Below are positions 1 to 64,000 of a stretch of DNA of 64,000 nt, one piece after another. The stretch comes from Diplonema japonicum (lineage: Eukaryota > Protista > Euglenozoa: Diplonemea): positions 372,001 through 436,000 of the forward strand of contig OZ025701.1 in NCBI GenBank assembly GCA_964019335.1. Direction: 5' to 3'. The notes beneath the pieces were generated by a model, which was not told the origin of the DNA, searched no databases, and saw only the letters and a program-made list of their open reading frames with translations. Every line of letters begins with the position of its first letter. Within the stretch, counting starts at the first letter, position 1. Both the position numbers and the translations under genes were made by a program.

Positions 1-649
1 GGACAGCGATGTTGTCGTAGAGTCCTTCGGGTGTAAGCCGTGCTTGTGCAAAGCTAAACAGCATGTTCGAACACTGTTTCAACGACAATTTTGCGTACGA
101 CTCGGGTTCCGCAAGCTTTTCACCCACTTGGTTCATGAACTGGACCTTTGCGAATGACAAAGGTACCTGTCCTCGGATGTCTCTTTCCACGTAGGAGTGC
201 ACCCCGAATACCCAGAGTAGGAGCGCGTAGGCAACCGGGCCTTCCAGCTCATGGATGCGCTGCTCGAAGATTGGGATAATATGGTCGCAGAGATCGATAA
301 TCTTCTCACTTGCCTCCTGACTCAGCTCGGGGTCCCTGTACTGCAGCAGGTGCCACACGTGGAAGCTGTCTACGTCCACCCGGGACAGATTTTCAACCAC
401 CACGTTCACTGTATGGTTTATTAATGGCAGAGGAACCTTGTGCCAATTCCCAATGCTGCGTGTCACAAGCCCTAGCGCATTGAGCTCCGCCAGTCCTATA
501 GTTCTCAGAGGCACGAGTTTCTCTTCAATAATCTGCCTGTATAACCCCTGCATTTCATAAAGCACCATTCCTTTGTTGCCCCGCAACGCATCTGCCGCAA
601 GCTGCAGCGCCCTCCGCCTCACCTGCCCTGCAGTCCTTACTGGCTGCAT
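1..649 (-). CDS. 5' part of a probable organelle-targeted helical-repeat (OPR/HPR/RAP-FASTK-like) protein; runs off the window start
   Basis: Not in the ORF track. I translated an open frame from ATG at 649 (MQPVRTAGQVRRRALQLAAD...) to base 2 without a stop. The N-terminus is Arg-rich like a presequence, and LSLKQCSNMLFSFAQARL resembles an OPR/HPR-type repeat. Confidence 0.55.
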   Translation of the reverse strand, partial: MQPVRTAGQVRRRALQLAADALRGNKGMVLYEMQGLYRQIIEEKLVPLRTIGLAELNALGLVTRSIGNWHKVPLPLINHTVNVVVENLSRVDVDSFHVWHLLQYRDPELSQEASEKIIDLCDHIIPIFEQRIHELEGPVAYALLLWVFGVHSYVERDIRGQVPLSFAKVQFMNQVGEKLAEPESYAKLSLKQCSNMLFSFAQARLTPEGLYDNIAV

Positions 650-742
650 TGTAGCATCGGTTACCTCTGGGTGGGGGGGGGGTGAAAAAGGATAATGAGA
701 TTGTTAGCGAAATATTAAACTACATGCGCTACCTCCCAATAT

Positions 743-2815
743 TCACAAGTACTTGTGTAACTCAGAAAGCATGTTGGTGACGTGAGTCCGACGGGCTGCC
801 TTTTCCCGCCTCTTGTTTTGGACATAAATCTGTTTGTTTTTTTTCTTCTTTCTTCTTCTTCTTCTCCTACATACCAAGCATTTAGCCTTAGCTCCACTGG
901 GTTTGGCTGTGGAGGTGTCATGATCGGAGGTCACGGGGTCTGCGCTGTCAAAGCCGACCTTGTGCATTGAGTTGCGGGATTTTGACTTTTGGAGCTTGCC
1001 CGTTCGCTGTGAGGTGGAGAGGACGGTGGACTTTACAGGAGCGGAGAAGATCTTTGCTTGGAGGACCTCTTCGTCATGAAGGTCTCTGAAGAAGCAAGTG
1101 TTGAGGAGGGAGTATGTGTGGTCAAGCCCCGCGTATGCCGACAAGGCCCTGCCAAGTGCGGGGTATGCCGAAGACACAATGGCGGGCAGCGGCACTGGGT
1201 AGCACCCCTCCGTACCTATGATCAACGCACCGTCGGAAAACTGTTCAATAGATTTCGGCGGCGATGTCTCGCCCTTAAGAGGTATCACAGACGTGACTTC
1301 CCCCGACTTCACATCATAGACCCCAACCGACGAGCCAAGCGACGGCGCGAAGAGCAAAAACGGTGCTATTTTGCAAAAATACATCGTCTTGCAAGTGGGC
1401 ACGCCAAGTATTTCCCCAATTGCAATCTTTTTGATCATATCCCCCGGCTCCACCGTGCTTTCCCCCCCCGTACTGGTTTCAATGATGCCGGACCCGTCGG
1501 GTTTGACCTGTTTCACGATGCCGTCGGCCGTTCTGTCACCTATTTTTATTGTTTCTTTGCAGAAATCGTGTATGTAGATGGTCGATGTCTCCGCTGTACG
1601 AAACCCCCACGAGGTAGCTAGGTATGTCCGCGACCATATTGCGATGGAGTAGCATTCCAACACGTTTTTCTCAGATGGCTTCCGCGAGGCCCGCCGATAG
1701 TCCACGGCCGTTGTGAGGAGGACCTCGCGGGTGGTCAGATCGAAAATTTGAACGGTGCCTCCTTGGCAGGCCACGGCAAGCACCTCATTCTGCATGGCCA
1801 CCGCGTTGATTACGCAATGGAACCCGAGGCACTTTACACCTGGGTTTGGTTCGGGTATATTCTTTTGCTGTTTTGGCGGTTCGTCCTGCGCGACAACCTT
1901 CCCCGGTTTGCTCATCTTCCGTGGAGGCTGCTCTGGTTTCTTCGGAGACAGGACCTTCACATCTTCCACCAGAACGTCGATGCGATGCAGCGGAACACAC
2001 ACAACGTCGAACCCACCTATCCATGCAATAACGGCACCCACCGTCACCACGCCCTCTCTATCACCGTCATACGTGGTGAAGCCTATTTGAGGACGGTGAG
2101 GGGAAGGGGTTTTACACACTGCCGTGTACAAAACCTCAGGAGGGCTTGAAGAACCTGTTGGGGTGTCCTTAACCTTCCCGATTAAACAGATAAGGACCGA
2201 TTCCTGAGACACCACTGCGAGGTACTCCCCGCAGGGGGAGAATACAAGGTCTGTGGTTTCGTTTTGCAGGGTCATTTCGTACAGCGTTACCATGCGGTCT
2301 CTCTCCGAGTTTTGAAGCCGGGAAATCTCGTCGAGGTCAGCGACTGTTGTTGGGCCGCCGTGTTGCGAGGAAGCAAGGGATATGGAGTTTGTTCGCCTTG
2401 CGGGGGCCAAAGGGAAGCAAACGATTTTGAGGTTCTTCCCATCTGTCGTAGCGGCTACAGGTACATTGATGTACACTGCTGAGAGGTGTGAGATGCGTGT
2501 CTCGTGGAGCTGAGTGGTTTCGAGGGTTTTTTCCTTCAGAACGACATTCCAGCGTTCCAAGGCTCCTTGGTCCGTCCCTAGGTAGAGATCGGTTTCGACA
2601 ACAGTAGGGGAGGATGCAGGGTCTGTGCGCAGCCCTTCACCGATTTCCACAACAGTTTTCCCTTCTTCCGTGTACGCCTTGCTGCGGTCACCTATCTTCG
2701 CCTCGATCTCCTCACACGCGTTATCCACGATCGTTCCTATTATCTTGGCAACCAGCCTATACGGTTGCGGCAGCTTGTCAGTGTCCAGGTATGCATCTTC
2801 TGGGGGAATGGACAT
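743..2815 (-). CDS. WDR93: WD40-repeat protein, WDR93-like (ciliary); one in-frame 45-nt intron at 830..874
   Basis: N-terminal DKLPQPYRLVAKII matches the WDR93 LPQPYR motif, followed by WD-like strands. The stretch VCRRRRRRKKKKNKQ is a GTATGT...AAACAG intron read through in frame. Confidence 0.65.
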   Translation of the reverse strand: MSIPPEDAYLDTDKLPQPYRLVAKIIGTIVDNACEEIEAKIGDRSKAYTEEGKTVVEIGEGLRTDPASSPTVVETDLYLGTDQGALERWNVVLKEKTLETTQLHETRISHLSAVYINVPVAATTDGKNLKIVCFPLAPARRTNSISLASSQHGGPTTVADLDEISRLQNSERDRMVTLYEMTLQNETTDLVFSPCGEYLAVVSQESVLICLIGKVKDTPTGSSSPPEVLYTAVCKTPSPHRPQIGFTTYDGDREGVVTVGAVIAWIGGFDVVCVPLHRIDVLVEDVKVLSPKKPEQPPRKMSKPGKVVAQDEPPKQQKNIPEPNPGVKCLGFHCVINAVAMQNEVLAVACQGGTVQIFDLTTREVLLTTAVDYRRASRKPSEKNVLECYSIAIWSRTYLATSWGFRTAETSTIYIHDFCKETIKIGDRTADGIVKQVKPDGSGIIETSTGGESTVEPGDMIKKIAIGEILGVPTCKTMYFCKIAPFLLFAPSLGSSVGVYDVKSGEVTSVIPLKGETSPPKSIEQFSDGALIIGTEGCYPVPLPAIVSSAYPALGRALSAYAGLDHTYSLLNTCFFRDLHDEEVLQAKIFSAPVKSTVLSTSQRTGKLQKSKSRNSMHKVGFDSADPVTSDHDTSTAKPSGAKAKCLVCRRRRRRKKKKNKQIYVQNKRREKAARRTHVTNMLSELHKYL

Positions 2816-2929
2816 TTTTTTTTTCCAGTAAAGCCCTCTTTCCTCCCCCTTTTTTTTTTTTTTTTTTTTTTTTTGTCTCTGGTACCGGTTTTCGAATATA
2901 ATGGATATGATACTAATTTTCCCCCTCCC

Positions 2930-3200
2930 CTACCAGTAAGACATAAACACCTTATTCGCTGTCACTGCAGCCTGCAGCCATGACTCGGCACAATTGTTCA
3001 CACAGGTTTTCTCAGAAGCCGTCAGGTTAGGAAAGTACAACTGAGTCACACACACATCGAAACATTTCTCCGCAGCTAGCAAATGCAATCTAGAAGGGGA
3101 AAAAAGAATGGGGGGGGGGAGGGGGAACCTAATACCTGTCTTCCTGCTGTTTTTTCATCGCGTTGAATTCTGCCTCCATTTCTTTAGTAAATTTTCCCAT
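2930..3200 (-). CDS. Small Tim chaperone (Tim8/9/10/13 family, twin CX3C), 74 aa; intron 3090..3135
   Basis: Not in the ORF track. Spliced product: MGKFTKEMEAEFNAMKKQQEDRLHLLAAEKCFDVCVTQLYFPNLTASEKTCVNNCAESWLQAAVTANKVFMSYW*, with two CX3C motifs. Confidence 0.85.
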
Positions 3201-3574
3201 TTTTATTTCCGCCCCCCTATCCCCTCTTTCTTTTTTTTTTCCTTGTTTTTTTTTTTTTTTTTTTTTTTTTTGTCAACCCAGGACTTGCACGTGAGGCTGT
3301 TGATCCAGAGAATGACAGGTGCCGACTGAAGGAAGCGTACCGGTGGTCAGCAGGAACGGTACGACCTGTCACGAAGGCACAATCGCAGGTTGAGAGACGC
3401 AGCTGTGTGCCTTAAAAAAAGAAAAGGGTTTTCGTGGCTTGTGGCAGAGACACCAAATACAAAACCTTTTAAAACGTTGGTGTAAAAAAACAGATTCTTC
3501 ACACCCCCAGTTGACTCCCCTCGCTGTTGAATAAAATTCACATTTTTCTGTCATCATTACATGTCGTTCTGCGG

Positions 3575-4684
3575 TTACAGTTTGTCGCGATGAGACGGCA
3601 TCTGGGGCGAGGGGGTCAGTTTTTGGTGTTGGCGTAACAGTTCTTTTTGAATCTTGCAAACGGGCACAAATTGTGGGGTTTTGTCCTTTCCGCACTTTAT
3701 CAAACACGGTTCAGCGTGCTCTTCGCCAAAACTACAGAGTTTTTGCGATATAGCAATTGTGTCCATGTTGTTTGGTCTTCTGGCCATCAGCGCTACATAC
3801 ATAGGAGTATACCCGCTGTTGTTCTTCGTGACCTTTGTTTCCTTCAACTTCTCCATCAATGCCAAGGCGGTCGAAACGTCAAGAGACTCGTTAGCAGCCA
3901 GAAGGTGCATTGCGGTGTTCCCGTCACAGTCTGCTTCTCCGAACTCAGTATCATCGGCCACCTCTACTACCTTATCGACAGCATCAAGTACACTGCCTAC
4001 TACTACTTTTTTCCGACATTCAACAATCCAGTGGAGGGGTGTCCTGCCCCAGATGCACAGATCATCTTCTTTCCCATTGCAGCTCAGGAGTTCTATGAAG
4101 CATCTATACTCACCTTCCCGTGCAGCACAGTGTACCGGCGTGAAGCCGTTGGCGTTCACTTTATCCACCAAACCCAAACCTCCAAGCTTTTCCTCAAGGG
4201 TATGGCTATAGTCGCTAGGGTTGATGAGCATCTTTATAATCTCCCTTTGCCCTTTTTTCGCGGCCAAGTGTAAAGCGGTGTCGTCTTTTGTTCTCGTTCC
4301 TTCATTCTTCCTGACTGTCAGTGTCGGGTTGGCCCCCTTCGTCAGTAAGGTTCTGGCAACTTGATTCATGTCTTCTTGACTTAACTCACTATTCCTATCT
4401 GCGAGCAGCATTAGGGGTGTGCACCCTAGATTGTTTCTTATATCTATATGAATCCCCTCGACACTTAGGATGTAGTCGATGCAGGGTTTGTGTCCCTTTG
4501 ACACTGCCTGGTGCAGGGCTGTCCACCCGGCGTGTGTCGTATCGTTGACAGTTGCCACACAAGCGCGCAGAGCCTCAAGGTTCCCACTCCTCGCGGCTAA
4601 CACCGCAAGCGGGTCGTCTGTGTGGCCTTCCCCCGCGATGATGTTGTGGTATTCAAGGAACTCATCCCTATTCAGAGCAGGCAT
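3575..4684 (-). CDS. Ankyrin-repeat protein (diverged paralog A)
   Basis: Repeated GWTALHQA/GCTPLML/DTALHLAA/GFTPVHCA/GRTPLH motifs. Shares the lead-in xFLxxxxI...HxxDPLxVLxARS with the two neighbouring ankyrin genes. Likely ATG at 4684. Confidence 0.9.
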   Translation of the reverse strand: MPALNRDEFLEYHNIIAGEGHTDDPLAVLAARSGNLEALRACVATVNDTTHAGWTALHQAVSKGHKPCIDYILSVEGIHIDIRNNLGCTPLMLLADRNSELSQEDMNQVARTLLTKGANPTLTVRKNEGTRTKDDTALHLAAKKGQREIIKMLINPSDYSHTLEEKLGGLGLVDKVNANGFTPVHCAAREGEYRCFIELLSCNGKEDDLCIWGRTPLHWIVECRKKVVVGSVLDAVDKVVEVADDTEFGEADCDGNTAMHLLAANESLDVSTALALMEKLKETKVTKNNSGYTPMYVALMARRPNNMDTIAISQKLCSFGEEHAEPCLIKCGKDKTPQFVPVCKIQKELLRQHQKLTPSPQMPSHRDKL

Positions 4685-5419
4685 ATGTGTACCCGCCCCC
4701 CCCCCCCCCCCCACTTCCGACCCCGCCTTTGTTTCCCTGTATTAAAAGCCCCCTTTTTCGTGATACAAAGGCTCCCCCCCCCCCCCCCCCCCCCTTCAGA
4801 TTTGCAAAAGAAACCATTTCCAAGCGTTCCGAACCAGATATTCCGACCCAAGAAAGAAAAAAAGAAAAAAAGAAAAAAAGAAAAAAAAAAAAAAAAAAAA
4901 ACATCGAATCCCCCACCCACCCATTTTGTGGCCAACAATGGGCACGCTGGAAATGCTGCACAACAAAATAGGGAGTTTTCTCTCTAAAATTTTAACAAAG
5001 TGAAGGGAAGAAAAAAGTGTTTGCATGCCACGAATGCATCCAGAACGCAAATAAAACTGATTCAAAAACACTAAATATCGAACAAAACTGGGTTTTCTTG
5101 AAAATGGCCATTTTTGGCTTAAAATCCTAAGCCTTGACTTTACACATATTCACTTTTCTTCCTTGCTTAAAACAGTGTTCGCTCATGCAAGAGCCCAAAC
5201 CTTTGGGGGAGTTTTTTAAGAAACACCGTGGCCACCCTTACATTTGGGGTTTCAATAGCCGTCGGGTTCAAGACCCAGGAGATGGCTCCTTCCAACATTC
5301 TACTCCGGAATATGCACAATAATATAAAAAAGAAAAATCAATTGTCAGAAAAAACAATACCGGGGGGGTGGGGGGGGTCATATGGTCCTTAAAAAGGCCC
5401 CCTTATGACCCCCTAGGCA

Positions 5420-6000
5420 TAGTGGTGAGGCGACTCGCATTCTCGCACACTCTCGCACGATTCTCGCACATGCTAGTGTGCACTTCAGGTGTGCATGTGT
5501 CAAAAATAACCCCCCCTCGACCTTCATACTCCTCCCGAACTAACACGATCAGTGCGTTCACGTCCGCCCCCGTGTGTGATTCACCCTCCTCTGAGTATCC
5601 GACCAGCCCAGAAATGTTTGGCACTGGTGGCGTCTGTGCTTAACGGCAACAGTGTCTTTTCGATGCTTTGCTTCACTCTTCTCGAGCCCTTGCCTCCTTC
5701 TCGAATCCGGGCCCCTTTGCCAGCAGCGTGTCTGGTGTCGGTATCTTCATGCGCGAGCTCCACCAATGGGATGCTGAGAAGGGGTGTTTGCTGCTTGGTG
5801 GTTGGTGGTGCCTGCGACCAAACACAACATCGCCCACCCGTCTATGAACTCCTGCCCCACCACGGGGCAAAGCACTGCCTGTTGAGGTCCTTCGAAGATT
5901 TTGACACTCAGGCACCTGGCTTTCCCTGTTGACAGCCAAAAAAAATTCTCGCATCATTCTCGCATGCGAGAATGTGCGGGGGGGGGGGGGGGGGGGTTCG
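5420..6000 (-). mobile_element. Decayed, internally deleted hAT-like transposon remnant; boundaries approximate
   Basis: Frameshifted minus-strand peptides VKQSIEKTLLPLSTDATSAK and GESHTGADVNALIVLVREEY resemble the hAT transposase LTTDxWTS and SHTGENIA motifs in the correct order. TCTCGCA clusters flank them at ~5435-5470 and ~5945-5972. Confidence 0.45.
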
Positions 6001-6189
6001 TCATTGAAGAGAGCCGCGAAACGAGTTCATTGCAGCCAGTGTCTTACAAAATAGCAATTTTCCGTGGTCCCCCAAACACAACGGGTTCTAAACGGGGTAA
6101 AAAGGGGACAGAAAGAAAAAAAAAAAAGAAGAAAAAAAAACACCCTCACCCTCTTGTATTGGTGCACGGCGTCTCAGAAAAACCTTTTA

Positions 6190-6369
6190 GAGAAAAACTA
6201 CAACACGACACGCGAATTTGGATTTTCCACCAAACTCTGTAACCTGTTTTTTACCCTTTGTCCACGGTAATTGGGTTTCCGTGTTTGGTGGAAATCGAAA
6301 TTAGAGTGGAATAACGAAATTCGGGTTGTTTTGAACGGTGTAAATTTTTTCGTGTTTGTAGTTTTTCTC
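6190..6369. repeat. 180-bp foldback/MITE-like element with nested inverted repeats
   Basis: Outer arms: GAGAAAAACTACAACACGA (6190-6208) and the reverse complement of 6350-6369, differing by one indel. Inner arms: AATTTGGATTTTCCACCAAAC (6215-6235) and GTTTGGTGGAAATCGAAATT (6283-6302). Confidence 0.6.
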
Positions 6370-6502
6370 AATTTTTTTTATTAAGCACATCCTGTTCCCC
6401 CCTCTTTTTTTGTTACTCTCATCCCCTTTCGTTCCTCATTAAGCTCCAATCCGGAGAAAAGACACCCCACAGTCGATCATGAACCATAGTGTTTGTAGTG
6501 CT

Positions 6503-7537
6503 CTATGACTTCCCACATTTGTCCTTTTGCATTCTTTGCGCGATGCGCTCCGCTGTAGCTTTCACCCCGTTGAACTTTAGCATTGCAGAGGTGTCTGCAC
6601 CCATCGTCACCAGCTTGTCGTATACCTCCTTCACACCTTTAAGAGCAGCAAGGTGCAAGGGTGTCATCCCGTCGGAGTCGCGTGCTTCAAGATCTGTCCC
6701 CTTCAGCATGTCGAGTGCTTGCAGCACGGTGTCTGTCTGGAGGGTGGTGTTCGCTATAACAGAGTGCATGGCTGTCCGGTCTGTTTCGGACCTCAGATTA
6801 GGGTCACACTTCCCCATGCTGCTCATCAACAGCGAAATTATTTCCAGTACCTCCTTGTCTCCTTCTCCGTTGTCACACTCCATTGCAGCTGCCATATGAA
6901 GGGGTGTCAGACCGCTTTGCCCGCATCCGGTGCTGGGGTCTGCTCCGAAAGTCAAAAGATGTTTCATGTTTTTCACTCGACAGCTCTGAACAGCACAGTG
7001 CAGAGCGTAGTACCCATCGCTGTTCTGCTTATTCTTCGCCATGCAGAGCTCGCCCGTCACCAGGGACAGCGGTTCCGCACCTATCAGAAGCTTTAGGATG
7101 TACTCGTTGCTACTCTTTGCAGCGAGGTGCACAGCACGGTCACCCTTCACGGCCATCCACGAGTCGGCTGCTGGCATCTCTGCTTCCACGTCTGCCTTTG
7201 CTTTCAACAGGCTCATCACAGCTTGTTCCTTTTTCTGGCATATCGCAAGCATCAACGGTGTGTACCCTTGCTTGTTCCTGGCATTGATGTCAAGCCCCAG
7301 TTGCACACCTTCACCCAGCAAGAACTCTACGCATTCATCGTGGCCCTTCGCCGCCGCCTGGTGCAGTGCTGTCCATCCAGAGGGCGATTTCTCGTTGATG
7401 TTTTCTTTGGTGGCACAGTTTTTCAGCGCATCAAGATTATTGGACCTTGCTGAGAGGACCACCAGGGGGTCCTCTTCGTGATTCTTCGTCTCGATGTTGT
7501 AGTTCGCTAGGAACTCGACCCTCTTGAGGGATGTCAT
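6503..7537 (-). CDS. Ankyrin-repeat-only protein (paralog B)
   Basis: Multiple ankyrin motifs (GWTALHQAAAKG, GYTPLMLA, GLTPLHMAA, GMTPLHLAA). Likely ATG at 7537 (MTSLKRVEFL). Confidence 0.92.
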   Translation of the reverse strand: MTSLKRVEFLANYNIETKNHEEDPLVVLSARSNNLDALKNCATKENINEKSPSGWTALHQAAAKGHDECVEFLLGEGVQLGLDINARNKQGYTPLMLAICQKKEQAVMSLLKAKADVEAEMPAADSWMAVKGDRAVHLAAKSSNEYILKLLIGAEPLSLVTGELCMAKNKQNSDGYYALHCAVQSCRVKNMKHLLTFGADPSTGCGQSGLTPLHMAAAMECDNGEGDKEVLEIISLLMSSMGKCDPNLRSETDRTAMHSVIANTTLQTDTVLQALDMLKGTDLEARDSDGMTPLHLAALKGVKEVYDKLVTMGADTSAMLKFNGVKATAERIAQRMQKDKCGKS

Positions 7538-8400
7538 TGCTTCTGTAGTGGTGGTGTGAAAGGACAGACAGCAACAATAAGAACACTGAAAGAAGATGAG
7601 CAAGGTCGGAAAAGAAACACCCTCCCCTATTTTTTCTAGCTATACTATATATGGAGCACAAAGACTCGTGCTAGCGGCCTGCGAGATGGCTGACGCCTCA
7701 TATCTCTGAAATCAATCCCGAACTTGCTCAAAGGGTTTAAAAGGAAAAAAACACAAAAAAAAAAAGCAGTGAGGTTAGGATATTTGCTTTTCGTTGGACC
7801 CATCATTTTTTGATACCCTTCTTTTTGTGTTTCTTCACTTTCCCTCACTTTTTTCTTTCAGCTCTCTGGAAGCAAGCCTTAAAAACACCTGGAAAAAAAA
7901 AAGAGAAAAAAAAAAAAGATTGTTAAACCAAAAAAGGTATTACACACGAAAAAAGAGAAACAAAAATAAAAAAAGGAAGGCCATCCCATTTCCAAGGAAA
8001 GAAAAGTAAACGGTTTCTCAATCTTCAAGCTAAAAAAACAAGACCTTAGTACTCAGTTTTTGACAGATCGACGGAAAAGTTTTCGGGGGGGGGGGGGGGG
8101 GGGGGAGGATGCGCAAACCCGCAAACCCGATGCGACATGCAAACCCCGCGCGAGACCCGCAGGCACCGTTTGAAAAAAGGGGAGGGGGGTATAAAAGAAA
8201 GTCTCTAAAATTACATTCTAATTTCTTCCAATAAAAAAAATAAATATAAAAGCCTTACAGAATACTTCCTCTCGAGTTTTGGCCTGGGCCGGAAGAAAAA
8301 AACCGTAGCGAGCTATAATTACTTCCACCCGAGTTTACAAATGTTCCCCCCATTCTCCTCACCCCCGGGAAGCCAAAAGTCAAGGCATTTGTCAAGCTCC

Positions 8401-8431
<31 letters not shown>

Positions 8432-8439
8432 GAGAAAAT

Positions 8440-8530
8440 ACACATCAATGGACAGGCCCAGACGATGTGCTGAAATCTTTAAAACAAAAAAAGGGGGGAC
8501 AGCGGAGATGTCCGCACCCAGCGTCACCAT
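8440..8530 (-). pseudogene. Orphaned C-terminal tail of an ankyrin gene, just downstream of the duplicated tract
   Basis: MVTLGADISAVPPFFVLKISAHRLG aligns with the ankyrin C-terminus LVTMGADTSAMLKFNGVKATAERIA. DNA gcggagatgtccgcacccagcgtcacca resembles gcagaggtgtctgcacccatcgtcacca. Confidence 0.6.
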
Positions 8531-8552
8531 GAACCATAGTGTTTGTAGTGCT

Positions 8553-11021
8553 CTATGACTTCCTACATTTGTTCTTTTGCATTCTTTGCGCGATGCGCTC
8601 CGCTGTAGCTTTCACCCCGTTGAACTTTAGCATTGCAGAGGTGTCTGCACCCATCGTCACCAGCTTGTCGTATACCTCCTTCACACCTTTAAGAGCAGCA
8701 AGGTGCAAGGGTGTCATCCCGTCGGAGTCGCGTGCTTCAAGATCTGTCCCCTTCAGCATGTCGAGTGCTTGCAGCACGGTGTCTGTCTGGAGGGTGGTGT
8801 TCGCTATAACAGAGTGCATGGCTGTCCGGTCTGTTTCGGACCTCAGATTAGGGTCACACTTCCCCATGCTGCTCATCAACAGCGAAATTATTTCCAGTAC
8901 CTCCTTGTCTCCTTCTCCGTTGTCACACTCCATTGCAGCTGCCATATGAAGGGGTGTCAGACCGCTTTGCCCGCATCCGGTGCTGGGGTCTGCTCCGAAA
9001 GTCAAAAGATGTTTCATGTTTTTCACTCGACAGCTCTGAACAGCACAGTGCAGAGCGTAGTACCCATCGCTGTTCTGCTTATTCTTCGCCATGCAGAGCT
9101 CGCCCGTCACCAGGGACAGCGGTTCCGCACCTATCAGAAGCTTTAGGATGTACTCGTTGCTACTCTTTGCAGCGAGGTGCACAGCACGGTCACCCTTCAC
9201 GGCCATCCACGAGTCGGCTGCTGGCATCTCTGCTTCCACGTCTGCCTTTGCTTTCAACAGGCTCATCACAGCTTGTTCCTTTTTCTGGCATATCGCAAGC
9301 ATCAACGGTGTGTACCCTTGCTTGTTCCTGGCATTGATGTCAAGCCCCAGTTGCACACCTTCACCCAGCAAGAACTCTACGCATTCATCGTGGCCCTTCG
9401 CCGCCGCCTGGTGCAGTGCTGTCCATCCAGAGGGCGATTTCTCGTTGATGTTTTCTTTGGTGGCACAGCTTTTCAGCGCCACAAGATTATTGGACCTTGC
9501 TGAGAGGACCACCAGGGGGTCGTGCTCATGGCCGCGAATGTTTGAGATCTGGTGTTGACTGAGGAAGTCCTCCCTGCCGAGGGGCCACACTTCCACATTG
9601 TAGTTCTCCATCACAACTTGTATCTGAGTAAGGTCGCCTGAGTTGAAGGTGCTGATCTTCCTGAAACGGCCAAGAGCGAAGAGCAGGACTTCTTTTTCTT
9701 TCTGGAGGACGCTGTAGTCGGACATCATTACGCCTTTGGCGTTTTCAATGACGAAGATGACCCGCCGGCCTACGGATCCGACAAAGCTCTTGTTCAACAC
9801 ACCCATTTCCTCTGTGCAGGAAGTCACGGCGGGGAACGTGAATTCCTCACCGTCCTTGATCATGTTGAAGTATTTCACGATGGCCCCTGTACGGTCGTGC
9901 ATACCTCGGTAGACGGTTCTAACATACGGCTTTTCCCTCCTGAACGCCTCCAGCAGGAAGCTCAGGTATGGGATGAAGGGTTGCAAGGAAGAACTACCGT
10001 TTCGAAGTCGCTGGTTGAGCAATCTATATAAAGCAATGGTCTCCTCAATACTGTATATAGTGAATGCCCTTCGGTGGTCGTTTGGTTCTTGTTTCACAGC
10101 GATGTCGTAGTGCTTGTGGATACGGGGTATGAAGTTTTTTAGAGGCTCGATGGCTTCTTTAAGAGTAGCCGGCGGTTTCATGTTGGTGAGAATGTCAACA
10201 ATGTTGAACATGGAACTCTTTGAGGACATTTGAACGGGGCTGGTGTCATCGCCCAAGTCATTTATCGACACGAAGATGAACTCCTCGATTTTCTCGTTGA
10301 TCATTCGCTTGGAAGGGTTTTCCACCACCATTTTCGAAATAAGGAGCCGTTCCTTGTCCGTCATGCCCTTTACCAAGCCAAGATCATGGATGAACAGCTT
10401 CATATCGACCGCCCATTTCACCCTGTTACCCTTCACCATAATGTTTTCAAACTCAGATGTTTCAACCCTCATGAATAATATTGTAATGCCGAACGCCCAC
10501 ACGTCTGATTGGATTGTCGCAATGCTCTCTATTTGTTCCGGTGCAGCGTATATGTTGGTATAGGTGGTTCTAACAGTTTTCTTTAAACAGATGTTTCCGA
10601 GGACGTACCTGGTGCGGCCCGCTCGCTCCTCGATGAAAATGTTTTTCGGGCAGATTTTCTGGTGTGCGAAGCCGATGTAGTGTAGAAAAGAAAACGCTTG
10701 AAAAATGTCGCGGGCTAGGCCCATGCTTGCCTGCAACGATGTAAACGGGCCGTTCGTTGTTTTGTACGCTTCCAGGTTTCCGAGAACATAGTATCTGGTA
10801 TAGATGAAAAAATGTTCGTCACTACTGATGTGAGTGAGCATCACTTCCAACGTGCGGTGGGTGTTTTCTTTGAGCTTTTCGAGCAGCCCAGCACGGACTT
10901 CTTGCATCTCCACCTTCTTCAGCATGGCCTTCTTCCCCTCCCATGTCGTGATTCCCACGTTTTGGCTATCGGTCATCTTCTTCACCTGCTCCTTGCTGCA
11001 AGGATCCATGAAGAAACTCAT
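8553..11021 (-). CDS. Pseudokinase - R-S-E ADP-ribosyltransferase - ankyrin repeat fusion protein (~822 aa)
   Basis: Kinase fold with APE and SDVWAFG but HRD replaced by HQK and DFG by NIC. ART domain with YRLLNQRLR, VYRG, FPAVTSCT and QKEKEVLL. C-terminal ankyrins. Likely ATG at 11021; the upstream K-rich stretch is UTR read-through. Confidence 0.85.
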   Translation of the reverse strand: MSFFMDPCSKEQVKKMTDSQNVGITTWEGKKAMLKKVEMQEVRAGLLEKLKENTHRTLEVMLTHISSDEHFFIYTRYYVLGNLEAYKTTNGPFTSLQASMGLARDIFQAFSFLHYIGFAHQKICPKNIFIEERAGRTRYVLGNICLKKTVRTTYTNIYAAPEQIESIATIQSDVWAFGITILFMRVETSEFENIMVKGNRVKWAVDMKLFIHDLGLVKGMTDKERLLISKMVVENPSKRMINEKIEEFIFVSINDLGDDTSPVQMSSKSSMFNIVDILTNMKPPATLKEAIEPLKNFIPRIHKHYDIAVKQEPNDHRRAFTIYSIEETIALYRLLNQRLRNGSSSLQPFIPYLSFLLEAFRREKPYVRTVYRGMHDRTGAIVKYFNMIKDGEEFTFPAVTSCTEEMGVLNKSFVGSVGRRVIFVIENAKGVMMSDYSVLQKEKEVLLFALGRFRKISTFNSGDLTQIQVVMENYNVEVWPLGREDFLSQHQISNIRGHEHDPLVVLSARSNNLVALKSCATKENINEKSPSGWTALHQAAAKGHDECVEFLLGEGVQLGLDINARNKQGYTPLMLAICQKKEQAVMSLLKAKADVEAEMPAADSWMAVKGDRAVHLAAKSSNEYILKLLIGAEPLSLVTGELCMAKNKQNSDGYYALHCAVQSCRVKNMKHLLTFGADPSTGCGQSGLTPLHMAAAMECDNGEGDKEVLEIISLLMSSMGKCDPNLRSETDRTAMHSVIANTTLQTDTVLQALDMLKGTDLEARDSDGMTPLHLAALKGVKEVYDKLVTMGADTSAMLKFNGVKATAERIAQRMQKNKCRKS

Positions 11022-11119
11022 CTCAACTTTTCTTTTCCCTCCCCCCCCTTTTTTTTTCTTTGAACAAAAAAAAATCGAATCTCGTTTTCTTTTTTTTTTT
11101 TTTTTTTTTTGAGAAAAAA

Positions 11120-11750
11120 ACAACGTCCACGGTAACCAAATAACTTTTTTTCCACTCAAGTCTGTAAGCAGAATTTCCACCACTGTTTACGGTAACCCAC
11201 AACTTTTTTTTCCACTCTCCACGGTAACCTACAACTTTTTTTTCCACTCAAATGGTTTTTTGTAAAAAATTTCCACTCTCCACGGTAACCTATTTTTATT
11301 TCCACCAAACCATGTAAGTAAGAACTTTTTTTCCACCGTCCACGGAAACCCACAACTTTTTTTTCAACGTCCACGGTGGAGGTGTATGCACTTGGGAAAA
11401 ACGTGTAGGCACAACCAGGGCTCGAAAAAAGACACTAAGAATTTCTCCTGGAAGTTGGCAAGGGCGATTTCCAAAGACGATTTAAAGCCAAAGCCGAGGT
11501 ATCTGGCGTCTGATGTACTTCTCCACCCCTCGCCCCCCTGCCTGTGAAGGATATGCCAAGGATGACTTCAAGCCCCCTGTTGTCACGAAGTCACAGATAG
11601 GCAGTGCTGTGCTACATTTCGTACTAACCCCAATGAGGTATAAAAATGTCGGAGGTTACCGTGGACGGTGGAAAAAAAGTTAGTGGTTGCATAAGGGAAA
11701 TTGTTGGTGGTTACAGTAAAAAGTGGAAAAAAAGTTGTAGGTTTAAGGCG
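11120..11750. mobile_element. Foldback-like element with inverted arrays of a ~30-bp unit (TTTTTTCCACNNTCCACGGTAACCNACAAC)
   Basis: About 6-7 degenerate units at 11120-11380 and 2-3 inverted units at 11654-11743, around a ~270-bp unique core. Confidence 0.6.
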
Positions 11751-11808
11751 ACGGTGTCCCCCCCCTTTTTTTTTTTTTTTTTTTTTTCCCCTTCGTTCCC
11801 CTTCTCTC

Positions 11809-12057
11809 CTATTTACGTGTATTTTGTTGAAGGTCAACGTTTTCCTGTAGCAATTGAAAGGCTAGGCGCTCTGCTTGGTCCCTTTGTTCTTCCGCTACTG
11901 CTATTCTGTCCCTGTCAGAGGCGGTCAGCTCCTCTTCGGAGGGATCGGGTTTTCGGGTGGTAATGCAGTGGAGAACCGAAACCACCACTGTTGCGGTAAC
12001 CCACAAGACAAGTGCTTTATCGCAAGGCCGTTCACCCAAGGCTGCGACAGCATCCAT
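11809..12057 (-). CDS. Small hypothetical protein with one hydrophobic segment and a coiled-coil tail
   Basis: 82-aa ATG-started ORF on the gene strand, with coding-like composition between low-complexity flanks. Confidence 0.45.
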   Translation of the reverse strand: MDAVAALGERPCDKALVLWVTATVVVSVLHCITTRKPDPSEEELTASDRDRIAVAEEQRDQAERLAFQLLQENVDLQQNTRK

Positions 12058-12100
12058 TTCCCCTCTGTTGTTTTCGTAATGTATGGGGAGGGGGGAATTT

Positions 12101-12141
<41 letters not shown>

Positions 12142-12166
12142 GAATCTCCTTTTGTGCAAAGGGGGG

Positions 12167-12511
12167 CTAGCTCGAATCGCTGTCGCTATCATTCTCAACA
12201 GTCAGAAAAAGCTTCTTGAAATATTTGATGTGTTTTGCGGTGAGGGTGTCCAGGGTGAGGTCCTCGCAAGCCATTCCTTCCTCGACCAGAGAAAGGAAGT
12301 TTTCCTCTGTGAAAATTCTTTCTGCGTGGTACTGCTTCCTGGCAATCACCTCCTTCACGATTTCAGAGCCACATTTTTCGATGATTTCCTTGACTTCTGC
12401 AACAGTCAGCTTCCCGTCTCCATCGTCACTTTCCATTTTTTTAAAGATGCTCAATAGTCGGTTGGTGGCCTTCTCCTTGCCCAATGGTTTTGTTTTGGCC
12501 TCATCTTTCAT
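12167..12511 (-). CDS. Small EF-hand-like protein
   Basis: FKKMESDDGDGKLTVAEVKEII is an EF-hand-like helix-loop-helix. Confidence 0.6.
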   Translation of the reverse strand: MKDEAKTKPLGKEKATNRLLSIFKKMESDDGDGKLTVAEVKEIIEKCGSEIVKEVIARKQYHAERIFTEENFLSLVEEGMACEDLTLDTLTAKHIKYFKKLFLTVENDSDSDSS

Positions 12512-13435
12512 TACCTCGTTCTTTTTTTCCCTCCTCCCTTTTTTTTTTTCTTGTTATGTAGGTGACAAAAAATAAAATAAAAAGGGGGGTAAAAAAAAGG
12601 GGGGGGGAGGGGGGGAAGGGAGAGCTGTTGAGGAGGGATAGATGAGAAAATAATGGAGAAAAAAAAAATCAAAACATCAAAAAAAAAAAGAACCCAAAAG
12701 AAAAAGTCGAAAGAAAAAAAAAAAGTGTTGCCTCAGTCTTGTGCAAAAGTTGTTTTTTTTTTTTTTTCCCTTTTTTTCCCCCGACATACTTTTGGTTTTT
12801 TTTTCTTTTTTTTTTCTTTTTTTTTCCCTTTTCGGTTTTTTCTTGCCAGTTTTTTTATTTCTAGAATAAGGGGGAATGTGGGGAGGAAGAAAAAAAAGGG
12901 GGGGGGGGAAATATGATAAAAAAAATGAAGAGACATAAAAAAAAAAGGGGGAAGGGAGGAAACACCAAAATAAAAAAAAGATAAAAAAAAAGGGGTTTTT
13001 TTATGTAAAAAAAAAATAATGACTGTCCCCCCACCCCACTCTGGGGAAAAAAAAACAATTACTGCAGGTGAAAAACGTCGGGCTGACAAATATCCTGACA
13101 GGAAAAGCTTCCGGACCAATGATATTCCTAAATTCCACCCCCCCCCCCCCAAAAAATAACATCTCCAGTGGCCTTCAACAAAACCTTTACCGACATATTT
13201 CCCGGGACCACATTTGCCACCTTTTCATACAGTAATAATAAAAAAAAAGAAAAAAATAGCATGACCTCTTTTTTTTTTTTAAAATAATTATGAAAAAAAA
13301 AAAAAAAAAAAACTCTCACGATAAAAAGAAAAAAAGAAAAAAAAAAACCGCGTTTTATGGAGAGGACTGGTGGGGGGCTGACAAGAAAAAAATATAAAAA
13401 AAGGGGGGGTTTTTTTTTTTGTGTTTTCTTCATTC

Positions 13436-14059
13436 TCAAGCCTGCTGCGACCTGATGTACTGGATTTTCTTCGTCTGAAACCCGTTGAAGGCGGAGGCAG
13501 CTGCTAACGTGTAGGCGCCAAAGTCGTAAAAGATCATCCAATCACCAAGCTACAATTTTTTTTTTTTTTTTTTTTTTTTTTTCCCCACACACCTCCATTT
13601 CTGGGAAGTCAATTCTCTTAGCAATGCAGTCCAACCCGTCGCATGTCGGCCCGAAGATGGTGGTGCACCTCTTCTCAGCGTCCTTCTCATCCTCGGGTTT
13701 CATGAAGAAAGGGTGCGCATCCACAATAGCATGATCAAAGAACAAACAATTGAAACTCTGGTAAACTCCTTCGTTCAAATAGTACTGAACTTCCTGCTTT
13801 GTGGATCCCGACACCTCGTCTTCCACAAAGCTGATCTCCCTCTTGGCGAATACGTTGGCAGCCAAGGTGTGCGAGGCACACGCGAAATATCTACCAGGCT
13901 CTGCGATAATCTGCACATCATTTGGGAACAGCTCGTCCAGCACGGGAGCAAGGTGGTTCGCAATCTCCTTGAACGTCGGTTTAGTCTCCTTGTCACCGGG
14001 GAACCCTCCACCGATGTCGAGGAGGTCCATCTGAAAAAAAAAGATTTTTTTTTTTTGAG

Positions 14060-14092
<33 letters not shown>

Positions 14093-14568
14093 GATGCCTC
14101 TTTCCTCTGCCATGTCGAATACGGTTCTGGCGTCCTTTGCAGCTTGCGAGAAGGCAGTGGCGTCTCCGCAGCCCGACCCCACGTGGAAGCTGACACCGAC
14201 GAGTTTCAAACCAAGCTGGACGCAAGTGTCGATGAGCTTTGGAACGTACGACAGTTGCGCACCGTACTTTGACGAGAACTCGCAGATGCTCTTGGAGTCG
14301 TCCGTAACAATTCTCAAGACAACGTTGGCCCCCGGCCAGTGTTTGCAGATCTTCGGGAGCTCCGCTTCGTTGTCGAAGGTGACGTATTTCAAACCGTGCG
14401 AAGCGGCGGATTTGATGTGAGCAACCTGCTTGCAAGGGTTCGCAAAGATGATGTCCTGGGCTGGGTCCATCTTCAGGTCCTGCAGAACATGTTCAAACTC
14501 CGCCTTGCTGGCACAATCGAAACCTGTACCAAGCGCAGCAAGTGTGTCAAGAAGAACTGGGGCGCCCT

Positions 14569-14603
<35 letters not shown>

Positions 14604-15979
14604 TATGAGCTCGTCCGGAAAAGAATGTCAACAAATGACCCTCCTATGCGGCGGAAAACCCCCGTTAAATTTCTAAGTAGAAAAGTAGTCCGACACCACT
14701 TTGTGTGCAGAAATGCAGTCTAAGCTTGATCACCATATAGGTCAAAATGCTCGCCGTTTGTTTTATTTTTAAAACGCACGTGCAAAAACATATGTTTTTT
14801 AGAATGGTTTTTGGCAAACGATTCAATTTGGAAGTTACAAATAACCCAGACTCCATTTTTTATTTTCGTTTTTCCGTGAAAAGCGACAGGAGGAATGGAC
14901 GCAGATTGAAAATCTGTGAAACCTTTGGGGTCATTTTGGGTGGGCTGGACTCTAAATCACTATTAAAATGGGGTGGGAGAACTTACCCTTAATGTGCCAT
15001 TTTGGCCTATTTAAGGCTAAAATCCCTTTAAAACCCCTTAAAAAAGCAAGTTTTTCACTTTTAAAGTATTATGAGTGCAGAAGAAAAGGAAAAACCTCAG
15101 CAGATGGGTAGAGAATGAAAGTTTGACCCCAAAGAAACCAATGTCGAAGCTCTGCATGAGCAGGCAAGTGTTAAGAATTGGTTTTTCTGAAAAAGGCCAA
15201 AATCCCTTAGGAGCCCCTTAAAAAAGCCAAAAAATAGGGTGTAAAAAACCGGATTTTCGGGGGCTATGCGGCGCCATATATTTTTCGCAGTACTTTTAAC
15301 AGTAACCCGACCCTGGGTTGTACCCAAGGGTCACAAGTGCGCTTGATCACCAATTTTATGCACCCTAGATGCTGCATTTTAAGCAATAAAATTGCATTTT
15401 AAACATTTTTCGCCGTTTTTCTGACCTCTATTTTTCGCTTCCCGGGGGCAGCCGGTTGCAAAGCCTGCCACCCTCATGGCAAAACAAGTATCGCAATTGA
15501 AAGAACGGCGTCATGTACATCTTCCTATGGTTGCATGCTGCCCTTTTTTTTGCTCAAATAATCAAAACAAGAAATTTTCGGAGGTGCCCAAAAAAGTGTT
15601 GACATTTTCGTCCGGACGAGCTCATATATTTTTTTTTTGAACTTACGTTGCATTTGTATGCGTAGAAGGGCCTGACCCTAGGGAGGAATTCGATCCACTG
15701 TCTGATCTGTTGTTCGATTACCCCGATGTCGACGATGAAGAAGGGTTCCTCCATTGGGTCCTCTGGCGTTGAGAACTGGTTCATCACGTTGCGGCAGTAC
15801 GCCTTTGTTTCGTCTTCATTGAGCCCGAGACCGGTTTTGTTCTTTGTTTCAACCATGTCTGCTTCGTACTTGCGAGCGACCTCGTTCACCCTCTCTGTGG
15901 GGATTTTTTTTTTTTTTTTTTTTTTTTGAATTTATATACCCGAGATGTTTTCAGGCCACCATTGCTTGAAGGCTGCCAT
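13436..15979 (-). CDS. ODC: Ornithine decarboxylase, 5 exons (15940-15979, 15647-15894, 14090-14566, 13593-14030, 13436-13549), 438 aa
   Basis: Motifs PFYAYKCN (PLP lysine), FDCASKAE, IFANPCK, FHVGSG, DIGGGF, AEPGRYF, FGPTCDGLD and GAYT. Four GT-AG introns (45, 1080, 59 and 43 nt) restore one frame. Confidence 0.95.
14601..15629. mobile_element. Non-autonomous DNA transposon (MITE-like, ~1.03 kb) inside ODC intron 2
   Basis: Terminal inverted repeats ATATATGAGCTCGTCCGGA (19 bp perfect, ~33 bp with 3 mismatches). No credible ORF. Inserted in the homopolymer run of an otherwise ~50-nt intron. The TSD is AT-rich and ambiguous. Confidence 0.85.
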
Positions 15980-16494
15980 CGCAAACACAAGTCTTTGTCA
16001 AAAGGGAAAAGAACAGAGAAGAAGAAGGAAAAAAAAAAGGGGGAGTTTTTTTTTTTGTTTTGAAAAAAAAGTGGGGAAAAGAAAAAAAAACAGCTCTCCT
16101 ACCGAGTTACGAAGGGAGAAAAAAAAAAGGAAATTGACAAGGGGGTTATAAAAAAAACGGGGTTTTTTTTTTTCCGAAGTGTCTTTTCGAGAGAGAAAAA
16201 AAGTGAGAGTTTTTGGCTTTTTTTTTTATTATTAAAATGAAGAAATTAAAACTTTTTTACGAGAATTAGTTTTCTAAGATTTCTAACAGGCAACAGGTAA
16301 TGTACTGTCTTCTGCAAAAAAAAGGGGGGGGTGTTTTTATTTTTTATTTTTTTAAAAAGAAAAACAATAAAAACAAACCTGCTACTGCGTATTCAAATTC
16401 GGGTTATTACTCGATGTCAGATGCCATGCCCCCAAAAAAAAATCCTTTTTTTTGTTGTTGTTTTACGTGTTGTTGTTGTTTTTAAACAGCAAGG

Positions 16495-16549
<55 letters not shown>

Positions 16550-16552
<3 letters not shown>

Positions 16553-16991
16553 AAAGTACAGGACAAGCCCCCCGCTACGAGGGCCGCCCTATGGGAGGGG
16601 GGGGGGTCTATCTGTTAATACTCCCCTTCTGGAGCATTGTTTTCATCCCGATTGAGGCCGTGAGCGTCTTGCGGAGTCGTGTGATGCGGTCCCGCTTGTA
16701 GTCGGCTTTCAATTCCATTAGCTTGTCGTGCGTGGAGCGGGTGGCGAAAATAGGCCTCCTGGAGAAACCAATAGCTGCCTTTCCTCCAATGGCGATGAGG
16801 GACTTCACTCTTTTTCTCTCGTCCGCTGGGAAGGGGCGTCGCTTCTTCCGTGCCCTGCATGCTGTGTTTATCTTTACGATGAGAGCTTTGATTCTGCGCG
16901 CCCTATCTTCCAGCAGGCCACCCAAAGACTTTCCGGTCGTCCATTCGAAGTCAACGACACCTCCGAGGTGGTGTCCTTCTCCACCCAGCGC
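16550..16991 (-). mobile_element. 442-bp truncated mobile element with an ORF 3' end and a 79-bp terminal hairpin, inside an A/T homopolymer
   Basis: Flanked by A52 and A27 on the plus strand. An open basic frame with no ATG start ends at TAG 16608. The terminal ~79 bp recur at 28864..28942. Confidence 0.7.
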
Positions 16992-17051
16992 AAAAAAAAA
17001 AAAAAAAAAAAAAAAAAACGTTTTTGACTATCCACCTTCCCTGTCAAATTT

Positions 17052-17551
17052 TTATTTGTTCCGTAGTTTCTGTGCGACCTTCGATGCTAACGAAGGTAGC
17101 CCGGTGCTACGCGGCACCCGATCTCTCCCCTCTTCTTTCATTTGCTTGAGATATTGACGCATTCTGTTGTATTTTTTTTCTTCTTTTTTTTTCTTTTTTT
17201 TTAAATTCGCTACCTCGAATATTTGTTCACGCTCAACTCATGCAAGTAGTCCCACCCATATATCCCAGTTTTGTGTCCATCAGAGAACTCCACTGTAACC
17301 GCGTAGTTCCCAACCTGCCACATGTTTTCTATCGTGACTCCTTTCTTCCCGAAGACTAGTTTCTTTTGGCTTTCGTGGTGCCCCACTGCGTCAGCCGATG
17401 TGGTATGCACCCTCAGGTACTCTGCCAGTAGAATGTGCTTCACTTCATCACCGCTGAACCCTACTTCCAGCTGCTTTCTCCCCTTCTTCACTCGCAGCGA
17501 GTTCACAACATGACCCACGCCCGACAGCCTGCATGCCGTCGCCCTCAACAT
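17052..17551 (-). CDS. DUF971 / GBBH-like N-terminal domain protein, probably mitochondrial; intron 17164..17213
   Basis: AEYLRV..SA, VGNYAV...FSDGHKTGIYGWDYL motifs. The spliced tail RMRQYLKQMKEEGRDR fits the family. MLRATACRL presequence. Confidence 0.85.
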
Positions 17552-17675
17552 TGGGAGTTTTTTTTTTTGTGTTCCCCCCCCCCCCCCCCCCCCCCTCTGA
17601 ATACATATTAAATTACGCCGTAAAAGAAAATAAAAATAAAAAAGAAGAAAAAAAACTTTCGAAAAATAACAATTG

Positions 17676-18608
17676 TCAGCGCCCGCGTCCAGCTCGTTTG
17701 CTGGGGTCCTTTTTTTCGATGTTCCTGACCTGCCCCTTGTTGACCACGGAGTCCTGGTAGAAGGGGCCTGTGTCAATGGGGTTTACGGTGGACTTCACAT
17801 GTCGCATCTCCACCGTCATGGGGTACTCTCTGAAGCCGACGACAGGGACAACACCGGTCGGTGGTAATGAGGTGAAGGTTGCGGAGATGGTTCTTGTGGT
17901 GATGCGGAGGGTGAGCTCATCCATGTCACATGTTAGGGTGAAAATGTCACCACTTTTACGGAGGGGGGGCAACCGTGCACGGAGCTTTTCGTTGTGCCAG
18001 AGAGAGCCCATGTCTGTGACGACCCATGCCTTGGGCGCCTCGCTGCCCCATGCGAGGTTTTCGTGTAAGTTTATCGACGGGATGGCCACCCCTACCCTTG
18101 CAGCACGAGTGTTCCCTGTCAGTCTCAGTTCCCATGTATGTGACCCTCTTGTGAGCATTGCCCCTGCCATCGCGCTGCACCATGGCTTTGTTTGAACATT
18201 CCGGGTCACATCGAAACCTTCGCTGTCTAGTGTGCACTCCGAGTCCACCACACGCCAGGTCCATGGCCCGCCGCTTCCTTTCCAACTGTTCAGCAGCCGC
18301 ACTTCGTTTTCCTTCCGTCCGTCCCAAGCACCCGTTGCAAGCGCTTTCATTTCCCTCCCCTTCGTGGTGTCTTGATGTGTTTCCGCTTGCCACTTGTGTG
18401 TAATCGGCATCTGCCGCTGATCCCAAGCCGTCTCCCCGTGTTCCCGTCCGTCCAACGAGTCCCACATGTCAGGCACCCCTGTCACAAACGGGTTCTGCTG
18501 TTTCGGTTTCTGCACAGGGGGTTTTCTTTCAAGATGTTGCTGTGCCGTGTTTGGTTGTCTCCTGTGGTGGTGTCCCGCAACGAGACGCCGCATATTCCGC
18601 CGGAGCAT
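17676..18608 (-). CDS. SPRY/B30.2-like domain protein, probably mitochondrial
   Basis: GSHTWELRL...RVGVA...SGDIFTLTCDMDELTL...VVPVVGF pattern, with MLRRNMRR presequence. Confidence 0.65.
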   Translation of the reverse strand: MLRRNMRRLVAGHHHRRQPNTAQQHLERKPPVQKPKQQNPFVTGVPDMWDSLDGREHGETAWDQRQMPITHKWQAETHQDTTKGREMKALATGAWDGRKENEVRLLNSWKGSGGPWTWRVVDSECTLDSEGFDVTRNVQTKPWCSAMAGAMLTRGSHTWELRLTGNTRAARVGVAIPSINLHENLAWGSEAPKAWVVTDMGSLWHNEKLRARLPPLRKSGDIFTLTCDMDELTLRITTRTISATFTSLPPTGVVPVVGFREYPMTVEMRHVKSTVNPIDTGPFYQDSVVNKGQVRNIEKKDPSKRAGRGR

Positions 18609-18729
18609 TCTTCCCCGCCTCTCTGTGATGTCTAAATGGTAGCAACAAGGAGGTCGCAAGTGGACGTTGCCCTCGTACAGAAGTACACTATAAGGGGTGG
18701 ATGTGAGGGTTTTGTGTTACTTGTAAAAG

Positions 18730-19260
18730 TCAGCACCACCAGTACATCTTCCCTTCCTTGTCAACCGAAGAAACAGCACGTGTGCACCCTATACATGCTC
18801 CGACAGCTCCACCTGCCAGGCTCTCTGCAACGAGCTCTCTGTGCACGTTGCTGTGTAGGATGACAGCAGTGCCCACAGATGCTGTGGCACCCATGCAGCA
18901 ACCAACTGCACAACCGACGAGGGCGCCTTCTTTTTCTGGTATTTTGTCATGCCCTTGGCAGCGGTTACACGGAATACAGCCTCTTTTTACAATGGCAGTA
19001 GCAAGGAACCCCAGCAGCAAGCCTGACATGGCACCCACCACAGCGCCAGTTACCAATGCTCCGCTTGCCGTGGGTCCCGTCAGCACTACTCCACCCACTG
19101 TCAGATGGGTGTGTGAAGAGACTGCTGCTACCACCGATGTCGCAGCCACTGCTTTTGCCGCACCTGCATGAGCACCTGCAACTTTTGCTTTTCCTGCAAC
19201 AGCTGCAGGTGCCTTCGCGGCTTCCGCTGCAGGTGCTGCACCTGCTTTTGCTGCAGTCAT
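18730..19260 (-). CDS. Ala/Gly-rich hypothetical membrane protein
   Basis: Ala-rich N-terminus and several glycine-zipper-like hydrophobic segments. Confidence 0.55.
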   Translation of the reverse strand: MTAAKAGAAPAAEAAKAPAAVAGKAKVAGAHAGAAKAVAATSVVAAVSSHTHLTVGGVVLTGPTASGALVTGAVVGAMSGLLLGFLATAIVKRGCIPCNRCQGHDKIPEKEGALVGCAVGCCMGATASVGTAVILHSNVHRELVAESLAGGAVGACIGCTRAVSSVDKEGKMYWWC

Positions 19261-19329
19261 ACCTATGGGCCTATAAAACGTAACTACTGAATAGCGCAAA
19301 TTAATAAAGCATCTTAAGTGTAAATGACA

Positions 19330-22300
19330 TCATTTCCCAGCAGCACTGGTGGGTCTTGACGAGATAATCACCGAAGCCCCACTGCTGTTTTCAGCGTCTG
19401 CAGACAGCGGTCGGTAGACCAGCACGTCCTTGTCGCAGTCGCTAGGCTTGTTGTATGTACCCGACAGCTCAAGTTTGAGGGCCAGTGACTTAAGGAGCGG
19501 AGATATTTCACCCGCGGAACCATGCGCCAGACGGTTTATTAGGGTATCCCCCGTGGGTGGCCGTTGCGGTGGGCGCCGTGTCAACCACACAGTGTGGCGG
19601 TTTGCCATGTGGAGCACAGGGTCAAGGTCACTGCGCACCCTATGTTTGTTAAACACGGTGGCCGGAAGAAGCCCAGAAGCATGCGTATTGCAAAGGGGGT
19701 TCAGCCTAGAGAGGGGCGGGCTCCTGTATTGCACAGGGGCTTTTTTCCATTTCTTCGGGGCAGGGGTGGTCAGCGCTTGCATCTTCTGTACTTCCAGTAG
19801 ATCATGCTTTAAAGACTGTATCAGGAGTGGAGTCTCAGAAGCGGGTTGGTCCTGTGCCACGACCAACGCCCCTTCCTCTTTTTCTTCTTCTTTTTCCTCT
19901 TCGTCTTCTTCTTCTTTTTCTTGTTTTTCTTTCTCTTCCTCTTCTTCTTCCACTCTGTTAGCATCCTCGACACTGTAGTTTTCGCTACTGTCATCTTCTG
20001 TCTCTGCACCTATTTCTAGTCTCGGCAAAGAGTATTCTCGTGCGGCTCTCAAGCAGAACGACGCTCCTGCCACGACGCTCTGCCTGCGTGCTCTTGGGAG
20101 TGACAGCGTGGGGACGGGGACTGGTTCAATTTTCGAAACTCGTGTGAGTTCCCGCACTGCCTCGTCTGTAGGGCAGTTCTCGCACGGGATGGAACCATTC
20201 CAGTTCCAAATGCTGCCATCAGCAGTAGCAGGTCTGGTGCCAAACTTCCAGCTTGGCATACGCTGCATCGCAGGTGCCTCCAAAGAAGCAACAGCAGAAG
20301 GGGTTGGCGGTATCTGAGGGGGAGGAGCAGAGCTAACCCGAATATCTTTGGTGTCTTTAGTGTCTTTGGCGTCTTTGGTAGCATCACCGTTGGACAAGAG
20401 AAGGTTTGTAGCCTCAAGCAACGCTGCTGTGTTGTCGTCTCTCGTCAGCAGTCTCGAGACAGGAGTGTCTACCACCATCTCACGGAAGCTTTTCTTACAC
20501 GTCATGGGCATGACAGGTGCATGGACAGGAGTGGCTACGACCTCTTTGACTATTACTACTTCCTCGGGTTCGTCGTCCGACTCGTCGGCTCCTAGCCACT
20601 TACACTCGCTCAGCGTGCAGACCTCGAAAGGTACAAAGTTCTTCACATTCTTCGTTACCCAGGTATCGATGCCCGGCAACATGTTTTTCCACTTCTGCTC
20701 AGTAGATGGAAGGGACCGCAACGCTGCGGGGATCGCGGGCACATCATACACTGCGAGCTTTGGTTTCCTGAAAAACGCGACCGTGAACTTCCCAGACAGC
20801 ACACCCTTCAAAGTGCCGTGCACGGCTTCCATGCGCCGTCTGACCTCAATGATGGCCGGCGGGACTTCGAAAATACCTTTCCTTTGCTTGACCACTTCCT
20901 TGGGGGGCTTTTCCACACGTTTCCTGAAAGGTGTGGATTCCCGGTGGTATTGACTGTATTTTGTGGTGGTGATGAAGCGATTCTTAAGCTTTTTCCCTTT
21001 GTTTGGTGTAGGAGGAGGGGTGAAAGTGGCGTGGCGTCCGGGGGGTGGCTTTTGGTACTCATCAAGCATGAACGGAGGTTGCTGACGTCCGTCGCCTGAC
21101 GGTCTCCAAGCCTCGTCACGAGGGAAAAGAGAAGCGTAGTACTCTGCAGTCACTACCGCAAGGTTCCCTTTGCAGACCACTTGATCTTCCGCGTCAGCTT
21201 CTGACGACGAACCAATAGATGTCTGCTCTTCCGTCCGCTCTGAGGCGTCGGAGGAGGCACATGAAACGTGCGAGACACTCCGTCGCCGGCCACGCAACTT
21301 GTCGCTGTCCTGTGCTTGCAGGAACAGCCCGTGAGCAGCAATGTAATCAACAGGTATGCTCCCCACATCGTCTTCTTTGAACTGCCGTCCCTGCTCCAGT
21401 TTTCCCACCTTCTCACCAGCAATGTCCCACAAGTACACGTTGCAGTCGCCGCCACATGTTATGAACCCTGATATCTCTTTCACAAAGGCCAGATCGCTCA
21501 CGGGTGTCATCCGCTGATGTGCAGAAATGCAGTTCATTACTGTGGCTTGCGCGATGTCCGGGCTTTCAACCGATAGGTCATCTGTCTTGTATTCCGGACA
21601 AGGGAACGTCGCAGGCTCCAGCGACCAGGACGAGATGATAGGCTTCATGTTCCAGATGGTAAAACAACCGTGGTCATCCCCTGTAAAGAGCTTTTTCCCT
21701 TGCGTCACCATGCATGTCACTACTGGGGTGGAAGCCGCTCTGTGGTATTTATGCATCTTCCCCCTCCCACATGGCTGATACGGTTTTCGATGCGGCCGCA
21801 GGGTCCACATTGTAAGGTACCCCCCGTAGTCAGATGCCACTAGCAGCGGGTACGGGTTTGCGACAACCACACACGCGATTTCGTTGACCTTCGGGTGCAT
21901 GTAATGTCTGATCTGCTGCTCCGTAGCTTGGTTGGGGTCTACCTCGGCTACCTCCTCACGTTCTTCACGCGCACGTTGGTACTTCACCGATGCGAGCGCC
22001 TTGACCTTCGATATGGAGTACGTGTCATAGATGGTGATGGTTTCTGTGGTGTCGCCAACAGCAAACATGTTGAGCTCCGGGCACTTTGCGAAACACAGCT
22101 GCGGGTCTTGAACTTTAATGGATATCATAGGAGGCTTTTCCGCGTTCTCTGCCCCATCGACCCCCCTGTAGCCGAGCAGGTGGAGCCCCGCGATGACAAT
22201 GACAAGGTCGGGGGGAACCTCAAATATGCCAGTGACCTCCGCCGGCGCTTTCTGGAAGGTAGTTGCAATTCCGCCAGTAGCGAGTGCGTGTACTGTAACC

Positions 22301-24078
22301 TGCCCGTCGTGGCATCCTAACATGAATCGTCTGCTGTTCCCGTCTATGGCAACAGCTGTTATATGGGATCTTGTGATATCTGAATAGGTTTCCCGCACAG
22401 AGCCCGTCAGTGCATCCCACACCCTTACACTGCATCCCGAAGTGGTGAGGAAGCACCCTGCCGGAGCGTTGTAGAGGACGCATGATACCGATTCGTCGTG
22501 TGCCACATAAGCGTTCTTATGCTTGAAGAGTACTTGTCTGTGTACCATCGTGATGCGCTCTGTGTCTGTGCGGCATGCAGACAGCAGCCATCCCCTACTA
22601 GGGTCCACTGCCACGTCATAGACATTCAGTTGCTGTTTCGCCTTTTGTTCTACATTGTCAGCCAGTGTACTGTCCTGCACCCCCAGCCGTGCTGCTACAT
22701 CCCCCACCGATGGGTCTAGCCAGAAAGTTTGCAGGACCATCACTTTTCGTATGTCCCACACCTTCAGCATCCCCAAGGAGTCAGCAGATAAGAGATGCCA
22801 TGGTTGCAGGCACATGTTTCCACCTGTCTCGTTCTGTTGTACACAATGCACGCCGATGATGCTCCCCTTGTGCGGTGCGTCGATGTCGCGAAGCTTGCTA
22901 ATGAACTGACCTGCCAACGGTGTCCACAGTGTGGGCTCTGGGTCATAGCAGCCGCTGGTCGCAAGCAAGGCGTACTCGGGGCTGTACGAGAGAGAGCGTA
23001 TGAAATCCCGTTCGTTCTCCCTTACCAGCTCGCGCTCTATGGTTCCCGTCGACACGTCGTTGATGTAGCACTTCGAGTCCAGACCGCAACTGACCACTTT
23101 CTTGGCCCCTATTGTGGGCAAGGGCAGCAGGTCGACTACAGGGTGCGGCAAGTGGGGTCTTGCACGAAATATAGTTTCAGGCATTTCGTTCGGAGTGTCA
23201 TCTGGCTGCAAGCCGAACAGCTCACCCCTGTTGTTCCCGGTAAACAGGAGCCCTGTCTCGGAATCCAGACAAATACGCAACTGCATGCCTTCTACGTACA
23301 CATGCTTTGTGAGGCGGATGGGGTCAGAGCGCGTCTTGTCCTTTGGGTCCCTGATGGTGTACCACTTGAGGAGCCCGTCGGCAGAAGAGACCACCAGTTG
23401 GTTGAAAGAAGGCAGCCATTCGGCGTCTTCAAAGCTGCATTCGCTTTTGATGGTACCGTAAGGCTTGATGCTGTGGGAGCCGTGGTTGGGGAGGTAAACG
23501 GACAGCACGCTGTGATCGCTCATGGCTGTCGTGTGGCAGGAGTCGATGGTGAAAGTCTTGTCGCAGGAGGGGAAATAGAATATTTTACGTTTTTTGCAGC
23601 GCTCGGCAGGGCAAGCATAGCGGCTCAGCTCTGTCCACGGCTGGTGCGAGTTCATCGACTCCTTACGCGCTTCATATGAATGGACGATGTAGTGCGTTAA
23701 CTCGCTCCAGTCCAGCGAGCCGCTTCCGTTCACATCGATCAGGAAGAACAGCTCCTCGATGCAGGCACGGAGCTCGTCCTCGGGGAACGCTACACGCTCG
23801 TCCTTCAGAATAGCTGTCGTGAGGATGCTCACGAAATCCTCCAGAGGGACTGGTCGGGTCAATGTTCTGCACAACATGCTGATCTCGCTGTCGGGGATCA
23901 GGCCTATGATTTTTGCGGTGGTCAGCTTCGCGCTCTCCTTCTTGATCTCCTCCACCTTCCTCCCAAGCATCTGTCTTCTTGAGGCCAGCCACTGCTCATC
24001 GCCATAGTCCTCGTTCACACCTACCACCGTGTCGTCGTCTCGCCTCTCGAGCAACATTACATCCCATAGCTCCTTCAT
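19330..24078 (-). CDS. EF-hand + WD40 repeat protein (WDR49/EFCAB8/WDR64-like, likely flagellar)
   Basis: LFFLIDVNGSGSLDWSELTHYI EF-hand followed by many WD repeats (KVWDIR, RVWDALTG, YLWDIAG) and a disordered acidic tail. Likely ATG at 24078. Confidence 0.8.
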   Translation of the reverse strand: MKELWDVMLLERRDDDTVVGVNEDYGDEQWLASRRQMLGRKVEEIKKESAKLTTAKIIGLIPDSEISMLCRTLTRPVPLEDFVSILTTAILKDERVAFPEDELRACIEELFFLIDVNGSGSLDWSELTHYIVHSYEARKESMNSHQPWTELSRYACPAERCKKRKIFYFPSCDKTFTIDSCHTTAMSDHSVLSVYLPNHGSHSIKPYGTIKSECSFEDAEWLPSFNQLVVSSADGLLKWYTIRDPKDKTRSDPIRLTKHVYVEGMQLRICLDSETGLLFTGNNRGELFGLQPDDTPNEMPETIFRARPHLPHPVVDLLPLPTIGAKKVVSCGLDSKCYINDVSTGTIERELVRENERDFIRSLSYSPEYALLATSGCYDPEPTLWTPLAGQFISKLRDIDAPHKGSIIGVHCVQQNETGGNMCLQPWHLLSADSLGMLKVWDIRKVMVLQTFWLDPSVGDVAARLGVQDSTLADNVEQKAKQQLNVYDVAVDPSRGWLLSACRTDTERITMVHRQVLFKHKNAYVAHDESVSCVLYNAPAGCFLTTSGCSVRVWDALTGSVRETYSDITRSHITAVAIDGNSRRFMLGCHDGQVTVHALATGGIATTFQKAPAEVTGIFEVPPDLVIVIAGLHLLGYRGVDGAENAEKPPMISIKVQDPQLCFAKCPELNMFAVGDTTETITIYDTYSISKVKALASVKYQRAREEREEVAEVDPNQATEQQIRHYMHPKVNEIACVVVANPYPLLVASDYGGYLTMWTLRPHRKPYQPCGRGKMHKYHRAASTPVVTCMVTQGKKLFTGDDHGCFTIWNMKPIISSWSLEPATFPCPEYKTDDLSVESPDIAQATVMNCISAHQRMTPVSDLAFVKEISGFITCGGDCNVYLWDIAGEKVGKLEQGRQFKEDDVGSIPVDYIAAHGLFLQAQDSDKLRGRRRSVSHVSCASSDASERTEEQTSIGSSSEADAEDQVVCKGNLAVVTAEYYASLFPRDEAWRPSGDGRQQPPFMLDEYQKPPPGRHATFTPPPTPNKGKKLKNRFITTTKYSQYHRESTPFRKRVEKPPKEVVKQRKGIFEVPPAIIEVRRRMEAVHGTLKGVLSGKFTVAFFRKPKLAVYDVPAIPAALRSLPSTEQKWKNMLPGIDTWVTKNVKNFVPFEVCTLSECKWLGADESDDEPEEVVIVKEVVATPVHAPVMPMTCKKSFREMVVDTPVSRLLTRDDNTAALLEATNLLLSNGDATKDAKDTKDTKDIRVSSAPPPQIPPTPSAVASLEAPAMQRMPSWKFGTRPATADGSIWNWNGSIPCENCPTDEAVRELTRVSKIEPVPVPTLSLPRARRQSVVAGASFCLRAAREYSLPRLEIGAETEDDSSENYSVEDANRVEEEEEEKEKQEKEEEDEEEKEEEKEEGALVVAQDQPASETPLLIQSLKHDLLEVQKMQALTTPAPKKWKKAPVQYRSPPLSRLNPLCNTHASGLLPATVFNKHRVRSDLDPVLHMANRHTVWLTRRPPQRPPTGDTLINRLAHGSAGEISPLLKSLALKLELSGTYNKPSDCDKDVLVYRPLSADAENSSGASVIISSRPTSAAGK

Positions 24079-24571
24079 GCTCCTGGGCCTGTGGTGTGGT
24101 ACGGTGTTGGAACAGGTCAAATGGATGTAAAAAAAAATGAAAACGTGTGCAAAGGGTAAAGAACAAGAAAAAAAGAGACATTTAAGGGGTACCTGCAGTA
24201 CGTGGCTCCTAAGAAGCTTCAGGAGATAGAGAAAATTGCAGGGGGGGGGGGGGGGAAGAAAGAAAAAAAGAAGGAAAAAAAAAAACAGACGTTTAAAAAA
24301 AAGAGACGAATTCGTGTAAACTAAGGCCAACAGTACGATGCTACAGCCACGGGTTGATGTTTCTATCATTCCCCTAGGCAGAGAAGGGGGAGGGAACTTC
24401 GTCTAGTTGAGTCAATTTAATAATTAAAAAAAAAAAAAAAAAAAGAAAAAAAAGAGACATTTATTTTTAAAAAAAAGAGACATTTAGAAAGAAAATGAAG
24501 AAAAAGAGGAGAGTGTATACAGCATCAAAACGACTCGACCCCCAGGAAACGTTTGATGAAGTGGCGCACGT

Positions 24572-26422
24572 TCACGGCTCGCTGAGTACCATGAACCTGT
24601 CGCGCAGCCTCCTCTTAATGGCGAAGAAGTCCGTGTCAAAAGGACGGAAAGCAGGGCGGAATGTATCGGCGAGGACTCCAGGAATGGATTCTTCCAACGG
24701 CTTAACCTCCTTCTCCAAGCGTTCGGTTGCCAGACTGGACTCTTTAAGACATTTTTCAAGGAATGTGCGAAGCTCTGTTTCGTAGAGGTCGGTTGCTGGG
24801 CTTTTCTTTGCCGTCATCGCCAGTTTTATGATTTCCTTCTCATTAGGCGTGTGCACATCACTCTTGCTATTCACAAGCATTGCGTACAAAGGCCCAAGCA
24901 AGACTTCCGTCTCCTTCGGGTACTTGCTGATGTCCTGCAAGGGCAGACCTTTGTCCACGTCGTTTATTGTGAACAGGATACCGCCTATCCCGCCCTTTGT
25001 TGCATTTGCCGCTTCCCCGTTAATGTAACTCTCTGCTACTGCGGCATCGGTTCCGCATGACGATGGTGCACCCCAGTTCACTTCACTGCCCGGAACCAAG
25101 GCGTTGTGTGTGTCAAGAAGCCCTTCACTCCTGGCTGCCAGGCCTCTTGAGAGCTGCCCTACGTTTGCATCTGTCGTGTAACACATTGCCATTAGCAAAC
25201 AAGCCGTTTTGATCCATTGTCCCAATGTCTTCCAGGATTCGTTGTCCTCTGAGGGGGCATTCGCTGCCTTCCGCATGGGGCCGTTTACCGAGCTGTACAT
25301 CGGTGCGTTCCTATCCTTGTACAGCTCCTTGTACTCATTCCATTCGGTTTCGTCCTCGGAGTCGTACTCGGGTACCCCAGGGTACGACATCACCATGTCG
25401 ATGTCAGGCCCCGCCATCGTGTACAGCGCCATGTTCAGCAGGTCGATGCGGTTCTTGTTTGGGTAGAATTTAGACTTTTCCTCAGTCAGTTTCTTGGAGG
25501 CCTCAGCAAATACAAGCAGCTTCCCCTCACCCTCTACAGGCGCTTTGTAGTTGGCAAGCATTTCGTCAAGGATGTCTCCTTTCTTCGCTTCCCACATCTT
25601 GATCAGCCTCCTCAGTACCGCGTGCCTGTCGATCAAAATGCCTTCTCTCAATGATTCGGAAGCCGCGTGGAATTTTTCTTTGCAGACGTGCACTGAGGTT
25701 TTCAGCACAGACTTCCCTGCACGCTTTGCGGCCATCAGGTTATTAATAGTGCTAGCCTTTCCGGTGAGGAGATTCCCCGCGACGGAACGGAGGCCCTCTG
25801 TGGTCATCCCGCCTCTATGATACGCTTTGTTGACATGTTCGCAGAGCAGGGTGAAGTCCTCCTCGCTGTCTGTTAAGTTTATCGAAAGATCGTTGCACAG
25901 AGCAGAGTACTCTTCGTGGTCGAGGGCACCATCGTCGTTCTCGTCGTAGGCGGTGAACAGTGTTGCGATGATGTCGGTGTTGTCCTCTAGGTCCCAGCAG
26001 GTGTCAGCGAAGACAGCGGCCACATACATGGTGCCGTCAACCTCCACAGCACCAACACCAATATTGGCTGCTTGAGGGCGCAGGAGGATCGCACGGTCAT
26101 CCGGGTTTTCAGCTGCCCACTGGCGCACAACGGCAATGCCAGACGAGAAGGCCCCACGGCAGCAGGTGATGGCGATGCCACTGACCTTGCCATACAGCTT
26201 TGCAGTTTGTAACAACCTCTGCGATTGAATACCCCCGCCCTGTGATATTTTCATAGCTGCCGACTGGGCCGTCTTGCTCAAGGCACCGCTTTCTACTAAC
26301 GGCTGGAGGACACTGGCTTCAAAGGTATCGTCGCCAGCAAGAACGGCCAGGGCCTTCGGCGATGCCCTCATCCCATTGAGGGTGACAACAACCTCAGCAG
26401 CAAGTATTTTCGCGTCTACCAT
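24572..26422 (-). CDS. Degenerate CAP domain - EF-hand - R-S-E ADP-ribosyltransferase, paralog 1 (intronless)
   Basis: Shortened CAP-like N-terminus. EF-hand loop DENDDGALDHEEY. ART motifs ALYT, YSSVNGPMR, LSRGL, WGAPSSC and SKYPKETEVLL. Confidence 0.8.
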   Translation of the reverse strand: MVDAKILAAEVVVTLNGMRASPKALAVLAGDDTFEASVLQPLVESGALSKTAQSAAMKISQGGGIQSQRLLQTAKLYGKVSGIAITCCRGAFSSGIAVVRQWAAENPDDRAILLRPQAANIGVGAVEVDGTMYVAAVFADTCWDLEDNTDIIATLFTAYDENDDGALDHEEYSALCNDLSINLTDSEEDFTLLCEHVNKAYHRGGMTTEGLRSVAGNLLTGKASTINNLMAAKRAGKSVLKTSVHVCKEKFHAASESLREGILIDRHAVLRRLIKMWEAKKGDILDEMLANYKAPVEGEGKLLVFAEASKKLTEEKSKFYPNKNRIDLLNMALYTMAGPDIDMVMSYPGVPEYDSEDETEWNEYKELYKDRNAPMYSSVNGPMRKAANAPSEDNESWKTLGQWIKTACLLMAMCYTTDANVGQLSRGLAARSEGLLDTHNALVPGSEVNWGAPSSCGTDAAVAESYINGEAANATKGGIGGILFTINDVDKGLPLQDISKYPKETEVLLGPLYAMLVNSKSDVHTPNEKEIIKLAMTAKKSPATDLYETELRTFLEKCLKESSLATERLEKEVKPLEESIPGVLADTFRPAFRPFDTDFFAIKRRLRDRFMVLSEP

Positions 26423-26552
26423 ATTCAGTGTATTACCCCCTGTGTACAACCGATAAGGGTTTGCAAAAAAAAAAAAGAACTTTGGTAAACAACAACAAGG
26501 TACCATGGGGCATCGCCTGCCGTGTAAGTGCAGTGCCCATCGAAGCCAGATG

Positions 26553-28779
26553 CTAGAGTGCATCGTAGCGCGTCATGGCCTTCTGACCACCCACAGGGGT
26601 GTCGTAATACGTGCGGTGGGGTGCAGTGGCAGGGCGGGTGGCTTCCGCTGCCTGGGGGCTTGAACTAAGCGAGCGTTCGCTGGATTCATGCCAGTTCCCG
26701 CCATGAAGCATTGAGGGTCCACCGCCGTGGCTCATTCCCCGCAGTTTTCTTCTCATTGTGAAGAATTCAGCGTTGTATGGCCGCGTTGCAGGTCTGTGGT
26801 GGTGTTATAAACAAAAGTGCAACATACCCCAAAGCTGCAGCAAGAGTCTGAGGGATAGTCTTGTCAAGCTGCTCAGTCTGCTTCAGCAGGCGGGGCACTG
26901 CGTTCTCCGACTCCACAAGACACTTCCCTATGAAGCCACGGAGTTCTTCTTCGAATGCGGTGTTGGACGAGCTGTTTTGTGGTGGCAAGGTGTCTGCTGC
27001 ATACTTGAAAGATGCCATCTCAATGCTAACGATGTCGGTGCTGTTGGGGGCAGAACGGAGGCCTCTGTAGAATATCTTGAAAGTCGACAACGGAGAGAGA
27101 AGGACTTCGGCTTCTTTGGGGTACTTGCTGATGGACTGCAGTGGGATCCCACGTTGCGCGCTTGAGATAGAGAAAAGTACTGAACCGCCACTACCCTTGG
27201 TGGCGTTGGCGGCGGCACCATTCACATAGTTCTCAGCCACGGTGGGGTCGGTGGCGCACGATGAAGGAGCGCCCCAGACAATTTCTTCACCGGCCACCAC
27301 GCCGTTGTGCAAGTCGACGACACTTTGTGGTAGTGCAGCGAGCCCCCTGGACAGCATGCCTCGTACACCAGCTTCCATAGTCCCGCACAGTGACATGAAC
27401 AAACAGATTGTTTTGATCCACTTCCCCACCGTGTCCCACGCTTCGCCTGTTCCCTTAGGGTCGGCAGATGCCATTCTCATCGCCCAATTAATGGCGCTGA
27501 ACATTGCCCCGTTCCTGTCCTTGTGTGTCGTTTTGTACTCATCCCACTGCGCAGTGTTCATCTCGTCGTACTCGGGTACCCCAGGGTACGACATCACCAT
27601 GTCGATGTCAGGCCCCGCCATCGTGTACAGCGCCATGTTCAGCAAGTCGATGCGGTTCCTGTTTGGATACATGGTAGACTTTGCCTCTTTCAGTTTCCTG
27701 GCCACCTCCGCAAGTAAAAGCAGCTTCCCCTCACCCTCTACAGGCGCTTTGTAGTTGGCAAGCATTTCGTCAAGGATGTCTCCTTTCTTCGCTTCCCACA
27801 TTTTGATCAGCCTCCTCAGTACCGCGTGTTTGTCGATCTTGAGAGAAGCCTGTGCAGCCCCCTTCGATGCTTCGTTCATTTTATCTATGTTGACTTGGTT
27901 CGAAGTTCTCAGCACAGACTTCCCTGCACGCTTTGCGGACACCAGCTGGTTGATGAGATCGGCCTTACCTGCGAGGAGATCCCCCGCAACGGCACGGAGA
28001 CCCTCTGTGGTCATCCCGCCTTTGTGTGGGGCTTTGTTCACGTGTTCGCAGAGCAGGGTGAAGTCCTCTTGACTGTTGGGAGATTCTATCGAAAGATCGT
28101 TGCACAGAGCAGAGTACTCTTCGTGGTCGAGGGCACCATCGTCGTTCTCGTCGTAGGCGGTGAACAGTGTTGCGATGATGTCGGTGTTGTCCTCTAGGTC
28201 CCAGCAGGTGTCAGCGAAGATGCCTGCAATGTAGATTCTGCCGTCGGTGCCCTCTGCTGCAGCGATGCCCATGTAGCCTGCTTCTTTGCGGAGGAATGTT
28301 TCGCGGTGTGTTCTGTCTGCGTCACCGTCATGGACGATCCACGAGATGACGACGGAGTTCCCGGTGTTGAAGAAACCACGTGAGCAGTTCATCTCGATGA
28401 GGCCGCTTACCTTGCCGTACATACGGACAGACTGCAGCAGCGTCATGTTTTCAGGATGGACATGTTCAATGCCGCCGTGCTCAGCCATACGCAGGGCGGC
28501 TCTGTCCGCCGCCTTCTGCAAAGCTGCACTGTGAACCAACGGAGGCAGAGCCTCTTGCTTCTTCATGAACTCAGACGCGACCTCGTACGCAGCGGAACCC
28601 TCCCGCAGCTGTATACCCCTGTCCCACCCTGGAAGGATCAAAACCTGTTGCGAGTCGACATATAACTCTTCCGACTCCACCAGAGCCCCCATGGCGCCAG
28701 GTGCTGTCCTCGCTCCATTCGCTGCAATAATAATCTCTGCCGCTAGAGTCGGGCACAATGCGGCTTCCGTCTCTGACAT
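26553..28779 (-). CDS. CAP domain - EF-hand - R-S-E ADP-ribosyltransferase, paralog 2; intron 26794..26827
   Basis: Protist-type CAP pattern (NxxRxxP...EG..A....FM..Q..LPPL..S..L..AA...DG..DR.HR..F). Same EF-hand. LSRGL, WGAPSSC and SKYPKEAEVLL. The spliced tail GPATRPYNAEFFTMRRKLR matches RPAFRPFDTDFFAIKRRLR in paralog 1. Confidence 0.82.
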
Positions 28780-28863
28780 TTCTCTCTTTTTTTTACCCCC
28801 CTCTTTTTTTCGGACGTCAAAGAGGTGAAGAAAAAAGAATGAAGGGAGAGAAGAAGAAAAAAA

Positions 28864-28942
28864 CTCAAAGTACAGGACAAGCCCCCCACTAGAGGGCCGC
28901 CCTATGGGAGGGGGGGGGGGGGTCTATCTGTTAATACTCCCC
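28864..28942 (-). mobile_element. 79-bp minimal copy of the element at 16550
   Basis: ctcaaagtacaggacaagcccccc...gggccgccctatgggag(G)n tctatctgttaatactcccc is almost identical to 16550-16625 and is again flanked by A-rich runs. Confidence 0.75.
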
Positions 28943-28979
28943 AAAAAAGAAAAAGAAAAAAAAGAAGAAAATCCTTGAG

Positions 28980-30388
28980 TTAACGCCGTTTTTTAGATTT
29001 CTTTTGACGCTCCCGCGCCATACGTGAGAATTCAGTGTAATCGCTCGTTTCCGTCTTGTTGTACCAGGCCTGCAGCTCAATGAGAAAACCTTTCTTCAGC
29101 CATATGTGGCTGCCGCAACCACCGCTTGCATGGATGCCTGTCACCTTCCCGGCGGCAGCCTGTGTGGGTTGTTGTTTTCCTTGCAAACATACATCTTGCT
29201 TCCATGCTGGGAAGTATCTCTTGTTCTGCGCTCTGCAGGGGTACTCTATGGGGTTCCACGCATCAGCCTTCGCTAAATACGTATGGCCATGTGGGGCATT
29301 GTGGATAGGACGAGATAGGGGCATCATGGGATACTGAAAAAAAGAAAATGTGTTGTTCATGAATGTTCTTAGAATACCTTAGTCGGGGCACCGTTTAGAT
29401 GAAAGACCTGTGCCACCAGTGCTTGCTCGTACAACCACGGACCGCCAAACCCGTGTTTCGATCGCTTAGTTGCCTCCTCCATGCCCTTCTCGTTATGGAG
29501 GGACTCCAGCGCAACCTCGAAGGCAGCGATTGCCGCTGCTGATGACTTGATCCGTAACATCCCAAGATTCAAATGGTACGCCTGTTCGTAGCAGCCTAGC
29601 ATGTCCACCTTCTCAGGCATTGCCACCCGCAAAGGGTTATTCAGGAGCACCGTGTCTGAATCCATCCAGAACACGGCGAACCCTTTCTTAAGCACAGCGA
29701 GGATCATAGCGAACTTGCACTTTGCATGCATCAGCTTCTCTGGACAGTCGCATGGATGAGGTAGGGGGTGGCAGTAAGTTGTGTCCGGAGGCAGTTCACC
29801 ACCCTTTTTAGGCTCGGTTTTCGTGATGTAGTAATCCGTGCCCATGACGGTGTCGAAGGAGGGTACGGGGCAGTGCGACATCCCAAGCAAAGCAGTGCCT
29901 CCAGGGACAACCTTTGCAAAGTGGTGCAGCATGTTAAACCACATGTCGGAGAGGGGGCCAGGGGTGCTCGTTCTGTATGTGGACAGAAATATCGTATTGT
30001 TGACAGCAAGCTTTTGAAGGGTGTCACTAGGGGGCACCCACAGGTCGATGTTGTCCCCCCTCACGGCGCACATAACGTCCATCCCTTCTGCACACTTCAT
30101 GGAAGGGCAACCAGTCGCGTTCACAGCAGCTTTCGAAATTCGCACCGCTGGTGCAGCTGACGACACCACGGGCGCGTCAGTGTCATTCGCCACAGCTGTA
30201 TTCCCTTCGAGTAATGTATGCGCATCCATCAGCCTCCCTTTGAAGTCCTCAATGTCCAACATGTATACCACACACAGTGTCCCCGCCATCATCAGCCCCA
30301 GCACCTTCGCGTCTTGCTTGTCTTTGCCGCGTGCGACTACTCCCACCACTACTGCGAGCACAACAAGCGACGCGGCGACCCATAACAT
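28980..30388 (-). CDS. Membrane-anchored nucleotide-diphospho-sugar transferase (GT-A, GT77-like); intron 29334..29377
   Basis: N-terminal hydrophobic anchors, K...I...L.KG..VFWMDSDTVLL.NP (DxD motif), LNLGML.IKS and YEQ. A 44-nt GT-AG intron joins the two ORFs. Confidence 0.8.
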
Positions 30389-30472
30389 CAAGCACCCTGC
30401 CCTGTGGTGGGGTTAATCAACAGGACACAGCAACTCCTTTTTCCCCTTTACTTAAACAACCGGCAGGTATTG

Positions 30473-31261
30473 CTACTTGGCCGTGTACGGGTCGCCTACA
30501 GACAACACCTTTTTGAGAAGATAACACGCAGAAAGAAGCCGTGCATCTTGGTACTGCGCAAGGGCTGCAGTTAGGGGAACGAGCTTGAAGGCGATAGGGC
30601 AGTCCATAGGGGAGACAGCACACGTGAGCGATTCGGAGATCTGAGCAAGTTCCGAGGGGTTTACTTTCTTGCGGAAGAGGATCATGCGGGTGCCTTCGTC
30701 GCAGCACTTGGGGACAGTGTGGCTCAGCATGGGCTGGGCTGCACCGTGGATGAGATGCAAAAGGTCCTCAGTGTATTGCTTGTTCAGGTGGACTGTGGTC
30801 GGGAGGCGCATGCTGAGGATATCTGCAGCGTGTCCCCTGAAGTTCCCTGAAGAGTCGAGCATCCCACCGGGCAGCTCAGTCACAACTTCCCCGATGGTGG
30901 GACGGTACTGCTCGGCCACTACCACATGCTCTTCCCCCTCGCAGTGCAGTGCTATCAAGCAAACCGCAGCGTTCCCCCTCAGCACCATTGAGCTTTGCAC
31001 CGTCAGGCCCTTCTCGTTCACAATGCTTGTGTGCACCTTGCACCCAGCCACACGGTTCTCGTAGTGCTCAATATGCAGCAAACTCACCTCCTCCACAAGG
31101 TATTCCGTCACCTTCTCCATCTTTACAACCCATGCCTCAAACGGCCCAAAGCTCTGTACTTCTAACAGCCACTTCTTATCGATACCCTTCCCGGCCATGA
31201 AGGGCACATCTCTGCCTTGGACGTGCACGTATTGATCAGCCATATTAGCCGCATCCTGCAT
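30473..31261 (-). CDS. ADP-sugar pyrophosphatase-like Nudix protein with a degenerate Nudix box
   Basis: LRGNAA..L, EQYRPTIG...ELPGGMLD..GNF.G.A, CDE and D.RLL family motifs. The expected REUXEEXG is replaced by DILSMRLP. Confidence 0.75.
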   Translation of the reverse strand: MQDAANMADQYVHVQGRDVPFMAGKGIDKKWLLEVQSFGPFEAWVVKMEKVTEYLVEEVSLLHIEHYENRVAGCKVHTSIVNEKGLTVQSSMVLRGNAAVCLIALHCEGEEHVVVAEQYRPTIGEVVTELPGGMLDSSGNFRGHAADILSMRLPTTVHLNKQYTEDLLHLIHGAAQPMLSHTVPKCCDEGTRMILFRKKVNPSELAQISESLTCAVSPMDCPIAFKLVPLTAALAQYQDARLLSACYLLKKVLSVGDPYTAK

Positions 31262-31527
31262 CGTGGGGTTGCTGGTTGCAGGAAACAAAAGAGAATTTAT
31301 ATTCAAGAACAAACGTTAAGGACGGGGGAGGGTGTTGGTCAGCGGTCTTTTTTTAACGCTATTACAAGTTAAAAGTAGCGAACATGGGGGTTCGGTTTGC
31401 CGACCACACCCTCACATAACCCAACAAAAAAAAGAGGAAGAGAAAAGGCGGCCGCAGTGCAGGACGGTGCCACTTGCATGCAGCGCCTAAGTTTCATATC
31501 AAATTCAATTTCTATTTCATTTCCGTA

Positions 31528-32575
31528 TCAGTGCACGCTGTGGACGGCGTCGTTGGCGAGCCCGCACTTGTTCTCGCCCATGACGATCCGGTAGTAGCCT
31601 GCCTCGCCCCAGCTGGGACCCCAGGAGTTCTTGATCTTCCAGTAGTTGACGCCGTTCTGTTCGCCGTAGCCGACGATGAGGACTGCGTGGTCCAGGCTCT
31701 CGGGGTTGCACAGCCTGGGGTTGTCGATCCCCTTCGTGTAGTCCTGCATAGGCCCCGCGTTGATCCCGATCGTGATAGGGCCCACCTTCGGGAGCTGGGT
31801 CTTGATGTCCCCCTCTCCAGACGCCTTCTTCGATACTTGGTACCAGCTGCTGATGTTTGCTGCTGTGGGGTACATCCTGTCTGTGTGGCACACCCCGCCG
31901 ATCCCGAACTCAGATGTGTAAGGGTACTGCTCCTCGCTCGCGATACCCTTCTTCTTGATGATCCACGGGAAGGCGCTCTCCTGCAGACCCCCATCACACC
32001 CCGCATTGCCCCCCTCCTTGTCGCACGCCACCAGCTCCTGCTCGCTCAACGACACAAGCTTGTTCCCCCCCAGGAACCACGTCCCCTCGATGTCTCCGGT
32101 TGTCCCAAAGGTCCAGCAACTCCCGCACTGACCTGTTGTTGGTTTCTCTTTTTTTTTTTACGTTCATACCCTGGTTCTTCACCTTCGTCACAGCTCCTAG
32201 AGGCACCCAGTCAAAATCGGTGCTGTTGTCCCCGATGTTCTTGTGGTGTGGGAATCTCTTGCAAGCAGTGCACTCCCCGTTCCACATCGGGGCCTCTTCC
32301 TTCGCCTTTTGAGGGGCCCTCCCCAGGTACAGGTTCTTGAACTCCTCGGGGGTGAGGTCGCTGAACTTTGTCACCCCGTGCGCGGGGTTCCCATTTCTCG
32401 CCACCCTCGCAAGCGACTGCTTGAAGATCCCGAACCTCGTCTCCTCCTCCTTCGCAGTGCTGTACACCTTCCCGTACATCTGTTTGAAGGTGTCAAACTC
32501 CGCACGTGCCGCGTCGCCACTGCTACCCATCGCGAACGCCACACAAGGCAGCGCAAGGAGGCTGAAGGCCTTCAT
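31528..32575 (-). CDS. Papain-family (C1A) cathepsin L/F-like cysteine protease precursor; intron 32133..32169
   Basis: Signal peptide, I29-like prodomain (GVTKFSDLTPEEF), spliced KNQGQCGSCWTF, LDHAVLIVGYG and KNSWG. Confidence 0.95.
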
Positions 32576-32822
32576 CTTAAATGCTTTTATTATCTGAGGT
32601 GCGTACTATGAAGTATCGACAGATTAAACGAACTACACAAAGAATCTGACAACTGAAGTAAACAAAGAAAACAGACAAAAGGGGAAGAACTACGGGTAAA
32701 CTAAGAATTGAACAAATGTTTCAGGAGAGGGGTAAGGTGCTTCTACCCCCCGCCCGCCATCAATAGAAAGTGTTCCCATGGATAGAAAGAAGAAGAAGAA
32801 AAACAGAGAGTTAAATAACTAC

Positions 32823-35800
32823 CTAGACTTTTATAGGGAAACGCTGTCCACCGGAGCCAACATCACCGGGCGCTTCGCCGGCATTGCTTTGCTGTCTCCC
32901 ACGGCCTCTGCCGACAGACGAAAATGGTTTCAAAGAAGACGTGGGCATGACACGTGAATCCAAGTCGTCGATATCCACATATGTAGCAGGACTCTGATCG
33001 TGTTTGAGTGGCTCTACAGGGTCGCCTACAGCAGGCTCGAATTCTTCCCGAGCAAAGGGGTCCTGTGGCTTCTCTGGTGGGGATTCGCCAAATACATCTA
33101 CTTCTGGGTACTGGTAGTCAGGGTAGTACTCTTCATCTTTAGGAGGTATGTACTTTGGACGAGGCTTGTTGTTGGACTCCACAACCTCGCACTGGCTGTC
33201 CGCATCGAAGTCAGGGACATCATCTCTTTGCGGAAGCATCTCCTGCTGGGCGTCTTCTCGTGTTCGTTCCTCGTCATGCTTGCGGTCTTCCCGCAGCCTT
33301 GTCGCCATAAACAAGAACAGCAGCAAACAACAGCATATGACGGCTCCGAGGATAAACGGCCATATCGGCATGGACCCTGACGAGGAATTGTTCTCCTCAG
33401 GCACTGTTGGCTCCACTTGAATTACTGGCGTCACGTCAGGTGTTACCCCCAAGATGTATAGCTCCAGTACATCGACATTCACATTCGACAGCCTTGCCTT
33501 GTTGTTCCCATCCGACAACCAGTTGTAAAATCGTTGAGTAAGTTCCTCTGCCGTCCATCCTCTGTTCGGACAGTCTTTGAATGTTACCGTGATGCCCAGT
33601 TGCGGCGGTGCTGCCACGTCTGGCCTGCTCTCCACGTTTATCAGGGTCGTCGGGTCCTCCGCACAAGACACTAGGTCCAGCGCTTTGGCCACCTCCTGCT
33701 TGAAGCCGCTCTGATCGAAGCAGGCTGGGTTCGATATGTTGGCACATGCTGCTGTGACACGCAACACAACAGTCGGCCTTGACACATTTGGCAACCTGAT
33801 AGGATCCACGACGACCACTACGGGCGGCAGCACAGGGGGCATCATTGGTGGTAGTGTCACAATGACAGGTATGACCTGCACCCATTGGGCAGGTACTGTC
33901 GAGACCAAAGGCACGGCAACAGTGAAGTCTGTCTCTGCTGACGAGATTGAACCAAGGCGCCAGCTTTCCTCGCTGCTGTCCCTCACGACCACCTGCGAGC
34001 CTTTCGTTGCCGACTGCGGGTGGATGTGCTTCCACACCTGCTCCCCTGTATTTGTGGTTACCACTGCTTCGCCTGTCAGCAGCACCTTCTTGACAACCCC
34101 CTTCATCCAGGGCCCTTCGACGCCCTCTCCCACCATCACACGGTTGTTCACCTTGTATCCAATGGGTTGCATTTGTTTGAACGTGGACTCGACCCCGCCC
34201 TGAGTGCGGACAAGGTTCAGCGCGCTGTTCGTAATTTCGCCTTCCACCCAAGAGTCGATCTTTGAATTTCTCACCAGCACCTTTGCCCCTGTCACAAGAG
34301 TTTCCGGCTGTATCTCGGCCCACGACTTCTGCTCCTGTGTGACAGAAGCAGCGATTATGATGCCGTCAGTGACGGAGATCACAGTGGCACGCACCCACGA
34401 CTGGCTACTGTCATCTCGCACGAGCACGGAATCGCCAATGCTGTACCCCGCGGGCTCGATCTTGTTCCACACGGAAGACACTGTGTCGATATGCGGCACG
34501 CCGTTCATGATAGAGTCCACAGTTCCCGTGCGCCACACGTTGCTGTCAGAGTCCCTCACAGAGAGTGTATCGCCCTTGCAGAATATCTGTGGCTTTATTG
34601 CGTTGTTCATCTGTGGACATACCTGTGGCTGGACGTAGTTCCACCGCGCAGCAATTTGGACTTCGTCGTTGCCGCTGTTCGTCCTCATCACATAGCCTTG
34701 GGCCCAGGGCTCGGACTCGCTGTCCCTCACATGCATGGGTTCCCATGGTGCATGATTTATCGGGGCCACCTGCTCCCACACACGAGGCGACCGCCCTGAG
34801 GTGTTCGCAATGATGTTATCTGTGATCTTCAGCACCTCTGCCAGCTGCCAGTTGTTGCTTGACGTTTCCCTTACCAACACGTAAGCCCCAGGGCTCACAA
34901 CGACAGGTCTGTATGACTGCCACTGTTGTGATGGTAGAGTCGTCCTCACTGTTGGCTCGGCACCTCCTGCTGTTACTTCACCCTGGATCCACGGGCCTCC
35001 GTCTCTAACCAACACTTGATCGCCTTTACGGTATCCCTGCATGCAGTGCATCGCTTGTTCGAACAACATACCGCTATCTGTGTTAGCCTCCATATCGCAG
35101 AGGTTCCGTCGACGATGTGCCTCACAGTGGGCTGTTTGGTGGGCTCGAACCCCAACACCGTGCCTAGTTGAAACGGTTCGGTGTTAGAGTTTCGGACCAA
35201 AACAAGCTGGTTGAAGGTGAGGTCAGACTGTGGGTGATGGAGTTAATAATAAGCGCATACCGGGAAGGACTGTTTCCAGGACCTGCTAACGAGTGGAAGT
35301 TCGAAGTCGACGATCGATGAGTCCCACGTGGCGGCACGCCAGCCGCTCTCCGTGCTGTTGCGCACAAAGACAGACGTGTCGGTTGAAAATCCTCTGTTCG
35401 TCAACAGAGACCATGAGAGAGATCTCTGAGGGAGGCCTGTTCCGATATTCCGCACAACGGGATCGTAGTCTTGCGCCTTTATTGCCGTGTCACTGATGAC
35501 TCCGTCGTACGTGGTCACACCGTCAGCCGAAGCAGCTACGCTATCGCCTTGTTGAATGCTCAGAGATATCACCTCTCCCCATTCAGAAATGACTCCCATG
35601 TTGTTTATTACTTCTGTTACTCCGTTGAGGTTGTCAGTTACTAAGCCTAAAATGCGCTGTGTGCCTGCAACAGGAGTACCCCACACAAGGCTGCCCAGGT
35701 CTGGCCCTTGTGTCTGCACCTGGTCATAGGGAGAACCTGCTATTAAAAGCGTTCCCTGAGAAATCGTAACTTGACTTGCGTTGTACGTCCCCCATGGTGC

Positions 35801-38800
35801 TTGGAGATCCCTGGCCACCACACGTGGGACAACAACATCAGCCCCGCATGTCGGGACGACATAAGGCCGTATCTCAGTCCATGTTTGGATGCCCAGTTGC
35901 GTCCTGACAAATACTTCAGCGCCCTCCACCCTGTCAACGACACCTATGGTCCATGGTGTTGAGAAGCTCCTCACGACGATAGGGTCGCCAGGCTTGAACC
36001 CCACTTGTAGGATCTGCTTGAACTGCATTTTCTTCCCCAAAATGTCCACGTCCGCAGAACCCAGCATGGACCCGACCTGCCACCGTTCGTCACGGGTATT
36101 CCTTCCTACCACCACTGCGTCGAAGGCAAGGTTAGCGCCCTGTATCTCGCCAGAGATCCCAAAACCGGCATTGGTTTTGATGACATAGTCGTTGAATCGC
36201 TGTGTTGTGTGCCTTGCTTGCTGTGCTGCATACCGTTGGGCCGACGATTTCGCCAGTGGTCCATGAACTGCTTTGGTTATCCCGCACGCGTACGCGATCA
36301 CCTTCCACCGGTTCCTGCAGTGTGTGTTGTTGCTATCCATTGCGTGCATACCAATGGGATCACAATTTTATACTCCTTGCCCGCTGCACCGTCGGCTTCC
36401 GTGCGCATCTTGAGCCCATTGTTGCTGACGCTGATCACGTCGCCCACCATCCACACACCGTTGTTCAATACAATGGCTTCCCCGCCGATCCACACCCTCG
36501 GCGCCCTCAGCACCACCTCTTGGGGCCTTTCTACTTCTATAGTTCCGCTGACCGTTACAGTGGGCATAGTCAGAGTCTCGCTGACTGTATCAGTTGTCGG
36601 GCTTGTCACTGTATTGCTTGGCACATAATCAAGCGAAACAGTCAGACTTTCTGTTTTTGTGACTTCCTTAGACAGTGTTTCGCTCAAGGTGAAGGTCCGT
36701 GTCTCCGATGCAGTCGGGGTCGGGATGTTGATCGAAGGCGTAAAGGTTGTGGACATGCTCGCACTCAACGAGCTGGTTGGTGTATTGGTTGGTGTAATGG
36801 GCAGCGATATAGTGTGGGTAGGCGTAACAGACACAGTCGGTGTGACGCTTAACGTCAGGCTTGGAGTGAGGGACATTGTTGGAGTCAAGGAAAAGGTAGG
36901 TGTCAGCGAGAACGTCGGCGTCAGGCTGATGCTCACTGTCGGCGAAAGTGAAAAAGTAGGCGTGAGCGAGAAGGTGGTAGTTGCTGTGGGTGTGGGAAGA
37001 GTGAAGGTGGGTGTGGAGGTCTCTGTGGGCGTGGGGAGAGTTATGGTGATTGAAGCTGTTGCTGTAGGAGTGGGCAGTGTTACGGTGAGACTAATGCTGG
37101 GAGTGGGCGTGAACAAAGTCAAGGAGTAAGTGGGTGTCGCAGACTGGCTGGGAAGAGTGACACTAGGCGTGAGGCTGATAGAGGGTGTCACGCTCATCGA
37201 AGGCGTGATACTTATACTCAAAGTGTTGGAGAGGGTGTGGGTCAGGGTCTGGGTAAAAGTAGGTGTAAGACTGAGGGTCGGGGTGTTGGAGAGGGTGTGA
37301 GTCAGGGTCTGGGATAAAGTGGGTGTAAGGCTGTGAGTCAGGGTGACGGAGAAGGTCTGGGTCAAGGTCTGGGACAAAGTGGGTGTAAGGCTGTGGGTCA
37401 GGGTGTTGGAGAGGGATAAGGTCGCAGTCAACGACAATGTGGGAGTGAGTGAGACGGTCGATGTTGGGGAGAGGGTTTCTGTGAGAGATGGCGTCAAAGA
37501 CGCTGATATTGTCGGCGTGAGAGACAGTGATGCTGTCGCCGTCAAAGACTCTGTTAGCGACAGGCTCTCCGTCAGTGTATTCGAGAGAGACAGACTTAAG
37601 GAAGAAGAGATGCTTTTGGTCAGTGAATCCGTAGGACTCAGCGACAAGGAATGCGTTAACGACTCAGAGAACGTCAGCGAAGGGGTGATGCTCAGAGTCG
37701 GAGAGAGAGAGATACTTGGTGTCAGCGAAAAAGTGCTGGTCAAAGAAATGGTCTCAGTGACCGAAAAACTAAGGGATGTTGAAACGGAGGCAGACGGGGT
37801 GATGCTCAAGGTGGGACTTGCGGTGACTGTGTCTGTGAAGTCGTTCTCTTTGTTGGTGACAGCTACGTCAAGCGGCACGTACCCGTTGTAGTCAGTGTCG
37901 CCCGAGGCCACTGCGTTCAGCTGCACGGCATACGTCACGTCACCGTCGAAGGCAGCATCGTCAACTCCCGTCACGGTCACTGTTTGTATGACATTCCAAT
38001 TAGCATTTGTAAATGTCAGTGAGAACGTTGTGCCAGTTAGAACACCGCTTTTGATCGTGCCTTCGGTGATGTCGGTGTTGAGCACAGGGATTATTACGTC
38101 AAGTGCGGGCGGCCCCACAAGAACTACTGTGAACGCGGCAGAGCTGCCTGACTCTGTCGTCGTGAGTGTGTTCGGCGTTACTATTACACCAACACAGCAA
38201 GTAGGATCGGAGCACACGCTTCCTGGGCACACCACGCTGTTTGGTGTAGCCCGTAAAACACCTTGCGGCGCAGCACACGTGTAAGTACCGCACGTTGCCA
38301 CACATGAAATGGTGGTTGTGGGGAACTGGCCTGGCACTGCATTCGAAGCGCAGCTTAGAGTAGTCGCAGTTCCGCTGTATCCCGTGGCGCATTCCAAGTT
38401 GCAGGATGTAGTAGTCGAAGATGTCAGAACGACACCGTTGGTGCAGGGTGTCGGTGCCCCACCTTGCACTCCAGTTGGGAACGTGTAGGCACCACATGAG
38501 TTCTCTGAACATGAACCAGTTAAGCTCCACGTGTTCAGAGCAGTGCAGTCAAGAACCGGTGATCCTAACCACCCAGGGAGGCAGCTCAGAGCACACGTGG
38601 GCTCGAGCACCTCGTCGCATGTCACTGTCGATGTAGCCACAATATTGTGTGTCGCAAAGTTGAAGGGGATCGTGCAGCTCGTGGGCAAGCAGGGGTCCGT
38701 CACTGTCCAGGTATCAGCAGCCGTGCAACCAAGCGCGGGAACAGCTACCGAAACATAACCTGCAAGACATGTAAGGGGGCAAGACCCTTCAGGCACGCTG

Positions 38801-40215
38801 TCGCACGGTGTTGTGGCCGTGGCAACAACATTGTTAGCGACAAAGTTAAATGCCGTAGTGCACATTATTGGTGCACACGCTATGTTTGTCGTTGGCGTGA
38901 GTGCGGTTGGGCTGCAACTGAGGGCTGCGGTGCCTGTTTGCGTGTACCCCACGTCGCACGCCAGGTTACACGTCGGGTTGCTGACAGGTGCCAGTATCAC
39001 GGGCAGTGGGCAGGATCCTTGCACAATACCTGCTGTTAATATGTAGGTAGTGCATGACAGCTCAGTGCAAGTTAAACCTGGTGCCCCGGTTAGAGTCCCA
39101 GTTGGTGAACAAGTAACTATGCTATTTCCAGCGGCTGCGTACCCAGCCACACACGTGCTGACAGTGCACGTCGGGGCGGGTGCCGTAAACGAACCCGCCG
39201 GACAGGCCGTGGGGTCCGTGTTTAACGGCAAGCCAGTACCTATTAGAGGAGCAGCAGCTTGTGCAATACAGTTGTCGGTGCAAGCAGGAGCCACTGTCCA
39301 CGTGTCGGCAGCTGTGCAAGACAGTGTCGGCGAACCCGAGTAACCCGCTGAACACGTCAGCGCACAGGACGGCTCGGGGACGGTGTCACATCCCGTGGTA
39401 ACTACTGCAGCAACGTTGTGCGTGGCGGGGACGAAGGCCACAGTGCAGGAAATGACGGTGCAGGTGGATCCAGTTGCGTCGAAATCACCAGTTGCGCTGC
39501 ACGACAGAGTAATGGCCCCAGTGGCTGTGTACCCGACGTTGCATGTAGGGGTGCAGGTCTGTCCTGTCAGCCTTCCGTTGCAGATGTTGTAGTCGATAGC
39601 TTGCGGGTCCTGATTGGTGATGGTGGCTGACGAAGAGCAGGTGTTTTCAAGACACGTCGGGGAGATAGACCAGGTATCGGCGGCAGCGCATTCCAACATG
39701 GGGGCACCAGAGTGGCCAGTAAGGCACGTCAAAGGACAGGACGGTTCAGCGACAGTGTCGCAGGGGAGGGTGGATCCAGGGAGCTGCGCGTTAGCTGCAG
39801 CAGCTTCGGCGGCAGTGAGAGCTACCGTGCACGATATGTCCGAGCAGGCAGGGGTAACTGGGAAGGCACCATTCGTGCAAGTTAGAGTCCCGATGTTGGT
39901 GCAGGTGTACCCCGGCTCGGAAGTCCACACACAGTCTATCCCACTTATAACACTGCTGCCCTCGGTGCAGCCCGCGACAAAGCCACCTGCGACAGTAGGC
40001 ACCGCACAGTCAGCGAGGCAGCACGCCGCATCATTAGCTGCATTAGTCGGACATGGTGTTCCTGGCACTGCACACGCAATACCAAAAGGGGTCCCTCGTA
40101 ACGTGAACCCGGCACTGCACGTGTACGTTCCACAGTTCCCTTCCACCACAGATATGAGCAGTGCCGCTACCACCCATCTCAAACACCTCCCTGCAGGTGA
40201 ATTTACATCATACAT
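32823..40215 (-). CDS. Giant (~2417 aa) type I surface protein: Cys-rich sushi-like repeats, Calx-beta/cadherin-like domain, Thr/Ser stalk, SH3/Tudor-like GDxVxVRD..W repeats, TM helix; introns 35037..35071, 35228..35260, 36200..36233, 36315..36351
   Basis: Four GTATG...CAG introns (35, 33, 34 and 37 nt) join the ORF-track fragments into one frame. Signal-like N-terminus and C-terminal TM IWPFILGAVICCCLLLFLFM. Confidence 0.85.
36560..37830 (-). repeat. Coding low-complexity (T/S-x)n stalk with ~60-nt tandem units at ~37220-37410
   Basis: TLSLTPTLSQTLTHTLSNTP-type periodicity; the DNA unit gtgttggagagggtgtg.gtcagggtctggg... recurs. Confidence 0.85.
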
Positions 40216-40545
40216 TGACTTCCTCCTGTCGTGAATGCGTTGCAAGGCACAAACAAAAAAAGAAAAGAAAAGTCACAATTGGTCGGAAGCAACAGAAAAG
40301 GGGCGTGAGAGGAACGTTCTCTCGTTTAAAGAAATTAGACAAACCGGGGCCCTGTCGGGCCTCGTGTACTTCTTCATTTTTCTATTTACTCTTTTCTAGC
40401 TTTTTTTTTTTTCTATTGATTTTTGAGTATCGACACCCCCCCCTTTTTGTTGGATTTCCTTTCTTTTAATAGAACACGATTGGGGGTGGGGGGGGGGCTT
40501 CTTTTTTTTTTGTATAGGTTTTCTTATCTTCTGTCCCTGCTTCCT

Positions 40546-43500
40546 TCAAACCTCACGGCAGTACATAACAGGCTTTTCCCACGAAGACCGTCCAGTAGCT
40601 GCATCACAGTAATACGGAAAACCCTCAGACGTTGTGAATTCAACCCATTTCTGAGCAGTAGGGACAGGGGGGACTGTGGGAAGAGTGGACCTCTTAGAGG
40701 CACGCTTTATTTTAGAGAAATCACACTGAAGACCAATTACAGGCTTCACCCATGTGGTCTCACCCGTTTGGGTGTTATAGTAATATGTCTGATCGGTGTC
40801 ATCCGAGCGGTACTCAAGCCAGTTGGCAGGATTACCTTTAGCGGTGCGTAGCTTGAGCCTGGTGAGGAAACCTCTTATAGTACTTTGTATTTTGATGATT
40901 TTCATGACTTCTGTCAAGGGCATCATCTCTTCTTGTTCGATACTGATGTCAGCTAAGAGGATCTGTTGTTGCTTGTGTAGCTTTTCTTCATGCTTCTGGG
41001 GTAGCGCGGCACCAAAGGCTTGGTGGAAGAGCTTTGGGAATAGCTCGCTTCGGTAGATGACTGGAGGCTCCCCATGCACCCTCAAGTCCAGCGATGCAAT
41101 GAATTCACTCACGATTTTGCTGTCGGGATACAGCCCCAACGGAGGCCCGATGCCCTTCAAGAATTTTTCTAAATTGGAAAACGGCAGTTTTTGCCCGGTG
41201 CCATGTTTCTCCCACTGCCTTCGCAGCACTACTCTGTACGGCTCGTCAAGACACCGCACCCCTGTGCCAAAATTGTCCAACACCACCGCCACGAACAGGT
41301 TCGACAGCACATACATCCCCACCAATGTGAACGAGCAAAAATATATTGGCGCCCACCACCTGGGAATGCACCCTCCCAAGTGATCATCGCAGCCCTCGTC
41401 CTCATCAGCCATGCAGTCATACATGATCTGCTGCCAGGCCTCTCCCGTTGACAGTCTAAAAAGAAGCAACAGCGCAGGGCCGAAATGGGTGAAGTTCGCA
41501 TGTCGGTTCAATCCGTTTATCCATGTCGCCTTACCGAGAAGCCACACGCCCAGGATCTGTTTGTTTGTTTCGTTTCGTTTTCCATCTTTTGTTACATACC
41601 GAATACACAAAAAACAGTAGAAACAGCACGCACGAGACGTTAACAAGAGAAGGTATCGAAAACAAGAAGGTGGTCAGCATGCGGCGGATCCCACGCGAGG
41701 ACCGCATCATCCTCAGGAGTCTGATCAATCGCAGGGCTCGGAACTGTGTTATGACATCTGCCTCGCCGCTGTGATCTTTACCAAGAAGGTGGAAGAAGAA
41801 GAGAAGCAACAGCGGGATCATAGAAACTACAACAACACCCAAGTCAAACCGGCACCAAGGATTGCGGAGGTACCGTGCAGGACCGAACGCGAGGATTTTA
41901 AGAACAACCTCCACAGCGAAGACACCCAGCATGCATTCATTGAGCCTGGCTATCAAAGAGTCGAAGGTTTCAGACGAGGGGTGGTGCTCGCTTGCCATTC
42001 CAATCACATTCACCGCGATACAAAAACTGATCGCTATGTCGAACCGGCTGTCGGTGACAAACATAAACAATTTCGTGCGCCACGCAGAGTACCCAAACGG
42101 GACTTCCTCACTTATCCCATCTGTTACCATTTGTAACATCTCCATATGTGCCCTGACCCATCGATCCTGGCCGGGTGACAGGAACAAAGAAGCTCCAACT
42201 TTTTGTTTTTGTGTTGAGTATGTATCGATGAGAACTCCAATGAAGAGGTTCAGAATGAGGAACGACCCGAACACGATGAATAGAACAAAGAAGTACGCCA
42301 CCCAAGGAGAGTTTCCCTGCACAGGCGCGTGCTCATAGCTAACAGCGTCTATGCTATCGTGCATCACCCCCACCCACCCCTCCAGCGACGCTACCTGGAA
42401 CAACGTCAAGAAGGAGTTTCCAATGTTGTCGAAGTTTGCCATGCTGTTCATCCACTTGTACTCCCCACCCAAAGGCGCTGTGGCGTTTAAACACGCATCA
42501 CGTGTGAAGAACTGCGGAGTATCGCCATATGTGTCCAGCGAGCACCTGTGAAACTTCCCTGAGAATAATTGCAGAGCGATAATGGCGAACACAAGCCAGA
42601 TCGACAGCGATATGAGCGTGACGTTCACCAACGGTGGGAAGGAGAGCAGCATTGCCGTGAATACGACTTTCACGCCTTGCACCTTGTTGATGAAGCGCAG
42701 GGGGCGTAGCGTTCGTAGAATCTTGAACATCCCGAAGTGTTGGGCCCCAGGGATTATCTCCTTTGCCAACGACGTGCACACAATGAAGAAATCCAACCTG
42801 TTCCAGACCTCTCTGCGCAGGTACGAGTCCTCATGCAGAACAAACCCGTACGCGACGCTCTTCAGAACGCACTCAGTGAGGAACACGAATGTCAAGTAGA
42901 AGTTAACAGCACGCAGTTTGACTTCCGTCGGGTGGTCTTCTGGCCGCAGTGGCGTGTCAATGGCAAGTGCGACAGTTGATGTGAAGATAGCAGCCAGCAC
43001 GAGAAGCTCGAACGCCGTGCTCTCAACCACCATGAAGAGGACATCGCGGGCGGGGTGCTCTCTCTCGAAGTAGAACAGCGACCGATCCGTGACGACAGGA
43101 GCCCAGTTGTACCACCATGCCCTCTTGTTCTTCGCCTGCCTTTCAAGCGTGTCGTAGAATTCACTGTACTCCGTCTCCTTTGCTGCCTTGTCGTCGCACC
43201 AATCTTCAATGAACAGGATTTCCCTGTCCTCCAGCTGCAATGTGTCCTGCACTGTCTGCCCCAGCAAACTAGGGGAGTCTTCGTAGCTGTGCACAAAACT
43301 AGTGATTTGGTCCACATCGCACAGTTTCGAGTCGTGCGACAAGAAGATTTCTCTCAAGCGTGACGTGATGCACCTCCTGTCCCTGCGGGCCATGTCATCC
43401 GCTGCGACCCATGCTGCAAACATCCCGTAGATCTCCGTGTGGTGCTCAGGGTACTTCAGTAACATGCACGACTCAAAGAGGCGCGGATCATCCGCGTAGC

Positions 43501-45862
43501 TAGCGACAACGACTTCGAACTCCTCCTTGGGGAACGGGATGCTGTGCTTGTAGAAGAAGTCCCGCATGAAGGAAGTCATCTGCCGCACGTGCTCGTTGGG
43601 CTTCTTGAAGCCGTCGATGTCGCTCCTAAGCATCTCCGCCACCCGCAGCAACTTCAGTCTCCAGTACCGTTCCTTGATTTCAAACCCATCGTAGGTGCTC
43701 TCCGTTGATGAAGCGAACCGTAGGCCGTCCATTTCCACAAGCTGCGAGATGACACTTCTTGTTACGCCTTTCTGCAGAAGCAGCAGGTGGAGGGTCTCTT
43801 CGCTGATGTCGGATATCTCGTCGATCTGGTCGGTAGTGAGGTCGTCGTAGCCGGTGGGGTGCAGAGCTCTGGTGGTGCACGTGTTGCAGCTACTCAGCAG
43901 CACCGCCACAAATAAGTTGAGGACGAGGTAGTGCCCGACGAAAAACACAGCGATGAAGAAGAAGACGCTGTACCACCCGACGGCACTCATCCCGTTATAC
44001 ATGACGATGTTCCAGTCCTCTCCCGTCACGATCTGGAAGGTGGCGATTATGCCGTTGTGGAGAGAGTCATAATTGGTGCGGGGCACAGACGTACAACCGT
44101 CAGGACCGGGGTTCGATTCACAGAATTTTCCACCAAAAAGCCGCATGCCCCACAGAGAGCCGGTTAACAAGAGGAGGAGCAAAATACCCGCTAGGTACAT
44201 CACACTCTTCGTGGCGGTGACGAGAACATCGAACCACTTCTGCAGCTGGGCAGAGTAGGTCATGAGCTTCAGGACCCGGAGCACGCGGAGAGAGCGCAGA
44301 GCAGACACAGACCCGTTCCCAGAAACAACGAGTTCAAGGAGACCTGCCACCACGATGAGTAAGTCCAGTTTGTTGAATGTATCTTTGAAGAACCTGCGCA
44401 TCCCTGTGAAGAGCTTCAGAAGCACCTCTATCGTAAAGAAGACGGTGAGAATGATGTTGACTGTGTTGATGGCGTCTGTTTCGGACTGCGGCTGCCCGTG
44501 GTATTCTGCCGCAAGCAGCACGGTGTTCGCCACAATTGCGCTGATCACAAGGCGCTTGAAGTGCTTGTTTCGCAAAACCTTCGCCACCCTATCCCGCATT
44601 ATCTGCGGACGCGTCTTTGCGCCGAAGGCTGCGGTGCTCGCGACCAAAGACAGGCGCACCCCTTCGAGCCACATCATGATCCTTGTCCGCATGAGGTGCT
44701 TCATGAACTCCCTGCGGATCCTTCGTCCCTCTTTAGAGTGCTTTGCCACGGTAGTACTGAAAGTTTCAGTGATGATCAGCAACGTTAGGTTCATTAGAAA
44801 ATAGGTCCCGAACAAAATAAGCAGTAACCAGAAGATAGAAGCTGCGGGTGTTGTTGCGTCCATAGTGTGGTACATGACCTCAGACCACCCTTCCAGGGAG
44901 ATGGACGCGAACAACGTGAGCATCGCGAAACCGATGTGGTCAAAGGACACCCACCCGCGCTGCGGATTGCCCACCGGAACGCAGGTGGTCCCCCATGGGC
45001 AATATCGCCCGCCAAGAGAGGTGAAGGAAGATAGAGGGCGGCATATCGGGGTGTTTTGGTAGTCCGTGTCCATGACAGGCTGTGTCACGGTCACAGTGGC
45101 GGTCGTGTTGCCATCCCAAGGAACGCATCTGTTGAGGAGGAGACCCTCCCATTGCTGAACAGCAATCACGCCCATAGCAAGAATGAAGAAAAAGTACAAA
45201 ATAAAGACGTTCATGAGTAGAGGGATGCTGCGTCCAAGACTGCGGAAGAGAAGATTCATCTGCGGGATGGCATGGGCCAACTTGATAGGACGGAGCAGTT
45301 TGAAGGGCTCAAGGTGAAACGTGTTGAAGAGAGGCAGCAAGGCGAGCATCCCTGTCGTTGCAATGAGACAATCAAGAATGTTCCAACCATTGCTGAGGTA
45401 GCCGTCAAGACCGAAGACAGTGATCTTGAGGAGCATTTCGATGAGATAGATGATGGAGCACACGATGTCACCATAGTACATGGCTCGTGAACGGGTTGAG
45501 TTCAGCCTAGTGGGGTCCTCAATCGAAAGGATTACGGTGTTGAAGACAATGGCGGCCATGAAGAAAGGCTCGATCCACCAGCATCGCAAGAACCACAGCC
45601 GTACGTTCACTCGCCACTCGCTCCACGTTACTGGAAGCTCGCGCTGTATCTTTCGCTCCCAAGCGTCCCCGCATTCTTCTTCTTCCTCAGTAGTTGATTC
45701 TGCGTCGACTGTGGATGCCACAGTCCAGCGCACCCCCTCGTCATCCGGCCACCCGCTTGATTCACCATGCGTCACTTCCCTTAGTTCCCAGTAGTCCGAA
45801 TCTGTTGTAAGTTCCTTCTCCAGCGCAGCATTGCTGTACTCCAGCCTTGCAAACCGCCCACC
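40546..45862 (-). CDS. Four-domain voltage-gated Ca2+ channel alpha-1 subunit with IQ and two WW domains; intron 41557..41599; start unresolved
   Basis: Four 6-TM repeats with S4 R/K motifs. Pore loops SLEGW, TGEDW, SLEGW and TGEAW give EEEE. IQSTIRGFLTR is an IQ motif, followed by two W...YY.....G...W.KP motifs. The frame stays open upstream of the called GTG to about 45875. Confidence 0.92.
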
Positions 45863-46263
45863 TACAAAAAGAAAACTACACTATTTAAGAACGAAAATAG
45901 TGACATGCTTTACAAAAAAAAGAAAAAAAAAAGGGGGGGAAAGGAGAAATATAAAAAGGCCACCAAGTATCAAGGGCGTCGCAATCCCCTTTCGTGCACT
46001 GACGCAAAGACACAAAGAAGGGGAAAGACTAAAGGAGAGTGGGAGGGGGGGTGTGGGTGCACAGTACAATACATGTAAGAAAAAAAAAATGGGGGTTCCT
46101 TTGTTGGAGCTATTTTTATTGTTTCATTTATTTTATTTTTTTTTTTTCGTCCACTTTTTTTTTTTTTTTTTTTTTTTCATTTTCATTCTCGCCTCCAGAA
46201 CAGCCTGAACGCAGCTAAGGTTCAGCACGTGACCGCACATTCTACGACAACGACGCCTTCCTC

Positions 46264-47371
46264 TCAAAGGCCGCCCGAACGCATGGCACGGCGGGGGGAG
46301 GCGCTGTTCTGTAACGTGTTGTAAGTGGTGACTCCCCATGCATACCTGTGCTCCGACATCGAAATTATTGGCAGCCACCTGGAAGCGAGCTTCCTGTGCT
46401 TTGAGGTGGTCCCTCTGCCTTTCAAGACGGATCTCCTGCTCCATAAGATCGCGCTCCTGTGCCTCCAGTGTATCCTTCCTCCTCTGGAAGTCCGCCTGAC
46501 GTGCCCTGTACTCCTGGTGCTGTCTGTCAAGATCCTGCTTCTTTGCTTGAATCCCTTCAAGCTCGCGCCTCAGCTGTGCCTCCCTGCCTTCGTTCTGTGC
46601 GACCTCATGTTCGACAATATTCAGTCCCCTCAGCACCTCATCCTCTTCTGCTTTGTCGCGTCCTCTGAAATACACGCACTCCAGGGTGTTGGGGTACACT
46701 TTGCACCATAGCTGCCATTCGTCGAAGGTGACCCTCTGGTCTCTGTTCGAGTCTGCCTTGGAGAACAGCTCATCTACGGTGATGGCCGCGAAGTCGATGC
46801 CCACGCTCTTGAAGCCGTGCCCCAGCTCCTGGTGGGTGATACCGCCGGACCTGCTGGGGTTGAAGTCGTTGAAGACCGTCTGCACCTTTTCAGAGATGGG
46901 CACGTTGGGTCTTTCTTTGCCTGTTCTCCATTCCGTGACGGCATATGCAGGTGGGCTGGCCGACCGAATGGACTGCGGTGAACTGTACGCTGTATGTGCC
47001 GGTGGGGAGGAGTACCCGCCTTGGGAGAGGGTGGGGGCACGGGGCTGGGGCATCTCCTGCTGTGAATCTCTCACAGGCGAACCATTCGACTCTCTGAAGG
47101 CATAAACCTGACATCTGTCAGCGTTGATCTGCTCCGAGGACACGAGGTCCGCCCATCTCAGGCTCCTGTCGTCATAGATCTGCATTCTTGAAGTGCAGAA
47201 GACGGACTCCGGGTTGTACCCATGCCCTGGAGGCATGAGCGCCCTCGACTCCCCCGTGAACGTGTCGTCGATTTTCCGTTGTAGCTCTGAAATACTCGGG
47301 GGGCCCTGGAAGGGGAGCTCCAGGTTTATCTTCCTACCCAATAGGTCCGCGCACACTCTGACAGTGAACAT
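46264..47371 (-). CDS. BILBO1-like protein (BILBO1 N-terminal domain, two EF-hands, coiled coil); intron 46309..46345
   Basis: MFTVRVCADLLGRKINLELPF...PSISEL...YDD....WADL...Q....CQVYAF matches the trypanosome BILBO1 NTD pattern, followed by EF-hands and a coiled coil. Confidence 0.85.
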
Positions 47372-47833
47372 TGTTTCGTCTGCCCCTCCTGTTTGGCGGT
47401 GTTTTTTTTTTTTTTTTTTTTTTTTCTTCTTCTTCTTTTTTCCCCTCTCTCGTTTTCTTCTTTGGTTGATAAGCCTTTTCATTAAAACAAAGTTGATAAC
47501 AATATAAAAAAAAATGGGAAAAAAAAGACTGAAAAAAAAATAAATGAGATCCAAGGCAGAACCTGCCTGCTTAATCTCTTTTTGCTTTAGTTGCGTGGTT
47601 TTTCTTTGTTTTAGAATTTTCTCCTTTTTTTTCTTCTTCTTGTGCACCACATAAGTGAAACATTTCAGGAACGAAGAGGAGAAAAAAAAAAAAGAAGAAG
47701 AAGAAAAGAAAAAGAAAAAAAGAAAAAAAAAATAGTTGAGGCGAAGAAGAAGAAGATGTGTGTGTGTGTCATATGTGTCAAGTTCTTTTTTATTTATGAT
47801 TCTTCTTCTTCTTCTTCTAAATTGCACCAACGC

Positions 47834-48235
47834 TTAAACACCACCATCAGCACTGGAGATAAGCCCTTGTTCGAATAACTGAAGCTTTTTACTCTCCATG
47901 TGTGCAAGGAGAGTGTTTAGTGCGTAGATCTCAGACCTTCTTTTTTGCCGTACGCATTCTGTCTCTTCTCGTTCAGCAATCAGTTTCCTCTGTGCCTCCC
48001 GTTCGAGGGCAGAAAGCCTCTCTTTGTCTTTTTTTTCTTTCGCTTTGAAATTCTTCACCCGTTCCTTAGCAGCCAGTGCACACTCTTCCGCACTGAATGT
48101 CTTCTTCTCTTTCCCTTTCTTCTCCTTCGCAGCTTTCTGCTTCATTTTCTCCACCTTGAGCCCCTTCACACCCTTCACCCCAGTGGAGAAGGGCCGCTTG
48201 GAGGGGCATGATACGCCGTTGACGGCCAGCTCCAT
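47834..48235 (-). CDS. Small basic coiled-coil hypothetical protein
   Basis: 133-aa ATG-started ORF on the gene strand with K/E/R-rich helix composition. Confidence 0.65.
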   Translation of the reverse strand: MELAVNGVSCPSKRPFSTGVKGVKGLKVEKMKQKAAKEKKGKEKKTFSAEECALAAKERVKNFKAKEKKDKERLSALEREAQRKLIAEREETECVRQKRRSEIYALNTLLAHMESKKLQLFEQGLISSADGGV

Positions 48236-48460
48236 CCAACATTTGTGTCTGCGATAATGGTCTTGACAGGGTGAAGGGGGAGGATGTAATATGATGAGGA
48301 GAAAGAAAGAAAAAGGGGAAAAGAAAAGGATAAGAAAGAACCTAAAAAAGAAAAAGAAAAGAAAAAAAGAAATAGAAACTTATTAAAAAAAGGGCTATGG
48401 CCCCCACCCTCCTCCTGTTTCTTTACACTGACAGCACTGGACACTGACGGCTGCGGCCTA

Positions 48461-49841
48461 TCATTTCGGCGGCGGGGGTGGCACAGCGCTGTGCGGCGGA
48501 GGAGGGATGCTAGGCGGCGCAGGTTGGACTGGCTGCCCGGGTGGCGGAGGTGGTGGTATGCCAGGCATAGGTGGCGGCGGCACATCAGACAGGGGAGGAG
48601 GTGCTCCTGCTGCGGCAGGCGGCATGCCAGGCGGCAGAGGCTGCCCAACCGGGGCCGGGAAGGGAGGCGGCATCCCGGGCATCCCCATTGGCGGGGGCAT
48701 CCCAGGCATCCCCATTGGAGGCATCCCAGGGAACCCGGGGAACCCAGACGGGGGCATCCCAGGCATTCCGGGGTGAGCAGGCATCCCGGGCATGCCAGGC
48801 GGCATCCCTAGAGGCATGCCAGGTGGAACATGCATCCCAGGCGGAGGAGGCATCATGCCGGGGGGCATGGGCATGCCCGGAGGCATGCCAGGTGTTGTAG
48901 AAGGAGGAAGCGGCATGCCTGGGGGCATAGGCATCCCAGGGGGCATGCCGGGGGGTAGGGGCATGCCAGGAGGCATGCCTGGGGGGGGTGGAATGAGCCC
49001 AGGTGTTGATGAGCCGCCTGCATTGAACGTGGGAGCCTGCTGCATGGCAGATATCTGTTTTCTCTTTTTTTATTTTTTTCCCTTAACATACCGCTGCGTC
49101 GTCTGCAGGGCCGCTCACGGGAGCACCAGGACCGTCACTGAAGTACTTGTTGGCTTGCGGTGTCTTGGCATCCTCAGGTTGGACGCTGCTGACGCTCGAC
49201 GCCAGGAAACGCTCGGAATCAGTACCGTGCCGTTCCTTTCCGTCTCTTTTGAGAGCATACTGGAGTTGCACCTTCTTGTTCATCAGGAAGCGGTTGTTCA
49301 TGGCCTGCGTGTGTGGTGTGTGGTGTGGTGTTCCACCCGACTAACATACATCGATCGCTTGATCAGCTGCTTCGAACGATTCAAAAGACACAAAACCAAA
49401 GCCCTTGCTCCCCCCTGTGTCGTCCCGCGCAATCTTGGGCTGTGCTGACACACCACCGAATGAACTGAACGTCTCCGAGAGCAGCTTCTCATCAACATCA
49501 GGGTCCAGGTTCCCAACGAAGATGTTGGCCCCGATGTCGACGTGCTGTGCAGTGCCCTCTGTGTTCACCTTGGACAGCCGCAGGGGCTTCCCCAGCAGCT
49601 TCACCATGTTCATAACCTTCTGCGCATAGTTGCAGTCTTCTTCCATCTTAAACTCCACGAACGCGGTCCCCTGCGAGTTCCCTGTCTCCTTGTCCTTCAT
49701 GATGTGCACGGAGTTCACAGGGCCCGCTTGGATCATCAGCTCCCATAGCAGCTCCTCTTCACAGTCGGGGTCTAGATTCGATACTCGCAGTGTGGCATCC
49801 TCGTTGTGCTCCTCGATGAGCCCAAATGCTGTGGCAGCCAT
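48461..49841 (-). CDS. SF3B4: Splicing factor 3B subunit 4 (SAP49); introns 49305..49349 and 49055..49091
   Basis: RRM1 (EELLWELMIQAGPVNSVH...MNMVKLLGKPLR), RRM2 (DIGANIFVGNLDPDVDEKLL), YALKRDGKERHG motif and a PPGMP-rich tail. Confidence 0.93.
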
Positions 49842-49997
49842 GTGGTCCACCTTGTTGTGATGTAATGAAAAAGCCCACTAGAAGGGAAGGGGGGGGAGAA
49901 AAAGAAAACAACCCCATAATGTGATATCATCCCCCCCCTCCCCCTCCCCCCCATGACACAAAAACAAAAAAAAAAAAAAAAAACAAAGCCCTAGCGC

Positions 49998-50423
49998 TTA
50001 CGACCTACCGAAGTGGCTGAGGATCATGTCGAGGGCCTTGGACTTCTCACCGTAGTCAGTCACCGCCACGCACGAGGCGCCGATGACCTTCTTGATGTTG
50101 GCGGCCTGGTCGTACTTGGCAAGACCAACCCACTCGCCGAGCTTCTTCTTCTCGGGGACCTTGATGAGGTCGATGCCGTGCTCGGTGCAGAGGGCCTCGA
50201 TCAGGGCGGTGTAGGCACCCTCGTTACAGTCCTCGGCAAGGACGCACAAGTGCGCCACACGCTTGTCAAGAGCCTTGACGGTCTCGTGGAGACCCCTGCA
50301 CAGACCCTTGTGGAACCTGGCCCTCTTCAGCACCTGCTGAAGGGCGGCGTTCATGTCCTCAGGCTCCTCATCCTCCTCAACCTGAGGGGTCTCCTCGACA
50401 ACGTCCTCAACAATGTCAGACAT
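49998..50423 (-). CDS. RPS12: 40S ribosomal protein S12 (eS12)
   Basis: GLCRGLHE..KALDKR.AHLCVLAEDC, KKLGEWVGL and GASCVAVTDYG. Confidence 0.97.
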   Translation of the reverse strand: MSDIVEDVVEETPQVEEDEEPEDMNAALQQVLKRARFHKGLCRGLHETVKALDKRVAHLCVLAEDCNEGAYTALIEALCTEHGIDLIKVPEKKKLGEWVGLAKYDQAANIKKVIGASCVAVTDYGEKSKALDMILSHFGRS

Positions 50424-50447
50424 GTTAATTTAAAAGGGGTAGGATAT

Positions 50448-50482
50448 CTGTGAAGGGGGCGGTAGAATTAAAAAAAAAAAAA
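50448..50482 (-). promoter_or_regulatory. Probable spliced-leader trans-splice acceptor (polypyrimidine tract + CAG) for RPS12
   Basis: Minus strand reads T-run AATTCTACCGCCCCCTTCACAG, ending 24 nt before the ATG, with no upstream coding exon needed. Confidence 0.5.
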
Positions 50483-50887
50483 ACACATGATTTTATTCAG
50501 GCGGTATAAAATAAATAAATAAATAAACATGAAAGAGAGAAGAGAGAGAAAAAAAAGGAGGGAAGAGGAAGCAAGGCCCCATTTATTCATCAGTAGAAAC
50601 TAGATACTCGGGGGGGGGGGGGGGGGGGGGAAGATAAACTCTGGGAAGTGGGAGGAATAAAACGTGACTTTAAGGGAAATAAAGTGCGGGTGTGAAGGGA
50701 GATGGAGGTGGAAAACAAAAAAAAAAAAAAAAAAAAAAAAAGCTCGGAAAAAAAAAAAGAAGTGTATGTAACAAATAGAAAGAAAATTGTTAGCAACGCA
50801 TCCACCACACACAACAAAAGAGAAAAAAAAAAAGAAAAACACGCTTGGAAAAGCATCCTAAAAGAAAAAAAAAACCCCACCCACCCC

Positions 50888-51290
50888 TCATGCAAGCTGC
50901 ACATCACCAATAGACTGCACGGGAACCGAAAGCAACTGTTGAGTAGGCAACCGGGAGCAGCAGTGTGTATAAGTAACCTCTATTTCCACCACGAGATAAG
51001 GGACAGCGCATTGAACCTGCTGTAGCGTGGCAGGGCTGTCTAGGTGTACAGAAAGCTGAATATTGTTGGGAGGCCGCTGGTAATCGCACACAATCTGGAA
51101 TTATTTCGTTTTTTTTTTTTCCCCCTTCATACTTCCGCGCTCTCCACAAAATTTTCCAAACCCGGTATCCATCCCCGGAGGGTTTCTATTTCCCGGCAAT
51201 AAATATTAGTCGGGTTCGCCCCAGGGTACTCCCTCCACTTTTTGAGCTCCGCGAAGGCCGCATCACGGGTTTCTTGTGAATCTATTTCGA

Positions 51291-51326
<36 letters not shown>

Positions 51327-51433
51327 CCCTTTTTTCCCCACCGTACCTGCATGATCAGCAACCGGGGCCCGTCCTCCTCATCACCCATAGAATACACCTT
51401 TGTAATTTGCAATTGGGGCTCGTATCGAAACTG

Positions 51434-51464
<31 letters not shown>

Positions 51465-52969
51465 CCCCACAATAATGATACTTGAAATGTAGCGCTCATT
51501 TTGTTTTTTTGCTGCTCGGCCAGCTTTGCTTCACGATTCCGCTGGTTGAATTTCTTGACAAGGTGCTTCAAAGACCGCCCAGGCTGCGGCCTATTCCTGG
51601 GAGACAACGCATCAGCCTCCACAGGCTTGGTGTCGTTACCATAAGAGGTGAGGTACACCGGGACCATCCCATTGGACTTCCGAAAGAAACAAGATATGCA
51701 GCCCAAGGGCAAGCCGTGTCTAGGGAGGGGTTCTGAAAAGCCGATACTGAGGCCGAATCGTTCGAACTCCCGTGAAAGATCGCCTTTAAACCGGCTTATT
51801 TGCTTGGTGATCTCTTTCGAACAGTCCTCCATAGTGGGGGGCTCGTCTTCCTCGTTGGATTCCTGCCCCAACGCGCGTTTTAACATTTCCGTGTGACGCT
51901 TAGTCTTCTTTTTGTGATCGGTAACGGCAGCGTTGAAATTGTTGCCCACCATAATGACCGGCAAGGCCGCAACTAATATACCACACATCATGCAAAGGCT
52001 CGCAACGCATTTACCTAGAACCGACACGGGAACGGAATCACCGTACCCAACGGTGGTAATGGTGACAATGCACCACCAGAAAGCTCCCGGTATAGATTGA
52101 AAGGGCGCTTTTGTTTTAGACTGTTCATCTGTGTACCATGCCTCGTCGGCTTGTGAAAAACTGACCTCGCTCTGCTCCGCGATAAACATGGCTGACGAGA
52201 ATAACAAAAGGCAGATGATGATCAGAAACAGTAGAAGAGATAGGGCGTCCATGCTCCTTGCCACCGCCATGGCGACAAGCTGCAAGTTCGTGCTGTACTT
52301 AGATAGTTTTAAGACCCTGAAAACTCGGATCAATCTCACAACCCGTAGAATAATCAGCGATCCGGCTCCATTTCCAGATTGGCCTGACACCGACATGATT
52401 TGCGTGAAATACCATGGCAGGATGGATATTAGATCGATCCAGTTTAAAGGGTCTTTGAAGAATTTTTTGAGGTTATTCACGGTGAGGACGCGGAGGAGGA
52501 ACTCGATCGTGAAGAGGAAGATGCAAACCATCTCTATTATTACCAGTGATTTCTCGCCTTTTTCGTAGTACTGAGGGAGGGACTCGATGCAGAAACAGGT
52601 TACGGAGATTACAATCACAGCGAAAACTGACATGCTGATTGCGGTTTGTGCAACGGCTGCCCGTTCGTTCCACGTTGGTACACCGGGGTCGAGCAAGGAG
52701 TATATTTTGTCCCTTAGGGTTTGTGGTGTGCTTAGTTCCATGACGTTGGAGTCGCCCCCGACTTTTACGTGTTTCATGGCCTTCAGTGCCAGTAAACGGC
52801 CGCGTACAACTGATGCTATTCGGGGGCGGCCGTCGACATTATCGGGTAAAGGGATTGCCGAGTCCCCTTCCTGGCTCGCATCTTCTACTTCGTACAGGGC
52901 GCCCCCTACATGGATGTTGTTGCTGTTGAGTTGATTGCTGTCTTCAAGACCTTTCTGGTCACCTTGCAT
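50888..52969 (-). CDS. Voltage-gated K+ channel (6TM, no obvious T1 domain); introns 51431..51481, 51292..51346, 51095..51132
   Basis: S4 LRVVRLIRVFRVLKLSK and pore TITTVGYGD. Three A-rich GT-AG introns extend the C-terminus to TGA at 50888. Confidence 0.9.
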
Positions 52970-53199
52970 CGCTCATCATTTGGGGGGGAGAGAATCCTTT
53001 TTTGCGAAATTTCTCTCTCCCCTTTTTTTTTTGTGTTTTTTGTTTATTTTGTCGAGATTTTTTGGTTTTGCCCCCCCCGTCTTCCCCTCCCATCCTTTTT
53101 TTTTTTGTTTTTGTTTTTGTTTTTGTTTTTGTTTTTGTTTTTTTTTTTTTTTTTTTTTTTCAAAATTTTCAAAAAAAATAAAAAAAAATAAAAAAATAC

Positions 53200-53475
53200 T
53201 CACATTGGAGAATACACCTTCATGTGCATGTAATTTGCTAGCGTTGCAGACGCTGCCAGCCTCCCTCCTGTGTCGGCGTCCAGGGGGCCCATTGCATACC
53301 CGCGCATGTTGCAGGACATAGGTCGCCAGCTGTCTCGAAGCCCCAGAGCCGATTTTATCTTTGCCGGGATTACTACCTTCGCGACGCTGGGAGCCATGCC
53401 CTTAGGAGCTTCTACACATAAATATTTCCAATGGTGCTCCCCAATCTGGACGGCACCCGTGGTGGAAAAACTCAT
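53200..53475 (-). CDS. Small hypothetical protein
   Basis: 91-aa ATG ORF with coding-like composition, preceded by a polypyrimidine tract and AACAG acceptor at ~53494. The 3' end may continue via a GTGAGT donor. Confidence 0.6.
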   Translation of the reverse strand: MSFSTTGAVQIGEHHWKYLCVEAPKGMAPSVAKVVIPAKIKSALGLRDSWRPMSCNMRGYAMGPLDADTGGRLAASATLANYMHMKVYSPM

Positions 53476-53611
53476 TTTGTAAAACGTGTAAACCTGTTAA
53501 GAGAAAAAAAAGGGGGGGGGGAAGCAGAACAAAAATAGAAAAATACTAAAGAGGAAAAAAAAAAGGGGGAGTGGGGAGAAATAAAATAAATGATAGAATG
53601 CCATCACTTTT

Positions 53612-53613
<2 letters not shown>

Positions 53614-53650
<37 letters not shown>
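53614..53650. repeat. (TG)n microsatellite
   Basis: Uninterrupted GT dinucleotide run. Confidence 0.95.
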
Positions 53651-53652
<2 letters not shown>

Positions 53653-55035
53653 TTTTTTTTTTTTTTAAATTCCTCCTTCCTCCTTTTTTTTTTTTCTCTT
53701 TTTCTCCTTTACCCTCCCCCCTCCGGAGAAGGTAAAAAGAAACAACAACAAAAAAAAAAGGAACTAAGAGAGGTGCGAGGTTGGGAAAGAAACGAAAGAA
53801 AGAAATAAATAAATAAAAAGAGGGGGTAGGGACAGAGCCCCCCCAGCGTTGTTGGGTTAACAAAAAAAAAAAAACACAAAAAAAAAAGGGACGGGGGTGG
53901 TTTCTTTTTTTTTTTCTCTCTCTTTTTTTTTTCCCCCTTCGATATTTGTCACAGGTTCTCGGTTATTTGTCTCTGGATTGTGACATTTATGAGTTGGATT
54001 ATAAAAAAAAAGAAAAAAAAAAGAAAAAGAAAAGAAGGCTAGGCGAAAGGTGGGAAAAGTTTAATAATACCAGGGAAAGACATCGTAAAAAGCCTGCCCC
54101 TCAGGGGGGGAAGGGGAGGGAGGGTGGCTTCTATGGTGGGGTGGCCTCCCGCTCTGAACACAGCAACAACTGCTAAAAAAAAAAAAAAGGTTTTTTTTTT
54201 TAAAAAAAGAAAAGTAAGAAAGAAAAGAGACTGGGAGCCTTCCACAGGGCCCCATTTTTATTTCTTTCTTTATTTTCTTTTTTTTCTCATCGGACTATTT
54301 TTGTTTTTGTTTTTTTTTTTTTATTTTCTCTTCGTGACCAGATGAGTAAGAGCATGTGGTTGAGGTATAGAAAGAAAAAAAAAAGGATATCATCAAGCCA
54401 CCGTTTGCTCTTATTCTCTGTGCTTGTATGCGTTTTACGAAAATTTAAAAAAAAGAAAAAGGAAAGAAAAAAAAAAAAGAGGGGGGAAAAAAAAACTTAG
54501 TAATGTGCCTGTTGTGAGCGCGTTTTTTTTTTCTTCTTTTTTTTCACCCCATCTTTTTTTTTCCCTTTTTTTTTCTCTCTTGTTGTTTACTTACAAAACA
54601 CCAAAAAAAAAAAAGAAAAAAGCTCGAAATTTTGTTTTCTGCAACAAGCCCCCTCCTTTTTTTTTTCTCTTAAAAAGAGTGGTAACAATGCCACTTTATA
54701 ATAAAAAAAAAGTTTTTTTTTATTCCACTAAACCCTACTTCTGCCCGGTATTTAAAAAAAAGAGGGGGGGGTAAAAAAGGCTTGGGGGGTTTTTTTTTCT
54801 CTCTTTTTTAACTGTTGCCTTTACCCCCTCACAAAAAATAGAATGGGGAAAAAAGTAAAAATACTGTTGAATCAATAAAGTACGTGAATTCTTTTTTTTT
54901 TTTTTTTCCGACTATAAATATCAGAACCCTGAACTTTATCCGTTTTACAGTAAAATAAAATACACGGGGTGGGAACCCAAAAACATGTGAGATGCCATCG
55001 CCAAGTCCTGACACGCGGCGCATTGCTTCTTCTTT

Positions 55036-55069
<34 letters not shown>

Positions 55070-56449
55070 CCTTTTAACCCTTTTTGGGGGAAAAAAAACC
55101 CCTTATGGGTTTTCTTACCTTTTTCTTCTTTAGTGCCAGCGGTTCTAGTCCGAGGGCGATATATATAAAAAAAAAAAAAAAAAAAAAAAAGCCTATTTCT
55201 TTGTCTAAGGTATTTAACTGCTGGCATTCTAAGGGTTAAAGGGAGGGAGTAAAAAGGGGTTCCTTTCTTTTTCTTTTTTTTTTTTAAATTACTACGTTAG
55301 CAAAGCTTTGGCTTTTTTTTTTTTTCTTCTCGTTTTTTTTTTTTTAGGGGGCATAAGAGAAAAAAAAAGAAGAAAAGTGGAGTGCAAAAAAAAAGAAGAA
55401 AAAAGAAAAAAGAATAACACAACAATATTAAAATCTAGGCCAGGAAGGTATTTTTACTCTCCTCAATTTTTTACTTCATTCAGAATCCCTAATGAGAACG
55501 AGAAAAAAAAAAAAAAAAAAAAAAAAAAAAGAAAAAAAAAAGCCGAGTCAAATTTAAAAAGTATCATCGAAAAAAAAAATGGTATTTCTGGAGTGAAGAT
55601 TGTGCAGTGAATGAAGTAAGATTGAGAGGATGCAACAAAAAAAAAAAAGAAAAAAGAAAAAAAAAAAAGAACAAAGAAAAGAAAATGCCAGCATATATTT
55701 CACATCTACAGGATGCTGACAGTAGTTACCCATTGTCTCTTGTTCTATTTTTTTTTTTTTTTTTTGTTTTTGCCTGCGAATTCTTTTTTTACTTTTCTCT
55801 TTTTCTTTAGGAGGGAACAACTTAAAAAAAGGGGATGAAGCATGGGAGCAGTTCAAAAAAAAGGGGGGGGGGTGGAGGAAGAAGAAAGAGAACGAACATG
55901 GGGAGAAAGATATATTTCGCTTGGAACGTGGACAAGGTGGGGAGGGCGGGTGAAGAAAAAGAACAGATTCAAAAGGGTAACCCTTGCATCCACTACTTTT
56001 CCTCCCCTTCACCACCCCGACCTTTTTTTTTTCCTTCTTTTTTTTTTCTTTCATTTCTTCTTCTTTTTTTTATTTCTTTTTTTTATTTTGTTTTGGAAGG
56101 GTGAAGCTATTAAAAAAAAAAAGATTTTCTTTTTAAAATGGGAAGGGGAAAGAGCTAAAAAAAAAGGGGGGGGGAGGTAAATGGATGGCAAAAAAAAAAA
56201 AAAAAAAAAAAACCTCTTTCAACCCTTCCGACCCATGGGTTAAAAAAAAGATGAAACATTCGATGCCCATGAAGTAAGGGGAATGAGAAAAATAAGAAAG
56301 GACGGGTGAGGGTGGAAGGGGAACTGCTCGACCATGCGAAAGGGGGAAAAGAAAAGAAAAAAGAGAAAAATTGTGAAAAATTAAAAAGATAATAATAAGA
56401 GCAGAAAAGAATGCTGTATCAGAGGGAGAGAAGAAGAAAAAAAAAATAA

Positions 56450-57099
56450 CCTTCCATATTCGCCTGCCCTATGTCCCAAAGGGGTTATAGGGGGCTATAG
56501 GGGGGGAAATGTCAAAAATGCTCAAAGGTTCATTGAATTTTTTTTTTTTCAAAAAATCCATATGTCGGACATGAAAGAACGGTGAGTTCCAAGGAAGTTC
56601 CAAAAAAAATTTTCCAAAAAAAGTTTTTTGGGGGCCAACCAAAATGACCTTGGAAGTCGCCATTTTGAGTTTTGGCCATTTTTGCCAAACTTTTGCACCT
56701 GGGCACTTTTCCCTTTAAAAACCCTTGGAAAACTGGTTCGATCCCAGAAGCCAGCATCTTCCTGACCAGTAGTTCAGCGGAAAATATTTTCGAAGGCCAG
56801 GGTGGTCTAGTTGGGAGGGCTGTACCCTGCACCTAGGCGAAGCGGGTTCAAACCCCACTCCGGCGGATTTTTTTTAGGTACACCAGGAGAGAAACGAGCC
56901 TGTACCGGTATTTCTGCTTTCGTAAGCTTGTGGGAGTCTAGTTGAGAAAAGTGCAGTTTTGAGGGAGAAAAAATTCCATATGTCGGACATTGGGCCCCGG
57001 ACGCAAATAAATCCATTCCAGCCCTAGAAAAAGCAATTAAAAAATTTTTTAGCTCTTCAAAATGCGAGTTCTGGTCGATCACTTAGCGAATATGGAAGG
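56450..57099. mobile_element. 650-bp MITE with 14-bp TIRs and TAA target duplication (PIF/Harbinger-Tourist-like TSD)
   Basis: TAA|CCTTCCATATTCGC at 56447-56463 and GCGAATATGGAAGG|TAA at 57086-57102. Internal direct repeat CCATATGTCGGACAT occurs twice. Confidence 0.8.
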
Positions 57100-57488
57100 T
57101 AAATAAAATAAAAACACTTTTTTCTTCTTTTTCGGAACCACATGGCTTGCCAACTCTAAACAAAACCAAAAAAAAAATATTTCCGTCTTTCCCGCCCCCT
57201 TTTTTTTTTCTCTTCTCCCCTTCTCTACTTTAAAAAAAGCTTTAAAAATTGACTTTGCGAGAAAAAAAAGAAGGGAAAAACATGCACCCCCCCCCCCCCC
57301 CTACCCGACACTGCAGGGGAAAAAAAATGGGAAATAAAAAAAGAGAAGGGGGTAAAAAAAAAAAAATACCCCCTCCCCTCAACAACCAAAACCAAAACCC
57401 CAACCACACGAAAAAAAATCTTTTTTGTTCAATAAAAAAAGTTTTTTTTAGGTCATCAGAACATCGGAAGAAGCAACGCGGAGCATCT

Positions 57489-57520
<32 letters not shown>

Positions 57521-57534
57521 TAATATTCCCGTTA

Positions 57535-58761
57535 TCATACCCCTGCAGCAACGCCAGAAGGCGTGAACATCTCGGGTGTGATGCCGCTCGGTGACGCCGC
57601 AAGCTGTGTGTTTAAAAAGTTACCGCAGCTCCCGATGGTAGCACACACCGATTCCGGGGAAGCACCGAGGGCCGTTCTGAAGAAATGGTCATGCGACTCA
57701 AAGGGACTGTTCTCCCCCTTCGACGCGATATGCGCCCGCCAATGCGACTGGATAACAAAAGCCGCAGCATGCTGCTGCCACTTCGGCGCACCCGACAAGA
57801 CGGCCGACGTAACACTTGATGTGGAGCTTATCCGCGGGATGGCAACAGGAGCACGCGTAGCAGGGGGCGCAAAGCTCGAAGCAACAGCACCCGCCCTTGT
57901 CACCACCGCACGTGCCAACACCGCCATGGGGTCGATCAAAGGCACACAATCGTGATGAGTATTCGGCAGTGCTAAGGGTATTTCAGTGCATCCCAATATA
58001 ATCGCCTCCGCACCTTGTGAAACAAGGTCAGTGGCGAACATTTCAAATGAAGAAAGAGCTTCAGGTGATGTTGGTTGCACAGCCTTGACACCCCAGTCCC
58101 TGTTGTAGATGGCGTCGTGGACCATGTGCTGCATGGACGCGTCGACCTGCACCACGCTGAACCCCTGCGGTTCGAGCAGATCGTGGTAAACACGACTGTT
58201 TCGTGTGCCGGTGGTTGAGAGAAGTCCGATTTTTCTCGCGCCGGGGACGATGGTGTTGATCGCGCGGACGGTCTCGTCCAACATGTGCACCAGCTTCACG
58301 GTGTTCGAGATACCAGTGTCGTCGAGGATTCTCACAAACTCGTCCCAGATTTTTGGAGCGTGGAATGTGTTGCACGGTACACCCGCTACTGCGGTTATCT
58401 TCCCGCTTGTCTGAACCGACTCCGCAAGCGCCGCCATAGTTCTCGCCATCCCCACCGCCGGTGACTTCTCGCTCTCCCCCAATAGGTACGACGTCCTGTC
58501 CGCTACGTCCGGACGCGAAATGTGATGAACCTCGCAGTGACTCTGATCAGTACCATCGGAAACAGTGGCTTCAATGATTTTCCTGTGAAGTATTACACCA
58601 GCAGCAGGGCCTACCCCACCACCAATCCCGATGCACACGGTCTTGGAGCTGGGGGCCACTGTACTCTCGAATTCGAGAGTGACCCTGCTGCTGTGCTGAT
58701 TATACCCACTATTCCCACTACTACTCGACTCACTCGAACCGGCGTCGGCGCTGCTGGACAT
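57535..58761 (-). CDS. PLP-independent aspartate/glutamate-family racemase with C-terminal IQ-like motif
   Basis: IGIGGGVGPAA, DQSH, DRTSYL, PCNTFH, IGLLSTTGT and ILGCTEIPL (both catalytic Cys present). AAFVIQSHWRAHIAS is IQ-like. Confidence 0.9.
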   Translation of the reverse strand: MSSSADAGSSESSSSGNSGYNQHSSRVTLEFESTVAPSSKTVCIGIGGGVGPAAGVILHRKIIEATVSDGTDQSHCEVHHISRPDVADRTSYLLGESEKSPAVGMARTMAALAESVQTSGKITAVAGVPCNTFHAPKIWDEFVRILDDTGISNTVKLVHMLDETVRAINTIVPGARKIGLLSTTGTRNSRVYHDLLEPQGFSVVQVDASMQHMVHDAIYNRDWGVKAVQPTSPEALSSFEMFATDLVSQGAEAIILGCTEIPLALPNTHHDCVPLIDPMAVLARAVVTRAGAVASSFAPPATRAPVAIPRISSTSSVTSAVLSGAPKWQQHAAAFVIQSHWRAHIASKGENSPFESHDHFFRTALGASPESVCATIGSCGNFLNTQLAASPSGITPEMFTPSGVAAGV

Positions 58762-58886
58762 GTTAATGATAGAAACGAAGGAGCTGTGGTGTGATGGGAA
58801 AAGAAAGAAACAGATGAATAGAAGGATAAAAAAGAATATTCGCTTTAAACATGGTACAATTGGTACATCTAAGGTTGACGAGTGTG

Positions 58887-60569
58887 TCATAGACCTGCAA
58901 GCCGCTCATGCTCGAGAAGGTCTTCATCGGTGGGGAGAGAGAGTCCGAGTTTGACAAATTCAGGCAGCGCTTTGTGAGCGATGGGCTCTGAAAGCTCTGT
59001 CCCGGCTGTGTTGTGAGAGGCATCAGTAGCCAGTGTGCCGTGCGTGCCTTGGAGGTCGACGGGGTCGGACTGCACCGTGTCCGTCAGCCACTCCTGCGTC
59101 GGCTCGATGAAGATCCTCGGGCTGTTCATCGTGGTGACGAGCTCTTCTTGCTCCTCCTTTTTGGGTGTGAAGAATTCCCTCGGACGCGGCTTGGGGAACA
59201 CCTCCCCCCTTGGCTGCCGTACGGTACTTTGCAAGGGTGACAGCGGCTCTCGTGGAGGCTTCACTGACACCACCTCCTTCCTGCTCCCCTCCACGCAGCG
59301 CATCAGCTTGTCCGTCTCCACCGCGTGTATCTTCTGCTGCCCTGTCTCTTTCAGCGAGTGCTTCATCTTCAGCTCACGCAGTTTCTCGTGTATCTTCAGC
59401 ACCGACCCTCTTGGGGCCTCTTGCCTCGCCTTCACCCTCGCTGCCGTATCCGCAGCAGCAGCCTGCTCCTCCCGTTGTGAGGCAGCTTGCCGTACATCCC
59501 GCTCTGCTAGCATTTCGACTACTTCCCTCCGCTCCTTCGACAGGTCAGCTGGGAGGACCACCTTCTTCTGCTCTGCTTGCTTCCTCACCACAGCCCTCCT
59601 GCATTCCCCATTGCCTCCGCTGAACAGTCGGATCCCTCCGTCGCTGTACCTAGGCCACACACCGCTCCCTGTCGGCTGGTAACTATGGTGCGGCAAGACG
59701 TTCTGCCGCTTCACGCTCTCTGTGTCGGACTCGGTGGCTTCTGACCTGTCGTCCATCAGCAGTTCCGTCAGGTGAGGGTTCGGTGGCTTGTCGGCGACGT
59801 AAGCGGACTGCCCTTGCTTCGTCGCAGGCCTTCTGTCGTGGTTGCCACCCAGTGCGACCCTCTGCTTTCTGACACCCTCCATGAGGGCACGCTTCTCCTC
59901 AAGCGGTGTGAGCGGCGGGCAGTTGTTCATGGGTGACGTGACGGGCATGCTCGTGGCGGGGTTATGGGTTTTAGTGAGCTTCGTGTCCACGTACTGCATG
60001 TCGTAGTAGCGGCCGTCGATCTTCTTCTTCTTGAGAACGGGAAGCCGCGGTTGGAGGTGGCACAGTGTCAGGATGCACTCCTTCTCCTTGTGCTCGTCGG
60101 ACAGCTGGATGGTGAAGAGTGCTTTCTCACCAGAGACTACATGGAGCCCGTTGAACTTTATGATCTTCGGAGCGTTGGAGTCGTTCTCTAGGACGAGGAG
60201 CTGCGTGATGTTGACGAGGGGGCTGCGGCAGTTGAAGAAGATGCCAGTCTCGGTGGAGGTCTTGGGTATCAGGTAAACAGCAGCGTCGGTGATAATGAAG
60301 AGCTTCGGGATGTGCACGCGACAAGTGTCAACCTCGTTGACGAGGAGAGAGAAGTGCACCACAGAGTCCCCATTGCTCAGCAGGTGCTGTGATACAATTT
60401 TGTGCTGGCAAATCCTCAGCGAATCTAGCATCGTCCCCTTCAGTATTCCTTTGTCCACTTTTTGCACTTCTGGAACCTTCTTCTCCCCGCACCACCCGAA
60501 CGCCTCCACGGACCCTGTCCTGTCATACTGCTCTAACGGGCTCGCACTAGACGTACCCAGCAACGCCAT
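58887..60569 (-). CDS. Hypothetical protein with an N-terminal myosin-TH1/PH-like domain and a disordered/coiled tail
   Basis: VHFSLLVNEV......KLFIITDAAVYLI...RSPLVNITQL resembles the TH1/PH fold. Confidence 0.55.
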   Translation of the reverse strand: MALLGTSSASPLEQYDRTGSVEAFGWCGEKKVPEVQKVDKGILKGTMLDSLRICQHKIVSQHLLSNGDSVVHFSLLVNEVDTCRVHIPKLFIITDAAVYLIPKTSTETGIFFNCRSPLVNITQLLVLENDSNAPKIIKFNGLHVVSGEKALFTIQLSDEHKEKECILTLCHLQPRLPVLKKKKIDGRYYDMQYVDTKLTKTHNPATSMPVTSPMNNCPPLTPLEEKRALMEGVRKQRVALGGNHDRRPATKQGQSAYVADKPPNPHLTELLMDDRSEATESDTESVKRQNVLPHHSYQPTGSGVWPRYSDGGIRLFSGGNGECRRAVVRKQAEQKKVVLPADLSKERREVVEMLAERDVRQAASQREEQAAAADTAARVKARQEAPRGSVLKIHEKLRELKMKHSLKETGQQKIHAVETDKLMRCVEGSRKEVVSVKPPREPLSPLQSTVRQPRGEVFPKPRPREFFTPKKEEQEELVTTMNSPRIFIEPTQEWLTDTVQSDPVDLQGTHGTLATDASHNTAGTELSEPIAHKALPEFVKLGLSLPTDEDLLEHERLAGL

Positions 60570-60726
60570 TTTCCTGCGGAGAGGATAGCAGGAAGTAAGA
60601 GGAGACAAATATATGCACATAACGGTGATTTAAAGGTAGGTAGTCTAAAACAAAAGCGTGGTTAGAAGAAACTGGTAACCCCCCCCCCCCCCCCCCCCTT
60701 ACCCCTCTTTTTTTTCTTTCTTTGTA

Positions 60727-63195
60727 TCAAGAATCCTTCCCTGTCGATGAGTCGGTGTCCCACTCTACCATTTCTACGCTGTCTTGGCTGAGGGGGATGA
60801 ACGTCTGTGCACTCTCCGCCCCTTGAAGGCAGCAAGGCTTCTTCTTAGGCGCGTTGTCCATTCGCCTAAAGAAAGCGTAGACGTACCTGTGACACACCGT
60901 ACGAAGAGGGGTGCAGCAGTAGACCAGCCCCACAGAGATGACGTGTGTTGCAGTAGTCCATATGGCGAGGGCTTTGATAGAGGAGAAGAAGAAGAACCCA
61001 ATGAACGAGATGGTGGTAGAGAGGGGGCCCCATAAACGGCAGAATTCGAATGCTGATTCGGCAAGCGCTTCATATCCTGCTTGGTACATGATGGACTGGT
61101 AGTACACCCCTATGAAGGCCATGAAGTTGGACCAATACACGATCAGCATGAAGCGGTCAGCGGTGGTGACCTGTGACGTGGCCGGTGTCTGCGCAGCGAT
61201 CGAAGAATGGAACATGACCGTCGTCACAAGTGACGAGCCGCAGATGCCAAGCCTCTTTGTGAAGGACGCGGGGCGTATCAGCCACACTCCCAGGTTGACA
61301 AGCGTGATGGTGATAGGCGGCAGAAACACCTTCACCATTGTTCCAAACACCGGTCGGACAAAGTCAAGCCGCCAGGCGTACCTACTGCTCGCCTTTGTCC
61401 CTCCTAAACACGTGCATGACTCTTCAGCGCCAGGCAGGTTCCACTCCCCCCATCGTACATCGTCCTCCTCTCCCCCGCACTGCCCTGTGATGTACCGTAA
61501 CGGGTGCTTTAAATACGGCCAGCAGTCAAAAGTCACTTCTGCACCCCACAGCTGTCCCACACCCTCGTTTGAAAGACCTGGGAAGAATCTTGCGTTGGGG
61601 CTCATCCCCGAGTAGTCCTCCAGATGGCAGAACACCAGGCTGACGTTGTCCGTCGATGACTCGGCAGCGTCCTCGATAACTAACTTGACGGTCTGCGTGT
61701 CGAACGGCCAGGAGAGCAGACTTGGCTTGAAAGTGTGCACAGCTTGCAGACGGAGGTACGAGATCAACCCTTCGGAATTCTTAACAGGTGTGACTGTCTT
61801 TGACTGATCGGTGGATGCGAAATTTAGAGTCTTGTACGAAGCGTGCGATGTGTTGGTGATATAGCTCGTCCAGCGGTTTTCTTGGAAAAGGGACGGGTCG
61901 CAGTTCCCACCCTGTGACGCCTGGAGAGCAGCCAGCGGGTCCATAAATAGCTCCGTGTGCTGGTGCAAGAAAACGTTCGCGTCCATGTACACGGAGCCCG
62001 CCTTGATGTCGACGTTGCCGATGTTGTTGACGTACACCCCAACACCCACGAGGCGCACGGTGCCGCCTTTCGTAGGCAAGCAGACTGCTGAGGCGTTGTG
62101 CAGACTGGGGTTCGATGTCCCGTGCACCATGCACTTATGGTCATCACGTAGTTCTGTAGATCCGATCGCAAGGTCCGCTGCTGTAACCTGCGTTTCAATG
62201 TCCTTCACGACTTGCAGCACGCTCCGCCCGTCGCTGCAACCGCTGTACATCACCTCGGACACCACGCTGCTTGTTTTGTTGTCATCCGCCCACGGTGCCG
62301 TCCAGGACGAGTTGTCGACGAGCGTCTTCGTGGGGTTCACGAGCACTGTGTTGAAGATGGACTTCCAGTCCACCTGCGGGCGAGCAAGGAGCGACGCCCC
62401 TGTGTAGTTCACAGCACCTGCGCGTATCCCCGCAACAGTCGACACAGTGTAGTGGATCTCCTCCCGCTTCTTGACGCAGTCAAGGACGGCGTTGTTGTAC
62501 ACCCCTAGAGACGTGTAGATGACGTCCGTGTTGGACTTCAGGAGGTCGTTGCAGTAGGTGGTGAGCCGGTCCCATACTGTCTGGTTGACGCTAGTGTCGA
62601 CAGTGTGCCGCATGTCGATGGCGGTGAGTGTAGTGCATGTCCCGGGGCTCACGTCATGTACGGCTTGCAAGAAGGCGTAGTCCCTCACGGAGGGAGGGGA
62701 CTTGACGAGCATCGCGATCTTCTTCCCTACTCTTGCCGACTGCAGCCCCGCCATGACCCCCGTGAGGTACGAGCCCTTGACGGCTGACAGGGTTACCACC
62801 TTTGTGTTAGATGAGAGGTTCGTCATCACGTTTGCCTCCCCTAGCGTGAAAGTCACAAACCAGCTGTCCACCTGCGTTGTTAAGGATTCGTCGAACGTGG
62901 TCTCAAGGCCCACCACGATGTCCACCCCGTGCTCTTGTAAGTACCGCTGCACTTGCTCTTTCATCGCCTGATCGTTCCACACCGTTTCGGTCGGCTCCTC
63001 TCCGGCCTTCACCTTCGGGTTCAGAAAATTGAACTTGACATCCTCTGTATCCTGCGCCTTGCTGTCCCTTTCTATGGCTTTTACGCTTTCTTTAATATTA
63101 CTACTGAAGTACCACCCGAGCTGCTCTGGCGTTTTAGAAACCAGGAGGATGTCAAGCACCGCCGTCACAAGGGCGGCGAGGAGGATGGGCACCAT
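60727..63195 (-). CDS. BMP-type periplasmic-binding domain fused to a Cys-less pentameric ligand-gated ion channel
   Basis: Signal peptide. BMP-like GSYLTGVMAG..S....KIAM, AFLQAV..V.PG and DVIY...G. Channel motifs VGVGVYVNNIGNVDIKAG, WPFDTQTVKLVIED (Pro-loop), KVFLPP (M1), KRLGICGSSLVTTVMFH (M2) and TTADRFML (M3). Confidence 0.82.
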   Translation of the reverse strand: MVPILLAALVTAVLDILLVSKTPEQLGWYFSSNIKESVKAIERDSKAQDTEDVKFNFLNPKVKAGEEPTETVWNDQAMKEQVQRYLQEHGVDIVVGLETTFDESLTTQVDSWFVTFTLGEANVMTNLSSNTKVVTLSAVKGSYLTGVMAGLQSARVGKKIAMLVKSPPSVRDYAFLQAVHDVSPGTCTTLTAIDMRHTVDTSVNQTVWDRLTTYCNDLLKSNTDVIYTSLGVYNNAVLDCVKKREEIHYTVSTVAGIRAGAVNYTGASLLARPQVDWKSIFNTVLVNPTKTLVDNSSWTAPWADDNKTSSVVSEVMYSGCSDGRSVLQVVKDIETQVTAADLAIGSTELRDDHKCMVHGTSNPSLHNASAVCLPTKGGTVRLVGVGVYVNNIGNVDIKAGSVYMDANVFLHQHTELFMDPLAALQASQGGNCDPSLFQENRWTSYITNTSHASYKTLNFASTDQSKTVTPVKNSEGLISYLRLQAVHTFKPSLLSWPFDTQTVKLVIEDAAESSTDNVSLVFCHLEDYSGMSPNARFFPGLSNEGVGQLWGAEVTFDCWPYLKHPLRYITGQCGGEEDDVRWGEWNLPGAEESCTCLGGTKASSRYAWRLDFVRPVFGTMVKVFLPPITITLVNLGVWLIRPASFTKRLGICGSSLVTTVMFHSSIAAQTPATSQVTTADRFMLIVYWSNFMAFIGVYYQSIMYQAGYEALAESAFEFCRLWGPLSTTISFIGFFFFSSIKALAIWTTATHVISVGLVYCCTPLRTVCHRYVYAFFRRMDNAPKKKPCCLQGAESAQTFIPLSQDSVEMVEWDTDSSTGKDS

Positions 63196-63239
63196 AGGAC
63201 CCTTACACCACTAGGATGGTTTGATGAAGGGTAATACGG

Positions 63240-63272
<33 letters not shown>

Positions 63273-63282
63273 CAATAGGCAT

Positions 63283-63999
63283 TCAGAGCATATGTCGAAA
63301 CGTGAGGGAGACCCTGTCCCCTGTGCGGAGGCAAGGGGTTCCTGGGGGTGCATTGATGCAGTCAGAGGGGATGGTGTCGGTGTCGGGGAGGATCTCGTGG
63401 GTGTGTTGAGAATAAATGTCGTCAGAAAACACGACGAGAGTGCGAGGTTGCAGAAGCACAGAGAAGGAAGAGCCTTGGCAGCCCATCCTAGGAGCAAGAC
63501 GGAAAAACGCGGGCTGCAACAAGGAAAGGGTAACAGTGCACGGGACATAGGCAGGGCCATCTGTGTGTGGGAGAATCCCACCACCAGGAGGGTACTTATT
63601 TATCAGAACGTGATTGCAAGAAGCCGCCCCCCATGCCTCTGCACCTTTAAAAGCAGCCATGAGTCCGTCGAGCCAGGAGGGGAGTCCATCCGATGTGAAT
63701 TCCATTACCATTCTCCCTTTCAACTCCACCCATTTTCCTTGAGTTCCACAATGATCTACGTATTTTGCTAGCTCCTCCTCACCTGCTGCACTTACTGCAT
63801 TCTCGATGACCCAGAGGTTATTCTCGGGTCCTATTTTACACCGTTCTTGCCATCCTTTGGGCAGTGTCACTCCAACAGGGAGGCCTTGCCTGTGTGTTAC
63901 ACGTGCCGGGTTTTCGTTTTTTTTTTCTTCAGTTCTTTCGTGTTCTCCCTCTGTGTTATTATCCATGTTGTCAAGTGCTTCCCGCAGCAAGACGGCCAT
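63283..63999 (-). CDS. ALKBH6: AlkB-family 2OG-Fe(II) dioxygenase, ALKBH6-like
   Basis: NHVLINKYPPGGGILPHTDGP (HxD), LQPRTLVVF, distal His in THEI, and RVSLTFR. The start lies at the window edge. Confidence 0.85.
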   Translation of the reverse strand: MAVLLREALDNMDNNTEGEHERTEEKKNENPARVTHRQGLPVGVTLPKGWQERCKIGPENNLWVIENAVSAAGEEELAKYVDHCGTQGKWVELKGRMVMEFTSDGLPSWLDGLMAAFKGAEAWGAASCNHVLINKYPPGGGILPHTDGPAYVPCTVTLSLLQPAFFRLAPRMGCQGSSFSVLLQPRTLVVFSDDIYSQHTHEILPDTDTIPSDCINAPPGTPCLRTGDRVSLTFRHML

Positions 64000-64000
64000 A

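Follow-up and report, generated by a model that had tools for sequence, protein, structure and literature searches.

Does the three-domain gene at this locus of the marine protist Diplonema japonicum belong to an innate-immunity module, or does it encode a protein modifier of another kind? The gene (gene A) lies in a window of 64,000 nucleotides, which is the whole stretch of DNA analyzed. It joins a kinase-like domain, an ADP-ribosyltransferase (ART) domain and ankyrin repeats, and is followed by two ankyrin-only genes (genes B and C). A preliminary description had proposed a switchable, NAD-consuming defense effector with ankyrin sensors, accompanied by stand-alone sensors or decoys. The ORF enclosing gene A extends from 8553 to 11183 on the minus strand; the true start is the ATG at 11021, and the part upstream of it is mere read-through of a poly-A/T tract. 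Protein P0151 from the D. japonicum Trinity transcriptome (EukProt) was the same as the genomic ORF, residue for residue, over 822 amino acids. Therefore, the coding sequence is intronless, as had been claimed, and expressed. No N-terminal hydrophobic signal was visible in the protein sequence. All Pfam domains in gene A exceeded the curated cut-offs, and the motif coordinates were checked by translation (Table 1).

Table 1. Positions of the features at the gene A locus, numbered within the window
Feature	Coordinates	Strand	Basis
Gene A CDS (stop included), 822-aa kinase-like/ART/ankyrin protein	8553..11021	(-)	ORF, transcriptome match, Pfam
Kinase-like (pseudokinase) domain, aa 47-244	10290..10883	(-)	Pkinase profile, MELK/CDPK alignment, ESM features
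HQK replacing catalytic-loop HRD, aa 120-122	10656..10664	(-)	structure-based alignment, translation
LGNIC replacing DFG segment, without Asp, aa 141-145	10587..10601	(-)	alignment, translation
ARTC-type (R-S-E) mono-ADP-ribosyltransferase domain, aa 280-475	9597..10184	(-)	PF01129, profile matches, AlphaFold, Foldseek
Arg372 of VYRG (R of R-S-E)	9906..9908 (VYRG 9903-9914)	(-)	column conservation, translation
Ser401 of TSCT (S of R-S-E)	9819..9821 (TSCT 9813-9824)	(-)	column conservation, translation
Glu442-Lys-Glu444, ExE (ARTT) motif	9690..9698	(-)	column conservation, Vis alignment, translation
Ankyrin-repeat module with lead-in, aa 480-822	8556..9584	(-)	Ank families, AlphaFold
Gene B, ankyrin-only ORF, 344 aa from ATG at 7537	6503..7537	(-)	ORF, Pfam, alignment
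Gene C, older ankyrin-only paralogue, 369 aa	3575..4684	(-)	ORF, Pfam, alignment
994-bp tract, gene B side, 99.5% identical to 8528-9521	6478..7471		blastn
Partner copy of 994-bp tract within gene A	8528..9521		blastn
Dispersed repeat of ~550 bp, C-B spacer	5411..5980		copy search, high depth
Non-autonomous element, 53-nt terminal inverted repeats (TIR) and subterminal repeats	11058..12161		very high contig depth

The kinase fold had been described as lacking its catalytic residues, and alignment and translation agreed with this. The Pkinase profile matched gene A at 47.8 to 47.9 bits (Pfam; aa 50 to 244, profile positions 52 to 256), and the ESM feature matches of the region were to kinases only. 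A degenerate N-lobe remnant occupied aa 1 to 46, and the Gly loop was absent from the kinase-like domain. When aligned with the structures of MELK and CDPK, AHQKICPKN of gene A corresponded to AHRDLKPEN, with the next Lys of the catalytic loop changed to Cys and the Asn retained; V-LG-N stood opposite the DFG segment. The C-lobe structural motifs (APE, DxWxxG and the Arg of PSKRM) were kept while the catalytic ones were gone, and such a combination usually marks a pseudokinase that is being maintained. Judging by these motifs, the domain is predicted to be catalytically dead. The AlphaFold pLDDT was below 50 across most of aa 1 to 273, where the alignment consisted of two sequences only, so that the kinase fold may or may not be retained in gene A. 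For the same reason, the earlier suggestion that the pseudokinase would gate the effector domain, in the manner of MLKL, is no more than an analogy.

The PF01129 profile matched gene A at 36.6 bits (Pfam; aa 307 to 469), and the VYRG, TSCT and EKE motifs were all at the places previously given for them. S401 was the sole invariant column in an alignment of 63 relatives, in which R372 was nearly invariant; R372 was fully invariant among 31 genomic paralogues. E442 and E444 were nearly invariant in both alignments, and the ExE motif aligned with KEAEVLF of Vis. The hallmark helix of the family (Y332, N336, L339 and R340) was intact. Profile matches were obtained with Vis, Tre1, HopU1, ART2.2 and SpvB. 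In agreement with the ART fold proposed earlier, the AlphaFold model of the domain had a pLDDT of 87.9, and its top Foldseek matches (Vis, HopU1, ART2.2, XopAI, C3 and Tre1) were all R-S-E ARTs; sequence identity to the solved structures was 12 to 20%. From its motifs and fold, the domain is apparently an intact R-S-E/ExE enzyme. The arginine specificity predicted for it is reasonable because the nearest solved relatives by profile and fold, Vis, HopU1, ART2.2 and Tre1, are described as arginine-specific ExE ARTs. The genome also contains at least six ARH-type hydrolase genes, whose products are possible erasers.

Five ankyrin families were matched in gene A (Pfam), and the AlphaFold pLDDT of the module was mostly above 85. 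According to a genome search, this module is confined to the present locus. The gene B ORF extends from 6503 to 7603 and was 95% identical to the gene A tail, and that of gene C extends from 3575 to 4714, with 32 to 36% identity to the gene A tail and gene B. Both genes begin at the identical point of a lead-in common to all three. The two ankyrin-only siblings and their common lead-in had been noted before; the lead-in did not hold up as a separate motif class, being a short linker and then the beginning of the first ankyrin-type helical repeat. Codon comparison of the 994-bp tract revealed four coding differences between A and B, all at the tract ends, and its depth, about 2.3-fold that of unique sequence (run X2), fits two copies. 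The tract reflects gene conversion or a very recent duplication, most simply gene conversion. Genes B and C are probably ankyrin-only 3' partial copies; the direction of conversion and any functional link among A, B and C are inferred. The distinctive last 8 residues of gene B were found in transcriptome isoform P0001, a possibly chimeric Trinity isoform that is the sole expression evidence for this gene; a search of the transcriptome and protein collection gave none for gene C.

The spacers between A, B and C were occupied by multi-copy repeats. The TIR element, which lies 36 bp upstream of the gene A ATG, had 265 matches genome-wide (40/183 candidates scored), and the dispersed repeat had at least 30 other copies with 80 to 97% identity, in keeping with the transposon-littered island first described. 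The neighbors, called housekeeping genes in the preliminary description, are not strictly so: they are ordinary cellular genes, encoding WD40 proteins, ion channels, an EF-hand protein, a racemase and an ODC fragment, together with two more ART genes at a distance of about 15 kb. All but two of the other ORFs of at least 250 aa lie on the strand of gene A; polycistronic units of euglenozoans typically show such long same-strand arrangements.

The D. japonicum genome contained at least 45 PF01129 ORFs, and the fusion partners of ART domains included ankyrin repeats, WGR/PARP_reg, tubulin, a UDG-like region and CAP. Throughout this genome the ART domain tends to be fused to many partners, and gene A is one example. 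In the ART tree, it grouped with its closest ART paralogue, C66:42520, and with P0002, outside the amplified ART-ankyrin arrays. P0002, an uncharacterized 824-aa protein of D. ambulator (EukProt EP01059, TRINITY_DN2176_c1_g1_i3), was the sole match below 1e-30 to gene A among 1.84 billion representatives, and reciprocally its best match in the D. japonicum genome was gene A (1.3e-85). The two proteins were collinear through all three domains, with an overall identity of 30% (24% in the kinase, 42% in the ART and 34.5% in the ankyrin module), the ART domain being the best conserved. The P0002 kinase keeps GKGAFGS, AVKK, HRDIKPAN and DLG (GDLGF), and its Pkinase match reached 123 bits. Therefore, the architecture is older than the species split and the death of the kinase is specific to D. 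japonicum; the pseudokinase state would represent decay, in this lineage, of a kinase whose counterpart in the sister species still looks active. An identity of 30% is low for congeners and would indicate either fast evolution, which would fit a conflict role, or out-paralogues.

Because gene A is one case of the genome-wide ART fusion habit, the most economical reading is that this expressed, single-copy gene encodes a cytosolic enzyme of three domains that modifies proteins in a targeted, regulatory way, rather than a dedicated immune module. We put the probability of this reading at about 0.6. The ancestor would have been a dual "writer", acting both as kinase and as ART, with ankyrin repeats to direct it to its substrates. 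In D. japonicum, the ART alone may still work, most likely moving ADP-ribose from NAD+ onto arginine of ankyrin-bound proteins, as its motifs and modeled fold suggest. The dead kinase could remain as an appendage with a scaffolding or regulatory role, or could be decaying. Genes B and C would have arisen by 3' partial duplication and encode the ankyrin module alone; gene B, homogenized with gene A over 994 bp and so presenting the same binding surface, plausibly competes with gene A for its ligands or acts as an adapter for them.

Could the whole gene instead be decaying in this lineage, its constraint relaxed after kinase death in a transposon-rich region, with B and C as non-functional partial duplicates and the transcripts as polycistronic by-products? 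We consider this unlikely. The kinase domain is indeed badly degenerate, poorly conserved relative to P0002 and modeled with low confidence; a transposable element lies close to the start codon, C66:42520 has already lost ExE, and B and C are missing from the proteins of the searched collection. However, gene A has an uninterrupted frame of 822 codons, its ART domain keeps each of the four catalytic residues as well as the hallmark helix, the C-lobe structural motifs persist in the absence of the catalytic ones, and the frames of B and C are full-length and open, with aligned start codons.

Less probable again is the innate-immunity or conflict module, in which the ankyrin repeats would detect a ligand from a pathogen or symbiont, the pseudokinase would gate the ART, NAD+ would be depleted or targets ADP-ribosylated, and B and C would be free sensors or decoys. 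No STAND, NLR, NACHT, NB-ARC, TIR, death-fold or MLKL_N domain was found in gene A or its neighbors (Pfam). In favor of this reading, the metagenomic relative P0010 carries this ART type together with a kinase and a weak MLKL_N-like match (26.3 bits, the cut-off being 27 bits), and local duplication of the ankyrin module has been followed by conversion that keeps the copies identical, amid abundant transposable elements. The four coding differences in the A/B tract are too few for a selection test. The preliminary description had held that a single-copy, conserved gene under purifying selection would speak against defense, and the first two of these features were found: the kinase-ART part had no close paralogue in the genome, without array or copy-number expansion, and its architecture is conserved in D. 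ambulator. Since the kinase there is apparently active, gating by a pseudokinase is not ancestral. The amplified-looking ART family, 17 near-identical ART-ankyrin genes, belongs to a different clade. Also in favor, D. japonicum carries intracellular bacteria, Holosporales endosymbionts (PMC13598402). The strong divergence from P0002, set against 51% identity between D. japonicum and D. papillatum for the UDG-like/ART fusion in a comparison taken as deeper, makes a conflict role possible. On balance, the defense reading is weakened, and nothing ties gene A to immunity. Very improbable is horizontal acquisition of an effector-like gene from an endosymbiont or prey: effectors of the Legionella or Holosporales type commonly carry kinase, ART and ankyrin domains, Holosporales endosymbionts are present and the nearest solved ART structures are bacterial toxins or effectors, but the named nearest sequence relatives are eukaryotic (D. 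ambulator, D. papillatum and Adineta rotifers), the GC content of the region (about 0.45 to 0.51) is inside the window range (0.33 to 0.57), gene A shares its strand with its surroundings in euglenozoan polycistronic style, the congener has the same architecture, and no bacterial protein with this domain order nesting inside the diplonemid pair has been seen so far.

Compared with known systems, gene A resembles MLKL-type executioners in that a dead kinase domain adjoins an effector domain. It differs in lacking the four-helix-bundle MLKL_N, and its dead state is recent, as the active-looking kinase of P0002 implies. Tankyrase consists of ankyrin repeat clusters, SAM and a PARP catalytic domain, the ankyrin repeats recruiting substrates to the ADP-ribosyltransferase; by analogy, gene A would pair these two functions in one chain. 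Unlike tankyrase, it matches PF01129 (R-S-E) and not PF00644 (H-Y-E PARP), its ankyrin repeats are C-terminal, and there is no SAM. The array genes of D. japonicum (C96, C91, C66, C49, C105 and C106; about 940 to 1110 aa) also combine an R-S-E ART, at the N-terminus, with ankyrin repeats at the C-terminus. However, they lack a kinase domain, their ankyrin modules showed no relation to that of gene A at E <1e-10, and their ARTs fall into a clade of their own that was amplified recently (near-zero branch lengths, 98% SH-aLRT). A kinase and an ART in one chain also occur in P0010, with the order ART, TPR, weak MLKL_N-like match, active kinase and ART, and in uncharacterized ESM Atlas Pkinase plus PF01129 clusters (about 766 to 781 aa; 52, 56, 431 and 68 members), which are leads only, known by their domain content. 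With Vis (Vibrio), HopU1 (Pseudomonas), Tre1 (Serratia) and rat ART2.2, gene A shares a PF01129 match above the cut-off, the R, S and E-x-E residues and the best fold match. In vertebrates, ART2.2 acts as an ecto-enzyme held by a GPI anchor, and its bacterial counterparts are secreted toxins or effectors, whereas the distantly related ART of gene A is internal to a large cytosolic multidomain protein. D. ambulator P0002, whose kinase has the Gly loop, AVK Lys, HRD and DLG that gene A has lost, shares with it the domain order, the length, the lead-in and the ART triad.

Gene A, which encodes the kinase-like, ART and ankyrin repeat protein, lies on the minus strand in an open reading frame (ORF) from 8553 to 11183, of which the part 5' of the ATG at 11021 merely reads through a poly-A/T tract. 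A protein from the EukProt Trinity transcriptome of D. japonicum (P0151) was identical to the 822-aa product of gene A residue for residue. Since this protein begins at the ATG at 11021, the coding sequence ends there at its 5' side and has no intron, as the preliminary description had claimed. Gene A is thus expressed as a complete ORF. The contigs from public sequencing runs that matched the locus all behaved like DNA and provided no RNA evidence by that route, so that the expression of A rests on the EukProt transcriptome. In the protein collection searched, no stand-alone product of either ankyrin-only neighbor, gene B or gene C, was found. Two of the public runs labeled with the names of other organisms (X11 and X12) contained low-depth pieces that were 100% identical to the locus; they probably represent the same culture or holobiont under another organism name. 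Poly(A) RNA-seq of D. japonicum is mentioned in PMC13598402.

A second transcriptome isoform (P0001) consisted of the body of A followed by the last eight residues of B (QKDKCGKS), its sole difference from P0151. It implies either RNA reads with the 3' end of B, or an allele, or else an assembly chimera across a 994-bp tract shared by the two genes. A DNA path joining position 6477 to 8528 in the Logan contigs of run X1 is the analogue of this join, and the most likely origin of this contig is a de Bruijn path running through the tract common to both genes.

The genome searched comprised 62.5 Mb in 132 contigs, and the window corresponds to C54:372001-436000. The minus strand held 22 of the 24 window ORFs of at least 250 aa, which fits the expectation for a euglenozoan polycistronic unit. 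Around gene A were found WD40 proteins, a small EF-hand-like protein, an ornithine decarboxylase fragment, a SPRY protein and two CAP-ART genes, with ion channels, an EF-hand protein and a racemase as further neighbors. The spacers were full of multicopy repeats, consistent with the transposon-littered island noticed earlier. The 1.1-kb element located 36 bp upstream of the ATG of gene A had 265 matches genome-wide and contained about six subterminal repeats of ~43 nt with the core CCACGGTAACC. An insertion of this element into a longer gene, severing the kinase N-lobe, was rejected, because the ORF beyond the element encodes an unrelated protein that stands alone in the transcriptome, and the N terminus of A aligned with that of its D. 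ambulator counterpart from residue 6 on.

Features of the window and ART loci elsewhere in the genome
Feature	Sequence	Coordinates	Strand	Remarks
Gene C, ankyrin-only	window	3575-4684	-	ATG at 4684
Dispersed repeat, ~550 bp	window	5411-5980		C-B spacer; at least 30 other loci, 80-97% identity
Shared tract, B copy	window	6478-7471		
Gene B, ankyrin-only	window	6503-7537	-	ATG at 7537
Shared tract, A copy	window	8528-9521		
Gene A	window	8553-11021	-	kinase-like, ART, ankyrin
Non-autonomous element, 1.1 kb	window	11058-12161		terminal inverted repeats of 53 nt, with long A/T homopolymers at the ends
ORF beyond the element	window	12167-12511		114 aa
Ornithine decarboxylase fragment	window	13542-14435	-	low-GC stretch, 12-18 kb
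Two tandem CAP-ART genes	window	24572-28779	-	~15 kb from gene A
Ion_trans channel ORF and overlapping downstream ORF	window	40546-45775	-	channel ORF with four domains, 1414 aa
Nearest ART paralogue of A	L064 (G000:C66, ~42.5 kb)	1405-3216	-	35% identity
WGR/PARP regulatory/ART protein	L066 (G000:C73, ~72.7 kb)	3195-4946	-	584 aa
UDG-like/ART fusion (P0038)	L065 (G000:C25, ~587 kb)	3189-4859	-	
ART/tubulin ORF	L070 (G000:C15, ~699 kb)	2856-8384	+	1843 aa

Several neighbors merit a description of their own. Of the ornithine/DAP/arginine decarboxylase profiles, the ornithine decarboxylase fragment matched just the C-terminal domain and the end of the PLP-binding domain; the gene is either truncated or contains an intron or an inserted element. 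Both genes of the CAP tandem had an N-terminal CAP domain and matched an ART-family profile C-terminally, the second with a weak PF01129 score (20.7 bits, cutoff 22.3), and they clustered loosely with the ART of A in a quick tree, on long branches. The Ion_trans channel ORF overlapped by ~115 bp with a downstream ORF that encodes the end of an Ion_trans domain and two WW domains; possibly the two are parts of a single gene that contains a frameshift or a short intron.

The Pfam domains of A (Pkinase, ART and ankyrin families) all scored above the curated cutoffs. Pkinase (PF00069) matched residues 50 to 244 with 47.9 bits (gathering score, 31.7), covering profile positions 52 to 256 of 263. 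When aligned with the solved structures of MELK and CDPK1, AHQKICPKN of A lay opposite AHRDLKPEN, so that HRD is replaced by HQK and the catalytic-loop Lys by Cys, with the Asn kept. The DFG segment reads V-LG-N and has no Asp. The C lobe has retained AAPE, SDVWAFG and the Arg of PSKRM. In the N lobe, which is homologous to that of the D. ambulator counterpart (P0002) from residue 6, ITTWEG takes the place of the Gly loop GKGAFG, a short deletion falls at the expected strand beta2, and Lys35 of beta3 aligns with the AVK lysine. At the positions of the three hallmarks of active kinases, the Gly-rich loop, the HRD Asp and the DFG Asp, A therefore has ITTWEG, HQK and V-LG-N, and by its sequence this kinase-derived domain is a pseudokinase. 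The loss of catalytic residues described earlier was thus confirmed by alignment with MELK, CDPK1 and P0002. The domain may have kept the bilobal kinase fold. In the full-length AlphaFold model, pLDDT was below 50 at residues 1 to 81, 113 to 220 and 231 to 273, a part of the alignment with just two sequences; all ESM feature neighbors of residues 1 to 280 were protein kinases.

The ART domain (PF01129, residues 307 to 469) scored 36.6 bits against a cutoff of 22.3. A search with residues 246 to 476 against 1.84 billion representatives gave 730 matches, 63 of which were aligned. Ser401 (in TSCT) was the sole invariant column of this alignment; R372 (VYRG), E442 and E444 (of E442-K-E444) as well as Y332, N336, L339 and R340 of a helix were nearly invariant. 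The same catalytic and helix residues were conserved among 31 ART ORFs of the genome. The R, STS-like and ExE motifs are accordingly intact, as first described. The catalytic motifs align with those of Vis, and the profile made from the 63 sequences matched the solved structures of Vis, Tre1, HopU1, rat ART2.2, SpvB, XopAI and ExoT. A prediction of the ART fold, which the preliminary description had called for, gave an AlphaFold model with a pLDDT of 87.9 and a pTM of 0.85. Foldseek found 128 PDB matches to it at an E value of 0.001 or below, the best of which were all R-S-E ARTs with a probability of 1.00. In this clade, E-x-E rather than Q-x-E goes with an arginine acceptor, and arginine is the acceptor expected from the motif for the ART of A.

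Among the 1.84 billion representatives, the only match to A below 1e-30 other than itself was P0002, which comes from the transcriptome of D. ambulator (EukProt EP01059) and is 824 aa long. It was collinear with A through the kinase, the ART, the lead-in and the ankyrin repeats, and its best match in the D. japonicum genome was gene A (1.3e-85), followed by gene B, a generic kinase and gene C. The kinase of P0002 has GKGAFGS, AVKK, HRDIKPAN and DLG and matched the whole Pkinase profile with 123 bits. The collinearity and the intact kinase motifs argue that the three-domain architecture already existed when the two species diverged and that the kinase lost its catalytic residues in the D. japonicum lineage. 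Identity between A and P0002 was 24% in the kinase, 42% in the ART and 34.5% in the ankyrin repeats, so the ART appears from this comparison to be the constrained part of the pair. Overall identity was low (30%); as a rough yardstick, a UDG-like/ART fusion shows 51% between D. japonicum and D. papillatum. The gene is therefore either fast evolving, or A and P0002 are not strict orthologues. Word-based homologue searches with A and P0002 found only these two and generic kinases, and one with the ankyrin profile found generic ankyrin proteins only, blanks that carry little weight. A scan of metagenome contigs with an alignment of the D. japonicum and D. ambulator proteins gave no confirmed locus.

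The ankyrin repeats of A scored 114.8 bits with Ank_2 and 111 bits with Ank, and AlphaFold modeled them confidently as helical repeats. This module is present in three copies in the genome, all at this locus. As noted at first sight, B and C share the lead-in of A: both begin at the identical point, M-[TP]-[SA]-L-[KN]-R-x-EFL, a short linker followed by the beginning of the first ankyrin-type repeat. Such a common start suggests one partial 3' duplication and then a second duplication. C was 32 to 36% identical to A and B and similarly far from the D. ambulator tail, A/B, C and that tail being roughly equidistant (34 to 37%). B and A share the 994-bp tract at 99.5% identity, and the tract extends 25 bp beyond the stop codons. 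Its coding differences, four nonsynonymous and no synonymous, are located at both tract ends and are too few for a selection test. In A they fall at 8564, 8573, 9470 and 9482, and in B at coordinates 2050 lower. Upstream of the tract, the lead-ins of A and B differ from each other as much as each differs from that of C. Most simply, A and B are old paralogues that a recent gene conversion, in either direction, has made alike over the tract. An assembly artifact behind this duplicate, whose copies are spaced by 2,050 bp, was rejected: the depth in run X2 was 31 over the tract versus 13.6 over the unique part of A, which means that the duplicate is real, and the genome is a HiFi assembly (PMC13598402).

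At least 45 ORFs of the genome matched PF01129. Architectures were tallied in windows of ~3.4 kb around 30 of these matches, so a kinase more than ~500 aa from the ART falls outside the tally. Ankyrin repeats were present in 18 of the 31 segments scanned (30 paralogues and gene A, A included), and a kinase match within ~500 aa of the ART in gene A only. Other ART partners were WGR with PARP_reg, tubulin, a UDG-like region and CAP. Gene A does not belong to a set of many recent paralogues or arrays: no paralogue of its kinase-ART part above 35% identity was found in the genome, and its ankyrin module occurs three times at one locus. In a quick maximum likelihood tree with SH-aLRT support only, A grouped with P0002 and an ExE-less paralogue (C66:42520), and 17 ART-ankyrin array genes formed a separate clade with branch lengths near zero (0 to 0.09). 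This placement makes gene A an old singleton outside the amplified family. The 17 genes (~940 to 1110 aa) are located on contigs C96, C91, C66, C49, C105 and C106 (loci L003-L011, L015-L017, L019-L022 and L027), several in tandem on one contig. Their ART domains are nearly identical, and this recently amplified family is the better candidate for a conflict-type expansion.

Some other ART genes were unusual. The paralogue C66:42520, the nearest to A, shares with it an insertion after the catalytic Arg, has D-K-G in place of E-x-E and then a tail rich in Cys and Pro that matches no Pfam family, and is probably a catalytically dead ART. The WGR/PARP regulatory/ART protein had no PF00644 match and carries PARP1-like sensor domains on the "wrong" (R-S-E-type) catalytic clade. 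In the UDG-like/ART fusion, the N-terminal region had no Pfam match and a GQNPYP motif by eye, and the ART is intact; the identity of 51% to D. papillatum extends over 549 aa of a protein annotated "Uracil-DNA glycosylase". The ART/tubulin ORF contains the ART at residues 737 to 859 and the tubulin GTPase domain at 1629 to 1822, with two further ART matches 6 and 11 kb downstream. Toprim_4 matches were found in six ORFs of the scanned set.

We infer the activity, acceptor, targeting and any interplay of A with B as follows. The ankyrin module of A would bind one or more protein partners, and the ART would transfer ADP-ribose from NAD+ onto arginine of these partners or of A itself. The dead kinase may be a scaffold or regulatory appendage left from a dual kinase/ART ancestor. 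B, with the binding surface of A, may compete with it or serve as an adaptor. A more specific proposal, to which we give a probability of only about 8%, is a pair of enzyme (A) and antagonist (B): A would be a cytosolic arginine ART with the dead kinase as a switch, and B a free copy of its substrate-binding ankyrin module, kept identical by gene conversion so that the antagonist (or decoy or guard) tracks the specificity of A. Such a pair, if real, would amount to a toxin-antitoxin-like or guard-decoy system in a eukaryote that relies on ADP-ribosylation and is possibly directed against intracellular bacteria.

An innate-immunity module made of A, B and C, as the preliminary description had proposed, is supported by nothing tested here. 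Fast divergence, the local duplication of the ankyrin module and a host with intracellular bacteria would suit it. That description itself took a single-copy, conserved gene under purifying selection as evidence against defense, and this applies in part: the kinase-ART part is single copy in the genome, with a counterpart in D. ambulator. The 30% identity of the two proteins would still fit a conflict role.

Few eukaryotic "writers" of intracellular arginine ADP-ribosylation are known, because vertebrate ARTC enzymes act outside the cell. Gene A places an ARTC-type domain inside a cytosolic signaling-style protein, alongside a domain of kinase origin and a repeat for substrate binding. Compared with P0002 and its live-looking kinase, it offers a natural experiment in which one of the two catalytic domains of a dual modifier dies. 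Besides A, the genome contains at least 45 other ART genes, and its ARH-type hydrolase genes, all unlinked to this locus, number at least six. Together these genes suggest that in diplonemids, which are very abundant ocean protists, R-S-E ADP-ribosylation is in general use as a regulatory modification. The single locus is moderately interesting; the genome-wide ART pattern is the bigger story.

The named relatives of the ART type of A came from diplonemids and bdelloid rotifers, with LRR, TPR, CH, YTH/KH/RRM and kinase partners. Clusters of Pkinase and ART proteins of 766 to 781 aa in the ESM Atlas are a lead only. A metagenomic protein of 1109 aa (P0010), with 28 near-identical members on contigs of 8 to 44 kb, contained two ARTs, the first of exotoxin type and the second matching PF01129 (96.8 bits). 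Between them were TPR repeats, a weak MLKL_N-like match (26.3 bits, cutoff 27) and a kinase that looks active. For its ART type, the closest relatives with names were Adineta rotifer proteins. Among known systems, vertebrate-type ecto-ARTs (ART1-5) are single-domain proteins, extracellular or GPI anchored, whereas the ART of A sits between a kinase-like domain and ankyrin repeats, and the N terminus (MSFFMDPCSKEQVKK), judged by eye for a signal peptide, is not hydrophobic. Tankyrases combine a PARP (H-Y-E) catalytic domain with a SAM domain, and gene A had neither a PF00644 nor a SAM match. MLKL-like executioners have an N-terminal four-helix-bundle killer domain (MLKL_N, PF22215), to which gene A had no match at an E value of 0.1 or below. 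STAND/NLR- or TIR-type immune modules carry NACHT, NB-ARC or TIR; Pfam searches with A, B, C and 20 neighboring ORFs gave none of these and no other recognized immune domain. Our literature search turned up neither a paper on diplonemid ARTs nor one on a protein that combines kinase, ART and ankyrin domains. Each of the three domains, as well as ART-ankyrin fusions and kinase-ART fusions, is known elsewhere.
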